Source: an uncultured Candidatus Saccharibacteria bacterium (GTDB lineage Bacteria; Patescibacteriota; Minisyncoccia; Phycocordibacterales; UBA2100). From it: DNA of 64,000 bases. Below are positions 1-64,000 of this stretch, piece by piece. The position numbers and the translations under genes are program-made. The notes under the pieces were generated by a model. That model was given only the letters and a program-made list of their open reading frames with translations, had not been told where the DNA came from and did no database searches. Position 1 is the first letter of the stretch. Each line of letters begins with the position of its first letter. Where the stretch lies: positions 97,108 through 161,107 of the forward strand of contig CAYNRJ010000002.1 in the NCBI GenBank assembly GCA_964399865.1. The letters are read 5' to 3'.

Positions 1-3000
1 CTCGCAACGATCAACTCAACCGCCATCACCGCAGGTGGTACGTTCACGATCACTGCTGCCTCCTCCACATTACTCACTGACACCAACAGATTCACAGGAG
101 GCAATGTCTTTTCAAACGCCACCTCCACCAATTTCGCCATCACAGGTATCTCTAATTCACTTCTTTCAACCAATGCAAACGGTTCGATTGTTGCAACAAC
201 ATCTCTTTCTACAAACATCCTCAATGGCACACTTAGTATCACAAACGGTGGCACTGGAACTTCAACCCCAGGAGCCTACGGTGATGTATTCACTTGGAAC
301 GGATCCAATTGGCAAGGCTTTGCAACCTCCACTCTTGGACTCGTGAAGTTCTCTGATCTCTCTATATATTCAACCTTCGGATATCCCTTCCCAAACAACG
401 CAACGACAACAGGTCTTGGTCTGTACGCTTCTACAACAATCGGCGCGGGAGGACAGGCGACAGGCTTAACTATTTCGGGAGGTGCAACAACCACGGGCAA
501 TGCATATTTTGCGGGGAGTGTTGGTATTGGGACGAATTCACCGCTCGGGGCACTGCAGGTCACTCAAGCTGCGAACTTGCCGCGGTACGGAATTGACGTT
601 GTGAGTAGCGATGACAACACGACACTCTCACTAACAAATACTGATACGGGAGGAGGGACGTGGTGGCTCGCGTCGACTGGCGGCAGTAGCTCATGGGGGC
701 AGGGAAAATTATTGTTCGGCGCCGGAGCGAATTGGCCGAGTGCGCCTGTGATGACGCTCGATTCAACTGGATACTTGGGGCTTGGCCTCACGTCGCCGGC
801 GACGAGACTCGACGTGCTTGGCACGGCAAGTTCGACGAATTTGTTTGTGAACACTACTGCCACAACGACAAATCTCGCAGTGACCGGAATCACAAGCTCA
901 CTGCTCAAAACAAACTCTCTCGGTCAGATCACCGCGGCAGTCGCCGGCACCGACTACGCAAACTTCCAATACCTCTTCCCATTGAACGCAACGACAACGG
1001 GTCTTGGTCTGTACGCTTCCACTACTATTGGTGCAGGAACTTCAGTCACGGGTCTTACAATTAGCGGAGGTGCTACGACGACAGGCAATTTGTTGGTGCA
1101 GGGAAGCGCAACCACAACGAACATTGCGGTGACTGGAACTGCCTCTTCTTCTGCTCTCATTATTTCTTCCGCAGGAGGATCTGGCACACGATGCCTCCAG
1201 GTTGGCGCTGATGGAACAGTTTCCGCAAACGGAAGCGCGTGTGGTACAGGAAGTGGAGGATTTGATTTCACGCCGACAACCTTTGGTGCAATTGCTGCCA
1301 ATTCCACCTCAACACTAATTGGGTTCTCTCAAGGCATTTTCTCTCTAGCGTCTTCTACTATTGGTGCCGGCGGACAAACAACAGGTCTCACTGTCTCAGG
1401 TGGAGCGACAACAACAGGGAATCAATACATTGGGGGAACTCTAAATGCTGGAGCAACGACGCTCTCATCTCTCACCCTCACCACTGCTCTCTCTGCAACG
1501 AATGGAGGAACTGGCCAATCGAGCTACACTACTGGAGACATTCTGTACGCTTCAGGCGCAAACACCCTTTCAAAATTACCAATAGGGAACGCGGGAGAGG
1601 TCCTTAAGATTGCGGGAGGCATTCCATCATGGGGTACAGATTTGAGTTCAGGAGGCGGCACTGGCGGCACATGGTCCACCACCACGTCTCAAGTCACAGG
1701 TACTCTCATCAACTATCCCAACAATACTTCAGACATCGTTGTAATCGGATCTACAGCAACCACATCTGCAGAATATTGGTTTGATCCAAATGCAGGAATT
1801 ACTTATCTTTCTGGCAACGTTGGTATCGGTACGGTCGCACCGCTCGCAAAAGTAACCATTGCTGACACATTGGGATCAGGCGCTCGCTATCTCGATATTG
1901 GAGATGACTCCTATCTCACGGATCTCGATACTGCAAATACGCTTGGTGTGTATGGCATTCAAGATTCAGCAATCGCATCGCTCAGATTGGGAAGTGGCGG
2001 CGGAACCATTTCAGGCGCATCGGGCAACATTGGTATCGGCGATTCGACACCAACATTCACTCTTGATGTGACGGGGAACGCTCGATTCACTTCCTTTGTT
2101 GACGCATCCCATTTTGTCGCGACGTCAACAACCAACATAAACTCATTCCCACTTCTTACTGCTACAACAGCCACGACGACAAATTTTGCAGTAACGAGCG
2201 TCACCTCTTCACTCCTCAAAACGAATTCACTCGGCCAGATCACCGCGGCAGTCGCCGGCACTGACTACACAAACTTCCAATTCCCTTGGACTGCAACAAC
2301 GTTCGGCTCCACAAATGCAAACTCAACCTCAACACTCATCGGCTTTACACAAGGAATCTACGCACTCGCTTCCTCTACTATCGGTGCAGGAGGGCAGACA
2401 ACAGGACTCACGATTTCAGGAGGGGCGACAACGACGGGGAACTTAATTGTGCAGGGAACAGGCACGTCAACCTTTGCGGGTGCGGTTGCTATTGGCAACG
2501 ACGGATCTGGCGCATACCAGGATGCAAACGATCTGGTCGTTGGTTCATTAACGGGCTCTAACGGTATCACTGTTCGTGCGGGTACTTCGGGGGTCTCAAA
2601 CGTATTCTTTGCAGACAGCGTTTCTGGCTCCGGACAATATTCGGGCATTATTTCATACAGCCATGCACTCGACAGATTCCAGATAACGACTGGATCTGCT
2701 GGGTACAGCGGCTCGCTTGGTATGTACATCACCTCTAGCGGCAACACTGCTATCGGCACAACGACCCCTTACAGCAAGCTCACTGCGTGGGGGACCGGCT
2801 CATTGTTTGAAGCAGTCACCAACGCATCGACAACAATCTTTAAGATTGGCCAGAATGGTGCAACTTCCACAAACTTCGCAATCACTGGAGTCATCTCCTC
2901 ACTCTTGAAGACTGATGCTTCTGGAAATATCGGTGCAGCAATCGCTGGTACCGATTACGCCAACTTCCAATATCTCTTCCCAAGTAACGCCACATCCACC

Positions 3001-6000
3001 ACCCTCACATTCGGTGCAGGACTTCTCTCGTCAGCATCTTCGACATTCTCTGCCAACCTAAACATCGCAACCACTTCGTCACTCCTTGCAACTAATGCAA
3101 ACGGCACCATCGTTGCAACAACATCTCTCTCAACAAACTTCCTCTCCGGCACTCTCGCAACCATCAACTCAACTGCAATCACTGCAGGAGGGACCTTCAC
3201 GATCACCGCCGCTTCTTCGACGCTTCTTGCAAACACCAACTACTGGAGCGGCGGCAACATCTTCACTAATGCAACAACAACCTCTCTATATATAGGCTCT
3301 CTTACGGGCCCGCTGCAGGCAATCGGTGGTCAGGTATCGGCAACATCCACTCTATCTATAGCGTACGGAGGCACAGGGCTCTCGACAGCTCCTTCATACG
3401 GTCAGCTACTAATGGGTAATAGCTCAGGAGCATACGCTCTCACGTCTACCTCTTCACTCGGACTCGCTTCCTTCGCATTTCCGTTTACTCCTGCAACAAG
3501 CTGGAACTCAACCTCAACTCTAATTCTCTTCTCACAGGGCATCATCGCGAATGCTTCCTCTACAATCGGAGGAGGCACTTCAGTCACTGGTCTTACTATC
3601 TCCGGCGGCGCAACGACGACAGGAAATGCCTACATCGCAGGTAATTTGGGTGTTGGTAGTAGCACTCCAAATTACAAACTCGATGTAAAGGGATTTGTAA
3701 ATGTTGATGAATTCTCTGGCTATAAGCAAGGAGGGAATACGATTCTCTATGCATCGACGACAAATAACGCGCTTGCCGTAGGTGCATCAAGCGCCGCGGC
3801 CTGGATGTCTGCTTCATCGACAGCTTGGAATAGCGTTGCAATTGGTGACGGAGCGCTCGGCACGACTCCTCTTAATGCGGGCTCTAACAATAATGTGGCG
3901 ATTGGAGCGAATTCTCTCAGAAATCTTACGACTGGCTCGAGTAATGTTGCAATAGGTAAAGACGCTCTTTACTCTGCTACTAGCGGCTCAGAAAACTTTG
4001 CACTCGGAGCGAGCGTCCTCTACTACAATAATGGCGATTATAACGTTGGTATAGGTTCAGGCGTACTCGGGTCAAATACTTCAGGTAGCTATAACATTGG
4101 CATAGGTAGGCTTTCGATGCAGTACAACACTGTTGGTGAGAATAACGTCGCGATCGGCGGTGCGACGCTTAATCAGGCAACCTCTTCAAGTAACAACACT
4201 GCGATCGGCTTTTTCGCGGGAGCTTCAATTTCCGGTGCGACAGGTGCTGTTGGTGCCGGCAACACTCTTCTTGGGCATCGAGCAGGAGGTGAGATCACTA
4301 CGGGAGGCTACAACACAATTATTGGATACTTTACGGGCTCAAACGTTACCACAGGAAGCAATAATATTCTTATCGGCCAGGATGTGCGCAGTGGACTTAG
4401 TGTGACGGCATCCGATCAGCTCAATATTGGTAATCTCCTCTTTGGTACGGGCCTTGGAAGCGGTACCACTCTTGGCACTGGGAACATTGGAATTGGTCTT
4501 GCGAACCCTGCCACCAAACTCGATGTTCTCGGCACCGCTTCCTCCACTAATCTCTTCGTCAATACAACTGCAACGACGACGAACCTCACAATCTCAGGCA
4601 TCACAAACTCACTTCTTTCTGCAAACTCTCTCGGCCAAGTGATCGCAACCTCAACGCTCTCAACGAACTACCTCTCAGGTACTCTCGCAACGATCAACTC
4701 AACAACTATCACGGCAGGCGGCACGTTCACGATCACTGCAGCATCCTCAACACTCCTTGCGAACACCAACTACTGGAGCGGCAGCAACACCTTCACCAAT
4801 GCCACCTCAACCAATTTCGCCATCACCTCGATTACTTCTTCTCTGCTAAAGACAAATTCAAGCGGTTCCATCGTTCCAGCTATTGCGGGCACTGACTATT
4901 CCAACTTCCAGTTCCCATGGACGGCGACGACATTCGGCGCGACATCGGCGAACTCAACTTCCACTCTCATCGGCTTCAACGCAGGACTCTACGCTCTCGC
5001 ATCTTCTACGATTGGCAATGGAACGCTCGGATTGACAGTGAGCGGTACTGCAACCACAACCGGCCGAGCATACTTTGGAGGGAATGTTGGCATCGGCATT
5101 GCAAATCCTGCGCACTTACTTGAGATAACTCCAACCGCTGACAACGCAAATCATTTTGTAATCAATAGTAGCAGCGGTGCGGATAGATTCCGAGTGGGGA
5201 CTGACGGGTCCGGTCACGGTTTCCTTACACTTTTTGATGGCTCAAGTAATCAAGATGTTTTGATTGGAGCAAATGGCATCTCGTACTTTAACGGCGGCAA
5301 TGTTGGTATCGGTAACAGTGCTCCGAACGAGAAGCTCAACGTCCAAGGTGCAATCGCAGGCCAAGCACTCTTTGCAACATCAAGCACGATTACTTCTGTG
5401 TTCACAGGTGGTGTGTATGTGACTGGTACGACGACTTTGGCAAACGCCACTTCAACAAATTTTGCGATTACTGCTGTCACCTCAACTCTCCTTAAAACAA
5501 ATTCGACAGGCGGAGTCATTCCCGCGATCGCAGGAACAGACTATTCAAACTTCCAGTTCCCATTCACTCCTGCTGCAAGTTGGAATTCGACTTCAACGTT
5601 GATCTTGTTCAGTAACGGTATCATTGCGAATGCTTCCTCTACTATTGGTGCGGGAGGGCAGGCGACAGGACTCACGATCTCAGGAGGCGCGACAACGACG
5701 GGGGACTTGAGAGTACAAGGAACTGCAACATCATCGTTTGCAGGAATCCTTTCCATCGGATCAACAACTCCAGCAGGAACTCCAGTCTTTTTTGTCGGAA
5801 CATCTTCGCCACTTCTTACCGTCACGAAGCCTCGTGGGTACGTTGGGATCGGAACTGCCTCTCCTACAAGCGTTCTCTACGTAAATACTCCGACAACAGA
5901 TATTGCGGCGGCGACATTCGCGAAAGCTCAGGCGGGAAGTGACACAGGCGCGTATCTCGAATTCACAGGCGCGTCAGGTGTTTCGCGTGGTTTCGTCGGC

Positions 6001-9000
6001 TTCACAAAACACGGAGGGGGATCCGACACGTTCTTCACAGGTGAGACTGCGGATGCACTCGCGATTCGCGCAGAAGCCGCGTTCCAACTTGGAGTCGGAG
6101 ATCTCATCAGCATGACTGCGATTGATAATGGAAATATTGGTATCGGTGATGTATCTCCAGCTTCTCTCTTTACTGTGGGAGCGAATGATGCGTTCCAGGT
6201 CAATTCATCCGGTGTGGTCGCCGCAGCAACAGGTATTACATCAAGCGGCAACATCACGTTCTCCGGACTTTCTGCAGGGGGAGTTGGCGTCACCGGAACT
6301 GGCCTACTATACTCATTCTCCACCTCCACATGGACCTTCGCATCCTCAACTCTCCTTTCAGACACTAACCGTTGGACAGGAGGTAACGTCTTTTCAAATG
6401 CTACCTCAACTAATTTTGCGATCACAGCCGTCACTTCTTCTCTACTAAAGACGAATGCTAATGGCTCCATCGTTCCAGCAATCGCCGGTACCGACTATGT
6501 CGCCGGCTCAAGCTTCTTCCAATTCCCATGGACTGCCACGACATTCGGCTCTACCGCAGCAAACTCGACTTCCACTCTCATCGGCTTCACGCAGGGTATC
6601 TACGCTCTCGCATCTTCTACTATCGGCGCAGGCGGACAGACGACAGGGCTCACTATCAGTGGAGGCGCGACCACAACAGGGAATGCGTACTTTGCGGGAA
6701 GAGTGGGCATCGGCACCGCATCTCCTGTGACTGACCTTGAGGTCTCTAGGACCTATGGCAAAATTGCGCGATTTTACGCAACAGCCCAGACAGGGATTTA
6801 TCTTGATGTAGCAAATGATAACAATAAGGGCGGATACATCGGTCACAGTCTTCCTTCGATGACCAGCTCCGTCGGTACAGTAAATAGTGGACTGTGGCTC
6901 AGTTCTTATGATGGTTCAAACCCTGGAGGCACAATTAAACTAGCTACCGCAGACACGGATCAAATAAGTTTTATTACAGGCACCACACCAGTAAGCCGCA
7001 TGTCTATCACTAGTGCCGGTAAGGTAGGTATCGGCACCACTTCTCCCGTGGCCCAATTGACTGTGGCTACGCAGAATGGGGCAAATGGTTCCATAAACAA
7101 GCTCTTCCTTGTTGCGTCTTCAACCGCGTCAGCAACTACAACACTCTTCTCAATTGATAATACTGGATTGGTTAGCTACACAACATTGAACGGAGGTCCA
7201 GCTACGACCACAGCCCTCGCCATCACTGGAGTCACCTCTTCTCTGCTCAAGACAGACTCTGCAGGAAATGTTCTCGCCGCTGTTGCAGGTACCGACTACT
7301 CCAACTTCGGTTTCCCATTCACTCCATCTGCAAGCTGGAACTCAACCTCAACGCTCATCCTCTTCTCGCAGGGAATCATTGCAAACGCATCTTCAACAAT
7401 CGGCGCAGGAGGACAGGCGACTGGGCTCACCATCTCAGGCGGTGCGACAACGACCGGGGATTTGAGTGTTCAAGGAACTGCAACGTCATCTTTTATCGGG
7501 GTTCTATCAATTGGCTCAACGACTCCTTCAGGAAACGCGTTGTTTTCAATAGGCACTTCCACCCCGCTAATTGTTGTTGATAAGAGAACAGGAAATGTGG
7601 GTATTGGGACTTCCGCACCTGGAGCCACACTCGACATATTCAAAGCGTCTGGGACCGGTCTGCGCATAGGGCAGAGCGGCAACTATTTCATTAGTCTTGG
7701 TTCAAGCGGTATCGTTTCGAGTAGAGGAGCGGGTGCGTTTGTAATAAACTCAGATCACGGCATAAACTTCCAAGAAGATTCGACCACCGTATTTTCAATT
7801 GCAGACGGAGCGCCTGCAAACATCCTCTCTATTTCGAGCACAGGAAACGTCGGCGTAGGAACCACGTCTCCATATGCAAAACTCTCAGTCGTTGGCGAAG
7901 CGGTCGCCGCATATTTCACCGCAACGACGACAACGAACATCAACACCTTCCCGCTTCTCACTTCAACGACCGCAACCACAACAAATCTTGCAGTGACAGG
8001 AGTCACATCTTCACTCTTGAAGACCAACTCTCTCGGACAGGTGACTGCAGCTGTGGCAGGCGCCGATTATGCAAACTTCCAGTACCTTTTCCCATCGAAT
8101 GCCACGACGACAGCGCTCGGTTTATATGCTTCAACCACGATTGGCGATGGATCACAGGTAGGCGGACTTACTATTAGTGGTGGTGCGTCAACAACCCGGG
8201 ACTTTTATTTCGGAACAGGAGCACAAGTTGATTTCCATGATGAGATCGCTGACAAGTTGTATCTTTACTCAAATACATATGGAATTGGTATCGAAGCCAG
8301 CACGCTTACAAATTGGTCAGGCACACAATTTCGTTGGAGGGTCGGAGGGACGTCTGTTACGACGGGGTCAGAACGAATGCTCTTAACCGGTTCAGGTCTT
8401 ACGGTTACTGGGAGTGCGACGACGAGCAGCAACCTTGTGGTACAAGGAAACGCCACCACCACGAATCTCGCAATCACCGGCGTTACTTCCTCTCTGTTAA
8501 AGACAGACGCATCAGGAAATGTTCTCGCTGCAGTCGCAGGAACTGACTACGCAAACTTTGGCTACCTCTTCCCAGTCGACGGGTATGCGACAACGACAGG
8601 CCTCGGAATCTTTGCTTCGACGACGATTGGTGACGGGTCGCAAGCAGGTGGACTAACTGTTTCCGGTAATGCAACAACAAGCGGCCGACTCTTTGTGGGT
8701 AACAGTATCGGGTCCGTGAACACGGCGTCGGCAAATGGGCCAAGAGCTATAAACCTTATTGATACGAGTGCAGTGATGCGTGTATGGAGATATGCCGCAA
8801 CGACGACAACCAACAATCCAGCGATTGAACTCATCCAAGGCACGAATACGAATGGTTCAAGTGCCGACAATACATGGTGGGACATGTTTACATCCGCAGA
8901 TGGTGGTACGCCTGATAGCGAACGATTCAGCATTCGGCGAAGGACAGGCGGCAGTAATGGCGTATTCTTTTCGATTCATAGTAGCGGCAATGTGGGGATA

Positions 9001-12000
9001 GGGAACAACGTCCCTTCTGAAAAACTCAACGTCCAAGGTGCCATTGCAGGCCAGGGTCTCTTTGCAACATCAAGTGCAATGACATCTGTCTTCACGGGAG
9101 GGCTCACAGTATCCGGCACAACGACTCTCGCAAGCGCAACCTCAACCAACTTTGCGATCACGAATCTCACCTCGACACTTCTCAAAACTAATAGCGACGG
9201 CTCTGTTGTTGCCGCAGTCGCAGGAACTGACTATGCAACCCCAGGACAGGCTTCGTTCCCGTTCACTCCGTCAGCAAGTTGGAACTCAACTTCAACCCTC
9301 ATTCTGTTCTCACAGGGAATCATTGCGAACGCTTCCTCTACTATTGGTGCAGGAGGACAGGGAACAGGTCTCACGATTTCAGGCGGAGCTACGACGACTG
9401 GGCATTCATATTTTGCGGGAAGTCTCGGTATCTCCACTACAACATTCAACAGCGCTCAATTCTCACTTCAGGCAACGAGCTCAAACGCCACGTTAGCAAC
9501 TCTGTATTCTTCGACAGGATCAACAAAACTGTTTGACGCAACCGTTGTCTCAGATGTTCCATTGTTTACATTCGGTAAGAAAGCCGGGACAAAACTCACG
9601 CAATACACGCAGGTGGAATTTACAGATGAAAACGGAAACAATTCTGACTGGTCATTCCGTGTTGCAGGCAACTCATATCCAATAATCAACCTTGGAAGTT
9701 CAGGCGGAACGCTCGCCTCTCCTTCAAACGTTTCGCCACCAACGGAATACTCAAACAAAATTTCAGGACTCATTCTTGGGCACGGGTATATAAATAGTGC
9801 GTGGAGAGATACATCGGGTATCAGTTTCGGTTACGACGCGACACCTTCTGGTTCTGCATACAGCAGTAACATTACGTTCCTCACAACAAGTGGTACCACG
9901 ATTACCGAGAGAATGAGATTGAGCACGGCTGGAAACCTTGGCATCGGAAACAATTCTCCAACAGAGAAACTCAACGTCCAAGGTATCGCTCAAGCCCAGG
10001 CATTCAACGCAACCTCGACAGCGTTCACCTCACAGCTTCTAGGTGGTCTCATCGTCTCTGGTACTACGACTCTTGCCAACGCTACGTCGACGAATTTGTC
10101 TGTTTCTGGGACGGCTTCCACAACGGCACTCATTGTTTCTGGCGCCGGCGGAGCTGCAGGATGTGCGACATTTGCGGCAGACGGTACTATTTCAAACACA
10201 GGATCTGCGTGTGGCACGGGAGGCGGCACATTCTCATGGACTGCGACGACATTCGGCTCTATCGCGGCAAACTCCACCTCGACACTCATCGGCTTCACGC
10301 AGGGTATCTACGCGCTCGCATCCTCAACGATTGGAGATGGCACGCAGACAGGAGGACTCACTATCTCAGGAGGTGCTACTACTACAGGACAGTTGACAGT
10401 TTCTGGAACGGCCACTTCTTCAATCGCAGGCACGCTTTCATTGGGATCAACCACCCCAATCGGGTCCAACAGTAGATTATTTATTCAGTCTCCTTCAAGT
10501 GGAAGCGCGTTCAGGATCGCAAGAGCAACTTCAGCGGGAAGCTTTATAGATGTTTCTCTTAGTTCATCAGGGAATACGGCGGCCACGACAATTACTGATG
10601 GTGGCTCAAACACTCTTACTGTTGCCGCAGGGTCTGCTGGGATTTCGCTTAACGATGCTAATGCTTCACCAGTAAAAATCCACACAGCTACAGCTTTGAA
10701 TACGAGCTCCTTTACTGTAGGCAGTGGAACTACGACGTTCGTCGGTGGAAGAGTTGGTGTCGGAACTTCTTCCCCATTCGCAAAATTCTCTATTCATGCT
10801 CCAAGCAGCGGCACTTACTTTTCAACTATCTTTGCTGTCGCATCTTCCTCACTCGCCGCGACCACCACCGTCTTTTCAGTTGACGGTCTTGGCGCCACCA
10901 CAACCAACTTCGCGATCTCCAACGTTACATCTTCACTTCTCAAAACCACCGCAACAGGCGCTGTGATTCCGGCAGTCGCCGGCACTGACTACGCAACTCC
11001 AGGACAGGCTTCGTTCCCATTCACTCCCGCAGTGGCATGGAACGCTACTTCAACTCTCATTCTCTTCTCGCAGGGAATCATTGCGAACGCTTCCTCCACG
11101 ATTGGAGATGGTACACAAGCAGGTGGTTTGACTATTAATGGAGGTGCAACAACCACAAGAAATCTTGTACTTACTGGCACTGCAGCAAATCTAGTGCTCG
11201 GATCGAACTATTTAAGTGGTGACGGGGGGGATGAGGGTATTTTTGTAGATTCTAGCGGCTATGTTGGTATTGGTACCACTACTCCTCCATCCAAATTGTC
11301 GGTCCAAAGTGGGGGAGGTACCAATGCCATTCTTGTTACAAATTCAGGCAATGGATCAAACTCAACCGCTCTTCACGTGAATTCTAATGGGTCGGGTACT
11401 TTCTATGCGTATGACCTCGATGCTAACCTCACCGCTTTGTATAGTAACGAAGCGGCACGCCTTGCTTCAGGAGGTTTGTATCTCTGGACCAACTCTGCAA
11501 CCGACGCATCAGGGGGTGGTACACCTGATACCTCATTCTCACGACTTTCTGCAGGGAAAATTGGTGTCGGCACTGGGGCAGCAAATGAAATAGACGGTAC
11601 CTTGATTGCTGGAAGTATTGGCATCGGCACCACCTCGCCATACGCCAAACTCTCCGTCGTCGGCGAAACGGTCGCCGCATACTTCACCGCAACGACGACA
11701 ACGAACATCAACACCTTCCCGCTTCTCACTGCTACGACCGCAACAACCACAAATCTCGCAGTGACGGGAATCACTTCATCGCTCCTCAAGACGAATTCTC
11801 TCGGTCAGCTCACCGCCGCTGTTGCCGGCACTGACTACGCAACTCCAGGACAGGCTTCGTTCCCATTCACTCCCGCAGTGGCATGGAACGCTACTTCAAC
11901 TCTCATTCTCTTCTCGCAGGGAATCATTGCGAACGCATCTTCTACTATAGGCGCCGGCGGACAGACGACGGGGCTCACCATCTCAGGAGGTGCGACCACA

Positions 12001-15000
12001 ACAGGGAATCTCTTCGTTACAGGATCTGGCACATCCACATTCGCAAATTATCTGGGCATCGGCACGACTTCGCCTTGGGGTAATGGTCTATTAACGGTCG
12101 GAACCTCTACGCCTCTACTATATGTAGATAAAACGAACGGCTATGTTGGTATGGGCACAACGACCCCAACTGCTCAACTTCAAGTCGGGGAGCAAGTAGC
12201 GGTTCCTTTTGCCTCAGGTCTCAACACATCTTTGGTAAAGTTCGGGCGAGAAATAATAGACTCTGGTTCTGTTGATCAGGAGACCGCGGTATTGCAGGTG
12301 GGGTCCAATATCAGATCTACGGGAAATACAGGAGAGATTCACGCAAGCATGTACACAGAGATGGAGACCAATGCTTTGAGTTACGGTAATTTCACAAACA
12401 GTCTCCTTGGTCACTCGATTAATATCGTGCACAGAGCTACAACAACAGTGGCAAACTTCCAGGCTCTGGATCCAGACATTCAGTTAGTTGCTGGTGCAGG
12501 ATCTGTAACCAACGCGATGGGCGTCGACATTGATGTGTCCCCTCAAGCGGGTTATACGGGGACAGTCACCAATGCATACGCGATTAAAGCGGATATCGAT
12601 AATGTATCCGGAGCGACGATAACCAATGCGTACGGGTTGCGCTTGGGTTTCACTAACGGCGGGACTCTGACAAACGGATATGGCGTCTACCTTACTGACG
12701 TACCTGCTACAAATAGTTATGGAATTTACCAAGCTGGGACAAACGACCTCAATTATTTCGGGGGCAATGTTGGAGTTGGCACAACATCTCCATTTGCCAA
12801 ACTCTCAGTGCACGGAGACACACTCGGCACATACAACTCGACCTTGTTCGCAGTTGCATCCTCGTCTCTTTCAGCAACGACAACAATCTTCTCCGTCGAC
12901 CAGCTCGGTGCAACCACGACAAACTTCGCCATCTCGAATGTCGCCTCCTCACTCCTGAAGACAACCGCAACAGGCGCTGTGATTCCGGCAGTCGCCGGCA
13001 CTGACTACGCAACTCCAGGACAGGCTTCGTTCCCATTCACTCCCGCAGTGGCATGGAACGCTACTTCAACTCTCATTCTCTTCTCGCAGGGAATCATTGC
13101 GAACGCATCTTCTACTATAGGCGCCGGCGGACAGACGACAGGCCTTACGATCTCTGGCGGAGCGACGACGACGGCGGATCTTGTCGTGGGCGGCGGGACA
13201 CTTAACATATCGAATCAAACTTTTAGCTCAGAGCAGACATACAGCCGGTTACTAAATCGCACGGTTGTGCAGCACTACCAAAACAGTTCCAATAATTATG
13301 TTCGAAATCTCGATATTGTTGCAGCGGGATATGATAGGCAATCCGTCATTCGATTCCTGAATCAGACACGAAATACTTCAGACCCAGTGGAAACAGTAAG
13401 AATTAATGAATCAGGAAATCTAGGTGTTGGCACAACATCTCCATTTGCCAAACTCTCAGTGCACGGAGACACACTCGGCACATACAACTCGACCTTGTTC
13501 GCAGTTGCATCCTCGTCTCTTTCAGCAACGACAACAATCTTCTCCGTCGACCAGCTCGGTGCAACCACGACAAACTTCGCCATCTCGAATGTCGCCTCCT
13601 CACTCCTGAAGACAACCGCAACAGGCGCTGTGATTCCAGCTGTTGCCGGCACTGACTACGCAAACTTCAGCTACCTGTTCCCAGTCAATGGATATGCCAC
13701 TACAACTGGGCTCGGGATCTTTGCCTCGACAACAATCGGCGCAGGCGGACAGACGACGGGACTCACCATCTCAGGAGGTGCGACCACAACAGGGAATCTC
13801 TTTGTCACCGGATCTGGTACGTCGACTTTTTCGAACTTCCTAGCGATCGGTACCTCATCTCCGTGGGGGAATGGCTTATTAAATGTAGGCACATCAAGTC
13901 CTCGACTATACGTCGACAACACAAGTGGCTATGTTGGTATTGGCACCACTACTCCTTCGTATCCGTTAACTGTTGCAGGCTCAAGTGCACTTATTTATAA
14001 CGAGACAGGATCGGCCTACCTGAATTTGAAGAGTGGGGTAAATGGTGATAACGCCATTAATGCGGGCATCAATTTCCAAGGAGCCGATGGTACAGACTTT
14101 GCTATAAGTTATGACCGCCGCGGTTGCTGCACACCGGGTCTTAACTTTTGGAGTTATATAGCAGGTGAATATAAAGAAGTCTTCTCCGTCGGGCTTAACA
14201 ATGGTCTCATTCTAAATAGATTCCCGGGCACACCGTATCCAGGCAACGTGTCCATGCAAACAGGATCAACGAGTGCAGCTATCCTCACCGTTGATGGAGG
14301 AGGAAGTTCAGGTGCAGCTGTAAAAGGCCTGGTAGTTCAAGGGGCTTCGAGTCAAACAGCCAATCTTCAAGAGTGGCAAAATAGTTCCGGTGTCGTTTTG
14401 GCAGCAGTAACAGCGGCAGGTAACTTCGGCATAGGTAACGGTAACGTCTCTCCAAACGAAAAACTCAATGTCCAAGGCGCTATCGCTGGTCAGGCCCTCT
14501 TTGCAACATCAAGCACAATGACGTCTGTGTTCACGGGCGGCGTATATGTGACTGGCACGACGACTTTGGCAAACGCCACCTCAACAAACTTTGCCGTCAC
14601 AGGCACCGCCTCAACCACAGCTCTCATCGTCTCGAACGCAGGTGGTACCGCAGGATGTGCGACATTCAGTTCAATCGGTCTTCTCTCAAATACAGGATCT
14701 GCGTGTGGTGGAAGTGGCAGCGCATTCCCATTCACTCCAACTACATTCGGCGCAACGTCAGCTAACTCAACTTCAACTCTCATTGGATTCACGCAGGGTA
14801 TCTACGCGCTCGCTTCTTCAACGATTGGTAACGGCACGCTTACGGGAGGGCTCACGATTAGCGGTGGGGCAACGACGACCGATAACTTATATGTCGGCGG
14901 ATATTTAGAGGTTGTGGATTCGGGCACTCTGGCGAACTTTAATGACGGGTCAGATGGTATCAATTTCCAGGTAAGTGGTGGAGTTGCTGGGATCATTGGC

Positions 15001-18000
15001 TACGATGGAAGTGCATACAACGATCTCGACTTGCGTGCTCTAGCTGGAGCAGGGTCGCAACTGTATTTGGACACAGGAGGCAACGTCGGTATCGGGACGA
15101 CAAGTCCGTCCACGTTGCTACATGTTCAAGGAGGGGTGATTAGGAGCAGTCATGCAAATGGGACATACGCTCTCGACATCGATGCTTCATCGGCAAGTGG
15201 CCCTGTGGCTACATTTGGAACTGGCTCGGACTCAGATGCGTACATGACCTTCGGGTCATATAACAGTATCAACAATCTTGATACTAAATCTCGAGATTTC
15301 CATCTGTTTTCAACGGCTGTTACCTCTGGCTTATTCTTCGAATCAAGCAATGGTAACGTTGGTATAGGCACAACCTCTCCATATGCGAAACTCTCTGTGG
15401 TCGGTCCGGTCGTCGCAGAATATTTCCACGCGACCTCAACAGCGGCGACATCAACATTCGCGGGCGGACTTTTCGTCAACAACGGTGCGATCACTCACGA
15501 CTTCTCGAGCGGCCTCACTTCAATAGACAACCTCGCCCTTGGCGCGCTCACGTTCGATACTGATGCTGGTATCGTGTCGTGGGTAGACATGCCAGTAACT
15601 TCCTCAGCGGCGGCAGGCACTGCCGAAAGCTACTCCGCTCAGATCGATGGCAACCCGCTTCTTACAATCTATGGAGAATCCAATGCTTCTGGTGGCGTGC
15701 AGAATATTGGCGTCGGTATCGGAACAACGACTCCGGGTGCGAAACTCGCAATTCAAGCCGGAGCAACAGATACATATAAAGCAAGCCTCTTCACGATAGG
15801 TAGTTCCACAAGCGCATACGCATCCTCGACACTATTTACAGTCCAGGCAACAGGAAACGTTGGCATCGGGACCTCTTCGCCGTCAACCGCACTGTACGTT
15901 CAGCACAATAACTCAAGCTCCGGAGTGCCGTCTGCTGTTGTTCAAAACACAAATACTGCAGGGAAGTCGCAGTATGCGGCCTTCAATGCAAACAGCACAG
16001 TGAGTGCGGGCTTCGGGGTTTTCAACTCAGCTATTGGGGTGTCTTCGCTTCAGGATGTTCCACACTTTTTCAGTTCCGGACAGCTTCAAATTATGTCTGA
16101 CGGAGGGACCGCCTCCGGTGGGACGAGTCCAATTATCTTTAAGGCAGGCGGGTACGATACAGCAGCAGAAGTTATGCGTATTGTTTCCGGCAAAGTCGGC
16201 ATCGGCACGACATCTCCTTGGGCGAAGCTCTCAGTCAATAATTTCACCGCGGCAGCAGGGTCAACAGCGCCACTCTTTATCGTTGCTTCTTCGACTGGAA
16301 CAGGAGCAACATCTACCGCGTTCTTTATTTCAAGTACAGGTGCAGTTGGGATAGGAACATCAACCACCGTTATTAATGGCACGGAAAGGGCGCTAGTCTT
16401 AGTCGCGAAAGGAACGACGAATGAGCTCATAGGTTTTTCTGGAAGTACGACGACAACCAAATGGCACCTTGGTCTGCAAGCGAAGGGCACAGATCTGAAT
16501 TTTGCGGAAACGGGGGTAGCGGACGGTAGATTGTACTTGCAAGCGGGAGGCAACGTCGGCATCGGTACGACATCGCCAACCGACACTCTCACGGTGGATG
16601 GCGCGGGTCGATTCACAGGTGCATATACGGAAGCAACTACGAACTTCGGTGTTCATGTCGGATACTTAGCTTCAACGCCTCGCATTCTTTTCGCAAACGG
16701 CAATTCTGCCCAGAACTGGCAGATCGATAACTCATCTGGGGACTTCAGGTGGTACACACCAGGCGTGGTGCATATGAATTTGTCCACCACAGGGGGTCTC
16801 ACACTTCCGAACACGACGAGCGGTATAATCAAGGCGAGCGGCACCGGTGATAGTTATTTCACCGGCGATCTCGGCATCGGTACTACATCACTACGTAGTG
16901 ATTCTGATCTACATATTTACAATTCAACAGGTGGAATCCTTGATCTTGAGACAAGCGATGCGGCGGTTATTTCCGGAGACGATCTCGGCACAATCCGCTT
17001 CTTTGCGACAGATGCTGGGTCTACCATCATGGCTCCGGGCGCATATATCCGCGCTGAAGCGAACGGTACATGGGGCGATACTGCGGACGTAGACGATGCT
17101 CCGACCTCGCTCCTCTTCTTTACGCAAAGCGATGGAGCAACCAACGATCTCGCCACTGCACGCATGCTCATCAACTCAAGTGGTAACGTTGGCGTTGCAT
17201 CTTCTACTCCCTGGGCGAAATTCGGCATTGAAAATACGGGATCAGACCGCTCGTTTGTCGTAGGCGACGTCGCAGGCGACCCGACCCCATTCGTCGTAGA
17301 TGCAAGCGGTAGCGTAGGCGTAGGATCATCAACTCCGTGGAGATTACTTTCGGTCGCGGGGACAGTTGCGTTCTCAGGGCTCACGTCGTCTGCAGCGGGA
17401 ACTGCAAACTTTAGTACAGTATGTCTCGCTGAACTAACCGGTGACATCGTGCAGAATGCAGATGATACATGTACGTCTTCTACTGCCACAATCAAACATG
17501 ATATTTTTGAATTAGACTTGAATGGTCTTGAGATTGTTTCTGCGATGACACCGAAGTCATATATATATAACGACGATCTCGACGAGGAAGTGTTCTGGGG
17601 ATTCATTGCAGAAGACATGGATCAAATTGATGATACGTTTGGCACCAAGTTGACTCACTATGAGAATGGGCAGCCGCGCGACTACCAGCAACGTGCCGTT
17701 CTTGCTGTCTTTACCGATGCAATACAGGAATTAAATTCTCGAACCGTGTTCGCCTCAAGTACATACGCATCCTCAACTCCTCGACTATTCGTAGATGCAA
17801 CAGGAAACATCGGGATCGGCACCACAACTCCTCAATACGATCTCCACGTTGTAGGTGATGTTGCCGCACAATCCTTTGTAAACATCTCAACCGAGAGCTC
17901 CAAGAAGAACATCAGTGAGATCGGTGAAGCAACAGAAGACCAATATCTCCAGAAACTTGAGAACATCGATCTTGTTAATTACCTCTACGTCACAGAATCA

Positions 18001-18666
18001 AGCACCTCCACCCCTCATCTAGGCCTTATTGCAGAAGACGCTCCAGCAGAAGTCCTTGCTGCAGGTGGAAAGGGCGTCGACCTCTACAAGTTCATCTCCT
18101 TCCTTACGGGTGCTTTGAAATCTCTTGCTGCTGATGTCAAAGAACTGAGCGAGAAAGTCGCAAGGTTCGCACAAGAGATCACATCGAGGAAGGTTGTCGC
18201 TACGGATACTCTCTGTGTCGGCAATACTTGTGTGACTGAAAGCCAGTTGCAGCAACTACTTGCCGGTCAGAGTGCTACGCCAACACCAGATCCTGAGGAA
18301 CCTCTTACCGGTACTGGCGGCGGTACCGACGAAGCCCCTGTCATCACTATTATCGGCGAGAGTACGATGCATATAGAAGTTGGAGCAGGGTATACAGATC
18401 AAGGAGCGCTCGTAGTAGATGATATAGATCCTAGTGTTGCGATCACCACGTTCGTCGACGGCGAACACGTCCTTTCTGTACAACTCGACACCTCATCCCC
18501 AAGAACATACGAAATAAAATATCGCGCAGTAGATTCAGCAGAGAATGTTACTGAGGCACTACGCACTGTCGAGGTCACGGAGCCAGTGGTGTCGGAATCA
18601 GACGCTGACGGTGAATCAATCCCAGACATTGGAACTAACTCCGAAGAGTCTGATACAGAGGTATGA
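1..18666 (+). CDS. giant repetitive surface fibre/adhesin-like protein, 5'-partial. The reading frame is open from window position 1, so the ORF-track GTG at 343 is internal and the true length exceeds 6,200 aa.
   Basis: Frame 1 translation of 1-342 (LATINSTAITAGGTFTITAASSTLL...) continues the same repeat family seen internally. The protein is extremely Gly/Thr/Ser/Ala-rich. About 25 copies of a ~120-aa repeat are present (motifs SLLKT, AGTDY, GGATTTGN, NVGIGTTSP-AKL). No stop codon occurs for 18.6 kb. Confidence 0.85.
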   Translation, partial: LATINSTAITAGGTFTITAASSTLLTDTNRFTGGNVFSNATSTNFAITGISNSLLSTNANGSIVATTSLSTNILNGTLSITNGGTGTSTPGAYGDVFTWNGSNWQGFATSTLGLVKFSDLSIYSTFGYPFPNNATTTGLGLYASTTIGAGGQATGLTISGGATTTGNAYFAGSVGIGTNSPLGALQVTQAANLPRYGIDVVSSDDNTTLSLTNTDTGGGTWWLASTGGSSSWGQGKLLFGAGANWPSAPVMTLDSTGYLGLGLTSPATRLDVLGTASSTNLFVNTTATTTNLAVTGITSSLLKTNSLGQITAAVAGTDYANFQYLFPLNATTTGLGLYASTTIGAGTSVTGLTISGGATTTGNLLVQGSATTTNIAVTGTASSSALIISSAGGSGTRCLQVGADGTVSANGSACGTGSGGFDFTPTTFGAIAANSTSTLIGFSQGIFSLASSTIGAGGQTTGLTVSGGATTTGNQYIGGTLNAGATTLSSLTLTTALSATNGGTGQSSYTTGDILYASGANTLSKLPIGNAGEVLKIAGGIPSWGTDLSSGGGTGGTWSTTTSQVTGTLINYPNNTSDIVVIGSTATTSAEYWFDPNAGITYLSGNVGIGTVAPLAKVTIADTLGSGARYLDIGDDSYLTDLDTANTLGVYGIQDSAIASLRLGSGGGTISGASGNIGIGDSTPTFTLDVTGNARFTSFVDASHFVATSTTNINSFPLLTATTATTTNFAVTSVTSSLLKTNSLGQITAAVAGTDYTNFQFPWTATTFGSTNANSTSTLIGFTQGIYALASSTIGAGGQTTGLTISGGATTTGNLIVQGTGTSTFAGAVAIGNDGSGAYQDANDLVVGSLTGSNGITVRAGTSGVSNVFFADSVSGSGQYSGIISYSHALDRFQITTGSAGYSGSLGMYITSSGNTAIGTTTPYSKLTAWGTGSLFEAVTNASTTIFKIGQNGATSTNFAITGVISSLLKTDASGNIGAAIAGTDYANFQYLFPSNATSTTLTFGAGLLSSASSTFSANLNIATTSSLLATNANGTIVATTSLSTNFLSGTLATINSTAITAGGTFTITAASSTLLANTNYWSGGNIFTNATTTSLYIGSLTGPLQAIGGQVSATSTLSIAYGGTGLSTAPSYGQLLMGNSSGAYALTSTSSLGLASFAFPFTPATSWNSTSTLILFSQGIIANASSTIGGGTSVTGLTISGGATTTGNAYIAGNLGVGSSTPNYKLDVKGFVNVDEFSGYKQGGNTILYASTTNNALAVGASSAAAWMSASSTAWNSVAIGDGALGTTPLNAGSNNNVAIGANSLRNLTTGSSNVAIGKDALYSATSGSENFALGASVLYYNNGDYNVGIGSGVLGSNTSGSYNIGIGRLSMQYNTVGENNVAIGGATLNQATSSSNNTAIGFFAGASISGATGAVGAGNTLLGHRAGGEITTGGYNTIIGYFTGSNVTTGSNNILIGQDVRSGLSVTASDQLNIGNLLFGTGLGSGTTLGTGNIGIGLANPATKLDVLGTASSTNLFVNTTATTTNLTISGITNSLLSANSLGQVIATSTLSTNYLSGTLATINSTTITAGGTFTITAASSTLLANTNYWSGSNTFTNATSTNFAITSITSSLLKTNSSGSIVPAIAGTDYSNFQFPWTATTFGATSANSTSTLIGFNAGLYALASSTIGNGTLGLTVSGTATTTGRAYFGGNVGIGIANPAHLLEITPTADNANHFVINSSSGADRFRVGTDGSGHGFLTLFDGSSNQDVLIGANGISYFNGGNVGIGNSAPNEKLNVQGAIAGQALFATSSTITSVFTGGVYVTGTTTLANATSTNFAITAVTSTLLKTNSTGGVIPAIAGTDYSNFQFPFTPAASWNSTSTLILFSNGIIANASSTIGAGGQATGLTISGGATTTGDLRVQGTATSSFAGILSIGSTTPAGTPVFFVGTSSPLLTVTKPRGYVGIGTASPTSVLYVNTPTTDIAAATFAKAQAGSDTGAYLEFTGASGVSRGFVGFTKHGGGSDTFFTGETADALAIRAEAAFQLGVGDLISMTAIDNGNIGIGDVSPASLFTVGANDAFQVNSSGVVAAATGITSSGNITFSGLSAGGVGVTGTGLLYSFSTSTWTFASSTLLSDTNRWTGGNVFSNATSTNFAITAVTSSLLKTNANGSIVPAIAGTDYVAGSSFFQFPWTATTFGSTAANSTSTLIGFTQGIYALASSTIGAGGQTTGLTISGGATTTGNAYFAGRVGIGTASPVTDLEVSRTYGKIARFYATAQTGIYLDVANDNNKGGYIGHSLPSMTSSVGTVNSGLWLSSYDGSNPGGTIKLATADTDQISFITGTTPVSRMSITSAGKVGIGTTSPVAQLTVATQNGANGSINKLFLVASSTASATTTLFSIDNTGLVSYTTLNGGPATTTALAITGVTSSLLKTDSAGNVLAAVAGTDYSNFGFPFTPSASWNSTSTLILFSQGIIANASSTIGAGGQATGLTISGGATTTGDLSVQGTATSSFIGVLSIGSTTPSGNALFSIGTSTPLIVVDKRTGNVGIGTSAPGATLDIFKASGTGLRIGQSGNYFISLGSSGIVSSRGAGAFVINSDHGINFQEDSTTVFSIADGAPANILSISSTGNVGVGTTSPYAKLSVVGEAVAAYFTATTTTNINTFPLLTSTTATTTNLAVTGVTSSLLKTNSLGQVTAAVAGADYANFQYLFPSNATTTALGLYASTTIGDGSQVGGLTISGGASTTRDFYFGTGAQVDFHDEIADKLYLYSNTYGIGIEASTLTNWSGTQFRWRVGGTSVTTGSERMLLTGSGLTVTGSATTSSNLVVQGNATTTNLAITGVTSSLLKTDASGNVLAAVAGTDYANFGYLFPVDGYATTTGLGIFASTTIGDGSQAGGLTVSGNATTSGRLFVGNSIGSVNTASANGPRAINLIDTSAVMRVWRYAATTTTNNPAIELIQGTNTNGSSADNTWWDMFTSADGGTPDSERFSIRRRTGGSNGVFFSIHSSGNVGIGNNVPSEKLNVQGAIAGQGLFATSSAMTSVFTGGLTVSGTTTLASATSTNFAITNLTSTLLKTNSDGSVVAAVAGTDYATPGQASFPFTPSASWNSTSTLILFSQGIIANASSTIGAGGQGTGLTISGGATTTGHSYFAGSLGISTTTFNSAQFSLQATSSNATLATLYSSTGSTKLFDATVVSDVPLFTFGKKAGTKLTQYTQVEFTDENGNNSDWSFRVAGNSYPIINLGSSGGTLASPSNVSPPTEYSNKISGLILGHGYINSAWRDTSGISFGYDATPSGSAYSSNITFLTTSGTTITERMRLSTAGNLGIGNNSPTEKLNVQGIAQAQAFNATSTAFTSQLLGGLIVSGTTTLANATSTNLSVSGTASTTALIVSGAGGAAGCATFAADGTISNTGSACGTGGGTFSWTATTFGSIAANSTSTLIGFTQGIYALASSTIGDGTQTGGLTISGGATTTGQLTVSGTATSSIAGTLSLGSTTPIGSNSRLFIQSPSSGSAFRIARATSAGSFIDVSLSSSGNTAATTITDGGSNTLTVAAGSAGISLNDANASPVKIHTATALNTSSFTVGSGTTTFVGGRVGVGTSSPFAKFSIHAPSSGTYFSTIFAVASSSLAATTTVFSVDGLGATTTNFAISNVTSSLLKTTATGAVIPAVAGTDYATPGQASFPFTPAVAWNATSTLILFSQGIIANASSTIGDGTQAGGLTINGGATTTRNLVLTGTAANLVLGSNYLSGDGGDEGIFVDSSGYVGIGTTTPPSKLSVQSGGGTNAILVTNSGNGSNSTALHVNSNGSGTFYAYDLDANLTALYSNEAARLASGGLYLWTNSATDASGGGTPDTSFSRLSAGKIGVGTGAANEIDGTLIAGSIGIGTTSPYAKLSVVGETVAAYFTATTTTNINTFPLLTATTATTTNLAVTGITSSLLKTNSLGQLTAAVAGTDYATPGQASFPFTPAVAWNATSTLILFSQGIIANASSTIGAGGQTTGLTISGGATTTGNLFVTGSGTSTFANYLGIGTTSPWGNGLLTVGTSTPLLYVDKTNGYVGMGTTTPTAQLQVGEQVAVPFASGLNTSLVKFGREIIDSGSVDQETAVLQVGSNIRSTGNTGEIHASMYTEMETNALSYGNFTNSLLGHSINIVHRATTTVANFQALDPDIQLVAGAGSVTNAMGVDIDVSPQAGYTGTVTNAYAIKADIDNVSGATITNAYGLRLGFTNGGTLTNGYGVYLTDVPATNSYGIYQAGTNDLNYFGGNVGVGTTSPFAKLSVHGDTLGTYNSTLFAVASSSLSATTTIFSVDQLGATTTNFAISNVASSLLKTTATGAVIPAVAGTDYATPGQASFPFTPAVAWNATSTLILFSQGIIANASSTIGAGGQTTGLTISGGATTTADLVVGGGTLNISNQTFSSEQTYSRLLNRTVVQHYQNSSNNYVRNLDIVAAGYDRQSVIRFLNQTRNTSDPVETVRINESGNLGVGTTSPFAKLSVHGDTLGTYNSTLFAVASSSLSATTTIFSVDQLGATTTNFAISNVASSLLKTTATGAVIPAVAGTDYANFSYLFPVNGYATTTGLGIFASTTIGAGGQTTGLTISGGATTTGNLFVTGSGTSTFSNFLAIGTSSPWGNGLLNVGTSSPRLYVDNTSGYVGIGTTTPSYPLTVAGSSALIYNETGSAYLNLKSGVNGDNAINAGINFQGADGTDFAISYDRRGCCTPGLNFWSYIAGEYKEVFSVGLNNGLILNRFPGTPYPGNVSMQTGSTSAAILTVDGGGSSGAAVKGLVVQGASSQTANLQEWQNSSGVVLAAVTAAGNFGIGNGNVSPNEKLNVQGAIAGQALFATSSTMTSVFTGGVYVTGTTTLANATSTNFAVTGTASTTALIVSNAGGTAGCATFSSIGLLSNTGSACGGSGSAFPFTPTTFGATSANSTSTLIGFTQGIYALASSTIGNGTLTGGLTISGGATTTDNLYVGGYLEVVDSGTLANFNDGSDGINFQVSGGVAGIIGYDGSAYNDLDLRALAGAGSQLYLDTGGNVGIGTTSPSTLLHVQGGVIRSSHANGTYALDIDASSASGPVATFGTGSDSDAYMTFGSYNSINNLDTKSRDFHLFSTAVTSGLFFESSNGNVGIGTTSPYAKLSVVGPVVAEYFHATSTAATSTFAGGLFVNNGAITHDFSSGLTSIDNLALGALTFDTDAGIVSWVDMPVTSSAAAGTAESYSAQIDGNPLLTIYGESNASGGVQNIGVGIGTTTPGAKLAIQAGATDTYKASLFTIGSSTSAYASSTLFTVQATGNVGIGTSSPSTALYVQHNNSSSGVPSAVVQNTNTAGKSQYAAFNANSTVSAGFGVFNSAIGVSSLQDVPHFFSSGQLQIMSDGGTASGGTSPIIFKAGGYDTAAEVMRIVSGKVGIGTTSPWAKLSVNNFTAAAGSTAPLFIVASSTGTGATSTAFFISSTGAVGIGTSTTVINGTERALVLVAKGTTNELIGFSGSTTTTKWHLGLQAKGTDLNFAETGVADGRLYLQAGGNVGIGTTSPTDTLTVDGAGRFTGAYTEATTNFGVHVGYLASTPRILFANGNSAQNWQIDNSSGDFRWYTPGVVHMNLSTTGGLTLPNTTSGIIKASGTGDSYFTGDLGIGTTSLRSDSDLHIYNSTGGILDLETSDAAVISGDDLGTIRFFATDAGSTIMAPGAYIRAEANGTWGDTADVDDAPTSLLFFTQSDGATNDLATARMLINSSGNVGVASSTPWAKFGIENTGSDRSFVVGDVAGDPTPFVVDASGSVGVGSSTPWRLLSVAGTVAFSGLTSSAAGTANFSTVCLAELTGDIVQNADDTCTSSTATIKHDIFELDLNGLEIVSAMTPKSYIYNDDLDEEVFWGFIAEDMDQIDDTFGTKLTHYENGQPRDYQQRAVLAVFTDAIQELNSRTVFASSTYASSTPRLFVDATGNIGIGTTTPQYDLHVVGDVAAQSFVNISTESSKKNISEIGEATEDQYLQKLENIDLVNYLYVTESSTSTPHLGLIAEDAPAEVLAAGGKGVDLYKFISFLTGALKSLAADVKELSEKVARFAQEITSRKVVATDTLCVGNTCVTESQLQQLLAGQSATPTPDPEEPLTGTGGGTDEAPVITIIGESTMHIEVGAGYTDQGALVVDDIDPSVAITTFVDGEHVLSVQLDTSSPRTYEIKYRAVDSAENVTEALRTVEVTEPVVSESDADGESIPDIGTNSEESDTEV
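3750..4450 (+). repeat. Hep_Hag / YadA-head-like short beta-roll repeats inside the giant gene (NNVAIG, SNVAIGKDAL, YNVGIGSGVLG, NNTAIGFFAG, NNILIGQDV)
   Basis: Recurrent N-x-(A/V)-(I/L)-G-x-x-(A/S)-L heptad-like motifs, typical of trimeric adhesin heads and phage tail-fibre repeats. Confidence 0.6.
10981..13760 (+). repeat. nested, nearly identical intragenic direct repeats. A ~120-nt unit occurs at about 10981, 11827 and 12997. A ~207-nt unit is identical at about 12779-12985 and 13434-13640.
   Basis: Identical nucleotide strings were read directly. They are mirrored by identical antisense ORF-track peptides (12753..13001 equals 13362..13652; 11835..12038 is almost identical to 13005..13208 and 10989..11180). 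Confidence 0.85.
17473..18060 (+). other. two tandem peptidase-S74 / intramolecular-chaperone-like (tail-fibre auto-processing) modules in the C-terminal region of the giant protein
   Basis: TSSTATIKHDIFELDLNGLEIVSAMTPKSYIYNDDLDEEVFWGFIAEDMDQI and STESSKKNISEIGEATEDQYLQKLENIDLVNYLYV...HLGLIAEDAPAEVL match the S-D-x-R-L-K-x-N-I ... Y-x-Y ... G-F-I-A-Q-E pattern of the endosialidase chaperone domain. An Ig-like module (PVITIIGESTMHIEVGAGYTDQGALVVDD...) follows. Confidence 0.6.
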
Positions 18667-19652
18667 TTACTTCGATGCGCACCAAAAGGATAGTAAGAAT
18701 TCTTGTTAAGACTGGACTCCTCCTCGCGATCGGTGTGAGTATCGGTATATATGTGGCAAAGGGTAAGGGAATTGATGAGTGTGGCAAAGCATATACATTC
18801 CTGAATCAAAGCGCGATTTGCGCCGAGCAAGTGATCTCGAAGACTGCGTACACGAAGACCCAGCGCGAGATCAGTCAATATGTCGAAACTGCACGATTGA
18901 CCGGAAAGGCAAAGGAGGTAAGTGTATATTTTCGTGATTTGAATAATGGCCCCGTATTTGGACTTAATGAACTGGACGAATTTGTCCCTGCATCACTCCT
19001 GAAGTTACCGCTTGCCTTCGTGTACCTTACGGTTGCAGAAATACAACCTGGATTACTCGCTCAACGAATTCAATATACAGCCGCCGATACTACAGCAGTG
19101 CAGTATTTCAAGGGCATTCAAACGGTCCATGCCGGGGAAGAGCATACAGTGGAAGAGCTATTGGAGCTCATGCTGACGTATTCTGACAATAATGCGCAAG
19201 AACTGCTGTCGAGCTATTTAGAGACCGACTCGAGCGCCATCGATGTTCGTGCGGAAATATTCAACGAACTTGGTCTTACGGATCCCGAGACCGCAATGGA
19301 AGAAAGTTTGAGCGTACGCGGATACGCAGCACTTTTCCGTCTGTTATATAACGCATCTTTCTTAAATGCCGAACAGTCGGAAAAAGTCTTGGGATGGCTG
19401 TCGCGCTCGGATTTTAAAGAGGGGCTCACAGCAGGAGTACCCGAGGGCATTATCGTTGCTCATAAATTCGGGGAACGCTCGGCAATGGATTCAGATGAAC
19501 GACAGTTACACGATTGCGGCATCGTCTACTATCCCGAAAATCCGTATCTGTTGTGCATTATGACAAAGGGCGACAATTGGGAAGAGCTTGCGAAGGTGAT
19601 TGCCGATATTTCCCGTACGATATTTGAAGAAGTGAATTCACGTAGGATATGA
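18663..19652 (+). CDS. serine hydrolase with class A beta-lactamase / DD-peptidase fold, N-terminal membrane anchor
   Basis: Motifs S-x-x-K (PASLLKLP), SDN (YSDNNA) and a K-T-G-like motif (VAHKFGE) are present. The start overlaps the giant gene stop (ATGA). Confidence 0.7.
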   Translation: MITSMRTKRIVRILVKTGLLLAIGVSIGIYVAKGKGIDECGKAYTFLNQSAICAEQVISKTAYTKTQREISQYVETARLTGKAKEVSVYFRDLNNGPVFGLNELDEFVPASLLKLPLAFVYLTVAEIQPGLLAQRIQYTAADTTAVQYFKGIQTVHAGEEHTVEELLELMLTYSDNNAQELLSSYLETDSSAIDVRAEIFNELGLTDPETAMEESLSVRGYAALFRLLYNASFLNAEQSEKVLGWLSRSDFKEGLTAGVPEGIIVAHKFGERSAMDSDERQLHDCGIVYYPENPYLLCIMTKGDNWEELAKVIADISRTIFEEVNSRRI

Positions 19653-21760
19653 GAAAGCACGATCTCAATGCAGTGGCGGCAATACTATTTATAGGTGCAA
19701 TTTTTCTTGCGCCGCAGTTTGCGGATGCGGGTGTTATCGGCCGACCGGCGAATAATCTCGGTCTCATAGGGTATTGGAGTTTTAATGAAGGAACAACGAC
19801 CAGCGTCGGAGATTTCAGTGGTTTTGGAAACACGGGCACCGCGTCTACCTCTATGTGGACCTCGGGTAGAAGAGGTACGGCGCTCAACTTCAATGGTACC
19901 AACCAGTACGCGACAATGTCGACTTTCAATCAATCTCTTTTACCTGCCACTTTTGTGTCATGGGTATACGTACCGACGGCAGCCGACCTGCAGGCATGCC
20001 GGGGGGTCGTCTTCTCGAGAGGCACGAGCGTGTCAGGTATTAACGTAGGAGCATGCTCTGCTTCGACGAAGCTCGGGTATCACTGGAATGGTGCTGCGAA
20101 TACATGGGGGTGGACTGGAGGACCTCCCGTTCCTATCGGCGAATGGTTCCTTGCAGCGCTTGTTGTTGAATCTAGTCAGGCAACGATGTATGCAATAACC
20201 GCAAGTGGGGCAACTTCGACTGCAAATGGAGTCGCCCACACTGCTTCGACGATAAATGACCTCAAGATTGGCGTTGATGAAACGTTGGATCGTTATTTTG
20301 AAGGAAAGATAGATGAGGCGCGTATTTATAATCGTGCATTAACCCAGGCAGAATTGCAGGTGTTGTATCAATCTGGAGCTGCCGTTCTCAATAAATCTCA
20401 TACTTCCGTCGCGGAGGGTCTTGTCGGATGGTGGACCATGGATGGTCAGGAGATGTCTATGAATATCGGGGACAAAAGTGGTAATGGGAATAACGGGTAT
20501 CTCGTTAACGCGCCGACGTCAACAGCTCAGATTGTCGGCAAAATTGGTTCCGCGCTCTCCTTTGATGGAATAGATGACTATGTGATCGTGAACGATAGTG
20601 ACAGCTTAGATACAGCAAACGGCCTAACGGTCTCAGCGTGGATATACGATAGTAATGATGGACAGCAACGCCACTCGATAAATAAAGACAACACCTCGCA
20701 AAGAAATTGGATAATCAGGCGTCAAACGGATACCACAGGTAATTACCACATGTGGAATTCCGGGGGTACTTTGCGTCAGTTTGTGCCCGCGAACAGTTGG
20801 AAAATTAATGAATGGTTCCACGTGGTGTTTACGGCTGCTGTTAGTGGGTCAACGATTAATCTTGAGGTGTTCATTAACGGAGTTTCTGTCGGAACAGATT
20901 CATTCGCAGGTACGGCTCTGCAAACGGGTACTTCGCGGATGCATATGGGCATAGACGCGCCCGGCGGTAGTGAAAAACGCCAACGTCTTGACGACGTACG
21001 TGTGTACAATCGAGCGGTTTCTGCAGCGGAGGCGAAACAAATATATAACGAAAGCGCCGGAGCTAAAATAAACGTGAGTACGGCAACAGGATCTTTAAAT
21101 GACGGACTTGTCGGATATTGGTCATTCAACGGTCCAGATGTCACAGATACAGCAATCTACGATCGTTCTCCGAGCGGGGTCAATAGTTATTTTGTTAATA
21201 GTGCAACATCAACGGCAAAAACTCCGGGGGTCATAGGACAAGCGCTCAATTTTAATGGCGTTAACAATTTTGCATCGCTGCTCACAGACTTCAGCGAGCC
21301 GTCGAATCTCACTCTTTCTATATGGTTTAAGACCACCTCTACCGCTTCAAAGAATGCACTTTTCGGTCAGGCGAATGTGCAACCGCCAACCGGGGCGAGC
21401 TCATTCGTGCCGCCGCTATGGGTATTGTCTGACGGAAGAGTGCGAGCAGAACTTTGGACCGGAGGCGCGGGGCAAATTTATTCATCAAGTGGCTACAACG
21501 ACGGGCATTGGCACATGGCCACTCTCGTTGCCACGACGACAATGCAATCTTTGTATGTGGATGGAGAATATGTCGGAAGTAGATCCGGTACTCTTAGTCA
21601 GAGCTGGTGGGTGTCCTCAACTATCGGCGCTGCGTATGTGAACTCCCGTGAGAGTCAGAGTGGGTGGGGCTACTTCAATGGATCGATAGATGAAGTGAGA
21701 TTCTATAACCGCGCACTGAGCGCTGCGGAGATTAAGCGACTCTACAATACAGGACAATGA
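19649..21760 (+). CDS. secreted protein with three LamG / concanavalin-A-like lectin domains
   Basis: Signal peptide MRKHDLNAVAAILFIGAIFLAPQFADA. Three repeats end in the LamG_3 signature (IDEARIYNRALTQAELQVLY, LDDVRVYNRAVSAAEAKQIY, IDEVRFYNRALSAAEIKRLY). The start overlaps the upstream stop (ATGA). Confidence 0.75.
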   Translation: MRKHDLNAVAAILFIGAIFLAPQFADAGVIGRPANNLGLIGYWSFNEGTTTSVGDFSGFGNTGTASTSMWTSGRRGTALNFNGTNQYATMSTFNQSLLPATFVSWVYVPTAADLQACRGVVFSRGTSVSGINVGACSASTKLGYHWNGAANTWGWTGGPPVPIGEWFLAALVVESSQATMYAITASGATSTANGVAHTASTINDLKIGVDETLDRYFEGKIDEARIYNRALTQAELQVLYQSGAAVLNKSHTSVAEGLVGWWTMDGQEMSMNIGDKSGNGNNGYLVNAPTSTAQIVGKIGSALSFDGIDDYVIVNDSDSLDTANGLTVSAWIYDSNDGQQRHSINKDNTSQRNWIIRRQTDTTGNYHMWNSGGTLRQFVPANSWKINEWFHVVFTAAVSGSTINLEVFINGVSVGTDSFAGTALQTGTSRMHMGIDAPGGSEKRQRLDDVRVYNRAVSAAEAKQIYNESAGAKINVSTATGSLNDGLVGYWSFNGPDVTDTAIYDRSPSGVNSYFVNSATSTAKTPGVIGQALNFNGVNNFASLLTDFSEPSNLTLSIWFKTTSTASKNALFGQANVQPPTGASSFVPPLWVLSDGRVRAELWTGGAGQIYSSSGYNDGHWHMATLVATTTMQSLYVDGEYVGSRSGTLSQSWWVSSTIGAAYVNSRESQSGWGYFNGSIDEVRFYNRALSAAEIKRLYNTGQ

Positions 21761-22311
21761 GACCAGTACTGTTCATTATTGTTTTGCTCATAGTGGGCAC
21801 TGCCACGGTGTTTTTCATTTCGTCGCGCCAGAGTGTGGTTGTGGGAAATACTCTGACTTTTGAACCGAAAGTTGCTGAGCGGCCGATTGTGCAACCGAAG
21901 CCGGATAGTTCCGGCGTATCGACCTATAAAGATTCAGATTATGGCTTCATACTCACATATCCTCCTGAGTACAAGGTAGCGAAGATAAAAAATGAGGAAG
22001 CGGACACATTTCTGCTCCAAGACAGCACTGGAACGGGAATGCAAATAATTGTAAGTCCATTTGATGAACCTGCGGAGGCTTTCACTGTCGCACGCGTGCG
22101 ACAAGATTTGCCGGACCTCCCGATGCGAAATGTGCGGATCGCAAAAATGCCACTTGCCGGTATAGAAGGTATTCTGTTCGAGAGTTCCGGCGGGGGGTTT
22201 GGGGGGAGTGTCGAATTCTGGTTTGTACATAAGGGTTATTTATATCAGGCGAGCACATACCTAAGCCAAATGAGCCTTTTTGAGGATGTGATGGGTACAA
22301 TCCGATTCTGA
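21757..22311 (+). CDS. small N-terminally membrane-anchored hypothetical protein
   Basis: ORF with ATGA overlap to the LamG gene. N-terminal TM segment (VLFIIVLLIVGTATVFFI). Confidence 0.55.
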   Translation: MRPVLFIIVLLIVGTATVFFISSRQSVVVGNTLTFEPKVAERPIVQPKPDSSGVSTYKDSDYGFILTYPPEYKVAKIKNEEADTFLLQDSTGTGMQIIVSPFDEPAEAFTVARVRQDLPDLPMRNVRIAKMPLAGIEGILFESSGGGFGGSVEFWFVHKGYLYQASTYLSQMSLFEDVMGTIRF

Positions 22312-22366
22312 CTTTTTGTGGATACTCGGTAGTTCCAGTCACGAAGATAGTGTAAAATAGTCCGAT

Positions 22367-23371
22367 ATGATTCGCGTTGCCATAAACGGATTTGGAAGAA
22401 TTGGCAGAGCGTTCCTTCGTTCAGCTCATGGAAGAAAAGAAATTAAAGTTGTTGCAGTAAATGACCTCACGAGTCCTGAAAATCTCGCCTACCTCCTCAA
22501 ATACGACACTGTGTATGGGGGCGCCCCTTTCTCTGTCGACGTAAAAGGAAGGTCGCTCATCATTGATGGTAAGGAAGTGCCAGTCATTTCAGAACGAGAT
22601 CCAGCGAAGTTACCTTGGGGTGAACATAAGGTAGATGTTGTCATTGAATCCACTGGTTTTTTCACTGACGCAGAGAAAGCGAAAGCTCATATCCAGGCGG
22701 GCGCGAAGCGTGTTGTCATAAGTGCGCCTGGAAAAGGGGAACTCGATACGGTTCTCATCGGGGCAAACGAAGATAAATTCAAAACCTGCGGCGAAGTGAC
22801 ATCAAACGCTTCATGCACAACAAACGCCGCCTCACCTCTCATTGGTATTTTAAGTGAAGCGCTTGGAATCGAGCGAGCGCTTCTCAACACAACACATGCA
22901 TACACCGCTTCACAAAGTATTGTTGATGGTCCCGCAGAAGATGATTTTCGACGCGGACGTGCGGGCGCAGCAAATCTCGGGCCGTCCTCAACAGGAGCAG
23001 CAAAGGCAACGACATTGGCGTACCCGGAATTAAAAGGGAAGTTCGATGGTATCTCAGTGCGCGTTCCAGTTCCCGCGGGCTCCATAGTTGATATTACGTT
23101 TGTTCCAAAAAGACCAACGACAGCGGAAGAGGTGAATGACATTCTCCGCAAAGCCGCTTTTTCAGCCAAATGGAAGCGTGTATTTGCGGTGACAGAAGAA
23201 CCCCTCGTGTCATCGGATATTCTCGGACTTCCGTTTGGAGCCATAGCAGATCTCGCAATGACACGTGTTGTTGATGGAACACTCGTAAAAGTGCTCGCGT
23301 GGTATGACAATGAAATGGGGTACGCGCACACACTCGTTGAGCACACGATAGAAGTCGGCAAGAACATCTAG
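22367..23371 (+). CDS. gap: glyceraldehyde-3-phosphate dehydrogenase (type I)
   Basis: NGFGRIGR NAD-binding motif, catalytic SCTTNA motif, full-length at 334 aa. Confidence 0.95.
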   Translation: MIRVAINGFGRIGRAFLRSAHGRKEIKVVAVNDLTSPENLAYLLKYDTVYGGAPFSVDVKGRSLIIDGKEVPVISERDPAKLPWGEHKVDVVIESTGFFTDAEKAKAHIQAGAKRVVISAPGKGELDTVLIGANEDKFKTCGEVTSNASCTTNAASPLIGILSEALGIERALLNTTHAYTASQSIVDGPAEDDFRRGRAGAANLGPSSTGAAKATTLAYPELKGKFDGISVRVPVPAGSIVDITFVPKRPTTAEEVNDILRKAAFSAKWKRVFAVTEEPLVSSDILGLPFGAIADLAMTRVVDGTLVKVLAWYDNEMGYAHTLVEHTIEVGKNI

Positions 23372-23423
23372 GGTCCGTGGGGATAAGCCAATCCTCCGCT
23401 GTATTAGATGATAGAGTGACTTC

Positions 23424-25403
23424 ATGCAGCGTCTATTGGCTGGATCTCTTTTTGCGCTCTGCTTACTAGTCCTTCCGTCCTTTGTAAACGCTCAAGCGGG
23501 TAATTCTGCTTGTAGTCAGATTGAGGCTATAAAAGCCGCTGCACAATATTTCGAGAGCATCGGAAATGAGCAACAGGCCAGGCAGTTCCGTGATATGGCA
23601 AAATCCTGCGAGACTCCAACGAACGCCTCCTGTACACTGGGTAGTAAAAAAATCCTACATGCACAATCAATTAAAGTGTTTAAGACAGCTAGCGTTCCGT
23701 ACGGTACCGCATGCCAATCAGAGATGCGCAAATGCAATAACGGTGTGCTGTCCGGTTCATGGGTTAACGAAACATGCACCGTAGCGACGGCAAAATCTTG
23801 CGTTCTTAACGGGGTTACGGTTGCACATGGTAGTTCGCGGGTCTTTTACTCACAGCCGATTGTGTCATCCGGCTCAACCTGTACGTCAGTGGGGCAGAGC
23901 AGGACGTGTACGAACGGAACGCTCTCAGGCGCAGCAACTCACAGCTACGCGAGCTGCACCGTTAGCGCAAGCACCTCATGTACTTTTAATGGAGCAACAA
24001 TCGCTAACGCCGGCTCCGTCACAGCGTATCAATCATCATCGGTGCCGCTTGGGAGCAGTTGCGTCTCTGAGACAAGAACGTGCAACAGCGGTGTTCTTTC
24101 AGGCTCGTATCAATTTGGTTCCTGTACCGTATCTAGTTCCCCAGTAATTGCAAAGCCAACCTGTACTTTGACTGGGCCGGCAAAAGTCCCTACCAAGAGC
24201 CCACTCGCTTTGTCATGGCAAACAACCAATAACCCAACATCGGTAAAGATCTCCCTTGGTGCAACGGTGTTAGGTTCTAGTCTTCCAGCTATAGGATCGT
24301 ACACGGTCACATCCCCAGGATTTCCTGCGAAATATAACTACACAATGACCGTTGAGAATTCAGCGGGCAGTAACATTTGCACATACCGCGCAACAGTACA
24401 CCAGCCGGGCGCAACTGCTCCGCTCGCATTCGTTTGGCCACAATTATATGGTCAGTTTGGAAGCTACGGACAGATGGGTACGGATCACAGCACGGTTGCT
24501 GCGGCGCTGCGCACTATGTACGGCGCCGGTTTTAAATTAAACTTCATCCGCCACGGTAGCTATTATGGGTCACAAGAAATTAGAAATGATCTTGAGACAT
24601 ACGATGCCGCTCGAATAGACAATCAGCTACTTGCGATTATCTACGAGGCTTGCGGTGGTTGGGACGGTGACAAGAAATGTCCGATGTCGACACAAAAGGA
24701 GCAGGAGGTGCTAACGCAGATTAAAGAGCACCTCGCACGCATAAAAGATGACACCCGTATAGTCGCGTTTTTTGTGCTTGATGATTATCCAGGCTACATT
24801 CGACCGTTTCTTGAGAAAGTACGTGCACTCGTCCTCGAATCAAATAAGACCAGCGCCGTTGCGCGTCCCATTGTATGCTCATTCGGAGGGAATCTTAATG
24901 AGATCTTGACGAAAACTAGCTTCAATAATTTCTCACCCGCGGCGTGCGACGCTGTGAATCTGTATTACTACGGCGTGAAGGGTAATAAGCCAAACGCACG
25001 CAATTGGGAGATGACGAAACTTCTTCCATCAGCCAAGGAAGGACTCAAGCAAAATGGGTGGGATGCCGCGAAGCATCCACTCCTTGCATCGACGCATGCT
25101 TTTGGCGCGCTGGGAAATTACGTTCAGCCTAGTCGTGAGGATATGCTGACGCAGGCAAAAGCATTTTGTGAAGGGGGAGCTGTCGGAAATATCTTTTTCA
25201 CATGGGATCTCGCGAATGCTACCGGTCCTGCGGACACGCCGTATATGTTTGAAGGCCTTAAGGATGGATACTCTGCTTGTAAGACGATCTGGAGTAAGAA
25301 GACGACCGAGGCGGAGAGCTCTTCTTTCGTCGCGGGTGCAGCGAATGCCTTTGCCGACCTGTTTCGCCCGTGGCGTGTCCTCTTTTCCGCCGACAGTATA
25401 TAA
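23424..25403 (+). CDS. secreted Cys-rich repeat protein with a C-terminal ~330-aa globular domain of unknown function
   Basis: Signal peptide. Four ~55-aa repeats carry the C-x-NG-x-LSG ... SCTV pattern. An Ig-like segment follows. No recognisable catalytic motif. Confidence 0.65.
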   Translation: MQRLLAGSLFALCLLVLPSFVNAQAGNSACSQIEAIKAAAQYFESIGNEQQARQFRDMAKSCETPTNASCTLGSKKILHAQSIKVFKTASVPYGTACQSEMRKCNNGVLSGSWVNETCTVATAKSCVLNGVTVAHGSSRVFYSQPIVSSGSTCTSVGQSRTCTNGTLSGAATHSYASCTVSASTSCTFNGATIANAGSVTAYQSSSVPLGSSCVSETRTCNSGVLSGSYQFGSCTVSSSPVIAKPTCTLTGPAKVPTKSPLALSWQTTNNPTSVKISLGATVLGSSLPAIGSYTVTSPGFPAKYNYTMTVENSAGSNICTYRATVHQPGATAPLAFVWPQLYGQFGSYGQMGTDHSTVAAALRTMYGAGFKLNFIRHGSYYGSQEIRNDLETYDAARIDNQLLAIIYEACGGWDGDKKCPMSTQKEQEVLTQIKEHLARIKDDTRIVAFFVLDDYPGYIRPFLEKVRALVLESNKTSAVARPIVCSFGGNLNEILTKTSFNNFSPAACDAVNLYYYGVKGNKPNARNWEMTKLLPSAKEGLKQNGWDAAKHPLLASTHAFGALGNYVQPSREDMLTQAKAFCEGGAVGNIFFTWDLANATGPADTPYMFEGLKDGYSACKTIWSKKTTEAESSSFVAGAANAFADLFRPWRVLFSADSI

Positions 25404-25411
25404 TTCTGCAC

Positions 25412-25900
25412 ATGAAAGTTTATTTTGCTGCAGACCATGCCGGATTTGAATTGAAGAATGTCCTTATCGCATTTGTACAAACACTTGGACACGAAGCGGA
25501 AGATTGCGGCGCGTTTCAGATGGATATGGCCGATGATTATCCAGAATTCATCGCATCTGCTGCGGGGAAGCTTTCGCAAGATGCTGCTTCCGGAATCGAG
25601 AGTCGTGCCATTGTGATCGGTGGGTCAGGTCAGGGCGAAGCAATCGTCGCAAATCGTTTTAAGGGTGTGCGCTGCGCTCTTTACTACGGAGAAGGAGGAG
25701 AGCAGACGGATGCAGGGGGAAAGAAACTCGATGTACTTACCTCAACACGCGAGCATAATAATGCGAACGCACTTAGTCTTGGAGCTCGATTCTTAAGCGC
25801 AGACGCCGCGAAACTGGCAGTCAAAAAATGGCTTGAAATAACGTTTTCTGGGGAAGAACGGCACGCGAGACGAATCAAACAAATCGATGACGTCAATTAA
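25412..25900 (+). CDS. rpiB: ribose-5-phosphate isomerase B (RpiB/LacAB family)
   Basis: MKVYFAADHAGFELK ... IVIGGSGQGEAIVANRF ... HNNANALSLGARF. The start was moved to the ATG at 25412 behind a TATAAT element; the ORF-track start at 25370 is probably too early. Confidence 0.85.
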   Translation: MKVYFAADHAGFELKNVLIAFVQTLGHEAEDCGAFQMDMADDYPEFIASAAGKLSQDAASGIESRAIVIGGSGQGEAIVANRFKGVRCALYYGEGGEQTDAGGKKLDVLTSTREHNNANALSLGARFLSADAAKLAVKKWLEITFSGEERHARRIKQIDDVN

Positions 25901-26552
25901 TATACTGCCGACGATAGTTCCCGATACCTTTGCGGGAATAGAAGAGACGAGCGAGAAGTACTCATCGTTCGCTTCTTTCTTTCAGATAGATCTAGCGGAC
26001 GGAAAATTTGCACCGAACACAACGTGGTTACCGAAGGGGGATGAAATGCTTCCGAAGAATTTTCTATATGAGGTCCACATGATGGTAGCTGATCCGCATG
26101 AAGTTGGCCTCACTTGCGCGAAGATGGGCGCGCATACTCTCATCGGTCATGCTGAGGCTTTTGGAAGTGCTGAGAGAGCAAATCGTGCATTTGATGCATG
26201 GAAAATCGCGGGCGCACAGGCAGTAGCGGTCGCAATCCTTCTTGACACTCCTGTTGAAGACATTGAACTGTACCTCCCATCAGTAGATTTCGTCCTTTTT
26301 ATGACGATAGCGAAGATCGGTGTGCAAGGTTTTCCATTTGAAGAGCGAAGTATTGCTAAAATTGCGGCATTCAAAGAACAGCATCCTGATGTTGTTGTTG
26401 CGGTTGACGGCGGGGTCTCTGAGAAAAACATTGCTGCTTTGACGGAGGCAGGTGCGACACGATTCGGTGTAGGGTCTGCAATTTCGAAGAGTGTAGATCA
26501 AAAAGGCTCATACGAAAAACTCCTAAGTCTCGCTGAAAATGCGTTACAATGA
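25887..26552 (+). CDS. rpe: ribulose-phosphate 3-epimerase-like TIM-barrel protein (divergent)
   Basis: QIDLADGKFAPNTTW and YEVHMMV resemble the HxD / MDGxFVPN and DVHLMV motifs of Rpe. It sits inside the pentose-phosphate operon. Confidence 0.65.
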   Translation: MTSINILPTIVPDTFAGIEETSEKYSSFASFFQIDLADGKFAPNTTWLPKGDEMLPKNFLYEVHMMVADPHEVGLTCAKMGAHTLIGHAEAFGSAERANRAFDAWKIAGAQAVAVAILLDTPVEDIELYLPSVDFVLFMTIAKIGVQGFPFEERSIAKIAAFKEQHPDVVVAVDGGVSEKNIAALTEAGATRFGVGSAISKSVDQKGSYEKLLSLAENALQ

Positions 26553-26556
26553 GTGA

Positions 26557-27417
26557 ATGGAGGCGCTAACAGACGCGGAAATAAAGACAATTGAGAATAA
26601 GGCCGTAAAAATACGGGAAACCATCATTGAGATGTTGGTCGCTGCTGGAAGTGGTCACACTGCGGGCCCCTTAGGTATGGCGGATATTTTTGCCGCGCTC
26701 TATTTTAACGTCCTAAAACATGATCCAGCGCATCCGGATTGGGAGGCGCGCGATCGTTTGGTGCTATCAAATGGTCACATCACACCGGTCCGGTATGCCG
26801 CTATGGCTCACGCCGGATATTTTCCTGTTGAGGAGTGCCTCACTCTCAGAAAATTTGGCTCACGTCTCCAGGGCCATCCTGAACGCGAAAAACTTCCGGG
26901 TCTTGAGACTACCTCAGGGCCCCTCGGTAGCGGGCTTTCGCAAGCTGCAGGAATTGCGTACGCGGCACGCATGGACCAAAAGAACATACGCGTATTTTGT
27001 GCGATGTCAGATGGCGAGCATGATTGCGGTAACACCTGGGAAGCCGCGATGTTCGCAGGAGCAAATAAACTTTCCAACCTCGTCGGCATTGTCGACCGTA
27101 ATAATATTCAGATCGATGGATATACAGAATCCATTATGCCTCTCGAACCATTTCGTGCGAAGTACGAAGCATTCAATTGGCATGTCATAGAGATTGATGG
27201 TCACAACATTGCACATATAATTGCTGCGTGTGATGAGGCTTCTGCAGTGTATGAGAGGCCGACGGTTATCATCGCGCACACCATTCCAGGAAAGGGTATC
27301 CGTTCTATCGAACGCGATTACCGTTGGCACGGCAAACCGCCAAGTAAAGAAGAGGCTGCGCAATTTCTGAACGAACTACGCACTCTTGAAGGTAAAATTA
27401 CAAGTGAACATCAATAA
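26557..27417 (+). CDS. tkt: transketolase, N-terminal (TPP-binding) subunit
   Basis: GSGHTAG, SNGH, SDGEHDCG, GIVDRNN motifs. About 286 aa, typical of split transketolase. Confidence 0.9.
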   Translation: MEALTDAEIKTIENKAVKIRETIIEMLVAAGSGHTAGPLGMADIFAALYFNVLKHDPAHPDWEARDRLVLSNGHITPVRYAAMAHAGYFPVEECLTLRKFGSRLQGHPEREKLPGLETTSGPLGSGLSQAAGIAYAARMDQKNIRVFCAMSDGEHDCGNTWEAAMFAGANKLSNLVGIVDRNNIQIDGYTESIMPLEPFRAKYEAFNWHVIEIDGHNIAHIIAACDEASAVYERPTVIIAHTIPGKGIRSIERDYRWHGKPPSKEEAAQFLNELRTLEGKITSEHQ

Positions 27418-27420
27418 CGT

Positions 27421-27852
27421 ATGCAAGCTAATCAGATAGCAGGAGGATTCTTTCTCGTATTTGAACGTGGCGAAGATTTTATTCCACTCCTTACCGCATT
27501 TTGCGAAGAGCAGGAAGTGCACTGGGCGACGTTCCAAGCGGTCGGCGCCGTTGAAGACGTAGAGATAGGGTATTACGACCTCGAAGCGCAGGAATATTTT
27601 TTCCGCAGTGAAAAAGGTCCATTCGAGGTCGCGACGATGACAGGAAACGTAGCAGAAATAAACGAAGGTCCGTTTGTCCACGCGCACGCGGTGTTATCGA
27701 GATGTGATGCAACATTGGAATGTCTTGGAGGGCATCTTAAATCAGCACGAGTAGCGGTTACGTTGGAGCTGTCGCTGTGGCGTGTAAGCCAGCCGCTTCT
27801 TCGTAGATTCGATGAGGACACAGGGCTCAATTTAATTACGCTTACCCTATGA
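27421..27852 (+). CDS. PPC (DUF296) domain protein
   Basis: GPFEVATMTGNV ... HAHAVLSRCD ... GGHL pattern typical of DUF296. It lies between the two transketolase halves and overlaps the downstream start (ATGA). Confidence 0.65.
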   Translation: MQANQIAGGFFLVFERGEDFIPLLTAFCEEQEVHWATFQAVGAVEDVEIGYYDLEAQEYFFRSEKGPFEVATMTGNVAEINEGPFVHAHAVLSRCDATLECLGGHLKSARVAVTLELSLWRVSQPLLRRFDEDTGLNLITLTL

Positions 27853-28841
27853 TGCCGAGCGAGATGCGCTTACGACAGGATCTTTTCGAAGGAAAAGAAC
27901 AAGCGCCCACACGTGATGGGTTTGGAAAAGGAGTCGTTGAAGCAGGGGAATCAGATCCTCGCGTTGTTGTCCTTTGTGCCGACCTTACTGAATCAACGAG
28001 GGCCCTAGAGTTTCAAAAGAAATTTCCTGAGAGATTCATCGAGGTGGGGGTCGCCGAGCAAAATCTCGCAGCGCTTGCATCGGGATTTGCAAATTACGGC
28101 AAAATTCCTTTCATCGCTTCATACGCGGCTTTTTCTCCTGGAAGAAATAACGAACAGATCCGCACAACAATTTCAATAAATAATGTGCCAGTAAAAATCG
28201 CTGGTATGCACGCCGGTGTTTCCGTAGGACCTGATGGCGCTACTCATCAGGCGCTCGAAGATATGGCGCTTATGCGCGTCCAACCTCGAATGACTGTGAT
28301 ATCGCCATGCGATGCAGAAGAAGCACGGAAGGCGACTCTCGCCGCCGCAAAATCATCTGGTCCCGTATATTTACGTTTTGGACGTGAGAAAACTCCCCTC
28401 ATGACTACTGCAGAAACTCCTTTTGAAATAGGGAAAGCAGGGATTTTTTGGAAACCCAACTCCCCTGTCGCTGTCATTTTTGCAACCGGACCCTTGGTGC
28501 ACAATGCTCTCCTTGCGGCTCGTGAATTGGAAAAGAGCGGAACCTGGGTAACTGTAGTAAATATCCATACGATAAAACCGCTCGATGAGGAGACAATCGA
28601 AAAAGTCGTACGCGAAGCAGGAGCGGTCGTAACAGTAGAAGAGCATCAAATCGCCGGTGGTCTCGGAAGTGCGATCGCAGAATTACTTGCACAAAAAGCT
28701 CCCGCTCCGATCGAATTTATCGGCGTTCACGATCAGTTTGGTCAATCAGGAGAACCAAAAGAGCTTATTGAGCACTACGGCATGGGAGTGTCCCACATCG
28801 TTGCGGCAGTCAAAAAAGTGGTTTCTCGAAAGAAAGTCTAA
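27849..28841 (+). CDS. tkt: transketolase, C-terminal (pyrimidine-binding) subunit
   Basis: FIEVGVAEQNL, AGMHAGVSVGPDGATHQALEDMA, C-terminal transketolase domain. Confidence 0.9.
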   Translation: MMPSEMRLRQDLFEGKEQAPTRDGFGKGVVEAGESDPRVVVLCADLTESTRALEFQKKFPERFIEVGVAEQNLAALASGFANYGKIPFIASYAAFSPGRNNEQIRTTISINNVPVKIAGMHAGVSVGPDGATHQALEDMALMRVQPRMTVISPCDAEEARKATLAAAKSSGPVYLRFGREKTPLMTTAETPFEIGKAGIFWKPNSPVAVIFATGPLVHNALLAARELEKSGTWVTVVNIHTIKPLDEETIEKVVREAGAVVTVEEHQIAGGLGSAIAELLAQKAPAPIEFIGVHDQFGQSGEPKELIEHYGMGVSHIVAAVKKVVSRKKV

Positions 28842-29118
28842 CGTCACAAAATGTGTTTTCGGCACACTGTTTCTCGAAGCACGGAAATTTTCGGCTGAAA
28901 ATTTCCTCCGTACGTCGTCGCCACTCCTCCCGAGGCTTCTCTAAACAGTATACCTCAACACATTTGTTGCAAGGCACTTAACATTCCAAGCCGCCAACGA
29001 ATACGCTTTCGCAACGTGTTTTTAGGGTGTCTCGCAGGCCGACTGGGCCGAGAGGCAGCGCTGCCGTACCAGCGGCAGACAGCGACCCGAAAAATATGTT
29101 GCGAAAGGGTAGGAGTCC

Positions 29119-30108
29119 CTACAGTGCGGCAACTTTGAAATCTGCTGGACGCTTTGCAAACAATTCCTCGAGCCTCTCTTTAGTGAGAAGTCCTTTCTGT
29201 GCGCCAATTTCCTGCACTACGTATGCGGAATTTACGAGTCCGCGGAGCATTGCTTCTCGCGGGTCGAGTCCCTGGATGATATAGGCAATCGTTGTCGAAG
29301 CGGTTGCATCCCCTGCGCCAGTTCTCTCCACAGGAGGCTTAGGGTCGGGATACATTGGTGAGTGCCACGCTCCATTTTCATCCATACCGTAGGAGCCGCC
29401 TCTGCCGTCCGTTACGAACGCAACTTTTACCCCGAGGTCGCGGATGCCCTGCAGAAGTTTTTTAATATCTTTTTCTTCAGTTTTGAGAATGATCTGCGCC
29501 TCTTGTTTGTTGCAGAAAAATACATCAGCGCGCGAGTAAATGTCTTTCAATTTGTCTATTCCTGCTTTGATCTGAAACGTGCCTGGTTGAAATGCGAGTT
29601 TTACTTCCGGATTCTTTTTCAAATATTCAGCGATCTCCCCGTGGTAGTTTTCTGTGCCTTCGCCGAGCGACGAAAGATAGATCCATTTCGGCGCTTCGCC
29701 GAGAGCAGGGAAGCTGTAGGAGAATTGTTCGTGTTTTATCAGAATTGTGCGCTCGGATTCGTACCAAAGGACGTAATGATAATTTGTTTTCTTTCCACTC
29801 TCACGCACGATGAGAGATGTATCTACATTTTCCTTCTTAAACGCGTCAATGCACGTCGTTCCGTTCTCGTCGTCTCCAATATGGACTCTAAGCGTAGCCG
29901 CAACTCCCAAGCGTGCACACGCGACGGCAGCGTTCGCTGAATTTCCAACGGCTGGCACAACTTCTACGAACTCGTACGGGACTTTATCGCCAAAGCGGAG
30001 GCTAAGGAGGCAGTGTTCGTCGTTAATGTCGCAATTTACTCTCGCATCTTTCAGTCGGATAAAGGCATCTATAGTAGTGTCTCCAATAGCGAGGACATCA
30101 AATCTCAT
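29119..30108 (-). CDS. PfkB-family carbohydrate/nucleoside kinase (ribokinase-like)
   Basis: N-terminal GDTTID-like motif and C-terminal TGAGDA anion-hole motif. Convergent with the tkt operon. Confidence 0.8.
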   Translation of the reverse strand: MRFDVLAIGDTTIDAFIRLKDARVNCDINDEHCLLSLRFGDKVPYEFVEVVPAVGNSANAAVACARLGVAATLRVHIGDDENGTTCIDAFKKENVDTSLIVRESGKKTNYHYVLWYESERTILIKHEQFSYSFPALGEAPKWIYLSSLGEGTENYHGEIAEYLKKNPEVKLAFQPGTFQIKAGIDKLKDIYSRADVFFCNKQEAQIILKTEEKDIKKLLQGIRDLGVKVAFVTDGRGGSYGMDENGAWHSPMYPDPKPPVERTGAGDATASTTIAYIIQGLDPREAMLRGLVNSAYVVQEIGAQKGLLTKERLEELFAKRPADFKVAAL

Positions 30109-30209
30109 GGCGGTATTCTATCACGCTCTTTTTAGAGGCATCCTCACAAAACCCTCGTTTCCACGTATATTCTGGACATATTCAGATAAATCCGTATACT
30201 TCGAGACCT

Positions 30210-30881
30210 ATGCAGGCACTTGAAATTAAGCCACGAGACCTTAAAGAGTCTCCAGAAATGCTTCGTGAGCAGGGTACTGTTCCTGCTGTTTTTTACGGTC
30301 CTAAAGAGAAACCAACTCCTATCTCAGTTGATTCCAAGAGTCTTGAACGTGTGTGGCGCGAGGCAGGTGAGACGACTATCGTCAAATTAACCGGCGCAGG
30401 CGAAGATCACGACACCTTGATCCACGACGTACAAATACACCCTACAACGGGCAAGCTTCTTCACGCAGACTTTTATGTTCTAGAGAAGGGTAAGAAGATC
30501 ACTCTCAATGTTCCTCTCGAGTTCGTTGGCGTTGCTCCAGCTGAGAAATCAGGTCACATCATCGTGAAGACAATGCACGAGATTGAGATCGAGGTTGCTC
30601 CTCAAGAGCTTCCAAAGAGCCTCACTGTCGACCTCTCGAAGCTCGAAAATGTTGGCGATCACATTACGGTTGCGCAGGTGCCGGTTCCTCCGAGTGCATC
30701 TCTTGTGACTCACGCCGAAGAGATCGTTGTGTCCGTTAAGGAATTCGTAGAAGAGAAGGCGGAAGTCACTCCTGCACCAGAAACGATTATCACGACAGGT
30801 GCGAAGCCAGAAGAAGGTGCGGAAGGTGCTCCTGCTGCAGCTCCTGCAAAAGCAGAGAAGGCGCCAGAGGCGAAGAAATAA
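30210..30881 (+). CDS. rplY: 50S ribosomal protein L25 / general stress protein Ctc (long form)
   Basis: Characteristic N-terminal L25 beta-barrel sequence (RE-GTVPAVFYG) plus an acidic/Ala-Pro-rich C-terminal extension. Confidence 0.85.
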   Translation: MQALEIKPRDLKESPEMLREQGTVPAVFYGPKEKPTPISVDSKSLERVWREAGETTIVKLTGAGEDHDTLIHDVQIHPTTGKLLHADFYVLEKGKKITLNVPLEFVGVAPAEKSGHIIVKTMHEIEIEVAPQELPKSLTVDLSKLENVGDHITVAQVPVPPSASLVTHAEEIVVSVKEFVEEKAEVTPAPETIITTGAKPEEGAEGAPAAAPAKAEKAPEAKK

Positions 30882-30903
30882 AACCAATAGACGTTCGTCT
30901 ACA

Positions 30904-30937
30904 AGACCGGAGGCAGAGCCTCCGGTCTTGTTTGATA
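30904..30937 (+). terminator. rho-independent terminator after rplY
   Basis: AGACCGGAGGC-aga-GCCTCCGGTCT (11-bp perfect stem) followed by TGTTTGAT. Confidence 0.8.
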
Positions 30938-30947
30938 TACTTCGTCT

Positions 30948-32303
30948 ATGTATAGGTTTGCTCGACTCATAACCCCAGTTCTTTTTGTATACTTTGTCAT
31001 TGTATTTTTCCTAAGTGTTTTGCCTATTCTCGTGCAAGCTGAAACCGTTGAGGAAAGACGCATACGCCTTGAACAGGAGCTTGCCGCGATAGAACAGGAC
31101 ATTACGCAAAAACGGGGTGTGCTTTCTGAGAAGCAGAAAGAACGCACTAGCCTGGAGCGAGATATAGCTATTCTCGACAATCAGATAGGGATTGCCCAGC
31201 AACAAATTAGGCACCGCGATATTACGCTAGGAAACATTCGAGAAGATATAAGCGACAAGCAGACGGCAATTGCCGAACTTGATAAAAAAGTAGAGCGCAG
31301 CGAGGACTCCCTTGCGCAGCTAATTCGTCGCACTCGTGAGATTGATGATATTTCTCTTGCGGAACTCGTTCTATCTGGCTCTCTAACTGATTTCTTCCGC
31401 GACATGGATGATTTCGCAACACTTGGAAAAGAGCTTGACGCTTCCTTTGATGAGATGGCCGCCCTTCGATCAGACCTTTCCGCTAGGAAGCAAACTCTCG
31501 AGAATCGGCAGAGCGAGGAAGAACAGCTCCGACGCTTACAAGTGCTTGAGAAGCAATCGATAGAGAAAAAGGAGAGTGAGAAGCAGCAAATTCTCACGGT
31601 AACGAAAGGCGAGGAAAAAACATATCAGCAGCTGATTGCAGAGCGAGAAAGCCAAGCAGCACAGATCCGCTCAGCACTTTTCGGTCTCCGAGACTCCGCG
31701 GCGATCTCATTCGGCACGGCATACCAGTACGCAAAAGAAGCATCCGTTTCGACAGGCGTGCGTCCCGCGATGATCCTCGCGATCCTAAGACAAGAAACAA
31801 ACCTCGGCGAAAATGTGGGGCAGTGTTTACTGACGAACAGTCCAAGTAAGGGTGATGGTAAGGGGAAAAATACCGGACGATTTTTCACGAAAGTCATGCA
31901 CCCTACTCGCGATGTGGATCCATTCATGACTATAGCCGCCACGTTAGGTTTTGATCCGTTTAGTCAGGTCGTCTCATGTCCGCAATCGGTAGGATACGGG
32001 GGAGCCATGGGACCAGCACAATTTATTCCATCTACCTGGATGTTATACAAAGATAGGATCTCGCGAGCGACTGGAGAAACTCCTGCAAATCCATGGAATG
32101 CTCGCACGGCTGTCTTTGCAACGGCAATCTTCATCGCAGACTTAGGTGCTGACGCTGGCACACGCGAAGCAGAGAGACGAGCAGCCCTTCGCTATTTCGC
32201 GGGCGGCAATTGGAACAAGCCAGCTTTTGCTTCCTATGGAGATGGTGTTTTGGGATACGCTGATCAGTATCAAAAAGATATCGATATTTTGGAGGGGAAG
32301 TGA
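30948..32303 (+). CDS. membrane-anchored coiled-coil protein with C-terminal MltB-like (family 3) lytic transglycosylase domain
   Basis: N-terminal TM segment. About 230 aa of heptad-rich coiled coil. The C-terminus carries ILRQETNLGEN and GYGGAMGPAQFIPSTW (the GAMGPMQFxPsTW signature of MltB/Slt35). Confidence 0.7.
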   Translation: MYRFARLITPVLFVYFVIVFFLSVLPILVQAETVEERRIRLEQELAAIEQDITQKRGVLSEKQKERTSLERDIAILDNQIGIAQQQIRHRDITLGNIREDISDKQTAIAELDKKVERSEDSLAQLIRRTREIDDISLAELVLSGSLTDFFRDMDDFATLGKELDASFDEMAALRSDLSARKQTLENRQSEEEQLRRLQVLEKQSIEKKESEKQQILTVTKGEEKTYQQLIAERESQAAQIRSALFGLRDSAAISFGTAYQYAKEASVSTGVRPAMILAILRQETNLGENVGQCLLTNSPSKGDGKGKNTGRFFTKVMHPTRDVDPFMTIAATLGFDPFSQVVSCPQSVGYGGAMGPAQFIPSTWMLYKDRISRATGETPANPWNARTAVFATAIFIADLGADAGTREAERRAALRYFAGGNWNKPAFASYGDGVLGYADQYQKDIDILEGK

Positions 32304-32445
32304 CGCTCCGCAGCGTGCCCCTGTGGAACCCGGACGCACTCTCCTGCGGAGCGCGTCCTCATGCTTCAACGCGTCGCGGCGTCTACGACGCCGTCCGAGC
32401 CGACGCGTCTCCAGAGGTTCCACAGAGGCACGCGGCTTCGCTTAA
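32304..32445 (+). ncRNA. GC-rich (about 70%) structured non-coding element. Long-range inverted repeats; candidate structured RNA or regulatory leader upstream of the plsC-like gene.
   Basis: The arm CGCAGCGTGCCCCTGTGGAACC (32310-32331) pairs with GGTTCCACAGAGGCACGCG (about 32418-32436). Internal hairpin GACGCACTC...GAGCGCGTC. Overlapping ORFs on both strands show no protein-like composition. Confidence 0.35.
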
Positions 32446-32485
32446 AGTAAAAGGACTTTTCTGCTAGGATTCCGCGGGGCCGATA

Positions 32486-33226
32486 ATGGCCGAACAACAG
32501 GAGGACGCAATGTCGCGTTTTCTAAAAAGAATATGGAAGGAACTGTTGCTCGGCTTCAGTTACGGAGTCGGGCTCGTTCTCGGGGTCGTACTGCTTATCG
32601 CACTATTGATCCCGGGACTCGTCGATATTCAATTTCCCGAGCGTCGACCGCGCCGGGAGAGGAACATGATCATTGCCGCGAATCACCAAAGCTTCTGGGC
32701 AGCCTTCATAATCCCGATACTCTTCGTTTCTGAATGGGCAGTTCGCCCTAGGAAGTGGGGACCATACTCTACGCCGGATGCTACTAACTTCGGGAAGCGG
32801 AAGTACTGGTTCTTCAGGTTGGTCGCCGGCCGCGCGATTCTTGTCCCACGAGACAACAAGATCGGTATCCTGCGCGCCTTTGTCGAAATGGTCCAGACGC
32901 TGAAAGACGGTGGACGCATCATCTTCTTTCCCGAAGGCGGAAGAACCTTCAGTGAGGAAGCGATGGAGATCGGTGTCTGGATGAAGAGCGTAAAAGGGAA
33001 AGATCTCCGACCGCTCAAGGATGGGATCGGCTTCCTCTCGTACAAGTCAGGAGCCTCCGTTTTGACGGTCTGGGTTGAATGGAATGGCTGGGGGTGGCGG
33101 TCGTTTCTCAAAGTAGCGCCGCTCACCGTCAAGATCGGGCAACTGCTCCGTTTCCGGGAGGAAATGCCGGCCGTCGAGAGGACCGCAGCGGTACAGGACG
33201 CGCTCCTTCGGCTAGCTGACGAATAG
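32486..33226 (+). CDS. plsC: 1-acyl-sn-glycerol-3-phosphate acyltransferase-like (PlsC family)
   Basis: N-terminal TM segment, NHQSFW (H-x4-D block I), FPEGGR (block III). Confidence 0.75.
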   Translation: MAEQQEDAMSRFLKRIWKELLLGFSYGVGLVLGVVLLIALLIPGLVDIQFPERRPRRERNMIIAANHQSFWAAFIIPILFVSEWAVRPRKWGPYSTPDATNFGKRKYWFFRLVAGRAILVPRDNKIGILRAFVEMVQTLKDGGRIIFFPEGGRTFSEEAMEIGVWMKSVKGKDLRPLKDGIGFLSYKSGASVLTVWVEWNGWGWRSFLKVAPLTVKIGQLLRFREEMPAVERTAAVQDALLRLADE

Positions 33227-33228
33227 GT

Positions 33229-33275
33229 GGGGGCGGGGACTCGTTTCCCGCCCCCGCATTGCTTTTAAGCCAGTT
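33229..33275 (+). terminator. rho-independent terminator after plsC
   Basis: GGGGGCGGGG-actcgttt-CCCGCCCCC followed by GCATTGCTTTT. Confidence 0.75.
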
Positions 33276-33295
33276 TTTTGTATAGTAACGCACAC

Positions 33296-33586
33296 ATGAA
33301 AAAGGATATCCATCCAAAGGAATACCGAGACGTTATCTTCGACGATGTCACGTCGGGCAAGCGTTTTTTGATTGGTTCCACCATCGAGACTGAAAAGACA
33401 GACAAGTTCGATGACGGGAAGACCTACCCGGTTTTCACTGTTGAAATCTCAAGTGCTTCTCACCCTTTCTACACAGGTAACGCAAAGACTATCGACACGG
33501 CAGGTCGTGTTGAGAAATTCAAGGCTCGAACAGCCGCTGGGAAGACGAAGAAAGAAGCTTCCAAGAAGAAAGAGACAGCTAAGTAA
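33296..33586 (+). CDS. rpmE: 50S ribosomal protein L31
   Basis: [10 protein letters not shown]... A TTTTTTGTATAGTAA -10-like element lies directly upstream. The ORF-track start at 33278 is probably 6 codons too early. Confidence 0.9.
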
Positions 33587-33663
33587 CTTCCCTACCGCTA
33601 TTTCTCGCCGCTTTGGGTTTTAATGCTACCCTGAAGTGATGTGAGGAGCGGTGTTTTTTATAT

Positions 33664-34650
33664 ATGGCAAATCCAAAAATTAATCCAAAAGACTACGAAG
33701 GCGACCACCGGGTGGCCTATCTTGTTTCTGAATGGAATCGCCTATCCGCTGCAGAGCGTGACGCGACCGAGCTCGTAGAAGTGGATCCCGCAATGCGCGA
33801 GCTCGCCGATAAAGAGATCGCCGATATTTCAGTGGAAAAGGACCGACTCATGGCGCAGATAGAAGCTATCGTTGGGAACGATAACGAACGCGAGTGGCCG
33901 AACGAGCTTATTCTTGAAGTACACGCGGGCGTGGGAGGGGATGAGGCTTCTCTTTTTGCAGAAGATCTCGCCAAGATGTATTTACGATATGCAGAATCAC
34001 GTGGTTGGACTTGGAAACCGCTCGATGAATCTCGTGCCGCAAGCGATGGGTATAAGGAAGCTCAATTTGAGATCAAAGGAGCGGATTGCTATAAGGTTCT
34101 GCAGTTTGAGACGGGGGTGCATCGCGTACAGAGAGTTCCCGCAACAGAGAAGGCAGGCCGTATTCATACTTCGACCGCGTCCGTTGCAATTCTTCCTATC
34201 TACAAGCGTACGAAGATTGAGATCAATCCGGCGGACATTGAAATAGCATTCGCACGTGCAGGGGGTGCTGGCGGACAAAACGTGAACAAGGTCGAGACAG
34301 CAGTCCGACTCTTCCACAAACCATCCGGCATTGAGGTTAAATGCACCTCAGAACGAAGCCAACTTCAAAACAGAGAGAAGGCCATGAAGCTTCTTGCGAG
34401 CCGTCTTCAGCAGGCAAAGGACGAGGAGGACGACCGTAAGCGTGCTGCCGAGAGAAGTGGTCAGGTGGGGACGGGAGATCGCTCAGAAAAGATCCGTACG
34501 TACAATTTCCCTCAAGATCGCATCACTGACCACCGTCTAAAGATGTCCTGGTCCAACATTCCCAAGATCATGGGGGGTGCCTTGGGTCCTATCCTGGAGG
34601 CCCTGGAAAAAGGGGCGACGGGGGACGAGGTCATTGCAGGAGACGATTGA
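33664..34650 (+). CDS. prfA: peptide chain release factor 1
   Basis: GGQ motif ([10 protein letters not shown]) and P-A-T tripeptide (RF1-type PxT). GAGGAG ribosome-binding site upstream. Confidence 0.9.
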
Positions 34651-34698
34651 TTCTGATAGTATTCAGCGGCCCGAAATCGTTCGGGTATTTATATAACC

Positions 34699-35412
34699 AT
34701 GTCAACAGTAGGAAACTATATTCAGACCCTTTTCGACGCAGGAGCGCATTTTGGCTACTCCCGCGCGAGACGTCACCCTACTGCAGAACCTTTCCTCTTT
34801 GGTACCAAAGACCGCACTGACATTTTCGACCTTGAACTCACAGAAAAGCGCATTTCTGCAGCTACTGCATTCGCAGCCTCGATCGCAGGCGCAGGTAAGC
34901 AGATCCTCTTTGTCGGTGGCAAGCATGAAGTTTCCGAGATCGTAAAGGCGGCTGCTGAAAAAGCTGGCATGCCATACGCTGCAGGACGTTGGATCGGAGG
35001 CACTCTCACGAACTTCAAGATCATCCGCAAGCGTATCGACCGCCTTGAGAAGCTTATGAAAGAGCGCGAGAGCGGCGAACTCGATAAATACACAAAGCGC
35101 GAGCGCCTTCTCATCGACCGCGAGATTCAGGAACTCTTGGTACGTTTCGGCGGACTCGTCAGCATGACTGATCTTCCTGCCGCAGTTTTCATAATTGATA
35201 CTCGTCACCAGGAGATCGCAGCACGTGAAGCAAATCAACTCTCGATCCCTATAATCGGACTTTCAAGTTCAGATTGCGATTTCTCTCTCGTCCAATACCC
35301 AATACCAGCGAACGACACTTCTGTTCGAAGTGTACGTCTCGTTGCGAACGCGATCGCTGAAGCGTATCTCGAAGGGAAGCGCGCTCCAGTTACAGAGAAG
35401 AGCGCGAAGTAA
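34699..35412 (+). CDS. rpsB: 30S ribosomal protein S2
   Basis: Full-length S2 (LFDAGAHFGY ... RWIGGTLTNF ...). Confidence 0.95.
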   Translation: MSTVGNYIQTLFDAGAHFGYSRARRHPTAEPFLFGTKDRTDIFDLELTEKRISAATAFAASIAGAGKQILFVGGKHEVSEIVKAAAEKAGMPYAAGRWIGGTLTNFKIIRKRIDRLEKLMKERESGELDKYTKRERLLIDREIQELLVRFGGLVSMTDLPAAVFIIDTRHQEIAAREANQLSIPIIGLSSSDCDFSLVQYPIPANDTSVRSVRLVANAIAEAYLEGKRAPVTEKSAK

Positions 35413-35483
35413 GCACAGGGTTTATCCGACCAGGAGCTGTTTGAGTTTTTGCGTTCTGGCTCTATTATCGACTCTACACACAT

Positions 35484-36068
35484 ATGGCAATCACCACAGA
35501 AACCATTAAAGAACTTCGAGACGCTACCGGCGTCTCTGTCATGCAGTGCAAGAAGGCACTTGAAGAAGCAGGAGGCGACATTGAGAAGGCAAAGATTATC
35601 CTCCGAAAGCACAGCAGTGCGATAGCAAGTAAGAAAGCCGACCGTGCTCTTGGAGCAGGTGTTGCCGCTGCATACACGCACGCAGGTGGGTCCGTCGTTG
35701 GCGCAGTTGTCCTCGCATGCGAAACGGACTTCGTCTCGAAGAACGAAGATTTCGTTAAACTCGCATACGACATAGCAATGCACGTTGCTGCCATGAAGCC
35801 GCAATTTAGGACTCGTGAGGATGTGAAAGAAGAAGATATAAAGTCTGCACGTGAAGTATTCGAAAAAGAGGCAGCCAATGTCCCCGAGGCTATGCGCACA
35901 AAAGCAGTTGAAGGAAAGATAAATGCGTACCTCAGCGAAAAAGTACTCTTGGATCAACCCTTTGTGAAAGACGGGACGATTACGATCCGCGGACTCCTCG
36001 ACTCCGCGGTACAGAAGTTCGGCGAGAAAGTAGAACTCGTGCGTTTTGAGCGACTCTCTGTAAAATAA
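35484..36068 (+). CDS. tsf: elongation factor Ts
   Basis: The N-terminal UBA-like motif ELRDATGVSVMQCKKALEEAGGDIEKA is diagnostic. Classic rpsB-tsf synteny. Confidence 0.9.
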   Translation: MAITTETIKELRDATGVSVMQCKKALEEAGGDIEKAKIILRKHSSAIASKKADRALGAGVAAAYTHAGGSVVGAVVLACETDFVSKNEDFVKLAYDIAMHVAAMKPQFRTREDVKEEDIKSAREVFEKEAANVPEAMRTKAVEGKINAYLSEKVLLDQPFVKDGTITIRGLLDSAVQKFGEKVELVRFERLSVK

Positions 36069-36073
36069 GTATC

Positions 36074-36661
36074 ATGATGCTTGAAGCGATCGTCTTCATC
36101 GTTGCTTTTTTTGGACTAATTGCGCTTTTCGCGCTCAAACGGTGGGAGTCAGGTCGCGGACAGATCATTTTCCCGGGAATAAGAAGTAAGGCGGATGATG
36201 GCGCGCGTAACATTAAGTCCATCTTGCTTGCTCTCTTGTGGTACGGCAAAAAATTGCCTCGGATCCTTGTTGCTCTCACTCGTCTCGGAGTTCATGTGAC
36301 TGCGGTCACCTTTGGCCACCTTGCACACTATGTTGGAGAGAAATCTCACGCGCTCGCAGACTTCGTATCGTATAAACATCGCTTCGAACGCCGGGAGACG
36401 CGCTCAGAATTTCTTCGCCAGGTCATAGAACACCCGATAACAAATCGTACTGCGCCTTCCGTAGCGATTCCACCGCGCGTTAACGAGGAAATCCCAGTTA
36501 GGGATGAGGTCACTCCGGAGATTGCCACTCCAACCATGTCTGAAAACGCTCCTGAAGCTCTCCCCGAAACGCCTGTCGTTAAGAAAAAGCCCGCTCGTCG
36601 AAGGCGCATACTCTCGCGTAAAAAACTTGAAATTCCGGTCGATAACGGGCAAGATAGCTGA
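36074..36661 (+). CDS. hypothetical membrane protein
   Basis: ORF immediately after tsf. N-terminal TM helices and a Lys/Arg-rich C-terminus. Confidence 0.5.
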   Translation: MMLEAIVFIVAFFGLIALFALKRWESGRGQIIFPGIRSKADDGARNIKSILLALLWYGKKLPRILVALTRLGVHVTAVTFGHLAHYVGEKSHALADFVSYKHRFERRETRSEFLRQVIEHPITNRTAPSVAIPPRVNEEIPVRDEVTPEIATPTMSENAPEALPETPVVKKKPARRRRILSRKKLEIPVDNGQDS

Positions 36662-36665
36662 TACT

Positions 36666-36740
36666 GCCGCCTTAGCTCAGTTGGTAGAGCAACGCTTTTG
36701 TAAAGCGAAGGTCCCCGGTTCAAGTCCGGGAGGCGGCTCA
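36666..36740 (+). tRNA. tRNA-Thr (anticodon UGU)
   Basis: Hand-folded cloverleaf. Acceptor GCCGCCT/AGGCGGC, D-arm GCTC/GAGC, anticodon loop TTTGTAA (anticodon TGT), T-arm CCCGG-TTCAAGT-CCGGG. CCA is not encoded. Confidence 0.9.
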
Positions 36741-36905
36741 TGAACGAAGTGAGTGAGATGACTCCCGGACTGTGAGGGGGTCGGGGAACGGGAGTTCCCC
36801 GTGGAGGAAGGAATGGGAAAACCTAGGGTTTCCCAGTTGTCCGCGGTGGCGGCTCATGAATGAAGCCAGTGATCGGTAGTGAGATGACTCCCGGACTGTG
36901 AGGGG
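36733..36905 (+). repeat. tandem direct duplication (2 copies, ~113-nt period) beginning with the last 8 nt of tRNA-Thr; att-like
   Basis: GGCGGCTCATGAA(C/T)GAAG ... TGAGATGACTCCCGGACTGTGAGGGGGTCGGGGAA occurs at about 36733 and about 36846. Tails diverge (CCCCGTGGAGGAAGG vs CCCGCGTGGATGTTGAGGAAGG). Confidence 0.75.
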
Positions 36906-36921
36906 GTCGGGGAAAGAGGGG

Positions 36922-37635
36922 TTAGTCCCGCGTGGATGTTGAGGAAGGGGTCGAGGTGGCCTTCTTTAAAGTGGCGAGCGCAGGAACCGATTGATGGATA
37001 TCCTCTATATCTTTAAATCCATAGTGAGCTACCCCATTTATGACAAGTGCTGGGAGTGTGTTTTCAACGTTGTGAATTTGCACAAGGGTCTGCAGCGCAG
37101 GAAGGTCCAGATTGTAATCAAATGAATAGACTCGGAGTTGTGGGTACGTCTCGGAGAGTGCTGTTAATACGTACCCCTGTTCCTCGCAGTCCTCACAGTC
37201 GCCCTCGTTGGAATAAAAATAGAGGATGAATATTGGTTTCAATTTACATTTATCGGCGACCTTTTGCATAAGGAGTAGATCTTTCAACTGGAGCAGGGAA
37301 TAGTACCGTTTTAGCTGCGTGAGTTCGTCGGAATTAACTCCCACCTGTGACTCTAAATACGCGAGGCGCTCACCGAGTGGTCGTATGCCTGTTGAAAGGA
37401 CAGAATTCTCAGATATATCCATGCACGAGTGTTCCGCCAGCAGTTCGAACTGTGTTTCTAGAGAAAGAATATCGACCGCGATATTCTCTTGGGCGCTTTG
37501 AATTTCTGCCACACGCTTGTTGCTAAAATACGTGCTCGCATAAAAAGCAGTCACAAAGATCGCTGTCGTAATGATGAATGCGACTACATAGTTGCCCCAG
37601 CGAGCTTTACGCGTGCTTACAATAGGTTCTTCCAT
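36922..37635 (-). CDS. membrane-anchored thioredoxin-fold protein with CxxC motif (CEDC)
   Basis: N-terminal TM segment. YFYSNEGDCEDCEEQ followed by a thioredoxin-like beta-alpha pattern. Confidence 0.5.
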   Translation of the reverse strand: MEEPIVSTRKARWGNYVVAFIITTAIFVTAFYASTYFSNKRVAEIQSAQENIAVDILSLETQFELLAEHSCMDISENSVLSTGIRPLGERLAYLESQVGVNSDELTQLKRYYSLLQLKDLLLMQKVADKCKLKPIFILYFYSNEGDCEDCEEQGYVLTALSETYPQLRVYSFDYNLDLPALQTLVQIHNVENTLPALVINGVAHYGFKDIEDIHQSVPALATLKKATSTPSSTSTRD

Positions 37636-37641
37636 ACTTTT

Positions 37642-38871
37642 TTATCTCCACGAGACACCAGTTTTGAATAGCGCTCTAACTACCGCAGTGCATAGCCATA
37701 TAGGTGCGAGAAAACTATAAAACAGAAGGAACAGCGGCGTTCCCGCAGGTGGTCGTCTCGTGCCTGTACCAATGAGGGAGCCGATACAGATCAGTGTAAA
37801 AATAAGGACGAGGGAGATGCTTATGAGAAATAGCATCGCACTTGTATTGATATAAAACAATTCAAAACGAGGGTCAGGGAAGACACCAGTCATTAGTATT
37901 CGTTCCACGAGCTGTACAAGCGATATAACGCTGTACAACAAGATCTTTACGAACAGATAGATACCTGCACTGATCGAGAGTAGGAAGGCTGGGAAAATAA
38001 TCAGTCCTAAATTTCCATACCTGGAGTTTCCGATCATAAAGCGATAATCCGCGACGTTGCGGAGCCATCCGTACCACCAACGCACTCTTTGTCGGAAAAG
38101 GCTGCGAACCGTACTAGGAGCTTCCGTGTGGACTGTAGCGCCCGGAGCGTTCGCAATGAGGTGTCCCGCGACCTGGAGGCGGAGTGCCATCTCCATGTCT
38201 TCAGTTGAGTGACCGTGTCGCCATCCGCCGAGCTCTCGGACGACACTCGTTCGGAAGATCGAGAACGCTCCTGGAGTGATGAATACAGCGCCAAGAGTAG
38301 CGAGAATGAATCTATTGAACACGCTGAGTCGATACTCTGCATTCTGCATATGCTGCAGAAGTGTTTCTGGATTTCGTACGTGAATTCCTGGGGTTACTGC
38401 GGCTATCTTTGGATTTTGGAAAACCTGTGCGATACGGAGGAGTGCCTGCGGATGCACCACAGAATCTGCATCGAGACAGCCAATGAGATCTGCATCAGTA
38501 TTAGCGAGCGCGAGATTCATCGCGGTGTATTTCCCCCCGTTTTCTTTTCGGTAGATCTTCACGCGAGGGTCGCTCGCATATTCTGAGATGACCTCAAATG
38601 TTCTATCTGTTGATCCGTCGTCGACGATCGCTATCTCTAATTTATCTTTCGGGTATGAAAGGGAGAGTAGGGAAGCAAGAGTTGCGGCTACTCCGCGCTC
38701 TTCGTTGAAGCAGGGAACAACGATTGCAACTTTCGGTAATGCAGACAAAGGTATCTGCTCAGGGGTAGTCTTTTTTACGAAGCGTCGTTCAAGGAAGGAG
38801 ACGAGCAAAAACACCTCAAAAAAGAGGGAAACGAACAGAAGCCCATAACTAACAAGGAGGCCTATTTCCAT
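37642..38871 (-). CDS. GT2-family processive glycosyltransferase (cellulose/PNAG-synthase-like), multi-pass membrane
   Basis: VAIVVPCFNEE, DDGSTD, LDADSV (DxD), QRVRWWYGW (QxxRW). TM helices at both ends. Confidence 0.85.
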   Translation of the reverse strand: MEIGLLVSYGLLFVSLFFEVFLLVSFLERRFVKKTTPEQIPLSALPKVAIVVPCFNEERGVAATLASLLSLSYPKDKLEIAIVDDGSTDRTFEVISEYASDPRVKIYRKENGGKYTAMNLALANTDADLIGCLDADSVVHPQALLRIAQVFQNPKIAAVTPGIHVRNPETLLQHMQNAEYRLSVFNRFILATLGAVFITPGAFSIFRTSVVRELGGWRHGHSTEDMEMALRLQVAGHLIANAPGATVHTEAPSTVRSLFRQRVRWWYGWLRNVADYRFMIGNSRYGNLGLIIFPAFLLSISAGIYLFVKILLYSVISLVQLVERILMTGVFPDPRFELFYINTSAMLFLISISLVLIFTLICIGSLIGTGTRRPPAGTPLFLLFYSFLAPIWLCTAVVRALFKTGVSWR

Positions 38872-38939
38872 AGCAGCTAGCGGCCAATTATAGCAAAAAA
38901 CCTCGCTTTTGTAAGCTTCGGGCTATTTAGGGATGCCTA

Positions 38940-40073
38940 TTAGCGGATCTCAGCTCCGTACGTCGCTTTAGTCTCTGCCTCAAGCTTTTTATGTAGGGTA
39001 TCTATCTCAGCGTTGGTGAGGGTTTTGTCGCGGGAGCGATATACGATGCGATAGGTATAGCTGAGTTTCCCAGTGCCGAATTTCTTCTCATTCTCGAATT
39101 TATCCAAAAGCTTCACCTCCTCCACTACGCCGTCTCCCACGACCTCACGGATAAGATCAAAATAGTTGTTCGGCACGAAATCATTTTGCACAACAAACGA
39201 GATGTCTCGAACGATCGGTGGATATTTGCTCACCTCTTTATACTTTGTGCCAAGTTTCAATTGAGCTGTGACGCGCGGATCATCCGACCACAAGAGTCTG
39301 ATGTCGGGGAGTTCCATACTTGCTATTGCGAGTCGTTCAAGTCCGAATCCGAATGCCCAACCGTGGTACCCTTCGAGTCCGAAATTTTTCAGAACACTCT
39401 TTCTCGCCATGCCACATCCAAGCATCTCCACCCATTGTCCGTTGATCTCTGCTTCCATTTCAAAGCTAGGATCGGTGTAAGGGAAGTTGTGGTCGTAGAA
39501 TCGGAAGTTGATGTTTCCGAAGATGGCACGTGCGATTTCCGAGAGAGTATTCTTTAGATCCTCAGGCGTGATCGTTGCCTTGTCGTCGGGGCCGACGAGG
39601 AGGCCACCGAACTGATGAAAGACGTTCATGTGTCTGCTGTCGATCTCATCTTTTCGGTACACTTTTCCGTAACAGATGGTCCCGAGTGTCTCCTTATTCG
39701 CGATTCGCTTTTTTACATCCGGATGATTGAGGTAGTAGTACCAAAATACCGTATCATGCGTGCGAAGAACATGTTTTTCGTCGAGGTAATAGGTATCCGA
39801 TGGGCTCCGCGCTGGATGACCCTCGGGCATATTGAAGAGATCGAAAAGAATGTCTATAGATACGATCTCAGGAATATTTATGACATCAAAGTTTTCAAGA
39901 CTCTTCACTTTCGAAGCACGTGCAACTATCTCGGAGAGCGGGTTGCCCGGTGTGCGAGAGAGGTCCGGCATTGCAAGATATCGTTTAATTCGTTCTGAGT
40001 TCGAATCATTTTTTTTCTGCAACGCTTCTCGGAGCGTCTTTTCCTCGTCGCGTGGGATGAAATATTCAGTCAT
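38940..40073 (-). CDS. pheS: phenylalanyl-tRNA synthetase, alpha-type catalytic core fused to a C-terminal FDX-ACB anticodon-binding domain (monomeric, mitochondrial-like architecture)
   Basis: Class II motifs (FPYTDPSFE, GFGLERLA). The C-terminal ~95 aa (SKYPPIVRDISFVV...FDLIREVVGDGVVEEVKLLDKF...YRIVYRSRDKTLTNAEID) resemble the FDX-ACB domain of PheT-B8 / FARS2. No adjacent pheT. Confidence 0.85.
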   Translation of the reverse strand: MTEYFIPRDEEKTLREALQKKNDSNSERIKRYLAMPDLSRTPGNPLSEIVARASKVKSLENFDVINIPEIVSIDILFDLFNMPEGHPARSPSDTYYLDEKHVLRTHDTVFWYYYLNHPDVKKRIANKETLGTICYGKVYRKDEIDSRHMNVFHQFGGLLVGPDDKATITPEDLKNTLSEIARAIFGNINFRFYDHNFPYTDPSFEMEAEINGQWVEMLGCGMARKSVLKNFGLEGYHGWAFGFGLERLAIASMELPDIRLLWSDDPRVTAQLKLGTKYKEVSKYPPIVRDISFVVQNDFVPNNYFDLIREVVGDGVVEEVKLLDKFENEKKFGTGKLSYTYRIVYRSRDKTLTNAEIDTLHKKLEAETKATYGAEIR

Positions 40074-40140
40074 AACAGGAATTGAAGCATATTAATCGAT
40101 AATAGCAAGGTATATAGCCATATTTTACCCACATTCCCGC

Positions 40141-40169
40141 TTACTGTACGTGGTTTTTTCTGGTATACT
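40141..40169 (+). promoter_or_regulatory. putative sigma70 promoter of gyrB
   Basis: TTACTG-17 nt-TATACT about 15 nt upstream of the ATG. Confidence 0.35.
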
Positions 40170-40183
40170 ACAGAGAACAAAAC

Positions 40184-42253
40184 ATGGCTGAAAAGAAAGC
40201 GAAAAAAGACGATGCAGAAACCCCAAAGAAAGGGGCTTCGTCTTACAGTGCCCAGGACATCACCGTTCTAGAGGGTCTTGAGGCCGTGCGTCGCCGTCCG
40301 GGCATGTACATCGGCACGACCGGTCTTGATGGGCTTCATCACCTCATCTGGGAGATCTTCGATAACTCGCGCGACGAGGCAATGGGTGGTTTTTCAAACG
40401 ACATCGAGGTCGCACTCCTCCCTGACAACATGGTCCGAGTGGTAGACAATGGCCGTGGTATTCCCGTCGATATTCATCCGAAAACAAAATTATCAGCACT
40501 CGATACGATCATGACGACGCTTCACGCTGGAGGAAAATTCGGCGGTGAAGGCTACAAGGTCTCCGGCGGTCTCCACGGCGTCGGCGCATCGGTCGTCAAC
40601 GCTCTATCAACGTATACGCGTGTGGAAGTTCACCGGGATGGTGGGCAATACGTACAGGAATACAAGAACGGTGGTAAGGCTGTCGCGAAGGTCAAGAAGA
40701 TCGGCAGCTCCAAGCGTACCGGCACCATCACTGTCTTTCAGGCCGACCCCTCGATTTTCCCGCAAATTGAATACAATTGGGACCGTATCGTTTCGCACAT
40801 GCGCCAGCAGGCGTATCTCGTAAAAGGTTTGCGTATTTCCGTACTCGACCTCCGGCAGGCTGGAAAAGTGGATGCAGAAAAAGCATATTACCTACGCGAC
40901 TTAGCGCTCGATGCGCCCTCAATGACGTTTTATTTTGAAGGCGGACTTCGTTCACTCGTTGCATTCCAGAATCAATATCTTGAATCGATCCATAAAAACA
41001 TTTTCTACGTAGAAAAAGAGCAAGACGGAGTTGCGGTAGAAGTTGCCCTCCAATACGTCGATGATATTTCAACGCGTCTCTCAGCGTTTGCGAACAACAT
41101 CTACAACGCAGAAGGCGGCACGCATGTGACAGGATTTAAGACCGCCCTCACTCGCACTCTCAACAGCAACGCGAAAGGAGACTCGGGGAAAGAAGGGGAT
41201 TCGTTTACAGGCGACGATGTGCTCGAAGGTATTACTGCAGTTATTTCGGTAAAGATGCGCGAGGTGCAGTTTGAAGGACAGACCAAAGGGAAACTTGGTA
41301 GCGTCGAGGCTCGCGGAGCCGTGGAAACAGTCTTCGGCGAGGCGTTCTCAGCATTCCTCGAAGAACACCCAGACGATGCTCGCGCGATCATAGGTAAGGT
41401 CTCTCTTGCGATGAAGGCACGCAAAGCCGCGAAAGCTGCAAAAGAAAGCATCATGAGAAAAGGTGCACTCGATGGCCTCGCGCTCCCAGGTAAACTCGCT
41501 GACTGTCAGACAAAGGATGCTTCTGAATCCGAACTCTTCGTGGTGGAGGGAGATTCGGCAGGTGGCTCAGGCAAAATGGGTCGTGACCGACGCACGCAAG
41601 CTGTACTTCCACTTCGCGGAAAGATTCTCAACATCGAACGTGCTCGTCTCGACAAGATGCTCGGCTCCGAACAGATCAAAAATCTTGTTGTTGCGCTCGG
41701 CACTGCTATCGGTGACGTCTTTAATATTGAGAAGCTCCGCTACCACAAGATCATCATTGCAACAGATGCCGACGTCGACGGTGCGCACATCCGCACACTC
41801 CTTCTCACGCTCTTCTATCGCCATTTCAGACCAGTTATCGATGGAGGTTTCCTCTATATCGCTCAACCGCCTCTCTATAAGATCAGGAAAGGTAAAGAGG
41901 TTTTCTATGCGTACACCGACGAACAAAAGGTAAAGATCGCAGGAAAAGACACACCGCTTGAAGAAGTCACGGACGGGGAGGAAGAGCCGGCACCAGAAGA
42001 AGCGGAAGAGGCAGCGGGGAAAACGAAGAAGGCTGCCAAGATTTCTATTCAGCGTTACAAGGGTCTTGGAGAAATGAATCCAGAAGAGCTGTGGGAAACA
42101 ACAATGGACCCAGCGCGTCGCATTCTAAAACAGGTAGTGATTGAAGACGCACAGGAAGCCGACAAGATATTCGACATGCTTATGGGTACCGACGTACCGT
42201 CACGTCGATCATTCATCCAATCGCACGCAAAGGAGGCAACGCTAGATATTTAG
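40184..42253 (+). CDS. gyrB: DNA gyrase subunit B
   Basis: GHKL ATPase motifs, TOPRIM (EGDSAGG), C-terminal QRYKGLGEM. Confidence 0.95.
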   Translation: MAEKKAKKDDAETPKKGASSYSAQDITVLEGLEAVRRRPGMYIGTTGLDGLHHLIWEIFDNSRDEAMGGFSNDIEVALLPDNMVRVVDNGRGIPVDIHPKTKLSALDTIMTTLHAGGKFGGEGYKVSGGLHGVGASVVNALSTYTRVEVHRDGGQYVQEYKNGGKAVAKVKKIGSSKRTGTITVFQADPSIFPQIEYNWDRIVSHMRQQAYLVKGLRISVLDLRQAGKVDAEKAYYLRDLALDAPSMTFYFEGGLRSLVAFQNQYLESIHKNIFYVEKEQDGVAVEVALQYVDDISTRLSAFANNIYNAEGGTHVTGFKTALTRTLNSNAKGDSGKEGDSFTGDDVLEGITAVISVKMREVQFEGQTKGKLGSVEARGAVETVFGEAFSAFLEEHPDDARAIIGKVSLAMKARKAAKAAKESIMRKGALDGLALPGKLADCQTKDASESELFVVEGDSAGGSGKMGRDRRTQAVLPLRGKILNIERARLDKMLGSEQIKNLVVALGTAIGDVFNIEKLRYHKIIIATDADVDGAHIRTLLLTLFYRHFRPVIDGGFLYIAQPPLYKIRKGKEVFYAYTDEQKVKIAGKDTPLEEVTDGEEEPAPEEAEEAAGKTKKAAKISIQRYKGLGEMNPEELWETTMDPARRILKQVVIEDAQEADKIFDMLMGTDVPSRRSFIQSHAKEATLDI

Positions 42254-42380
42254 CACGCTCGGCGGTGTGTACGTTACTCGAGTACGGATATTTTTCTGCT
42301 GAAAAATTCCTCGAGCTCGCGCCGTCGCGCTCGCTAGTCTCTCGCAACGCACACCCCGCCTCGCTTTACTGTTGGGAGAT

Positions 42381-42420
42381 AAAAAACAACCGCGTCCCAT
42401 ACGGGGACGCGGTTGTGTTT
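42381..42420. terminator. bidirectional rho-independent terminator between convergent gyrB and the CARDB gene
   Basis: AAAAA-ACAACCGCGTCCC-atacg-GGGACGCGGTTGT-GTTT. Confidence 0.8.
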
Positions 42421-42436
42421 CGAGCCAGGCACTATC

Positions 42437-43486
42437 TTAATATGAGTACGGGTACTGAGGATTGTACGGATACTGTGGATATTGATTGTAGCCGTTCCAA
42501 TTCTGCGCGTTTACGAACTGAGTCGCGTAGTTATTACTCTCGTTCGATTCGTACACCATGTTGGATGGATCAACAGAGACGCTGAATGATCCACCACCGA
42601 TGCGCACCTGCGTGAATCGAAGAGTGTTCACCATACGTGATCCTGGAGTAAGCGGTGCCTGAGCAGGCGAGTTGTATGTGTAAGCCTGGGACGTTGGAAG
42701 CTGTGCGGTGAAGTAATACATACCCGAGGTTGTACCACCCTTGTTGATGATCTCGAACTGGACTGCTGATGTTTCAGAAGGTGAGATAGGCATGCGATTT
42801 ACGAACGCACCTGAATACTGATCAATGACACCTACTGCAAGTATGCGCACCGCGAGATCAACCGGGGTAATAGGGCGAGGTGATGGCGTAGGGTTTGGTG
42901 TAGGAGTTGGTTGTGGTGTCGGAGTAGGAGTTGGGGTAGGGGTCGCGATTGGAGTAGGGTCGCCGCCGAGGATCATGATAGATGCGCTGTCTTGTGCCTG
43001 GGTTCCCGTTGCGCTTGGAAGGAAGATGACAGAAATAGGCATCGGGACAGAAGTCGCTCCAGTAAGAAGCGCAGTAAGAGAAAGAGTCTTATCTTCCGTC
43101 GCAACTGTGTACGCAGCGCCACAAGGGATCTCGCTCAATGCTCCAGAAGGATTTGGAGAGCGGAACTGGAAACCGTCTACACACTGATAGAGGAAAGCGT
43201 ACGAGCCTTCCATGTCTGTGGTGTGCTCCCATTCAATTTCGAAACTCTCTCCTGAGTTAACAGATTCTGGTGCGATCACTTCAAGAGCGGATTCAGTAGT
43301 GCCCCCAAAGAGGGAACCGAACCACGTGCGAGAGATACGCGCGAGATGGACGAGTCCCCAAATAATAATAACTATAACGATAATAAAGCCCGCGATAGCG
43401 AGAATGTTTGAAAAGAGACTCGACTTTGCTTCCTCTGAATGCTCTACGTGCGCGTGTTCGTGTGACATAGTGTCGGCACAGTACAT
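42437..43486 (-). CDS. type II membrane protein with two extracellular domains (second CARDB-like), a Pro/Thr linker and a Tyr/Pro/Gln-rich C-terminus
   Basis: N-terminal TM segment. (TP)n linker. CARDB signature YESNESNNYAT. C-terminus ...NQYPQYPYNPQYPYSY. Confidence 0.65.
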   Translation of the reverse strand: MYCADTMSHEHAHVEHSEEAKSSLFSNILAIAGFIIVIVIIIWGLVHLARISRTWFGSLFGGTTESALEVIAPESVNSGESFEIEWEHTTDMEGSYAFLYQCVDGFQFRSPNPSGALSEIPCGAAYTVATEDKTLSLTALLTGATSVPMPISVIFLPSATGTQAQDSASIMILGGDPTPIATPTPTPTPTPQPTPTPNPTPSPRPITPVDLAVRILAVGVIDQYSGAFVNRMPISPSETSAVQFEIINKGGTTSGMYYFTAQLPTSQAYTYNSPAQAPLTPGSRMVNTLRFTQVRIGGGSFSVSVDPSNMVYESNESNNYATQFVNAQNWNGYNQYPQYPYNPQYPYSY

Positions 43487-43527
43487 AAATAAACCTCAAA
43501 TGTCAAGTTTTTCCAGAGGTGGATGTA

Positions 43528-43556
43528 TTGACTTTTGCTCATCTTCAGGGTACTAT
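43528..43556 (+). promoter_or_regulatory. near-consensus sigma70 promoter for the sortase gene
   Basis: TTGACT-17 nt-TACTAT. Confidence 0.5.
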
Positions 43557-43569
43557 GTATGGGTACTTT

Positions 43570-44253
43570 ATGGGACCAAATTACGGCAATTTCCATTCAC
43601 GATACTCAAATAAACCGCCTAAGTCGGTGTTTTTTGCTGCTTCTACGGTGATGTTTTTCCTCTCGCTTTCCGTTGCCGACTCGATCGGCCTCGTTCCATA
43701 CTACATTGACGGGACTGCGCCAAAAAGCGTCGCCCTCGAAAATCTTCCAGAGCTCGGTGAGAAAAAGAATGTTGTTGAAGAGACACGAACGGTAGGACCG
43801 ATCGCCCTTCCATCACGTATCGTTATTTCATCGATTGGTCTCGACTTACCCGTCCAAAATCCGGGTACTCGCGATATCGCGGCGCTCGACGCACTCCTTA
43901 AGGCAGGTCCTGCAAGGTACGTTGATTCTGCAAAGCTCGGTGAAAAAGGTAACGTCCTTATTTTCGCTCACAGCTCACACCTTCCTGTCGTACATAACCA
44001 AATGTATAAAGCATTCAATCGTGTGCCCGAGCTTGTCGAAGGAAATGTCATTACTGTGATCGGCACAGACTCTTCTGGAGTGCAGAAATCATATCTCTAT
44101 GTCGTACGCTCGGTTCGTCGAGGAGATGCGCATGAAGAGATCATCGACCTCTCTGCGAAAAGCGGTACTCGTCTCACGCTCGTTACGTGCGATACGCTTA
44201 CCTCAAAATCCACCCGTTGGATCCTCGAAGCCGATTTCGTCGGAGTACTCTAA
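43570..44253 (+). CDS. sortase (transpeptidase). Start uncertain; the ORF-track start at 43519 lies upstream of the promoter.
   Basis: N-terminal positive segment plus TM anchor. Conserved His (IFAHSSH), TLxTC Cys (RLTLVTCDT) and downstream Arg (STRWILEADF). Confidence 0.75.
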   Translation: MGPNYGNFHSRYSNKPPKSVFFAASTVMFFLSLSVADSIGLVPYYIDGTAPKSVALENLPELGEKKNVVEETRTVGPIALPSRIVISSIGLDLPVQNPGTRDIAALDALLKAGPARYVDSAKLGEKGNVLIFAHSSHLPVVHNQMYKAFNRVPELVEGNVITVIGTDSSGVQKSYLYVVRSVRRGDAHEEIIDLSAKSGTRLTLVTCDTLTSKSTRWILEADFVGVL

Positions 44254-44267
44254 ATAAATCACTGCTC

Positions 44268-44320
44268 GAAGCACCCTGAATTTCCTAGGAAATTCAGGGT
44301 GCTTTTCGTTTATACACATT
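44268..44320 (+). terminator. rho-independent terminator after the sortase gene
   Basis: Perfect 16-bp palindrome GCACCCTGAATTTCC-tag-GAAATTCAGGGTGC followed by TTTTCGTTTAT. Confidence 0.8.
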
Positions 44321-44361
44321 TATTACTTTGTCACATCACATGGTTTGGGTAGGATTAGTCC

Positions 44362-45060
44362 ATGGGCATGGAAGGTTTCAAGAGACCAGAAAAGACACCG
44401 ACTTCTGTGCCGTCTATTCGCCAAGCGGAAGAGGTGCAGCCGCTTGCTATTTCTCCCGACAAAACTATAAAACAGAAAGGAATGGAAAAGGGGGAGCAGC
44501 GCCTGGCAGCAATAAAAGCACGCTTGTCGGCGGCCACAGAAAAAGCAAGAGGAAAGGCGTCTAAAGGAGAAGCCTTTATTCTCGGCTCCCCTGAAATGAT
44601 CGGAGAAACAACGAAAGTGATACGAGAGAAATTTTCAAATACGATAACTGTATCGAAGAGTAAATTAGGAAATGCATACGAGGCAGGAAAGCAGAAGACG
44701 GAGAGTGGTTTTAGGAGGGTGGCGGAAAAAGCACGCTTGCTAGGGTTGAAAATTACGGCACCAGTAGCGGATAAATTCCTGCGAATGTGGAATGCTCCTA
44801 AGGTACGAAAAGCCGAGAGAAATGCGGAGACAGCAGAAAATTATGCACGCCAAGCAGAGGAGAGGATACAAAAGGCAAAAAGCGGCATTGAAGCGCATAA
44901 GGCACAAATTGCATTATTAGAGGAAGAAATTGTTGATGCGACAGAAGGGTACCAGGCTGCCGGCGAGTCAAAATATGAGTATCTTCTTCAAGCGAATGGT
45001 ATAAAAACAAAAATTTCCAGAGCAAGAGAGGAATTAAATAAGGTGCAAACGACAGCGTAG
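44362..45060 (+). CDS. hypothetical Lys/Glu/Ala-rich helical protein
   Basis: ORF with coiled-coil-like composition. No signal peptide. Confidence 0.5.
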   Translation: MGMEGFKRPEKTPTSVPSIRQAEEVQPLAISPDKTIKQKGMEKGEQRLAAIKARLSAATEKARGKASKGEAFILGSPEMIGETTKVIREKFSNTITVSKSKLGNAYEAGKQKTESGFRRVAEKARLLGLKITAPVADKFLRMWNAPKVRKAERNAETAENYARQAEERIQKAKSGIEAHKAQIALLEEEIVDATEGYQAAGESKYEYLLQANGIKTKISRAREELNKVQTTA

Positions 45061-45069
45061 AACTTACCT

Positions 45070-45348
45070 ATGGACCTCCTTGAATTAAAGAAAGAATTAA
45101 TGGCCACTCCTCTCAGTGTTGAGAGTCTTAAAATAGTGAGTGATATCTTTGATGCGGCGATTGCTCGTGGAAGTCTCACTGCTGCGGAAAAGGAACAGAT
45201 TGCGCATATGCTTGAAGCCGAAGAAGAGCTAGTAGATATTGAAATATCGGCAACCCAAGATGCGATAGCTGCACTGGACGAATATGGGAAAGAAGTCGAT
45301 GCCGCAGTAGATGTTGCCGTTTCTGCAATCGAAGAAGCGACTAAATAA
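45070..45348 (+). CDS. small acidic helical protein (partner of the upstream gene)
   Basis: 92 aa, acidic. Resembles 49597..49884 in composition and position. Confidence 0.45.
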   Translation: MDLLELKKELMATPLSVESLKIVSDIFDAAIARGSLTAAEKEQIAHMLEAEEELVDIEISATQDAIAALDEYGKEVDAAVDVAVSAIEEATK

Positions 45349-45414
45349 TTTCTCTCAAAGTTGCTCCAGGAATTGACCCTCCGGTTTTTCTGATGTATTC
45401 CTTTTGTTAGTCCT

Positions 45415-45930
45415 GTGCGCGAAATAGGTCCGTGCAGGTGGGTTGGAGCTACGAATATGACCGATGACTCGGAAGTTGCTGCAGCTGTGACGGCCGCAGG
45501 ATCGTCGCGGCGATGGGTGAGAAGGAACGTCACGATCATCCTCTCGGTTCTCGGTGCAGCGGTGCTCATGCTGCACGTCTACCTCTACTTCTGGGCGGTG
45601 GAACTGCCCTGGGGGATCGACACGGCGGTGTACTCGTGGGGAGCAGTTCTCGCGGTGATCGTCTTCTCCATCGCCTTCCGCATGCCGCGTCTCCTGAGGC
45701 AGACACCCGGCGACGAATTCGTCGCCATCACTGAAGTCGGGCTTTCCGTGCTGGCGATTCTCTTCCTCGGTATCGTGGCAGGACGTGCGATGACGAATGA
45801 GGTCAACTTTCCCCCTGGCGGCCAATTCGCTTTCTGGGGATATCTCACCTTCCTGGTCATCGTCATCACGGTCCAGGTCTACCTCAGCATCCGCTACGCC
45901 GAGCGCACCATCGGCAGCAGCCAGGGCTGA
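45415..45930 (+). CDS. high-GC small polytopic membrane protein (about 4 TM). The start may be at about 45457.
   Basis: Strong GC3 bias (about 85%) unlike the host genes. Four hydrophobic helices. Confidence 0.5.
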   Translation: MREIGPCRWVGATNMTDDSEVAAAVTAAGSSRRWVRRNVTIILSVLGAAVLMLHVYLYFWAVELPWGIDTAVYSWGAVLAVIVFSIAFRMPRLLRQTPGDEFVAITEVGLSVLAILFLGIVAGRAMTNEVNFPPGGQFAFWGYLTFLVIVITVQVYLSIRYAERTIGSSQG

Positions 45931-45970
45931 AGTTGCGCGACGAGCTTTAGATCAGACGTACACATTTCTT

Positions 45971-46010
45971 GGCGGCAGGGGAAACTCTGCCGCCGCATCT
46001 TTTCTATATT
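45971..46010 (+). terminator. rho-independent terminator
   Basis: GGCGGCAG-gggaaact-CTGCCGCC followed by ATCTTTTCTATATTTT. Confidence 0.65.
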
Positions 46011-46025
46011 TTAAGCCATATTATA

Positions 46026-46053
46026 TTGACAATTGTCAAAATAATGATATTAT
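46026..46053 (+). promoter_or_regulatory. consensus sigma70 promoter. The -35 box lies within the 14-bp palindrome TTGACAATTGTCAA.
   Basis: TTGACA-16 nt-TATTAT. The GGAGG ribosome-binding site of 46137 lies downstream. Confidence 0.6.
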
Positions 46054-46136
46054 TAAAAGCGGTGAATATCGTACTTTGTTTCACCATGATCCACTGATCC
46101 AATCGTTCCTGAACTCAAACGCCATGGAGGTAAAAC

Positions 46137-47072
46137 ATGGCCAATCTGCAGAAGCCGGCAATTCGGGGTGCCGGAAGACATACCCCGAAGAACTACTGGC
46201 GCTTTTATCCTGGGCGTAAGCCTCGGAGGTCGCCAGAAGGAAAAGTAGATGACCGCATTCTCTTCGAGAGCGCCATCTACGCGAGACTGCAGGACAGCAC
46301 GCAGAACGTTGCGGCAGGGATTGTGGTTGGGCCAACGCTCGACCGCATCTTGGCGGGCGGCATGGAGAAGCTCCAGGACGGAGCAGGTCTCGTAGCTGCG
46401 AGAGCAGTCGAGGACGAGGCCACCGGTGAGATTTCCATCCCGCCGGTTCGGACCTGGCCGGTGCCGGGCGGCTCGACCCTCCGGACCTTCATGGACCTGC
46501 TCACGCTTCGGCGCATGCCCGGCGGTTCTCTGAACGCCGTCCCGCTCGAGGAAGAGGGCGTCGTCTACGTCGAGTGCTGCACTGGCGATCCGCAGGAGAC
46601 TGAAGAGTCCTACATCGCCGCGCTTTCGGGGCTCTGGGTCCATGGCTCGGCCGAGTACATGGGCTTCGGCAACGCGCCTCTCATCAGTTCGCCAGGGAAG
46701 AGGCGTGGGAAGCCGAGGGCTGGCGCGGAGGACAAGGCTTCCGGTGTGAAGTTCTCCGAAACCTCAGCGCCGCAACTCTGGGGCGAATCTGTCGGCTCGA
46801 TGGTGAACGGCGTGCCCTTGTGGTGGAACCGCGTGTGGCGGCTCGAATTCACAAAGGACGAAACCCAGGCAATCATCGTCCGGCAGCAGAACAAGTACTA
46901 CATGCTCTACGTCGAGGATGGACGAGTGATGGTTGAAGATCGCTCGAATCAGCCCGGCATCGCGCAGGTGTACCTCGACAATGTCGCGAAGCTCGCGAGC
47001 CTCGGGGTCTCAACGACGCCGCTCATCGTTCCTTCGTCAGGCATCGTCCAGACGACGGCCGCGGCCGCGTAG
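46137..47072 (+). CDS. high-GC hypothetical cytoplasmic protein
   Basis: GGAGG-N6-ATG. About 63% GC. No signal peptide and no recognised domain. Confidence 0.55.
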   Translation: MANLQKPAIRGAGRHTPKNYWRFYPGRKPRRSPEGKVDDRILFESAIYARLQDSTQNVAAGIVVGPTLDRILAGGMEKLQDGAGLVAARAVEDEATGEISIPPVRTWPVPGGSTLRTFMDLLTLRRMPGGSLNAVPLEEEGVVYVECCTGDPQETEESYIAALSGLWVHGSAEYMGFGNAPLISSPGKRRGKPRAGAEDKASGVKFSETSAPQLWGESVGSMVNGVPLWWNRVWRLEFTKDETQAIIVRQQNKYYMLYVEDGRVMVEDRSNQPGIAQVYLDNVAKLASLGVSTTPLIVPSSGIVQTTAAAA

Positions 47073-47089
47073 TCAGTAGCCCTTCAGGG

Positions 47090-49600
47090 GTGAACGCGCG
47101 CTACAACACAGCGCATGGCAGTAATCTGCCATGCGCTTCATTTTTTTGCGTTATGATTAGTACTTATATGATAGAAGTGCTCCGTTCCAGTCCCATTGAT
47201 AAAGACAAATTTGTTGCTCGAATAAAACACGACTCCAAAGGTAATACTTGGTATCTCGATGAAGAGAGACGAGTAACGCTTTTGGATGATAAGGGTAAAG
47301 CGGAACTTCAAAGACAACAACAAGAGGAGAGAGCAGGTAACACCGTCGTCCCAGCGGACGGGTTTCCGTTATTTGGGACGAAAATGACAGCCTTTAATAA
47401 AGACATGCCGGCTCCTCCCGGGGAAATTGCTCCTCCGGAAAATGAATCTCATTCGACAACAACCAAACCTGCTGATGAAGTGGGGAGCGTAGGAGCAAAA
47501 AGCACTGAGGCCTCCGATATTAAAACTGCTCGCAGAGAAACAGGTAGCGCGTTAACTAATACATTTGGTCGGCCGGAAAAAATATCCGGTACGAATATAC
47601 CTTATTGGACCGATAAAGACGGCCGAATATTAATGGTTGGTGCGGACGCAGAGCCATACGAGGTTGAGCCCGGGGATACCGTCACGATCCCGAATTTGAA
47701 AGGGGAGAGAGTAACGAAAGAATTTAAAAGCAAAGACGAAGGCTGGATAGACGCTGCTCCGAAAAAGGCTCCGCGCAAAGATAAATCTACGTTTGAAAGT
47801 ACTGATAATGACGATGATGAAAAGGCGCGAAGAAAGGCAAAGGGGAAAAAAGAATCTACGCATAAAACACCAGGAGAGGAAGTTCCAGGCGTAACACTGA
47901 GAGCGAAAGATTTGCCTGATGAGGTTATAGAAAAAGACGGTAATTTCTATGTAAGGCGAGGAAACGCAATCAGCACCGCAAAACCCGAGGAGGTTGCTGC
48001 GTATGCAAAGTTTAAAGAAGAACAAGAGGCGTATCAAAAAAGATTAAAAGAAATCGCGGCTACGAAATCTACTGGGGACACGGTAGCACGACCCGGAATG
48101 AAAGGCGAAGACATCGAAGATCTTTTCCCAGATCGTGAACAAGTCCCCGGTCTTTCGCCCGAGAATGATGCAAGTATCAATCAAGTATTAAAGAAAGAGC
48201 TCGGGTTGGATGAAGGAGATGATACGGAAAATGTAATTCAAATCCCGGTGACAATTCCGCTGTGGTATAGAGAACACTTTGTCCCTGTCGGTAAATCTAA
48301 AAAAGTTTTTAAGTACGTTTTCCCTAGCGGCGAAGTGATGCGGGATGATGTAAAAGGTGACCCGGAAAAACACTTTACCGCAAAGGAAGTAGATTCATTG
48401 ATAGCGCTGCAGAAAGCGCGTGATCAGACAAAGATTGAGGCAGATTTACGCGCGAAGGTCGCGGCAGAAAAGGAGACGGAGGAAAGATTGAGTCCGCCTG
48501 AGGCTCCGAAAGTAAATCTGCCAGAATTGATCGATGGCGCGAAAGTTCTCACCGTCGCAGAGATCTTCGCGGACAAGAAAAAAGAACAACTGTTTCTCAA
48601 GGTTTGCAATCGCTTGGATGAGGAAGCAGGCAGTAGTACATATGCATGGGTTCTCACGAAGCTAGGGGAGGGTAAGCAAGCGTTGAGTGAAGGAGAAAGC
48701 CGGATGATCACGCGCGCTCGCCACGAATTCGCAAACAGAATGAAAATCGGCGAGACGTTGCGTGACGGTATCAAAAAAGAACACGTCGAGATGGCTATGA
48801 GGAGAAATGGCGCTCTTCGCGAAGACGCCGAATACAACGGCCCGGAGAAAACATTCGAAATCATGAAGACACAGGTGCTCAACATCGCGATGTCGCGATC
48901 CGCGACCGAACTTTTGCGCTACACAAACGCACTTTCCACCTTGAAACGCGTAGAGGAGTCTCAGGCGTATACGGCGTACACTAAGGAGGTAGAGATGCTA
49001 GTAAAGCGCGCAAATATCTCTCCAAATACCTATAGTGCGACAGGGTTCACTACTCCGGGTGGTAGAAAGTCAGGAAGATCAATCATCAAAAAAGAACTCA
49101 TTGACAAAAGGTACAGCTCATTTAGAAGCGCACTCAGGGCGCGTTCGTTCGTGCGGCAAGCAGGAAGACTTGATCGTGGAATTCAGAGTGCAGGATTTAC
49201 AAAAGAAGGAATAGAAAGTGCGCAGAATAGTATTGCGCAATTTCTCGCGCTCACCTTGACGGATGATCCAGATCTTCGACTTGCTCTTCAGCAGGCCGCC
49301 GCTCGTAATAAATCGATGGAGAGTATGCTTCCGCCGGAAGAGAAGCCGACTACGTTGAATGAAGCTCGGGAGGCGGGAGCTCAACAAGCGGGTGGGTTCA
49401 AGGCATTTTGGGAGAATCAAGTAAGTGGAATGTCGGATTTTGCAGCGTTACCCCGCGAGGACAAGATGCAAAGACTGAACGAATCGGCAGCTTCCTATGC
49501 TAATACTGAGCGAAAGCCGGGCATCTTGGGCCGTATACTGCAAATGATCTTCACCAAACTACTAGGTGTTGAGAAAGAGAAAATTGCGAAAACACTATGA
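47090..49600 (+). CDS. large charged hypothetical protein (about 800 aa, Lys/Glu-rich). The true start is probably about 47150 (MISTYMIEV).
   Basis: Long ORF, AT-richer than its neighbours. No signal peptide. Confidence 0.6.
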   Translation: MNARYNTAHGSNLPCASFFCVMISTYMIEVLRSSPIDKDKFVARIKHDSKGNTWYLDEERRVTLLDDKGKAELQRQQQEERAGNTVVPADGFPLFGTKMTAFNKDMPAPPGEIAPPENESHSTTTKPADEVGSVGAKSTEASDIKTARRETGSALTNTFGRPEKISGTNIPYWTDKDGRILMVGADAEPYEVEPGDTVTIPNLKGERVTKEFKSKDEGWIDAAPKKAPRKDKSTFESTDNDDDEKARRKAKGKKESTHKTPGEEVPGVTLRAKDLPDEVIEKDGNFYVRRGNAISTAKPEEVAAYAKFKEEQEAYQKRLKEIAATKSTGDTVARPGMKGEDIEDLFPDREQVPGLSPENDASINQVLKKELGLDEGDDTENVIQIPVTIPLWYREHFVPVGKSKKVFKYVFPSGEVMRDDVKGDPEKHFTAKEVDSLIALQKARDQTKIEADLRAKVAAEKETEERLSPPEAPKVNLPELIDGAKVLTVAEIFADKKKEQLFLKVCNRLDEEAGSSTYAWVLTKLGEGKQALSEGESRMITRARHEFANRMKIGETLRDGIKKEHVEMAMRRNGALREDAEYNGPEKTFEIMKTQVLNIAMSRSATELLRYTNALSTLKRVEESQAYTAYTKEVEMLVKRANISPNTYSATGFTTPGGRKSGRSIIKKELIDKRYSSFRSALRARSFVRQAGRLDRGIQSAGFTKEGIESAQNSIAQFLALTLTDDPDLRLALQQAAARNKSMESMLPPEEKPTTLNEAREAGAQQAGGFKAFWENQVSGMSDFAALPREDKMQRLNESAASYANTERKPGILGRILQMIFTKLLGVEKEKIAKTL

Positions 49601-49884
49601 CAAAAGAAATGAAAAATGAGGAATTGCAGGCCCTGCACGACAATGTTGCTCAGCTACTCACGGAGGGTAGGCAGGCGGATGCCAAGGAATATCTTGAGCA
49701 TCACGTATCGCTCCTTCCAGAAGAGTTGAAAAATGAGATTCTCGGCCTCATGTTTCTAGAGGCAGTAGCCGAAGAGGCGGAGGAACAGCAATCGATAGAG
49801 TCAATGCAAAAAGAAGGGTTGGATGCCATGCAGGCTCTAAAGGCGATACAGAAAGAGCTAGAAAAAAGTGCGCGCGCGTCTTGA
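49597..49884 (+). CDS. small acidic helical protein (partner of the upstream gene; ATGA overlap)
   Basis: 95 aa, acidic. Positional analogue of 45070..45348. Confidence 0.45.
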   Translation: MTKEMKNEELQALHDNVAQLLTEGRQADAKEYLEHHVSLLPEELKNEILGLMFLEAVAEEAEEQQSIESMQKEGLDAMQALKAIQKELEKSARAS

Positions 49885-49912
49885 TTGACAATTTGGGGTT
49901 TTTGTATAGTAA
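49881..49912 (+). promoter_or_regulatory. sigma70-like promoter (TTGACA ... TTTTTGTATAGTAA)
   Basis: TTGATTGACA then TGTATAGT. The same 14-mer TTTTTGTATAGTAA precedes rpmE at 33274. Confidence 0.5.
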
Positions 49913-49987
49913 TTATCGCGGTTCTCACGCGCTGTTTGCGTGAGTGTGCAATAGCAAGCCCTGCGGGGCTAAAGTGGAGACACGGCA

Positions 49988-50662
49988 ATGAAGAACATCA
50001 GCGTAGGGGCGTTCATCCTGAGCGCTCTCATTCATCTGGCGGTCACGCTGTTCGTGATCGTCGCACTCTACGGGACTTTCGAGCTGGACTTCCGAATCTA
50101 TCTCTTCGGTATCAATATTCCTTCGCTCGTCTATCTGGTCCCGCTCGTCTTCCTGTCCTACTTCGCGCAGAGGAAGCTTTCTGAAGCGCGCGGTTTTGGG
50201 CGAGTGCTCGATCTTCTGATCTCGGTCCCGATGCTCATCGCGATTGTGGGGGTCATCCTCCTGTGGCTCGGCATTCCGTCCGTCGAGTCGGTCGCGAACG
50301 AGATCGGTTCGTGGGCGAACCACGTGGTTTCGACCGAACCGACCTCCTACAAGGTCGTCGTGGTCCTTCTCTTCGGCTTGGTGTCGCTGCTCGACGTGCT
50401 CGGGCGTGATATCGGGGGAGTTCGTCTCTCGCGTTCCCGCGTGTTCGGGAAGCGGCTGGACGATTCGATTCGGACCCGCATCGTGCCCCAGTTCGAGATC
50501 GCCGATCAGGGGGAGATCATCGTCGGCGGCGAGGTCATTCACGTGACACTGACCGACGAGCACAAGCGGAGGATTGCCCAGAGGATTGCCGGCACGCCCG
50601 GCCTTCCGAAGCCACCTCCGGTTTCGGCGCCGGCTCATGGTCCGACCACTAGCCCTCCGTAG
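49988..50662 (+). CDS. high-GC polytopic membrane protein with a Pro-rich C-terminus
   Basis: GGAGA ribosome-binding site. At least 4 TM helices. GC3-rich. Confidence 0.55.
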   Translation: MKNISVGAFILSALIHLAVTLFVIVALYGTFELDFRIYLFGINIPSLVYLVPLVFLSYFAQRKLSEARGFGRVLDLLISVPMLIAIVGVILLWLGIPSVESVANEIGSWANHVVSTEPTSYKVVVVLLFGLVSLLDVLGRDIGGVRLSRSRVFGKRLDDSIRTRIVPQFEIADQGEIIVGGEVIHVTLTDEHKRRIAQRIAGTPGLPKPPPVSAPAHGPTTSPP

Positions 50663-50696
50663 GGAAGGCGCGCGTCATCGGGAGCGAACAATCCAT

Positions 50697-50730
50697 CGCG
50701 GCGAGGGAAACCTCGCCGCGTATCTTTTTA
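50697..50730 (+). terminator. rho-independent terminator
   Basis: CGCGGCGAGGG-aaa-CCTCGCCGCG followed by TATCTTTTTA. Confidence 0.75.
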
Positions 50731-50742
50731 ATAAGGTTTGTA

Positions 50743-50770
50743 TTGACAAACGTTGATTTTAATGTACTAT
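50743..50770 (+). promoter_or_regulatory. consensus sigma70 promoter
   Basis: TTGACA-16 nt-TACTAT. Confidence 0.55.
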
Positions 50771-50848
50771 GTTAGCACTGTCGCGCATGATGCGCGAAGA
50801 GTTGTTTGACTTGACCCATGCCCCCAGCGTTGGGGCATAACTGGAGGA

Positions 50849-51145
50849 GTGAAAATGGCAGGAAATGGTAATAAGAAGGCACATGGTGCTCCGATTCCCA
50901 TGGAGTCGCGTACTGGCCAGACCTTTGGCCAGTCCAGCGACGTTGTCGAGGAGCGCATCCGCGTCGTGATCCGCGTCGGTCGCTTCTCGGCGGAGCTCGA
51001 GCCGGATCAGGTTCCTGACCGGCTGGCGGCGCGCATCATTAGCTACCTCAAGGCCGGCATGGCCGGTCCGGAGGAGCCCGCGCAGCTTCCGCCGCCGAAG
51101 ACCCCTGTTCCCAATACGGGCGGTGAACCGCGTGAGGACGAGTAG
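50849..51145 (+). CDS. high-GC small hypothetical protein
   Basis: GGAGGAG-N5-ATG. 98 aa. Confidence 0.45.
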   Translation: MKMAGNGNKKAHGAPIPMESRTGQTFGQSSDVVEERIRVVIRVGRFSAELEPDQVPDRLAARIISYLKAGMAGPEEPAQLPPPKTPVPNTGGEPREDE

Positions 51146-51148
51146 ATC

Positions 51149-51715
51149 ATGACAGCAGGTCATGGCGCATCCGTGCGTATTCCGCCGGGCGACGAACCCC
51201 TCATGAGGCTCGACGATCAGGTCGCAGAGGTGAGCTTTTCGAGGTTCATTGTCAGCGACATCGCGAACGTCGAGATTTCTCCGAAGGCCCGTGCGAAGCT
51301 CGCCACCAGTATGGCGGCTGCGCTGGATCCCGGCACAAGTGGGGCCATCGCCGACCGCGACCTTGCGGCAACAAGGTCGGGCGGAAAGCCCCTCGCATTT
51401 CGCGCTGAAGAGGAGATGAGAAGAATGAGCGGCGGTACTTCGCACACGGAATCCCACCACGAAGAGTCTCATGCCGCGAAGGGCGGGAGGACGAAGTGGA
51501 TCATCGTCTGGGGGATCATCATCCTCGCTGCGTTGGCCGCCCTGTACTTCTTCGCTCCCGGCGTGAAGTCAGGGGTCGATGGGTTCGTCGGCGGCCTCAC
51601 TTCGAACGTCGAGCGGGTCGGTAGTCCAAGTGTGGGGGACACCCCCGGCGTCACACCCTGCGACGCCCAGTGGTATCACTACCCGGACCACACTGCGACC
51701 TACTGGTGCAGGTGA
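51149..51715 (+). CDS. high-GC hypothetical protein with one central TM helix
   Basis: Follows 50849..51145 with a 3-nt gap. TM segment WIIVWGIIILAALAALYFF. Confidence 0.5.
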   Translation: MTAGHGASVRIPPGDEPLMRLDDQVAEVSFSRFIVSDIANVEISPKARAKLATSMAAALDPGTSGAIADRDLAATRSGGKPLAFRAEEEMRRMSGGTSHTESHHEESHAAKGGRTKWIIVWGIIILAALAALYFFAPGVKSGVDGFVGGLTSNVERVGSPSVGDTPGVTPCDAQWYHYPDHTATYWCR

Positions 51716-51779
51716 CAACCGGTGACAAATCTAGATCGGCGGCGAGCTCTGTGCTTGCCGCCGTTTCCTTTTATATATA

Positions 51780-51807
51780 TTGACAAATCACACACAAGTG
51801 ATATAAT
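51780..51807 (+). promoter_or_regulatory. perfect-consensus sigma70 promoter with the inverted repeat ATCAC-N6-GTGAT in the spacer
   Basis: TTGACA-16 nt-TATAAT. A GC hairpin plus T-tract terminator lies just upstream (51736-51775). Confidence 0.6.
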
Positions 51808-51839
51808 TATTAGACATAAGTTCTCCTGTTCTTGTCAGT

Positions 51840-51964
51840 CTGGTTTTGGCGGTTTCCACCTTTGCGTCGCCAAAACCGGGCTGATAAAGCCCATTGATCT
51901 TTAAAAAAGTCAGTGGATTGTGGGCGGCAGAGTGTACGTGTGGAAACCACGTGCACTCTGCCGC
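51840..51964 (+). promoter_or_regulatory. structured ~190-nt 5' leader with two long hairpins (12-bp and 17-bp stems)
   Basis: CTGGTTTTGGCG...CGCCAAAACCGG (51840-51879) and GCGGCAGAGTGTACGTG-tggaaac-CACGTGCACTCTGCCGC (51924-51964). No T-tract follows. Confidence 0.4.
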
Positions 51965-52001
51965 TCGCACACCCGTGCCGGCATAACTTGGGAGCTTACC
52001 A

Positions 52002-52535
52002 ATGAAGAAGTCTGTTGTCTTTGCGGCTATCGCCGCGCTCTGCTTCTCCGCTTCGCTCGCGGCTGCCCAGCCGGCGCCCGTGGATACAACTCCGCCCGGC
52101 GCCGATCCTGCTGCAGTTGTCGTTACTACCACTCCGGGCTGTGTGACCCTCGAGGTCACGCATACTGGGATGGACACGACGCAGCGGACGGCAATCGAGC
52201 GCGAAATGCTGGTGAACGCCATGTTCGCCACGTCCGTGCGCGGTGTCGGCATCACCGCCGACGGCATCCAGGCGTGCAATGGCCTCGGTGTCGAGGTCGT
52301 CGACGGGCCGGACGTTCTCATCTACTCGATGATCCGGCAAGGCGTCGTGACCTTCAGGGTCCCGGCGACCGGCAACTACACCTACGTGTACGCCGGGATG
52401 TGCCTGGGTCCCAACGCCGGCATCTTCTTCGACAACCGCGACAATCTCGTGGTGCTCGAGGGAACCCGGATCTCGGTGGCTCTTTCCGTCAACCCGACGG
52501 TTCCGCCGCCGGCGCCCGGTCAGTGCGACCACTGA
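52002..52535 (+). CDS. high-GC small secreted Cys-containing protein
   Basis: Classic Sec signal peptide MKKSVVFAAIAALCFSASLAAAQP. GGGAG ribosome-binding site. Confidence 0.6.
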   Translation: MKKSVVFAAIAALCFSASLAAAQPAPVDTTPPGADPAAVVVTTTPGCVTLEVTHTGMDTTQRTAIEREMLVNAMFATSVRGVGITADGIQACNGLGVEVVDGPDVLIYSMIRQGVVTFRVPATGNYTYVYAGMCLGPNAGIFFDNRDNLVVLEGTRISVALSVNPTVPPPAPGQCDH

Positions 52536-52684
52536 CGTATTCTCTCGGAAGCGGCAGCAACTTGCTTGCCGCTTCCGGGGACCTTCTTTTTCGTGATTGT
52601 TTGTCTAAGTATTCTGTAGTATAGAGTTCGGAGACAAACCTTCATGAGAAGGTCTTGCCATCGATCCGGAAAGGAGACCGCGCG

Positions 52685-53188
52685 ATGCGTTTGTTCTTAA
52701 CATCCCTTTCGATCTTCGTGCTGGGGACGCTTACCGTTCCGCATGTCGCAAAGGCAGAAACCACTGTGCTCTTCAATCCCTGCGGCGCATTTTGCAATGC
52801 GGAGGAAAGGAGACCAGTTCCGTTTAGCGACGAACTGATCTGTTTCTACATCGAACAAGACGTTCAAGATGGGGTTCCGTTCTTCATTTACCGGAACGGC
52901 GACCTGATCAACAAGCATCCCGATGTGGAGCGGCATCCCGGGGAACCGAAGCCGCTGCATAACCAGATCAAGGCACCGTCGGATCGCTACTGCATCGGTG
53001 CCTGGTACATACGTCAGGCAACTGAGATTGTGGTCTGCAACAGCCACTGGAGCGTGACGTTGTCGCTCGTCGACATTCGTACCTATCTCGCGGCGGGAGA
53101 CAGGGCACCACAAACGCGGCACATTACCCTTTGCCTTATGGCAGCCGGCGAGTGCGTGGAACGGCTGTACGTGCACGGTGTCCAATGA
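52685..53188 (+). CDS. high-GC small secreted Cys-containing protein (start moved to MRLFLTS behind AAGGAG)
   Basis: Signal peptide MRLFLTSLSIFVLGTLTVPHVAKA. 8 Cys. Confidence 0.55.
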   Translation: MRLFLTSLSIFVLGTLTVPHVAKAETTVLFNPCGAFCNAEERRPVPFSDELICFYIEQDVQDGVPFFIYRNGDLINKHPDVERHPGEPKPLHNQIKAPSDRYCIGAWYIRQATEIVVCNSHWSVTLSLVDIRTYLAAGDRAPQTRHITLCLMAAGECVERLYVHGVQ

Positions 53189-53236
53189 GACGACATTCCT
53201 CTGGGCGGGGGCGGGAATGCCCTTCGCCCGAGGAAC

Positions 53237-53265
53237 TTGACTTCTGTCAAGTAATGAAGTATACT
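53237..53265 (+). promoter_or_regulatory. consensus sigma70 promoter. The -35 box lies within the palindrome TTGACTTCTGTCAA.
   Basis: TTGACT-17 nt-TATACT. Confidence 0.55.
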
Positions 53266-53299
53266 GAGGAAGTTACGACATTCAGTAACCCAATTTAAT

Positions 53300-54454
53300 A
53301 TGATACATAAAAACATATATACTATTCCTGCGGTCGCGGTTATTTTCGCTATTATCGGCGCATGTTTTTCTCCAACTATTGCGAGCGCGCAAAATTTTGC
53401 AACGCAGAACCCGTGTTGCCCAACCGTGAACTATGCGTACAACAAACCAACATCGACTTACACTTATAATAAGCCGACTTCTACGTATACAAACAATCAG
53501 CCGACAGCGACCTATGCGTACAACAAACCAACTGCTACGTATACAACTAACAAGCCTGCAACTTCGTACGCATACAATAAACCAGTCACTTCTTACGCGA
53601 ACAACACACCAGTTACGTCTTATTCGTACAATAAACCTGCTGCAGTTACATACACGACTAATAAGCCTGTAACCGCGTATACCTCCAACAAGCCTGTTAC
53701 TTCTTACGCTTCCAATAAGCCGGTTACGTCCTACGCAACGAATCAACCTGCGCCGGTTTACTACAAGACTCCGACTACCATTGTCACGAAGACCCCTACG
53801 TATGTATATAAACCTATCACGGTTACAAATCCGACATACGTAACTCCAAAGACTGTCGTTGTTACGACACCGAAGCATGTTACGTACACAACTCCTTCCT
53901 ACAACTACAATGTTGACGTTAACGTCGTACGACATGTCACTCAGCCGACGTACACTCAACCAGCTCCGACGTACATCGACAACAGCATCAACGATAGCTA
54001 CAACGACAACAGTGTGACTAACACGTACGTCTCTCACAGCTTCAATAGCGGTAATGCAGTAGTAGATTCTACGATCATCACTCCAATCGTTACGCCTCAT
54101 CAGCCGGTATATCAGCCAATTCAGCCAACGTACTACCCACCAGTTCAGTACAATTATCCATACGTTGCGCTCTCTCAGATCCCTTACACAGGATTTGATC
54201 TTGGCACCATGGGTAACATTCTCTACTGGGCAGGTCTCGTACTCTTCGCTCTCGCTCTTGGATACCTCGCTGTCTACTTCGGATCAGCGCTCATAAACGG
54301 TCGCCGTCCATCGATGTCTCAGATGATAACTTCACCTTTCTCTGGCATACTGTCAGCAAGGGGAAACCAGGCAGCTCGTTCTGCAGGGGATTCCATGTCG
54401 TTCGTTCGCTCTATGAACGGTGAAGCTCCTCGTATTATCATTAGTCGCGCTTAA
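53300..54454 (+). CDS. surface protein paralog 1 of a novel family: signal peptide, 12x nonapeptide Tyr/Thr/Asn/Lys/Pro repeats, C-terminal LSQIPYTGFDLG motif, TM helix and conserved cytoplasmic tail
   Basis: See the finding at 53300..59061. The C-terminus ...DSMSFVRSMNGEAPRIIISRA matches the other two paralogs. Confidence 0.7.
   Translation: MIHKNIYTIPAVAVIFAIIGACFSPTIASAQNFATQNPCCPTVNYAYNKPTSTYTYNKPTSTYTNNQPTATYAYNKPTATYTTNKPATSYAYNKPVTSYANNTPVTSYSYNKPAAVTYTTNKPVTAYTSNKPVTSYASNKPVTSYATNQPAPVYYKTPTTIVTKTPTYVYKPITVTNPTYVTPKTVVVTTPKHVTYTTPSYNYNVDVNVVRHVTQPTYTQPAPTYIDNSINDSYNDNSVTNTYVSHSFNSGNAVVDSTIITPIVTPHQPVYQPIQPTYYPPVQYNYPYVALSQIPYTGFDLGTMGNILYWAGLVLFALALGYLAVYFGSALINGRRPSMSQMITSPFSGILSARGNQAARSAGDSMSFVRSMNGEAPRIIISRA
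53430..53760 (+). repeat. 27-nt-period coding tandem repeat (12 imperfect copies, Y-x-[YT]-N-K-P-x-T-[ST])
   Basis: YAYNKPTST YTYNKPTST YTNNQPTAT YAYNKPTAT YTTNKPATS ... read from the translation. Confidence 0.8.
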
Positions 54455-54464
54455 TCTCTCGTAT

Positions 54465-55916
54465 ATGATCAAAGCTCTCGCAACGACTTCTATTATCACG
54501 TTTATTCTCGCTGCATCCGTCAGCATCCTTTCCATCGCAACCGTTGCGAGTGCTCAGGCTGTAACGACATGTTCGATCTATTCGACAGCGAGCTCAGGTT
54601 CAGGTCAGCCGGTAACGATCTCGTGGAATTCTTCTAACGCTACCTACGCGTTCCTCAATCCAGGGGGAAGCGTTGCAACGAACGGCTCACAAGTTGTGTA
54701 CCCAACTGTCACCACGACTTACACACTTACCGTAAACGGTGCACAGGGTCAGTCTTCTAATTGTCAGGTAACAGTACAGGTCGGCTCAACTTCGGGCTTG
54801 CCTTACTGCTCGATCAGCGCAGGAACGACAAACCTCAATCCGGGTAGCGCAGTAACTCTTACCTGGAACTCTTCCAACGCAAATTCAGCTTCCCTTACGA
54901 ACGTTGGTTCAGTTTCAACTTCTGGATCACAAACAGTGTATCCATGGAATACAACGACTTACATATTGACGGTTAACAATTCTCTAGGTCAGTCCTCGAA
55001 TTGTCAGACAACTGTGTACGTTGGTTCCTCTTCAACACAGGCACCGTCTTGCTGGATAACGATCTCTAACAACAATCAATACAATTACAATCAGCAGGCG
55101 ACTCTCTCGTGGGGCTCAACGAATGCAACATCTGCTTCTATCAACCCAAGCGTTGGATCAGTTTCAACCTCTGGTTCTCAGACCATCTACACATCTGGTA
55201 ATCAGATCTACACGATGACGGTCTACAACGCTCAGGGTCAAAGTGCGACATGCCAGACCTCGAGCTACTACCAGCCGGGCATACTTTCCTGCACCATCAC
55301 CGCAAACCCAGTAAACATTCAGAACGGCAGCTCTTCCTACCTTTCTTGGACATCAACAGGAGCGTCATCCGCGTACCTCAATGATGGTCTCGGAAACGTT
55401 GCTCCAAACGGCTCTCTTACTGTTCGTCCAGAGAATTCACGTAACTACATTCTCACAGTGATTGGCTCAAACGGTGCGCAGCAGACATGCACAACGTTCC
55501 TCTCGGTCTCAGGTTCATACCTTCCTCTCAATCAGATCCCTTACACAGGATTTGATTTGGGTCCGATAGGGAACACGATGTACTGGTTTGCGCTCGCACT
55601 CTTTGCGGTCGCTGCTGGATATCTCATTGTGTACTTCATGCCACTTAGTCGCATGCGCTCAACTCGTTCTAGCGTTCACGCTGAGCACGTACACGAGGCG
55701 ACGATCATTTCAGAAAGAGTTACAGTTCCTGCAATCTTTTCTAACAAGGAACCAAAATTCTCTACTGAAGTTCGTGCATATGTTGAGGCGCCAGAAAATC
55801 TTCCAGTACTTCACTCCGAAAGACACGAACAAAAGCACACTGAATTGAAGGATTCTATGTCCTTTGCAGAGAGCAAAGAGGGAGGTGCTCCAAGCATCTT
55901 TATCGGTAGAGCCTAA
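54465..55916 (+). CDS. surface protein paralog 2: signal peptide, five ~80-aa Cys-bracketed Ig-like repeats, LNQIPYTGFDLG motif, TM helix and long conserved tail. The start was moved to the ATG after the upstream stop.
   Basis: Repeats of type C.I.A...IQNGSS.LSW.S.NA.SA ... TY.LTV ... Q.S..CQTTV. C-terminus DSMSFAESKEGGAPSIFIGRA. Confidence 0.7.
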   Translation: MIKALATTSIITFILAASVSILSIATVASAQAVTTCSIYSTASSGSGQPVTISWNSSNATYAFLNPGGSVATNGSQVVYPTVTTTYTLTVNGAQGQSSNCQVTVQVGSTSGLPYCSISAGTTNLNPGSAVTLTWNSSNANSASLTNVGSVSTSGSQTVYPWNTTTYILTVNNSLGQSSNCQTTVYVGSSSTQAPSCWITISNNNQYNYNQQATLSWGSTNATSASINPSVGSVSTSGSQTIYTSGNQIYTMTVYNAQGQSATCQTSSYYQPGILSCTITANPVNIQNGSSSYLSWTSTGASSAYLNDGLGNVAPNGSLTVRPENSRNYILTVIGSNGAQQTCTTFLSVSGSYLPLNQIPYTGFDLGPIGNTMYWFALALFAVAAGYLIVYFMPLSRMRSTRSSVHAEHVHEATIISERVTVPAIFSNKEPKFSTEVRAYVEAPENLPVLHSERHEQKHTELKDSMSFAESKEGGAPSIFIGRA

Positions 55917-55932
55917 TTTCAAGGAAACCCAA

Positions 55933-55962
55933 AAGACCGCTCAGTAGAGCGGTTTTTTGTTG
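55933..55962 (+). terminator. rho-independent terminator
   Basis: GACCGCTC-agta-GAGCGGTC-like stem followed by TTTTTTGTTG. Confidence 0.65.
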
Positions 55963-55974
55963 ATTTAGCTGCTA

Positions 55975-56003
55975 TTGACAAGGGGGTATAAAGCTGGTAA
56001 TAT
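55975..56003 (+). promoter_or_regulatory. consensus sigma70 promoter
   Basis: TTGACA-17 nt-TAATAT. Confidence 0.55.
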
Positions 56004-56100
56004 CTGCCATTGGAGTGCGCCTTGAAAAGCGTACACACGACTTTCCGGGACTCATCCGAGATTCCGGCACTGATCTCTAACTTGAAGAAGGAATGCTGAA

Positions 56101-56625
56101 ATGAACATTCGTCTTATTGCAGTCGTCGTAGCCTTGTTGCTCGGTGTAGGGCTTTCATCGCCCGCCAACGCGCAGGCTGGTTGTGCACTGACTGACAATG
56201 CGTGCCAGGCAGCGCAAGCTGCTGCGGCGCGACCGGATTACAACGGGCCGCTGGCTCCCACTACTGAGCCGATGGTCTGCCTCTTCGTCGTCGCGTATGC
56301 GCCAACTGAGCTCGTCCTCTACGACGGGCCCTATCGGCGAAATCCCGGCGATGAACGCGTAATCCTGACCTGGCGTGTGCAGGCTGGTCACTGGAGTCCC
56401 TGGGCCAGGGATCCGTCTCTCTGGGCGCGGACAATTTGCATCCAGGAGCGGCTTCTGGCCGGGCGGAACACGGTTACGCTCTGCAATGGGCTGGTCGTGA
56501 ACCAAGGCTACCACTCGGAGTGGACCCGCGATCAGATCGCGTATCTCCTCCAGGTCCGAAGCCTCCCAGCCAGCGATCCTGCCAGTCTCCTCGGGACCGC
56601 ACGCAGCGCTGTCTACGGCCTCTAG
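56101..56625 (+). CDS. high-GC small secreted Cys-containing protein
   Basis: Signal peptide MNIRLIAVVVALLLGVGLSSPANAQA. A 10-bp GC hairpin follows the stop (56631-56668). Confidence 0.6.
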   Translation: MNIRLIAVVVALLLGVGLSSPANAQAGCALTDNACQAAQAAAARPDYNGPLAPTTEPMVCLFVVAYAPTELVLYDGPYRRNPGDERVILTWRVQAGHWSPWARDPSLWARTICIQERLLAGRNTVTLCNGLVVNQGYHSEWTRDQIAYLLQVRSLPASDPASLLGTARSAVYGL

Positions 56626-56713
56626 GGGCCTTCGCGAAGGCGGACAAGACCTCTTCGGTCCCCGCCTTCGCAACAACCTTCTATGAATCTTCAGTTAAGT
56701 TAAGGAATAATTT

Positions 56714-56771
56714 GGATGTCAACGGCGAAGAAGGATTCGCTTTTGACATCCGGAGAGATCCGGTATAAGTA
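56714..56771 (+). promoter_or_regulatory. sigma70 promoter with a flanking operator-like inverted repeat GGATGTCAA-N20-TTGACATCC
   Basis: The -35 TTGACA is at 56743. TATAAG/TAAGTA -10 elements lie 15-17 nt downstream. A small palindrome CCGGAGAGATCCGG sits in the spacer. Confidence 0.5.
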
Positions 56772-56802
56772 TGCATTATAAATTAGTAGATAAACCTCAT
56801 TT

Positions 56803-59061
56803 ATGAACTCATTAGTCACGCGAAAATCTGTCTTGATAAGTATTGTCGCAATTCTTACCTTCGCGGCTGGTCTTACCATTACTGTATCTTCACCCATCGG
56901 TGAAGGTTTCAGTGTTTCAATAAATTCTGCTCTCGCGTTCGGTAACTCGGGCGACGGCGGTTGTTGCGGTACTGATGAGCCTGATCAACCTGATTACGAT
57001 CCGCCATCTTATGATCCGCCGGACTACCCTGATTACGATCCGCCACCTTCTCATCCAAAGCCTCACTGTTCAGCGTACATCAATCCCGACCAGGTAAATT
57101 ATGGCGGTAGCGCTACTCTTACGTGGACCTCTGCAAATGCTACGTCTGCAACAGTAACGGATTTCGGTAGTGAGCCAGTAAACGGTTCCAAAGCCCTCTC
57201 CAACATCACTGCGAATAAGACCTACTACGTAACTGTCTATGGACCAGGTGGTTCTGCGACATGTTCAGATACGGTCAAAGTGATCAAGCCAATGCCGGTC
57301 TGTACGATCAACGCTAACCCTTCTACGATTCAGAACGGAGGTTCCTCTACACTCACATGGACCTCTTCGAATGCAACATCTGCATCGATCAATCAGGGTA
57401 TCGGCGGCGTATCTGTAAATGGTAACCGCTCTGTCTCTCCGACAGGCACAAAAACGTACACTCTTACGGTGACTGGTCCTGGTGGTACTGCAAACTGCCA
57501 AACGACTATTATCGTTCAGAATCAGCTTCCTAGCTGTACATTCAACATTAATCCAAACTCTGTGCAGTACGGTGGTAATGCCACAGCTACATGGACATCT
57601 CAGAACGCTACGTCCGCTACTATCAACCAGGGTGTCGGCTCAGTCGCGCTCAATGGTTCGTACACAGCTTCTAACTTAACCTCTACAAAGACGTACATCA
57701 TGACCGTCACTGGTCCTGGTGGCAGCGCAACTTGTCAGGACACAGTAACTGTCCAACAGCAATCTGCTCCTAGCTGTACGATCACTGTAAATCCTCACTC
57801 AGTACAAATGGGTGGTAGCGTGAGCATCGTTTGGTCTTCAAACAACGCTACGTCAGCTACACTTACAGATTTCGGTAGTGAGCCGGTTAACGGATCACGC
57901 TCAGTGTCCAACATAAATTCGAACAAGACGTATGTTTTGACAGTCACAGGCCCAGGTGGAACTGCGACATGTCAGGACTCAGTCGTCGTTCAGGAGTCAC
58001 CAGCTCCGTACTGTACGATCAGTGCAAATCCGTCATCGATACAATACGGCGGTTCCTCGACTCTCACGTGGTCTTCAAACAATGCAACGTCAGCAGTCAT
58101 TAATCACAGTATCGGTTCAGTTGGTGTAAATGGCTCGTACGTCGTTTCGAACATCTACTCGACAAAGACGTACATCATGACCGTCTACAACGCGCAGGGT
58201 CAGAGCGCGAACTGCCAGACAACGATCTACGTCAACGAAATTCAATCGAATCCATCTTGTACGATCAATGCAAATCCTAACTCTATCCAACAGGGTGGTT
58301 CTTCTTACCTCACTTGGTCATCTTCGAACGCCATCTCTGCCAACCTCTCGACTATCGGTTCTGTCGGGGTGAATGGAAGCCAGACTGTGTATCCGTACAA
58401 CACGACAACATACGTGCTCACGGTATACGGACAGAATGGTCAAAGCGCACAGTGTCAGACGACTGTGAACATCGGTGTTGTATACAACAACCCACCAAGC
58501 TGCTGGATCTCGATCTCAAACAATAACCAGTACGACTACAATAACAGCCAGGCGACCCTCTCATGGGGTTCCTCTAACGCGACAAGCGCGTATATCAATC
58601 CGAACGTCGGTTCTGTCTCAACGTACGGAACACGCGTAGTCTATGTCTCTGGCTATCAGGTCTACACAATGACCGTCTACAACGCGCAGGGTCAGAGTGC
58701 GACATGTCAGACACAGACAACTCAGATCCCTCCGTACGTAGCTCTCACTCAGATCCCTTACACAGGTATTGATCTTGGTGGTGCAGGTACGATGCTCTAC
58801 TACTTCGCGATCCTCGCGTTTACAGTAGCCGCCGCGTATCTCGCTATCTACTACGTTCCAGCGTTTGCAGGTATCAAAGCCCGCATCCCAGTTGAAACGA
58901 TGGAAGCTCCGATGATATTCGCTCGATCAGTTGCAGCCGCAGTTCCGTTCGTTCACACAGCTACTCGTCCGAACGTACCAGGAAGTTCATTCAAAGATGC
59001 GATGACATTCGCTCGCTCTGAGAATGGAAGTGCGCCTCGCATCGTGATCCAGAGAAATTAA
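56803..59061 (+). CDS. surface protein paralog 3 (752 aa): signal peptide, Pro/Asp/Tyr-rich segment, eight Cys-bracketed ~80-aa repeats, LTQIPYTGIDLG motif, TM helix and conserved tail
   Basis: C-terminus DAMTFARSENGSAPRIVIQRN. Repeats CTI.ANPS.IQ.GGSSTLTW.S.NATSA ... TY.LTV.GPGG.A.CQ. Confidence 0.75.
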   Translation: MNSLVTRKSVLISIVAILTFAAGLTITVSSPIGEGFSVSINSALAFGNSGDGGCCGTDEPDQPDYDPPSYDPPDYPDYDPPPSHPKPHCSAYINPDQVNYGGSATLTWTSANATSATVTDFGSEPVNGSKALSNITANKTYYVTVYGPGGSATCSDTVKVIKPMPVCTINANPSTIQNGGSSTLTWTSSNATSASINQGIGGVSVNGNRSVSPTGTKTYTLTVTGPGGTANCQTTIIVQNQLPSCTFNINPNSVQYGGNATATWTSQNATSATINQGVGSVALNGSYTASNLTSTKTYIMTVTGPGGSATCQDTVTVQQQSAPSCTITVNPHSVQMGGSVSIVWSSNNATSATLTDFGSEPVNGSRSVSNINSNKTYVLTVTGPGGTATCQDSVVVQESPAPYCTISANPSSIQYGGSSTLTWSSNNATSAVINHSIGSVGVNGSYVVSNIYSTKTYIMTVYNAQGQSANCQTTIYVNEIQSNPSCTINANPNSIQQGGSSYLTWSSSNAISANLSTIGSVGVNGSQTVYPYNTTTYVLTVYGQNGQSAQCQTTVNIGVVYNNPPSCWISISNNNQYDYNNSQATLSWGSSNATSAYINPNVGSVSTYGTRVVYVSGYQVYTMTVYNAQGQSATCQTQTTQIPPYVALTQIPYTGIDLGGAGTMLYYFAILAFTVAAAYLAIYYVPAFAGIKARIPVETMEAPMIFARSVAAAVPFVHTATRPNVPGSSFKDAMTFARSENGSAPRIVIQRN

Positions 59062-59083
59062 TTCTACAGATCCAAGAATTAGC

Positions 59084-59115
59084 AAAATCGCCCCGGGAGG
59101 GGCGATTTTGTTTTA
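59084..59115. terminator. bidirectional rho-independent terminator between convergent genes
   Basis: AAAATCGCCCC-ggga-GGGGCGATTTT followed by GTTTTAT. Confidence 0.85.
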
Positions 59116-60363
59116 TAAGCGAGATGCTATTTCTTCCTGCAACTTTGCGATAGCTTCGCCGAGAGCGAGCGCTCCTACTTTTCCTTTGTCACGGCTTTCG
59201 AGAGAGACAGTTTTCTTTGCTACCTCGTCATCACCGACTACGAGAAGATACGGGATCTTTTCAGTCTTTGCAGTGCGGATCTTCTTACCCAAAGATTCGT
59301 TTGTGTAATCTATTTCTGCGCGAATGCCAGCCGAACGAAATAGGTCAAAAGCTTCTTTTGCATATTCCATGTGTTTATCGGAAATCGGAACAATCTTTGC
59401 TTGGATAGGAGAGAGCCAGAGAGGGAAGGCACCGGCATATTTTTCGATGAGGAATGCCATGATGCGTTCGATAGCTCCAATTGAAGAGCGGTGAATGACG
59501 AACGCGCGTTTCTTTGTGCCATCAGCGGCTGCATACGTAATATCGAAACGATCTGGCATGCAGAAGTCATACTGAACAGTGAATGCGGTGTCCTCTTTTC
59601 CGTTCACGTTCTTCATTTGTATGTCTATCTTTGGACCATAGAAAGCGGCCTCATCTTTTGCTTCTTCGAATGTGCTGCCGCGGGACTCAAGATGCTTTCG
59701 TAGTAGGTCTTCGCTTTTCTCCCATGCAGCATCATTTTTGTAGTACTTCTCGGTATTTGCGCGATCACCAAGTGAGAGGCGATATCGGTAATCGGTCCCT
59801 AGCTTTAGTCCAAAGACCCCGGCGACGTATTCAATAAGGTCGAGCGCCTTACCTACCTCCTCCACGGCCTGTTCTTCGGAGGCGCACACAATGTGTGCGT
59901 CAGCGAGGCAGAATGTGCGGACTCTTTGAAGGCCCATCAGTTCTCCCGATTGTTCGTATCGGTAGAGTTGCGCCAGCTCTGCAATTCTCATCGGAAGTTC
60001 GCGATAGCTGCGAGGCCTTGAAAGGAAAAGTTCAAAATGATGAGGGCACGTCATCGGGCGGAGCATGAACTCTTCGTCATCAATAACGATCGGCGCATAC
60101 ATGGAATCTTTGTAGTGTGGGTAGTGACCGCTCTTCTTATAGAGATCAAGTTTTGCGATGTCAGGGGTTTTGACGTGGAGGTATCCCCGGCGGATTTCTT
60201 CGTCCACTATGAAGCGTTCAAGTTCACGGCGGATTGTCGCACCCTTTGGCGTAAAGAGGGGAAGGCCTTTGCCGACGGTGTCGGAAAAGGTAAAGAGGTC
60301 GAGTTCGCGACCGAGTTTCTTATGGTCGCGGTCTTTAAGGCTATCTTGTGCTTCGTCTGCCAT
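59113..60363 (-). CDS. thrS: threonyl-tRNA synthetase, short form (class II catalytic core plus anticodon-binding domain; no N-terminal TGS/editing domains)
   Basis: Class II motifs (FRLRPMTCPHH, QYDFCMPDRF) and a C-terminal anticodon-binding fold. Only 416 aa. Confidence 0.85.
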   Translation of the reverse strand: MADEAQDSLKDRDHKKLGRELDLFTFSDTVGKGLPLFTPKGATIRRELERFIVDEEIRRGYLHVKTPDIAKLDLYKKSGHYPHYKDSMYAPIVIDDEEFMLRPMTCPHHFELFLSRPRSYRELPMRIAELAQLYRYEQSGELMGLQRVRTFCLADAHIVCASEEQAVEEVGKALDLIEYVAGVFGLKLGTDYRYRLSLGDRANTEKYYKNDAAWEKSEDLLRKHLESRGSTFEEAKDEAAFYGPKIDIQMKNVNGKEDTAFTVQYDFCMPDRFDITYAAADGTKKRAFVIHRSSIGAIERIMAFLIEKYAGAFPLWLSPIQAKIVPISDKHMEYAKEAFDLFRSAGIRAEIDYTNESLGKKIRTAKTEKIPYLLVVGDDEVAKKTVSLESRDKGKVGALALGEAIAKLQEEIASRL

Positions 60364-60455
60364 AGTAAAAGTGAATGATATACCGTGAGTGACATACAGG
60401 CAATTTGGGTAAAGCGAAACGGCCGCGCGAGCGCGGCCGTCTTCACGAGATTGCG

Positions 60456-60842
60456 TTAGGCAGGTCTCGATCGGAGTTCGTGCCTCATGTGGACGCAGAA
60501 GAGCTGCAGGTCTTCGAGGGGCTTCGTGGTTCGGCGGTGCCGACCGGCTTCCAGGTCGCTCAGAGTTGCTGCGAGGTCCATAAGATCACGTACCAATTTA
60601 TCTTGGCACGTGTAATTGTTCTCCGTGTGGAAATCACACAGAGCCTCCTTCACGCTTCTGCTGCACTTTGCCGTAGTGCCTGCAACGCAGGCAGCAAGAA
60701 TCTCGCTCGCCATTTCAAGGATGATTATTCTTGTATTGCGAATGACTTCCAGCTGACGCGCGTCCGGGTTCAATTCGGTGCTTCCGTGGATTTGCAGGAC
60801 GACCCTGCTGCATTCCGAAAGCGTTGCGACTCGATCGGGCAT
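60456..60842 (-). CDS. hypothetical protein (GC-richer)
   Basis: GGAGG-N6-ATG on the minus strand. Helical, protein-like composition. Preferred over the overlapping plus-strand ORF 60405..60920. Confidence 0.45.
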   Translation of the reverse strand: MPDRVATLSECSRVVLQIHGSTELNPDARQLEVIRNTRIIILEMASEILAACVAGTTAKCSRSVKEALCDFHTENNYTCQDKLVRDLMDLAATLSDLEAGRHRRTTKPLEDLQLFCVHMRHELRSRPA

Positions 60843-60916
60843 CTCGTGCCTCCATACTTGCTTCCCGTAAGATCGGGCAGTCTTTCTTGTAACCTAAAAG
60901 AAAGGGTGGGGCAAGG

Positions 60917-63900
60917 TTAGAGCGCTTTCGCCTTCTCTACGATAAAACTCGCCTCGCCGTTTCTATCTGAATATTTTCCTTTGAGCATGATGCACGCGCC
61001 AGCTGTAAATAGTGCCTCGTTCTCTTTTAGGATGCGAGGAAATGCGACGACTTCAATACTGTCGGAATAATCGGTTAATTTTGCGAATACCATCTTCTCT
61101 CCCTTTTTAGTGAGAATGGCACGAATGGTTTCGATGTATCCCGTGATGACAGTGTCCGCTCCACGCGGGAACTTTTCCTTCCCAGTCTTTATATCCATCT
61201 TTTGGTTTTTCAGCTTCTCCTTATATTTGTCGAGGGGATGACCTGACACATAGAGGCCGAGGAGTTCTCTTTCCCAGGTAAGACGCTCTTCCATCGTCGC
61301 TGGCTTCGTTTCGCGAAGTTTTATCTTTGCGGGAGAAGAAGTGGCGGCTCCAAAAAGGGAATTGAGGTTGGAGGGTGTATTTACGAATTCACGATGGTAA
61401 TCAAGGAGAGTATCTATGTTCGCCAGAAGCATGCCGCGCTCGCCCATTTCGTCGAGCGCTCCGGATTGGATAAGTGCCTCCACAGATTTCTTATTGAGAT
61501 TCTTATCTGGAATCCGGGAAAGGAAATCCCCTATGTCTTTGAACGCTGGTCCACTTTGACGCACTTTGAAAATAGAATCTCCAACCCCAGTGCCGAAATT
61601 CTTAATTGAATACAGACCAAATCGAATCGACTTGTCATCTACAACTGTAAACGTGCCCCTGCTTTCATTTACTGAAGGCGGGAGAATCGCGATACCCATT
61701 CGTTTACATTCCGTTATCGTTTCTCCGATCTTGTCCACGTTGCCTGCATCGGCGGTAAGAAGAGCGGCCATGTAGTCGACAGGGAAGTTCGCTTTCATAT
61801 ACGCGGTCTTATACGCGAGGTTTCCATAACTCACGGCGTGTGCACGATTGAAGCCGTACGCCGCGAACGTCTCGATCTGTTCCCACAACTTCTGCACGGT
61901 TGCGGGGGTGACCTTATTTGCGAGACAACCAGCTTTGAATTTCTCCTTTTGCGCCTCCATTTCGGACTTTATTTTCTTACCCATCGCTTTTCGGAACTTA
62001 TCGGCCTCGAGCCAGCTGTACCCAGCAAGTTTTATAGCGAGCTCGAGCACGTCGTCCTGGTAGGTGATGACGCCGTAGGAATTCTTTAGGATCGGTTCCA
62101 TTCGTGGGTCGAGGTAGCGCACCAATGAGGGATTTTTCTTTCGCTCAATGTAATTTGGGATGAACGCCATTGGTCCAGGACGATAGAGAGCCACCATCGC
62201 GTTGATATCGTGAATAGTTGTTGGCTTCAGTTCCGTCAGGTAACTGGTCATACCGTCGGACGCGAGCTGGAAAACGCCGTGTGTTTCGCCCCGCGCGAGC
62301 ATGTCGAACGTCTTTTGATCATTAAGAGGAAGCCGCTCTAGATCAACAGCTACACCGAGCCTTTCTTTGACACGGACTACTGAGTCGGCAAGAACAGAGA
62401 GGTTGGTGAGGCCAAGGAAGTCGAATTTAAGAAGTCCCGCGTCCTCGACTGCGTGCATGTCGTACTGCGTGATAATTTTTCCACCCTTCGGATCTTTTTG
62501 TATCGGCACGTAATCAGTCACTTCGGTCGGGGAAATCACAACGCCTGCCGCATGGACTCCCACGTGCCGTGCGTTGCCTTCAATTTTTTGCGCGAGGTCG
62601 ATCACTTCATGTGTCGAAACGTCCGTTTTATACATCTCTTTTAATTCTGGAGTGTCTTTGAGAGCCCCCGCGATTGTGACAGGGAAACCTTGTTTGCCAA
62701 ATGGAATAAGTTTTGCAATCGCGTCTCCAACGCCGTATGGATGACCAAGTGCGCGCGCAACGTCACGAACGGCAGCGCGCGCCATCATGGTGCCGAATGT
62801 ACCAACCTGCGCGACTTTATTCTCGCCATATTTCTGACGCACATAATCGATAAGTTCGTCTCGACGATTATCAGCGAGGTCCATATCGATATCGGGAGGA
62901 GAGGGGCGCTCTGGATTGAGGAATCGCTCGAAGGGGAGCTGATATTCAAGAGGATTCACGGTTGTAATACCTGTGAGATATGAGACAAGGGAACCTGCGG
63001 CACTTCCTCTTGTGTTGGTGAGAATGCCCTTTTCTCGAGCGTGTTTTAGAAGGTCGGCAACGACCAAAAAGTAAGGAGTGTAGCCCTTTTTCCCGATAAT
63101 GGAGAGTTCGTAATCTAGACGTTCCCTCGTTTCTTTTGTGTCAGGCATGCCGCGCAAAGTGATGCCTTCCTCAGCGAGAATACGTAATTCTTCATCCGAG
63201 CTTTTTCCTCGCGAAATTGGATATGAAGGGAAGACCCATTCACCGAGATGTAACTCTAGGTTGCACATCTCGACGACCTTCATTGTATTTTCGAGTGCTT
63301 CAGGAAGATCCTTGAAGAGTTCTCGGATGCGCGTCTTCTTTAAAAATGAAAAGTCTCGCGCCTCTACCTCGGGATCGCGTTCCAATACTCCAATGGACCT
63401 AATTTTATTTACAAGATCGCATGCGAGTGAATCCTCCTTCTTTAAGTAGTACACGTCGTGTGCTGCGATTAGTGGAATATTCGCTGTTTTTGCGGCGGCG
63501 ATTATTTTTTCCATTCGCTCGTCGTGGCCCGCAATTTCAGGATGGCGCGCGATCTCCACGAAACAATCGTCACCATAGATCTTTTTATGCCACTCAAATG
63601 TTTGCATCGCACGATCTTTGTCATCGTGACGAAGTGCGTGGGCATGTTCACCCGCATGCGACGGGAGAATTGCGACGAGGCCACCACTATATTTCTCGAG
63701 TAAATCACGATCTACGCGTGGGCGCTCGAAAAAACCCTCCATGTGGGATTTAGACACTAATTGAATGAGATTGCGGTACCCCTCTTCATTTTTCGCAAGG
63801 AGGACAAGACGACCCTTAGGCTCATCTACGCGGTGCTCTTGATCGAATCGCGTGCGCGGAGCTAGAAAGAAATCTACGCCGAGGATCGGTTTTATTCCTG

Positions 63901-64000
63901 CAGATTTACACTTTTTATAGAACTCAATAGCACCATAGAGATTGCCGTTGTCTGTGAGGGCAAGCGCTACTTGCCCGTCTGCTTTAGCTGCGTCTACAAG
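60917..64000 (-). CDS. dnaE: DNA polymerase III alpha subunit, 3'-partial view (the N-terminal PHP domain continues beyond the window end)
   Basis: PHP and polymerase core motifs. The minus-strand frame stays open through position 64000 (LVDAAKADGQVALALTDNGNLYGAIEF...). Confidence 0.9.
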   Translation of the reverse strand, partial: LVDAAKADGQVALALTDNGNLYGAIEFYKKCKSAGIKPILGVDFFLAPRTRFDQEHRVDEPKGRLVLLAKNEEGYRNLIQLVSKSHMEGFFERPRVDRDLLEKYSGGLVAILPSHAGEHAHALRHDDKDRAMQTFEWHKKIYGDDCFVEIARHPEIAGHDERMEKIIAAAKTANIPLIAAHDVYYLKKEDSLACDLVNKIRSIGVLERDPEVEARDFSFLKKTRIRELFKDLPEALENTMKVVEMCNLELHLGEWVFPSYPISRGKSSDEELRILAEEGITLRGMPDTKETRERLDYELSIIGKKGYTPYFLVVADLLKHAREKGILTNTRGSAAGSLVSYLTGITTVNPLEYQLPFERFLNPERPSPPDIDMDLADNRRDELIDYVRQKYGENKVAQVGTFGTMMARAAVRDVARALGHPYGVGDAIAKLIPFGKQGFPVTIAGALKDTPELKEMYKTDVSTHEVIDLAQKIEGNARHVGVHAAGVVISPTEVTDYVPIQKDPKGGKIITQYDMHAVEDAGLLKFDFLGLTNLSVLADSVVRVKERLGVAVDLERLPLNDQKTFDMLARGETHGVFQLASDGMTSYLTELKPTTIHDINAMVALYRPGPMAFIPNYIERKKNPSLVRYLDPRMEPILKNSYGVITYQDDVLELAIKLAGYSWLEADKFRKAMGKKIKSEMEAQKEKFKAGCLANKVTPATVQKLWEQIETFAAYGFNRAHAVSYGNLAYKTAYMKANFPVDYMAALLTADAGNVDKIGETITECKRMGIAILPPSVNESRGTFTVVDDKSIRFGLYSIKNFGTGVGDSIFKVRQSGPAFKDIGDFLSRIPDKNLNKKSVEALIQSGALDEMGERGMLLANIDTLLDYHREFVNTPSNLNSLFGAATSSPAKIKLRETKPATMEERLTWERELLGLYVSGHPLDKYKEKLKNQKMDIKTGKEKFPRGADTVITGYIETIRAILTKKGEKMVFAKLTDYSDSIEVVAFPRILKENEALFTAGACIMLKGKYSDRNGEASFIVEKAKAL

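Follow-up and report, generated by a model that had tools for sequence, protein, structure and literature searches.

The 64-kb window analyzed here (the whole stretch of DNA, GC content 50.4%) comes from the 50% GC genome of a tiny, symbiotic-type, Kaiserbacteria-like bacterium of the CPR and carries a cell-surface locus that is conserved throughout the Kaiserbacteria-like Paceibacterota; the region under study is the expanded variable middle of that locus. Across the clade the order runs from a CARDB protein and a sortase through a set of cargo genes to IPYTG surface proteins and a class II aminoacyl-tRNA synthetase (aaRS), an arrangement common to L005, L006, L007, L009-11, L014, L092-94, and L104 (related loci are given by number) and to 28 GTDB loci. 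The middle consists here of three GC-rich cassette blocks (A-B, C-G, and H) between genes of native composition, and no integrase, tRNA, or flanking repeats were found at the block edges. The flanks and native genes are as follows.

42437-43486, minus strand: CARDB-domain membrane-anchored surface protein, left flank (Pfam CARDB, 2.2e-08)
43519-44253, plus strand: sortase, left flank (Pfam Sortase, 5e-13)
44269-44304, plus strand: terminator of the sortase gene, a perfect 36-nt palindrome, then a T-rich tail
44362-45348, plus strand: l1 (232 aa, coiled-coil-like) and l2 (92 aa, acidic), host composition, GC3 0.41 and 0.33
47168-49884, plus strand: l3 (810 aa, Lys/Glu-rich) and l4 (95 aa, acidic), host composition, leaderless-style, GC3 0.45 and 0.52
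53300-54454 and about 54465-55916, plus strand: l5 and l6, host-composition surface proteins
53237-55959, plus strand: signals of the l5-l6 unit, strong promoter 53237-53265 and terminator 55930-55959
56803-59061, plus strand: l7, surface protein of 752 aa with repeats and an IPYTG motif, part of the conserved right side
59113-60363, minus strand: class II aaRS, right flank and anchor (Pfam tRNA-synt_2b and HGTP_anticodon)

The sortase keeps its relative position in 28 related loci, with the CARDB gene adjoining it in relatives as it does here, and the aaRS, which its motifs suggest is ThrRS-like, is 73-84% identical across 160 related loci. Both l5 and l6, whose homologues occur in more than 50 related loci, have a TM segment and an APRI-type tail in addition to the IPYTG motif, and l7 has a homologue in L014 that is 60% identical. 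The l3-l4 pair and the order B-l3 are likewise kept in relatives, and in all loci with l3/l4 homologues (L006, L007, L093, L094, L104, and L014) a -10 box lies directly 5' of the ATG. Because the terminator of B falls inside the ORF opening at GTG 47090, the start of l3 is placed at 47168; l3 is called as 810 aa in L001. The l1 gene is apparently leaderless, with a -10 box ending 7 nt ahead of its ATG and a promoter-like site at 44328; neither l1 nor l2 matched any family above threshold.

Organization and composition of the GC-rich cassettes

Eight GC-rich ORFs, all within 45.4-56.7 kb, make up the cassette blocks.

45415-45930, plus strand: ORF A (GC 0.607, GC3 0.75); gene A at 45457-45930, 157 aa, four TM segments
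45970-45995, plus strand: intrinsic terminator of A
46013-46053, plus strand: B promoter, AAGCCAT-N5-ATTGACA-N16-(TG)ATATTAT, 11/12 match
46137-47072, plus strand: gene B (GC 0.627, GC3 0.77), encoding a cytoplasmic protein of 311 aa whose small family is confined to CPR
47110-47137, plus strand: intrinsic terminator of B
49881-50720, plus strand: cassette C unit, with weak promoter (9/12), leader of about 70 nt, GGAG, ORF C at 49988-50662 (224-aa multi-TM protein, GC 0.604, GC3 0.78), and terminator 50697-50720
50743-51763, plus strand: cassette D-E unit, with promoter 50743-50770, structured leader, GGAGG, ORF D at 50849-51145 (GC 0.636, GC3 0.72; gene D at 50855-51145, 96 aa), gene E at 51149-51715 (188 aa, one TM segment and a Cys tail, GC 0.628, GC3 0.74), and terminator 51737-51763
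51780-52580, plus strand: cassette F unit, with perfect consensus promoter 51780-51807 (12/12), SD, ORF F at 52002-52535 (177-aa secreted Cys-containing protein, GC 0.648, GC3 0.80), and terminator 52543-52580
52655-53188, plus strand: ORF G (GC 0.558, GC3 0.66); gene G at 52685-53188, 167-aa secreted Cys-rich protein behind AAGGAG
55975-56625, plus strand: cassette H unit, with promoter 55975-56003, leader of about 90 nt, SD-like GAAGGA, and ORF H at 56101-56625 (174-aa secreted Cys-containing protein, GC 0.627, GC3 0.69)

The compositional mosaic described in the first-pass annotation is borne out: the eight ORFs reach 56-65% GC, and theirs are the only stretches in the entire window that lie at least 9 points above the median GC over 300 nt. 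Their GC3, which had been put at about 85%, is 66-80%, as compared with 0.33-0.52 in the neighbors at 44362, 45070, 47090-49600, 49597, 53300, 54420, and 56803. GC drops sharply at the ORF borders, reaching about 0.40 in the spacers, and l3 and l4 are not elevated. The third codon position is the most elevated (third-position A accounts for 8.8% in the GC-rich genes versus 25% in host genes), and in GC1/GC2/GC3 pattern and codon usage alike the GC-rich genes look as if they came from a genome of about 62% GC. Ribosomal genes and others with high expression show no such GC richness. These data support the conclusion that the GC-rich genes are compositional outliers with different codon usage. 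Codon usage does not discriminate between donors, correlating at 0.89 with high-GC Kaiserbacteria and at 0.92 with a mycobacteriophage.

Sigma70-type promoters are found at 46026 (11/12), 50743, 51780 (12/12), 53237, and 55975, whereas two further sites proposed earlier, at 49885 and 56743, proved weaker or wrongly spaced. Only six sites score at least 10/12 on the two strands of the 64 kb together, five of them in this region; the strong promoter at 53237 serves the low-GC gene l5. The proposed terminators were recovered as hairpin-plus-T sites 3' of A, B, C, E, and F. The leader of B (about 80 nt) has GGAGG at its end, the D-E leader is structured (z = -3.3), and the F leader of about 190 nt contains a 22-bp hairpin at 51919-51969 (z = -6.4). 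In the common plan, a sigma70-type promoter whose -35 element reads ATTGACA is followed by a leader of 50-190 nt, an SD site, an ORF whose small product is membrane-bound or secreted (cytoplasmic in the case of B), and mostly an intrinsic terminator; this supports the description of the cassettes as separate promoter-leader-ORF-terminator units within one locus.

Given the corrected ATG starts of A (45457), D (50855), and G (52685), an SD site lies upstream of all eight GC-rich genes, as had been noted; contrary to what had also been supposed, the style is not the host's, for host genes are leaderless and essentially devoid of SD sites. In host genes a -10 box lies 12-15 nt ahead of the start codon and ends about 7 nt ahead of it, with no SD. 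Where an SD does precede a gene outside the slot, as happens in a few cases, the gene is not GC-rich.

Cargo proteins and the slot across related species

TM segments can be read in the translations of A, C, and E, and those of F, G, and H show a signal peptide with Cys in the mature part, in agreement with the small secreted Cys-containing proteins reported earlier; none of the GC-rich cargo proteins has a sorting motif. The B family ends in -AA, and its confident structure model corresponds to no known fold. Detectable homologues of A, B, C, G, and H occur only in same-type loci of related CPR organisms. A-like TM proteins lie at the same position upstream of B in L006 and L009 and also in the L014 locus, C has a homologue in L104 in the order l3-l4-C, G in L048 and L137, and H in L124 and L105; an E-like architecture is present in L005 and L010, and a search for homologues of F found none. 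A search of 1.84 billion representatives gave B no relative closer than 36% identity, and wherever the contig of a B relative was inspected, the gene proved to sit in a same-type CPR locus. Pfam matched none of the eight window proteins or of 30 cargo proteins of relatives (0/38 together), PHROGs matched 0/10, NCBIfam matched 0/8 above threshold, and no relatives of the cassette genes were found among viral contigs and phage genomes.

Comparison of slot cargo with genes outside it in 28 related species (GTDB loci) ties the slot to GC elevation: 23 of 90 cargo genes inside lie at +0.07 GC or more, versus 1 of 347 outside, a pattern replicated on non-overlapping metagenome loci (3/13 versus 0/78). 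Since genes in the relatives were predicted with a simple ORF caller and these species are themselves related, P values are nominal. The elevation is not general to secreted proteins. Mean cargo GC follows 0.334 + 0.463 x genome GC, equaling the genome value at about 0.62; in genomes of 0.56-0.60 GC, 25% of cargo lies at +0.05 or more versus 5% at -0.05 or less. An SD is present at 73% of GC-elevated cargo versus 15% outside (internal control positions, 21% and 10%), and strong promoters number 50 in the relatives' slots where 18 are expected; all three features occur together in one slot in genomes of 0.42-0.59 GC. Conserved genes of relatives are not elevated (mean difference for l5-l7, -0.001; the sortase likewise). 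Families A and B stay at about 0.57-0.64 GC in hosts of 0.50-0.58, and B is no GC outlier in L005, L009, and L092. A recent island private to one genome is not supported, as the slot reappears, GC-rich cargo included, in the 28 species.

Several signs of mobility are associated with the slot. Cargo distribution is patchy and the same slot has non-homologous fillings (the H position in L014 holds an unrelated GC-rich 88-aa gene); in L094 it contains an AbiEii toxin-antitoxin pair, and in L092 a transposase of the IS200 type; and B is closer to its homologue in distant L005 (aaRS 43% identical) than to that in the nearer L065. The B promoter is conserved along with its gene, the same architecture and motifs standing upstream of the homologues in L006, L007, and L009.

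Known systems and the origin of the cassettes

Phage morons are autonomous promoter-ORF-terminator units inserted between phage genes. The cassettes share with them the monocistronic unit that brings along a strong promoter and an intrinsic terminator, a base composition unlike that of the neighbors, and cargo that frequently consists of functionally uncharacterized membrane or secreted proteins, but they lack prophage context, occupy a chromosomal slot conserved clade-wide, and depart from the host in translation start too. Gene-turnover hot spots, genomic islands, and plasticity zones likewise have variable content between conserved flanks, atypical composition and codon usage, patchy distribution, and toxin-antitoxin or transposase genes such as those in the relatives' slots, whereas the cargo here is GC-rich rather than AT-rich, comprises CPR-only families with conserved promoters, and is accompanied by none of the integrase, tRNA, or direct repeats looked for. 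With its small and mostly orphan ORFs lined up in the same orientation, the region recalls integron cassette arrays, although each unit here has its own promoter and terminator and neither integrase nor repeated attC-like sites were found. As in Gram-positive sortase-linked adhesin and pilus loci, a sortase stands beside surface proteins with an LPXTG-like motif followed by a TM segment; the motif here is a variant (IPYTG), a long cytoplasmic tail ending APRI(V/I)IxR follows, and the GC-rich cargo proteins have no such motif. Genomes dominated by leaderless mRNAs are known from Actinobacteria and the Deinococcus group; the spacing of the -10 box without SD is the same here, but the lineage is CPR and the SD-led minority is concentrated in one locus.

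We tentatively favor, at somewhat under an even chance, the reading that these are moron-like, self-contained cassettes drawn from a GC-rich pool that is specific to the clade, passes laterally, and encodes a repertoire of surface and secreted proteins. A chimeric metagenomic assembly, in which pieces of some high-GC organism would have become attached to a 50% GC genome, was raised at the outset and is suggested by the sharp GC switches, but is to all intents excluded: the switches fall on promoter and terminator borders, the orders A-B-l3, l3-l4-C, and surface-small gene-surface are found in other organisms, and four separately assembled runs (SRR14271372, SRR14271366, SRR14271373, and, from another series, SRR13076588) are 100% identical to the window across every GC junction. 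Two Logan contigs end inside the sortase-terminator palindrome, at 44275. Transfer across phyla from a high-GC, SD-using host or neighbor, for example from Actinobacteria, as the first-pass annotation speculated, or Proteobacteria, would account for SD-led genes within an SD-less genome, and the composition would suit any genome of about 62% GC, actinobacteriophage included (r = 0.92). It is nonetheless highly improbable given homologues restricted to CPR loci, the empty family searches, a B promoter and leader kept among CPR relatives, AT-rich spacers, and codon preferences (CTC>CTG, GCG>GCC) that agree with Kaiserbacteria and not with two high-GC comparators. Homologues of B, C, and H in higher-GC relatives are near host-like GC, which argues against the actinobacterial version, and the presence of such GC-rich genes in the same locus of relatives argues against both an assembly error and loans from Actinobacteria. 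GC-biased gene conversion, by which frequent allelic exchange of surface determinants at a recombination hot spot would lift GC3 locally, fits the hypervariability of the locus between species and the maximum at GC3; it is very unlikely, as the would-be recombination arms (l5-l7 and the sortase) are unelevated and the elevation ends where the ORFs do and leaves out l3 and l4.

The main rival, a serious though rather unlikely possibility, is maintenance in place: long-resident, clade-specific genes whose synonymous sites are held GC-rich by selection tied to leadered, SD-dependent, strongly transcribed expression, with mRNA stability or translation control as possible targets. The coincidence of the three features in one slot, the steady GC of families A and B, the upward shift that persists in high-GC genomes, the sharp fall of GC where ORFs end, and the lack of any Pfam match among the 38 cargo proteins all accord with it. 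Less easily accommodated are the SD-positive genes outside the slot and the highly expressed genes, neither of which is GC-rich, the normal GC of l5 behind its strong promoter, and the three loci in which B is no outlier; moreover, we know of no selective link between SD-led initiation and GC3.

Counting against a lateral pool are the block edges free of integrase, tRNA, and repeats, and an asymmetry in the 0.56-0.60 GC genomes, where the cargo shift is predominantly upward, a skew that free exchange within the clade does not predict. GC3 is unameliorated despite the lack of a close donor copy, so that maintenance in place fits at least as well as recent transfer.

Under the favored reading of an exchanged cassette pool, a GC of about 0.60-0.65, whatever the resident genome, would reflect membership in a clade-specific pool that moves laterally between lineages, probably via recombination in the conserved flanks. 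Each cassette would be expressed independently and strongly, and together the cassettes may make up a set of surface and secreted proteins that turns over rapidly and serves contact with a partner cell. If the genes are instead maintained in place, they would represent a second expression dialect inside leaderless genomes.

GC-rich genes in an intact assembly

Within a window of 50.4% GC overall, eight plus-strand cassette genes (A to H) differ in base composition from the seven genes of host composition (l1 to l7) with which they are interleaved.

GC-rich cassette genes and interleaved genes of the region
A, 45415-45930, plus strand: predicted polytopic membrane protein; GC 0.607, GC3 0.75
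B, 46137-47072, plus strand: cassette gene; GC 0.627, GC3 0.77
C, 49988-50662, plus strand: predicted polytopic membrane protein; GC 0.604, GC3 0.78
D, 50849-51145, plus strand: cassette gene; GC 0.636, GC3 0.72
E, 51149-51715, plus strand: predicted protein with one membrane pass and an outer tail that bears Cys; GC 0.628, GC3 0.74
F, 52002-52535, plus strand: predicted small secreted Cys-containing protein; GC 0.648, GC3 0.80
G, 52655-53188, plus strand: predicted small secreted Cys-containing protein; GC 0.558, GC3 0.66
H, 56101-56625, plus strand: predicted small secreted Cys-containing protein; GC 0.627, GC3 0.69
l1 (44362), l2 (45070), l3 (47090-49600), l4 (49597): interleaved genes; GC3 0.33-0.52, as in the rest of the window
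l5 (53300), l6 (54420), l7 (56803): interleaved genes; GC3 0.33-0.52, as in the rest of the window

A scan of the whole 64 kb found no 300-nt stretch outside A-H at 9 points or more above the median GC, and the spacers of the region fall to about 0.40. Third positions carry 8.8% A in the cassette genes versus 25% in host genes, and codon choice differs in AAG among Lys codons (92% versus 47%), CTG among Leu codons (27% versus 6%), and CGG among Arg codons (25% versus 4%). The first-pass annotation had put GC3 at about 85%, which is too high given the measured 0.66-0.80, while its remaining compositional claim stands, with GC of 0.56-0.65 against 0.50 in the host. Comparison of the cassettes with one another led to rejection of the idea that they are mutual paralogues.

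The plus-strand frames are taken as coding because they show the order GC3 > GC1 > GC2 and because their translations contain signal peptides in F, G, and H and transmembrane (TM) segments in A, C, and E; the long antisense ORFs opposite these genes are a common side effect of high GC. Such cassettes are easily mis-annotated, as gene callers choose the wrong strand or start in GC-rich stretches. On a contig from another assembly of the B region (L001), automatic calls at 5651-6364 and 7722-8258, which correspond to 49925-50638 and 51996-52532 of the window, assigned C and F to the minus strand, and the NCBI-derived protein set lacks F.

A chimeric metagenomic assembly, raised initially as an explanation of the mosaic, is contradicted by independent data. 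Four runs, each assembled on its own (SRR14271372, SRR14271366, SRR14271373, and, from another series, SRR13076588), yield contigs that encode the exact B protein, and these four contigs, 100% identical to the window, jointly span 44275-57072 and with it every GC junction. Conservation of the gene order in other organisms excludes a chimera as well. Two of these contigs begin at 44275. This position falls in a perfect palindrome of 36 nt (44269-44304) lying 3' of the sortase gene, a likely cause of the break in the assembly graph; as the break sits within this palindrome, it was rejected as an island border. Elsewhere in the window, a single 6107-aa ORF takes up the first 18 kb (343-18666), transketolase is encoded as two genes (26557-28841), and the PheRS-like gene (38940-40073) has a class II core fused directly to an FDX-ACB anticodon-binding domain.

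A variable slot in a conserved surface locus

By their housekeeping content, the flanking genes mark the organism as a Kaiserbacteria-like member of the Paceibacterota. Relatives of B number only 24 among the 1.84 billion representatives covered by an exhaustive profile-free search, and all of the contigs inspected that carry them repeat parts of one common arrangement.

Common arrangement of the locus
First half: CARDB protein (minus), sortase (plus), variable genes, A-like TM protein, B
Second half: l3-like gene, l4-like gene, small secreted or TM proteins, IPYTG surface proteins, class II aaRS (minus)

With the aaRS as anchor, 80 species-representative loci and 80 metagenome loci were fetched and their genes called with a simple ORF caller, and a recurrent map of aaRS, surface protein(s), small genes, sortase, and CARDB was recovered. 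The region is thus not an island private to one genome but the central, variable part of a conserved locus for the cell surface, expanded in this organism; this part is here termed the slot and its genes the cargo.

The sortase gene of the locus matches Pfam Sortase at 5e-13. Common to the surface proteins are (Q)IPYTG(F/I)DLG, a TM segment, and an unusually long tail, of 60-100 aa in l5-l7, that ends in a conserved APRI(V/I)IxR; judged from these shared motifs, the combination may represent a clade-specific sorting signal.

Surface proteins with (Q)IPYTG(F/I)DLG
53300-54454 (l5)
54420-55916 (l6)
56803-59061 (l7)
2796-4175 of related locus L005
11514-16780 of related locus L014

Of these, l6 and l7 share Cys-bracketed repeats of roughly 80 residues. 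The product of l3 is Lys/Glu-rich and probably disordered, and as a query it found no match in genome or metagenome contigs. Genes resembling l3 lie below the GC3 of their own genomes, as at 11012-11929 in L007 (0.45 versus about 0.70 for other genes) and at 1287-2690 in L093, so that the contrast between B and l3 in relatives is largely due to l3.

Elevated GC is a clade-wide property of the slot. In the 28 loci having both aaRS and sortase, to which the slot statistics refer unless stated, 23 of 90 cargo genes of at least 100 aa have a GC elevation of at least +0.07, as against 1 of 347 outside the slot (nominal P = 3e-16), and the same count in seven non-overlapping metagenome loci gives 3/13 versus 0/78. 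Strong promoters number 50 in 121 kb of slot, with 18 expected from the outside density. The conserved surface genes of the locus show no GC elevation, and high GC as a general feature of secreted proteins was rejected, secreted proteins outside the slot being unelevated. The shift is upward, 30 genes lying at +0.05 or above and 4 at -0.05 or below, and it persists in genomes of 0.56-0.60 GC; a regression of mean cargo GC on genome GC has slope 0.46 and crosses the identity line near 0.62.

GC-rich cargo in related loci
L014 (genome GC 0.50): 88-aa secreted protein between l7-like and l6-like genes; GC 0.62, GC3 0.83
L090 (genome GC 0.43): 474-aa lipoprotein; GC 0.61
L063 (genome GC 0.42): 405-aa lipoprotein; GC 0.57

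Expression signals of cassettes and host genes

Six sigma70-type sites matching at least 10 of 12 consensus positions occur on the two strands of the whole window, one upstream of the L25 gene and five within the region.

Strong promoters of the region, by consensus scoring
46026
50743
51780 (12/12)
53237, serving the low-GC gene l5
55975

The promoters first proposed are borne out at these five positions, and those at 49885 and 56743 prove weaker or wrongly spaced. A, B, C, E, and F are each followed by a terminator of the hairpin-plus-T type; that of B (47110-47137) falls within the long GTG ORF of l3, which places the l3 start at ATG 47168, in agreement with the gene call of another assembly. 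Once starts had been corrected for A (45457), D (50855), and G (52685), an SD-type site (GGAGG, GGAG, AAGGAG, or GAAGGA) was found 6-10 nt upstream of 8/8 GC-rich genes. The cassette leaders are about 50-190 nt long, with those of D (z = -3.3) and F (z = -6.4) more structured than shuffled controls. The F leader (51808-52001, about 190 nt) contains a small hairpin followed by a T-run (51878-51892) and, after it, a 22-bp near-perfect hairpin (51919-51969), and may serve as an attenuator or stabiliser; a search of Rfam gave no match for the cassette leaders, those of D and F included.

No SD site precedes the remaining window genes, among them those for L25, S2, EF-Ts, and GAPDH; what they carry is a TGnTAnnnT-type -10 box that stops 7-15 nt short of the ATG, as is typical of leaderless mRNAs. 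Over the host-side genes of the window and of related loci L012-L091, this box ends about 7 nt ahead of the start codon. Across 80 related loci, 36% of 355 host-side genes have a TANNNT hexamer with its first base between -15 and -12, the peak being 15% at -12 versus about 2% per position elsewhere; among GC-elevated cargo the share is 4%. The cassettes had been credited with a host-style SD, which is mistaken: SD motifs occur at only 6-8% of host ORF starts, approximately the chance level, and -10 boxes close to the ATG are found instead. Judged by the position of this box and the missing SD sites, host genes are predominantly leaderless. Within the region, l1 and l3 show this host style, as do the l3 homologues of L006, L007, L093, and L094. 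In the slot comparison, SD motifs precede 73% of GC-elevated cargo versus 15% of outside genes (21% versus 10% at internal control positions; 52% versus 6% when only the longest-ORF start is used). A check of SD-positive genes led to rejection of high GC as a general trait of that class. No 16S 3' end, for the anti-SD sequence, was found in the fetched loci, and the searchable literature yielded no relevant report of leaderless expression in Kaiserbacteria or CPR.

Origin and possible roles of the cassettes

Comparison with known kinds of elements gives partial likenesses. As in a classical genomic island, base composition and codon usage depart from those of the genome and distribution among relatives is patchy, but the window has no integrase, transposase, or flanking repeats (its sole tRNA is at 36666), and no donor lineage with homologues closer than those of CPR relatives was found. 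A promoter and terminator of their own, enclosing one ORF or a short operon and recognized here as consensus matches, recall phage morons, although there is no prophage context and no PHROGs match, and the flanks are housekeeping and surface genes. Integrons consist of an IntI integrase with attI, and with attC sites between promoter-less cassettes; the present cassettes, in contrast, bear their own promoters, and neither an integrase domain nor repeated recombination sites were found. In sortase substrates, an LPXTG-type motif near the C terminus is accompanied by a hydrophobic segment and a short tail of basic residues. A sortase gene is present here, as in a sortase-dependent surface locus, and the candidate substrates l5-l7 have IPYTG plus a TM segment, though with a tail of 60-100 aa.

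Homologues of A, B, C, G, and H, at 27-37% identity, occur solely in CPR loci of the same type, and for F a search of 5.8 billion clusters gave no homologue within its word-index limits; the suggested actinobacterial source is therefore unsupported. Pfam matched 0/8 window proteins and 0/30 GC-elevated cargo proteins of relatives, and PHROGs and NCBIfam gave nothing above threshold for the cassette proteins. Single-protein scans, which reach close relatives only, found none for B, C, and H in viral contigs or for B in phage genomes, and the L090 lipoprotein retrieved only itself, its Ala/Pro-rich linker having swamped the matches. In higher-GC relatives, homologues of B, C, and H lie near the GC of their own genomes, the result that the first-pass annotation had named as refuting its proposal, and this also counts against an actinobacterial source. 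Its picture of a promoter-equipped island of foreign-looking genes is partly right, as it holds for outlier composition and own promoters and is unsupported as to the donor.

Several observations favor lateral movement within the clade. Non-homologous genes fill the same slot in related genomes; among 80 GTDB loci, B and G each occur in one and A, C-F, and H in none, while flanking surface genes are found in more than 50. The locus of the nearest representative lacks B, whose closest homologue is in a distant organism. Because a DUF6922/AbiEii toxin-antitoxin pair (L094, 1783-2660) and an IS200-type Y1 transposase (L092, 4380-4835) lie between sortase and B, the slot also receives mobile DNA. 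The promoter of B is kept in distant relatives (AAGCCAT-N5-ATTGACA-N16/17-TGATAnnnT), followed by leader and SD, so that the inherited unit is the whole cassette and not the ORF alone. Maintenance of high GC in place is a serious rival, since GC3 appears unameliorated although no close donor copy exists, the upward bias persists in GC-rich genomes, and codon usage is not a discriminating test of donor identity: its correlation with cargo is 0.89 for high-GC Kaiserbacteria, 0.92 for mycobacteriophage L5, and 0.88 for Pseudomonas phage D3112, and only a few preferences in the cargo (CTC>CTG and GCG>GCC) look CPR-like. Biased gene conversion, which would also raise GC, is a poor fit, since neither the conserved arms nor l3 and l4 inside the region are affected.

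Attachment to other cells is the presumed way of life of CPR bacteria. The cassettes are placed between a sortase and its likely substrates. Proteins with E-like architecture occur in L005 and L010, and the model of B has no fold match in the PDB. From the predicted products, the most plausible role would be a variable surface and secreted repertoire for partner-cell contact, its components strongly and separately expressed. It is highly improbable, in our estimation, that the cassettes are a selectively maintained second expression dialect in leaderless genomes, in which consensus sigma70 promoter, leader, SD site, terminator, and codons of about 62% GC would form one system. In its strongest form, this reading would have the dialect match the partner (host) bacterium in expression machinery or composition, with genes or transcripts functioning in or on that cell, by analogy with T-DNA, whose genes carry plant-type signals. 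Such a dialect would explain why cargo GC lies near one value whatever the GC of the resident genome.

The new element is the slot itself, which occurs throughout the clade and carries GC-rich, SD-led, moron-like cassettes in otherwise leaderless genomes; no description of Kaiserbacteria or CPR sortase loci, or of such a slot, was found in the searchable literature. To our knowledge, hardly any contact-mediating protein has been identified in Kaiserbacteria and similar lineages. The locus offers a concrete, clade-wide candidate set for cell contact, made up of small secreted and membrane proteins, predicted to be strongly and individually expressed, together with one conserved cytoplasmic protein (B) that has no match among solved structures, all adjoining a sortase and its likely surface substrates. 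The signature of high GC, SD site, and own promoter can be used to find such genes in other CPR genomes. Two gene classes differing in composition and in translation start coexist in one small genome, which raises the testable question of what keeps their compositions apart.

What the first reader, a model, noticed from the sequence alone, without database searches (positions are those of the whole stretch)
53300..59061. Three paralogous surface proteins with a conserved Q-IPYTG-[FI]-DLG signal, TM helix and a long conserved cytoplasmic tail: candidate novel sortase-type sorting signal
All three proteins (384, 484 and 752 aa) have signal peptides and divergent repeat-built ectodomains. They share an almost invariant block L-[STN]-Q-I-P-Y-T-G-[FI]-D-L-G, then about 22 hydrophobic residues, then a 50-100-aa tail ending in the shared motif D-[SA]-M-[ST]-F-[AV]-x-S-x-x-G-x-A-P-x-I-x-I-x-R-[AN]. 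IPxTG resembles pilin-type sortase signals (IPQTG, IPNTG) and a sortase gene lies 9 kb upstream. However, canonical sorting signals have only a 5-10-residue basic tail. The long conserved tail suggests a second function, such as a cytoplasmic recognition or regulatory domain, or a different C-terminal processing system.
Basis: partly seen in the sequence, partly recalled or inferred. Interest (0 to 1): 0.75.

Follow-up and report, generated by a model that had tools for sequence, protein, structure and literature searches.

The report
Sortase-type anchor signal with long tail
Three neighbouring surface-protein genes of an ultrasmall (Patescibacteria, Kaiserbacteria-like) bacterium end in an invariant L-x-Q-I-P-Y-T-G motif, a membrane helix and an unusually long conserved cytoplasmic tail. 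This looks like an undescribed, lineage-wide variant of the sortase cell-wall sorting signal, but no cleavage has been shown.

Summary
Three + strand genes (53300-54454, 54465-55916, 56803-59061) encode proteins with an N-terminal signal peptide. Each ends in L[STN]QIPYTG[FI]DLG, a 23-residue hydrophobic helix and a 56-91-aa tail closing with D[SA]M[ST]F..S..G.AP.I.I.R.-COOH.

The module has no Pfam or NCBIfam model and no literature hit. It is nevertheless widespread in Paceibacteria/Kaiserbacteria: 826 representative clusters, and 240 confirmed sites in species genomes. Q-IPYTG is invariant.

Three lines of evidence favour a sortase signal:
- A divergent sortase with a conserved His-Cys-Arg triad lies upstream on the same strand in 32 of 33 related loci that have more than 8 kb of upstream sequence.
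- Relatives carry the same motif in the canonical format of motif, helix and short basic tail.
- The module is joined to several unrelated ectodomains.

The tail is predicted to be a disordered linker ending in a beta-hairpin, and 207 of 212 tails stop exactly one residue after the final Arg. Other lineages substitute different conserved tails, including a roughly 230-aa domain.

My best reading is a sortase substrate whose cytoplasmic extension docks an unknown partner. An uncleaved bitopic membrane protein remains a serious rival. I rate it a new variant of a known kind. All evidence is computational.

The parts
53300..54454 (+). Gene 1, 384 aa: signal peptide, 12 x 9-aa Y-x-x-N-K-P repeats (T/Y/P/N-rich ectodomain), IPYTG module, 56-aa tail
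   Evidence: called as a 384-aa gene in an independent assembly
54465..55916 (+). Gene 2, 483 aa from ATG 54465 (ORF opens at GTG 54420): signal peptide, four ~80-aa Cys-bracketed Ig-like repeats, IPYTG module, 91-aa tail
56803..59061 (+). Gene 3, 752 aa: N-terminal hydrophobic segment, Pro/Asp-rich spacer, ~80-aa Cys-bracketed Ig-like repeats (5 anchor matches; Cys spacing suggests ~7), IPYTG module, 67-aa tail
   Evidence: (weak PDB hit to an Ig-like domain protein, 9ncf_S, E=1.9e-4)
54170..54205 (+). Motif block LSQIPYTGFDLG of gene 1 (putative sortase site between T and G)
55527..55562 (+). Motif block LNQIPYTGFDLG of gene 2
58744..58779 (+). Motif block LTQIPYTGIDLG of gene 3
54215..54283 (+). 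Transmembrane helix of gene 1 (NILYWAGLVLFALALGYLAVYFG); carries family-conserved Y, W, F, A, Y-L, Y
55572..55640 (+). Transmembrane helix of gene 2
58789..58857 (+). Transmembrane helix of gene 3 (AF2 helix 17-42 of the module, pLDDT 94-97)
54284..54451 (+). Cytoplasmic tail of gene 1 (56 aa); terminal motif DSMSFVRSMNGEAPRIIISRA at 54389-54451
55641..55913 (+). Cytoplasmic tail of gene 2 (91 aa); inner motif VPAIFSN at 55725-55745; terminal motif DSMSFAESKEGGAPSIFIGRA at 55851-55913
58858..59058 (+). Cytoplasmic tail of gene 3 (67 aa); inner motif APMIFAR at 58906-58926 (AF2 short helix); terminal motif DAMTFARSENGSAPRIVIQRN at 58996-59058 (AF2 beta-hairpin)
43519..44253 (+). Sortase (244 aa from GTG; a 232-aa form from the internal Met is on record): N-terminal TM helix, H151, TLVTC C224, R233
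42437..43486 (-). CARDB-domain membrane protein, divergent from the sortase. The pair is conserved in 37 related loci. It has no C-terminal sorting signal
53237..53265 (+). Promoter-like site upstream of gene 1 (10 of 12 matches). Such sites are not more frequent than in shuffles
55930..55959 (+). Terminator-like hairpin just after gene 2. Genes 1 and 2 (10-nt gap) probably form one transcription unit
59083..59110 (.). Hairpin between the convergent stops of gene 3 (59061) and thrS (59113)

Best explanation
The three proteins are substrates of the sortase encoded at 43519-44253. The proposed pathway, all of it inferred, is as follows.
1. The proteins are exported by the Sec pathway through their N-terminal signal peptides and halted in the membrane by the conserved helix.
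2. The sortase cleaves between T and G of the invariant L-x-Q-I-P-Y-T-G motif and transfers the ectodomain to peptidoglycan. The ectodomain is either Ig-like repeats or a T/Y/P/N-rich stalk.
3. This would leave a 90-125-aa membrane stub: G-[FI]-D-L-G, the helix and the tail.

The new feature is the tail: a disordered Ala/Val/Pro/Ser-rich linker carrying a strictly C-terminal amphipathic beta-hairpin, T.D[SAT]M.[IVFL].[HR]S..G.[AM]PRIVI.R.-COOH. In two of the three window proteins it also carries a short helical [AT]P.[MIL]F[AS] motif. I infer that this hairpin is a docking peptide for an unidentified cytoplasmic partner. It could act before cleavage, by positioning or gating the precursor. It could also act after cleavage, either as a reporter of surface assembly, like the C-peptide sensed in Streptococcus gordonii, or as a handle for clearing the stub.

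Shown: sequence architecture, conservation, distribution and gene linkage. Inferred: export, cleavage, wall anchoring and tail function.
For: 1. Invariance: Q-IPYTG is present in 86/86 first hits and in 121/121 further representatives found by HMM without a word index. Across 289 unique modules, L-3 and Q-1 are at 99%, I at 98%, and P, Y, T and G at 100%. Codons at the motif vary freely between genomes, so selection acts on the protein.
2. Canonical versions exist in the same clade, with the same motif, a hydrophobic segment, a short basic tail and then the stop. Examples: L072|6367-7320 ...SLTQLPYTG...AYRLRLVG, two genes downstream of the sortase; L070|5805-6884; P0077; P0080; P0082; P0084; P0069; P0079.
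3. Modular use: the module occurs on Ig-like repeats, 9-aa repeats, a dockerin-containing ectodomain, GGD/PPP-rich proteins and a 181-aa protein.
4. Sortase linkage: tblastn finds a sortase on the same strand in 46/80 loci, 0.6-8.6 kb from the IPYTG gene, and in 32/33 loci with more than 8 kb of upstream sequence.
5. The enzyme looks active: H151, C224 and R233 are conserved in at least 95% of the 37 full-length homologues from these loci (invariant in a 21-sequence subset). The corresponding His, Cys and Arg are invariant in a second set of 37 database homologues. The AF2 model matches sortase structures (Foldseek E about 1e-7).
6. No other LPXTG-type signal was found in about 1.4 Mb of loci plus the window, and none in the window itself.
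7. Topology: 103/109 full-length homologues have an N-terminal hydrophobic segment, and basic residues follow the helix.
8. Tail: 207/212 class-A tails end exactly one residue after the final Arg. AF2 predicts a terminal hairpin at 90-95/104-109 and a short helix on APMIFAR. The inner motif is present in 44/221 linkers against 9.8 in shuffles. The tail motif never occurs without IPYTG in the loci.
9. Precedent for a functional post-cleavage stub: the S. gordonii sensor SGO_1180 senses the C-peptide left by sortase A (PMC11326707).
Against: - There is no experimental evidence of cleavage in any Patescibacterium.
- The conservation runs well past the putative cut site, through FDFG.xGN..YW and the helix (Y, W, F, A, Y-L, Y-Y). 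This is unusual for LPXTG signals and typical of a membrane protein that stays intact. The searches were seeded with the whole module, which inflates this.
- Canonical signals have tails of a few residues. Here the tails are 56-91 aa, and up to about 230 aa with a folded-looking domain in class D. That argues for a functional bitopic protein.
- The sortase linkage lies inside a generally conserved gene order: gyrB, CARDB gene, sortase, a variable island, the IPYTG gene, thrS and dnaE. It is therefore not independent in each locus. One Kaiserbacteria contig has the IPYTG gene next to thrS with pilin genes and no sortase within 10 kb.
- Pfam Gram_pos_anchor and NCBIfam LPXTG-anchor models do not match.
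- The sortase cannot be placed in a characterised class, so its specificity cannot be predicted.
- The tail's partner is unknown.
Confidence: 0.58

Rival explanations
1. These are uncleaved type I (bitopic) membrane proteins. On this view the IPYTGFDLG block and the conserved helix form a juxtamembrane/intramembrane interaction module, for oligomerisation or for binding a membrane partner. The tail would couple the Ig-like surface domain to a cytoplasmic partner. The sortase nearby would be there only through conserved gene order.
For: - Conservation continues through the segment after T-G and through the helix.
- The tails are long, conserved and come in several alternative classes, including a roughly 230-aa domain family of its own with more than 162 hits.
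- P0309 keeps the helix and the class-D tail but has no IPYTG and no ectodomain, showing that the C-terminal part can stand alone.
- The IPYTG gene stays next to thrS even where no sortase is within 10 kb.
- The whole region is syntenic.
Against: - It does not explain why an xPxTG motif, placed about 12 residues before the helix, is 100% invariant while everything around it drifts.
- It does not explain why the same motif appears with canonical short basic tails.
- It does not explain why no other candidate substrate for the conserved, catalytically intact sortase was found in these loci.
Confidence: 0.25
2. The sortase polymerises these Ig-like repeat proteins into covalent pili, a class C-like function as suggested by IPxTG, rather than only anchoring monomers to the wall.
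For: - Ile at the first position is seen in pilin signals such as IPQTG and IPNTG (established knowledge, not tested here).
- The ectodomains are tandem Ig-like domains.
- There are up to three tandem paralogues per locus, reminiscent of major and minor pilins.
Against: - There is only one sortase per locus, whereas pilus loci usually carry a dedicated pilin sortase in addition to a housekeeping one.
- The sortase shows no preferential match to class C.
- The gene 2 ectodomain contains a single Lys, and I identified no YPK-type pilin motif, though I did not search for one systematically.
- 61 of the 80 loci where a module-bearing gene was found (79 related loci plus the window) have a single IPYTG gene.
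Confidence: 0.07
3. The module is a sorting signal for a different, non-sortase processing enzyme, analogous to exosortase, archaeosortase, rhombosortase or myxosortase systems.
For: A conserved motif, a sequence-conserved helix and a C-terminal location resemble PEP-CTERM, PGF-CTERM, GlyGly-CTERM or MYXO-CTERM domains more than typical LPXTG signals (background from the abstracts listed).
Against: - No polytopic membrane protease or transpeptidase is conserved in the neighbourhood. The recurrent neighbours are a CARDB protein, a Gly-rich secreted protein, a YkuD L,D-transpeptidase, a PaaX-like regulator and housekeeping genes.
- None of the NCBIfam sorting-domain models match.
- Those systems also have short tails, so they would not explain the tail either.
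Confidence: 0.05

Closest known systems
LPXTG cell-wall sorting signal with housekeeping sortase (class A, Staphylococcus aureus paradigm)
   Same: N-terminal signal peptide. xPxTG motif about 10-12 residues before a hydrophobic segment. Basic residues after the helix. A membrane-anchored sortase with a His-Cys-Arg triad and the TLxTC motif encoded nearby.
   Different: The motif is an eight-residue invariant L-x-Q-I-P-Y-T-G with a fixed Tyr at the 'X' position. The residues after the cut site and the helix are conserved. The tail is 56-91 aa here and up to about 230 aa elsewhere, instead of about 5-10 basic residues. Pfam and NCBIfam anchor models do not match.
Class E sortases with LAxTG substrates (Actinobacteria)
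   Same: Class E is the best, though very weak, NCBIfam match of the sortase (27.8 bits), and Thermobifida and Streptomyces SrtE are among the top fold matches. It is a single housekeeping-type enzyme in an organism without SrtA.
   Different: The score is far below the family cut-off of 160 bits. The motif has Pro, not Ala, at position 2. Matches to classes A, C and D are equally good.
Pilin sorting signals IPQTG/IPNTG with class C sortases
   Same: Ile-Pro-x-Thr-Gly core, Ig-like ectodomains and tandem paralogues.
   Different: No second sortase, no class C assignment, no pilin motif identified, and long tails.
C-peptide sensing after sortase A processing in Streptococcus gordonii (SGO_1180 two-component system)
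   Same: It gives a function to the membrane stub left by sortase, which is the role I infer for the conserved stub here (PMC11326707).
   Different: There the stub is an ordinary short sorting-signal remnant sensed within the membrane. Here it carries a dedicated cytoplasmic linker and a C-terminal hairpin. No sensor has been identified.
PEP-CTERM/exosortase, PGF-CTERM/archaeosortase, GlyGly-CTERM/rhombosortase, MYXO-CTERM/myxosortase
   Same: Lineage-specific tripartite C-terminal domains with a signature motif and a conserved helix, attached to varied proteins (abstracts).
   Different: Those are cut by polytopic membrane enzymes and have short tails. No such enzyme is linked here, and no model matches.

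Membership tests
Sortase substrate (cell-wall sorting signal) | N-terminal signal peptide for Sec export | tested here: met
   All three window proteins and 103/109 full-length homologues start with a hydrophobic segment. The AxA-type sites ASA-Q and ASA-Q are visible in genes 1 and 2. No dedicated signal-peptide predictor was available.
Sortase substrate (cell-wall sorting signal) | xPxTG-type pentapeptide shortly before a C-terminal hydrophobic segment | tested here: met
   IPYTG lies 12 residues before a 23-residue hydrophobic helix in all three proteins. It is invariant in 289 unique modules.
Sortase substrate (cell-wall sorting signal) | Short positively charged tail that ends the protein right after the hydrophobic segment | tested here: not met
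   Basic residues follow the helix, but the protein continues for 56, 91 and 67 aa. The canonical form is met only in some relatives.
Sortase substrate (cell-wall sorting signal) | Match to curated anchor models (Pfam Gram_pos_anchor, NCBIfam LPXTG anchor domain) | tested here: not met
   Neither library reports such a model at E<=1 for the whole proteins.
Sortase substrate (cell-wall sorting signal) | Cognate sortase in the genome | tested here: met
   PF04203 sortase at 43519-44253. A homologue lies upstream in 32/33 related loci with more than 8 kb of upstream sequence.
Sortase substrate (cell-wall sorting signal) | Cleavage between Thr and Gly and amide linkage to peptidoglycan | not testable with these tools
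   This needs an enzyme assay or mass spectrometry.
Sortase (enzyme at 43519-44253) | Sortase fold with catalytic His, Cys (TLxTC) and Arg | tested here: met
   PF04203 E=5e-13. H151, C224 and R233 are conserved in at least 95% of 37 homologues. The AF2 model matches sortase structures at E about 1e-7.
Sortase classes A-F | Score above the NCBIfam class cut-off, or a clear nearest class | tested here: not met
   Class E scores 27.8 bits against a cut-off of 160, and class F 18.5 against 166. PDB profile and fold hits to classes A, C, D and E are equally weak, at about 20% identity.
Sortase-assembled pilin | Pilin motif Lys (YPK-like), a dedicated class C sortase with a lid, and several pilin genes with a pilin sortase in one cluster | tested here: inconclusive
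   There is one sortase per locus and no class C assignment. The gene 2 ectodomain has one Lys. I made no systematic search for pilin motifs or a lid.
Exosortase/archaeosortase/rhombosortase-type C-terminal sorting domains | Match to an NCBIfam -CTERM model and a linked polytopic processing enzyme | tested here: not met
   No model matches, and no such enzyme is among the conserved neighbours.

The most novel reading that the evidence does not exclude
The gene may encode two products joined at a sortase site. Cleavage at IPYT|G would release a wall-anchored adhesin and, at the same time, a membrane-tethered cytoplasmic effector: the hairpin-tipped tail, or in other lineages a roughly 230-aa domain. 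Surface-protein assembly would then be hard-wired to a cytoplasmic response, or to positioning at a specific site such as the division apparatus. That would be a built-in outside-to-inside reporting device in ultrasmall episymbiotic bacteria, and a role for sorting-signal remnants that is encoded rather than incidental.
Probability: 0.2. Interest if true: 0.8.

Novelty: new variant of a known kind. Interest (0 to 1): 0.6.

Why it matters
More than half of Candidate Phyla Radiation (Patescibacteria) genomes encode a sortase (PMC6744442). I found no description of their sorting signals or substrates in the searchable literature, and no curated model recognises this one.

If L-x-Q-IPYTG is the recognition site, it would define the surface proteome anchored by this sortase subfamily (913 homologues) across Kaiserbacteria-like lineages. 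It would also give annotators a usable motif.

The conserved cytoplasmic tails are the unexpected part. Textbook sorting signals end a few residues after the membrane helix. A long, selected, strictly C-terminal docking motif implies that the precursor, or the stub left after cleavage, has a cytoplasmic function.

This can be tested directly with a peptide cleavage assay and with metaproteomic data. It also bears on how cells that depend on surface attachment coordinate envelope assembly with the cytoplasm.

Tried and rejected
- Pfam and NCBIfam scans of all three proteins and six neighbours found nothing relevant to the module.
- A literature search for 'IPYTG' returned only unrelated papers. 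Searches on sortase in CPR/Patescibacteria gave only general statements and an unrelated donor-strand pilus system. A search for LPXTG signals with long cytoplasmic extensions found no precedent.
- A single-sequence PDB search of the sortase found nothing. Only the profile search did.
- A PDB sequence search of gene 2 and of the class-D tail found nothing meaningful.
- DNA- or RNA-level constraint at the motif is rejected, because codons vary between genomes.
- A structured RNA in the GC-rich patch is rejected: the only Rfam or tRNA hit in the window is a tRNA-Thr at 36666.
- A dedicated accessory enzyme among conserved neighbours is rejected.
- Single-linkage clustering of ectodomains merged almost everything through the shared Ig-like repeat. 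It is not a useful count of ectodomain types, so I judged diversity from individual sequences instead.
- The inner tail motif [AT]P.[MIL]F resembles the C-terminal peptide of FtsZ. This is from memory only. I could not test it because no ftsZ or ftsA is in the window, so I do not rely on it.

Full report
**What is in the window**

Three + strand genes occupy 53300-59061.
- Gene 1 (53300-54454, 384 aa) has a signal peptide and then twelve 9-residue Y-x-x-N-K-P-x-x-x repeats in a T/Y/P/N-rich ectodomain.
- Gene 2 has an ORF opening at GTG 54420. The first ATG is at 54465, giving 483 aa, which matches independent gene calls in other assemblies.
- Gene 3 (56803-59061) encodes 752 aa.
- Genes 2 and 3 carry Cys-bracketed repeats of about 80 aa: 4 anchor matches in gene 2; 5 in gene 3, where the Cys spacing suggests about 7 repeats. 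The repeats give a weak match to an Ig-like domain protein in the PDB (9ncf_S, E=1.9e-4).
- A small secreted protein gene (56101-56625) lies between genes 2 and 3.
- A promoter-like site precedes gene 1. A terminator-like hairpin follows gene 2, and another hairpin lies between the convergent ends of gene 3 and thrS.

All three proteins end in the same module:
- L[STN]QIPYTG[FI]DLG at 54170-54205, 55527-55562 and 58744-58779;
- a 23-residue hydrophobic helix;
- basic residues, then tails of 56, 91 and 67 aa that close with D[SA]M[ST]F..S..G.AP.I.I.R plus one residue.

IP.TG followed by a hydrophobic stretch occurs nowhere else in the six frames of the window. One correction is needed: gene 1's ectodomain is unrelated to those of genes 2 and 3, so only the C-terminal module is shared by all three.

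**Organism and context**

The neighbouring genes are gyrB, a short thrS, dnaE, ribosomal proteins, pentose-phosphate genes and a 6107-aa giant ORF. Every homologue comes from Patescibacteria, labelled Kaiserbacteria, Paceibacterota, Parcubacteria or Nomurabacteria. The closest loci are L001 (Kaiserbacteria UBA10103), L002 and L003, which carry the same three-gene arrangement.

**How widespread the module is**

- Pfam and NCBIfam have no model for it.
- A profile of the three C-termini found 86 proteins.
- A profile of 32 modules, searched against 1.84 billion cluster representatives, found 826 at E<=1e-3 and 346 at E<=1e-10. In nearly all of the 150 listed, the best-matching stretch reaches the C-terminus.
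- A scan of one genome per species found 240 confirmed sites.
- Q-IPYTG is present in 86/86 and 121/121 of these sequences.

It reads Y-V-S-L-[ST]-Q-I-P-Y-T-G-F-D-F-G-P-x-G-N-A-x-Y-W-x-x-L-x-x-F-A-x-A-x-A-Y-L-x-V-Y-Y-[RK]-G-G. Codons at the motif differ freely between genomes, so the constraint acts on the protein.

**Is it a sortase signal?**

Four observations favour this reading.

1. The same motif appears in the same clade in canonical sorting-signal format: motif, hydrophobic segment, a few basic residues, then the stop. Examples are ...SLTQLPYTGDSDYSQMLMWLSIVMFAGSAAYLLAYRLRLVG (L072, two genes downstream of the sortase) and ...SLTQIPYTGFDLGVVGTIVYVAILTLFVSASAYLGYYYFGRTR (P0077).
2. The module is joined to unrelated ectodomains: Ig-like repeats, 9-aa repeats, a dockerin-containing protein, Gly/Asp- and Pro-rich proteins, and a 181-aa protein.
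3. The sortase is linked. Pfam identifies 43519-44253 as a sortase. Homologues lie upstream on the same strand, 0.6-8.6 kb away, in 46 of 80 related loci, and in 32 of 33 loci with more than 8 kb of upstream sequence.
4. The enzyme looks active. H151, C224 (in TLVTC) and R233 are conserved in at least 95% of 37 full-length homologues from the loci. The corresponding triad is invariant in a second alignment of 37 database homologues. The AF2 model has the sortase fold. No other LPXTG-type signal was found in about 1.4 Mb of loci plus the window.

There are caveats.
- The whole region is syntenic: gyrB, a CARDB-domain gene on the opposite strand, the sortase, a hypervariable island of mostly unique genes, one to three IPYTG genes, then thrS and dnaE on the opposite strand. 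The loci are therefore not independent observations.
- One Kaiserbacteria contig keeps the IPYTG gene beside thrS but has pilin genes and no sortase within 10 kb.
- The sortase fits no curated class. Class E scores 27.8 bits against a cut-off of 160. Profile and fold matches to classes A, C, D and E are all at about 20% identity.
- No alternative processing enzyme is conserved nearby. The recurrent neighbours are a Gly-rich secreted protein, a YkuD L,D-transpeptidase, a membrane protein, a PaaX-like regulator and housekeeping genes.

**The tail**

The tail type found in the window ('class A') is the commonest among relatives, present in 241 of 311 sequences.
- Its terminal motif is T.D[SAT]M.[IVFL].[HR]S..G.[AM]PRIVI.R.
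- 207 of 212 unique tails stop exactly one residue after the Arg.
- The linker between helix and motif has a median length of 55 aa and is Ala/Val/Ser/Pro/Thr-rich.
- AF2 on a 32-sequence alignment gives a confident membrane helix, a short helix on APMIFAR and a terminal beta-hairpin. Mean pLDDT is 72 and the model shows no compact fold.
- The inner motif [AT]P.[MIL]F[AS] is present in genes 2 and 3 and in 44 of 221 linkers, against 9.8 expected from shuffles.
- Within the loci, the terminal motif never occurs without IPYTG.

Other lineages replace this tail, at the same thrS-adjacent gene position, with other conserved tails:
- about 62-aa tails ending ...KVALKID..RG or ...AARNQ...VRS;
- tails truncated after ...IPAIFHSD;
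- a roughly 230-aa class-D tail ending SYS.GVTGAKLALTRAL. Class D is a family of its own with more than 162 hits.

One member, P0309, keeps the helix and the class-D tail but lacks both IPYTG and an ectodomain. It sits in an unrelated context without thrS or a sortase.

The architecture of a flexible linker with a strictly C-terminal conserved peptide suggests a docking motif for a cytoplasmic partner. This is inference; no partner was identified.

**Mechanism proposed**

The pathway I consider most likely is:
1. Sec export.
2. Stop-transfer at the conserved helix.
3. Sortase cleavage between T and G.
4. Attachment of the ectodomain to peptidoglycan.
5. Retention of a 90-125-aa stub whose cytoplasmic hairpin engages a partner.

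The hairpin could act before cleavage, in positioning or gating. It could also act afterwards, in reporting or clearance. The sensing of the sortase C-peptide by SGO_1180 in S. gordonii is a precedent for a functional stub (PMC11326707). I give this reading a probability of about 0.58.

The main rival, at about 0.25, is that the proteins are never cleaved and work as bitopic receptors or adhesins. The conservation beyond the cut site, the conserved helix and the domain-sized tails favour that view. The invariance of xPxTG, the short-tailed relatives and the otherwise substrate-less sortase argue against it. Pilus polymerisation (0.07) and a non-sortase processing enzyme (0.05) are minor rivals.

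**Comparison with known systems and novelty**

The module works like an LPXTG signal, but it fails two membership features: the short terminal tail, and a match to curated anchor models. It should not be filed simply as an LPXTG anchor. I found no paper describing the motif or long-tailed sorting signals. The literature says only that sortases are common in CPR (PMC6744442). I rate it a new variant of a known kind, with interest 0.6. All evidence is computational, and the decisive experiments are straightforward.

Noticed in passing
window 54176-54192, 55533-55549, 58750-58766: The 17 nt CAGATCCCTTACACAGG that encode QIPYTG are identical in all three window paralogues, including the uncommon CCT and ACA codons. 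Paralogues in 19 other loci differ at synonymous sites. This points to local gene conversion or chance, not a general DNA-level constraint.
   Followed up: partly
window 49900-52650: A GC-rich patch (0.59 against about 0.49 elsewhere) carries small + strand ORFs for membrane or secreted proteins (49988-50662, 51149-51715, 52002-52535) and long overlapping antisense ORFs. There is no Rfam or tRNA hit. It may be acquired DNA inside the variable island between the sortase and the IPYTG genes.
   Followed up: partly
window 52655-53188 and 56101-56625: Two small Cys-containing proteins (177 and 174 aa) with signal peptides have no family match. The second sits between IPYTG paralogues 2 and 3, and the same order recurs in three independent assemblies.
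   Followed up: no
window 343-18666: A single 6107-aa ORF on the + strand. I did not analyse it.
   Followed up: no
window 59113-60363 (-): The threonyl-tRNA synthetase here is a short 416-aa form containing only the class II core and the anticodon-binding domain. In related loci the ORFs in the thrS cluster mostly fall into two size groups, roughly 400-450 aa and 575-610 aa.
   Followed up: no
window 47090-49600 and 49597-49884: An 836-aa Lys/Glu-rich protein without a signal peptide is followed by an overlapping 95-aa acidic protein. The small protein's family recurs in the variable island of 11 loci, often after a gene of about 500-770 aa. Function is unknown.
   Followed up: no
loci L063, L065, L073, L078, L080; proteins P0208-P0327: At the same thrS-adjacent gene position there is an alternative 'class D' cytoplasmic tail of about 230 aa, ending SYS.GVTGAKLALTRAL. 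It forms a well-conserved family with more than 162 hits at roughly 46-69% identity to the query, and has no Pfam or PDB match. P0309 has this tail and the helix but no IPYTG motif, in an unrelated genomic context.
   Followed up: partly
window 55725-55745, 58906-58926; 44 of 221 homologous linkers: An inner tail motif [AT]-P-x-[MIL]-F-[AS] is predicted to be helical. From memory, it resembles the conserved C-terminal peptide of FtsZ that binds FtsA and other partners. I could not test this.
   Followed up: partly
loci L006, L009, L013, L023, L028, L042, L072 (gene just upstream of the IPYTG gene, - strand): A secreted YkuD-type L,D-transpeptidase is the immediate neighbour of the IPYTG gene in seven loci. 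A Gly-rich secreted repeat protein follows the sortase in 15 loci. Neither is present in the window.
   Followed up: partly
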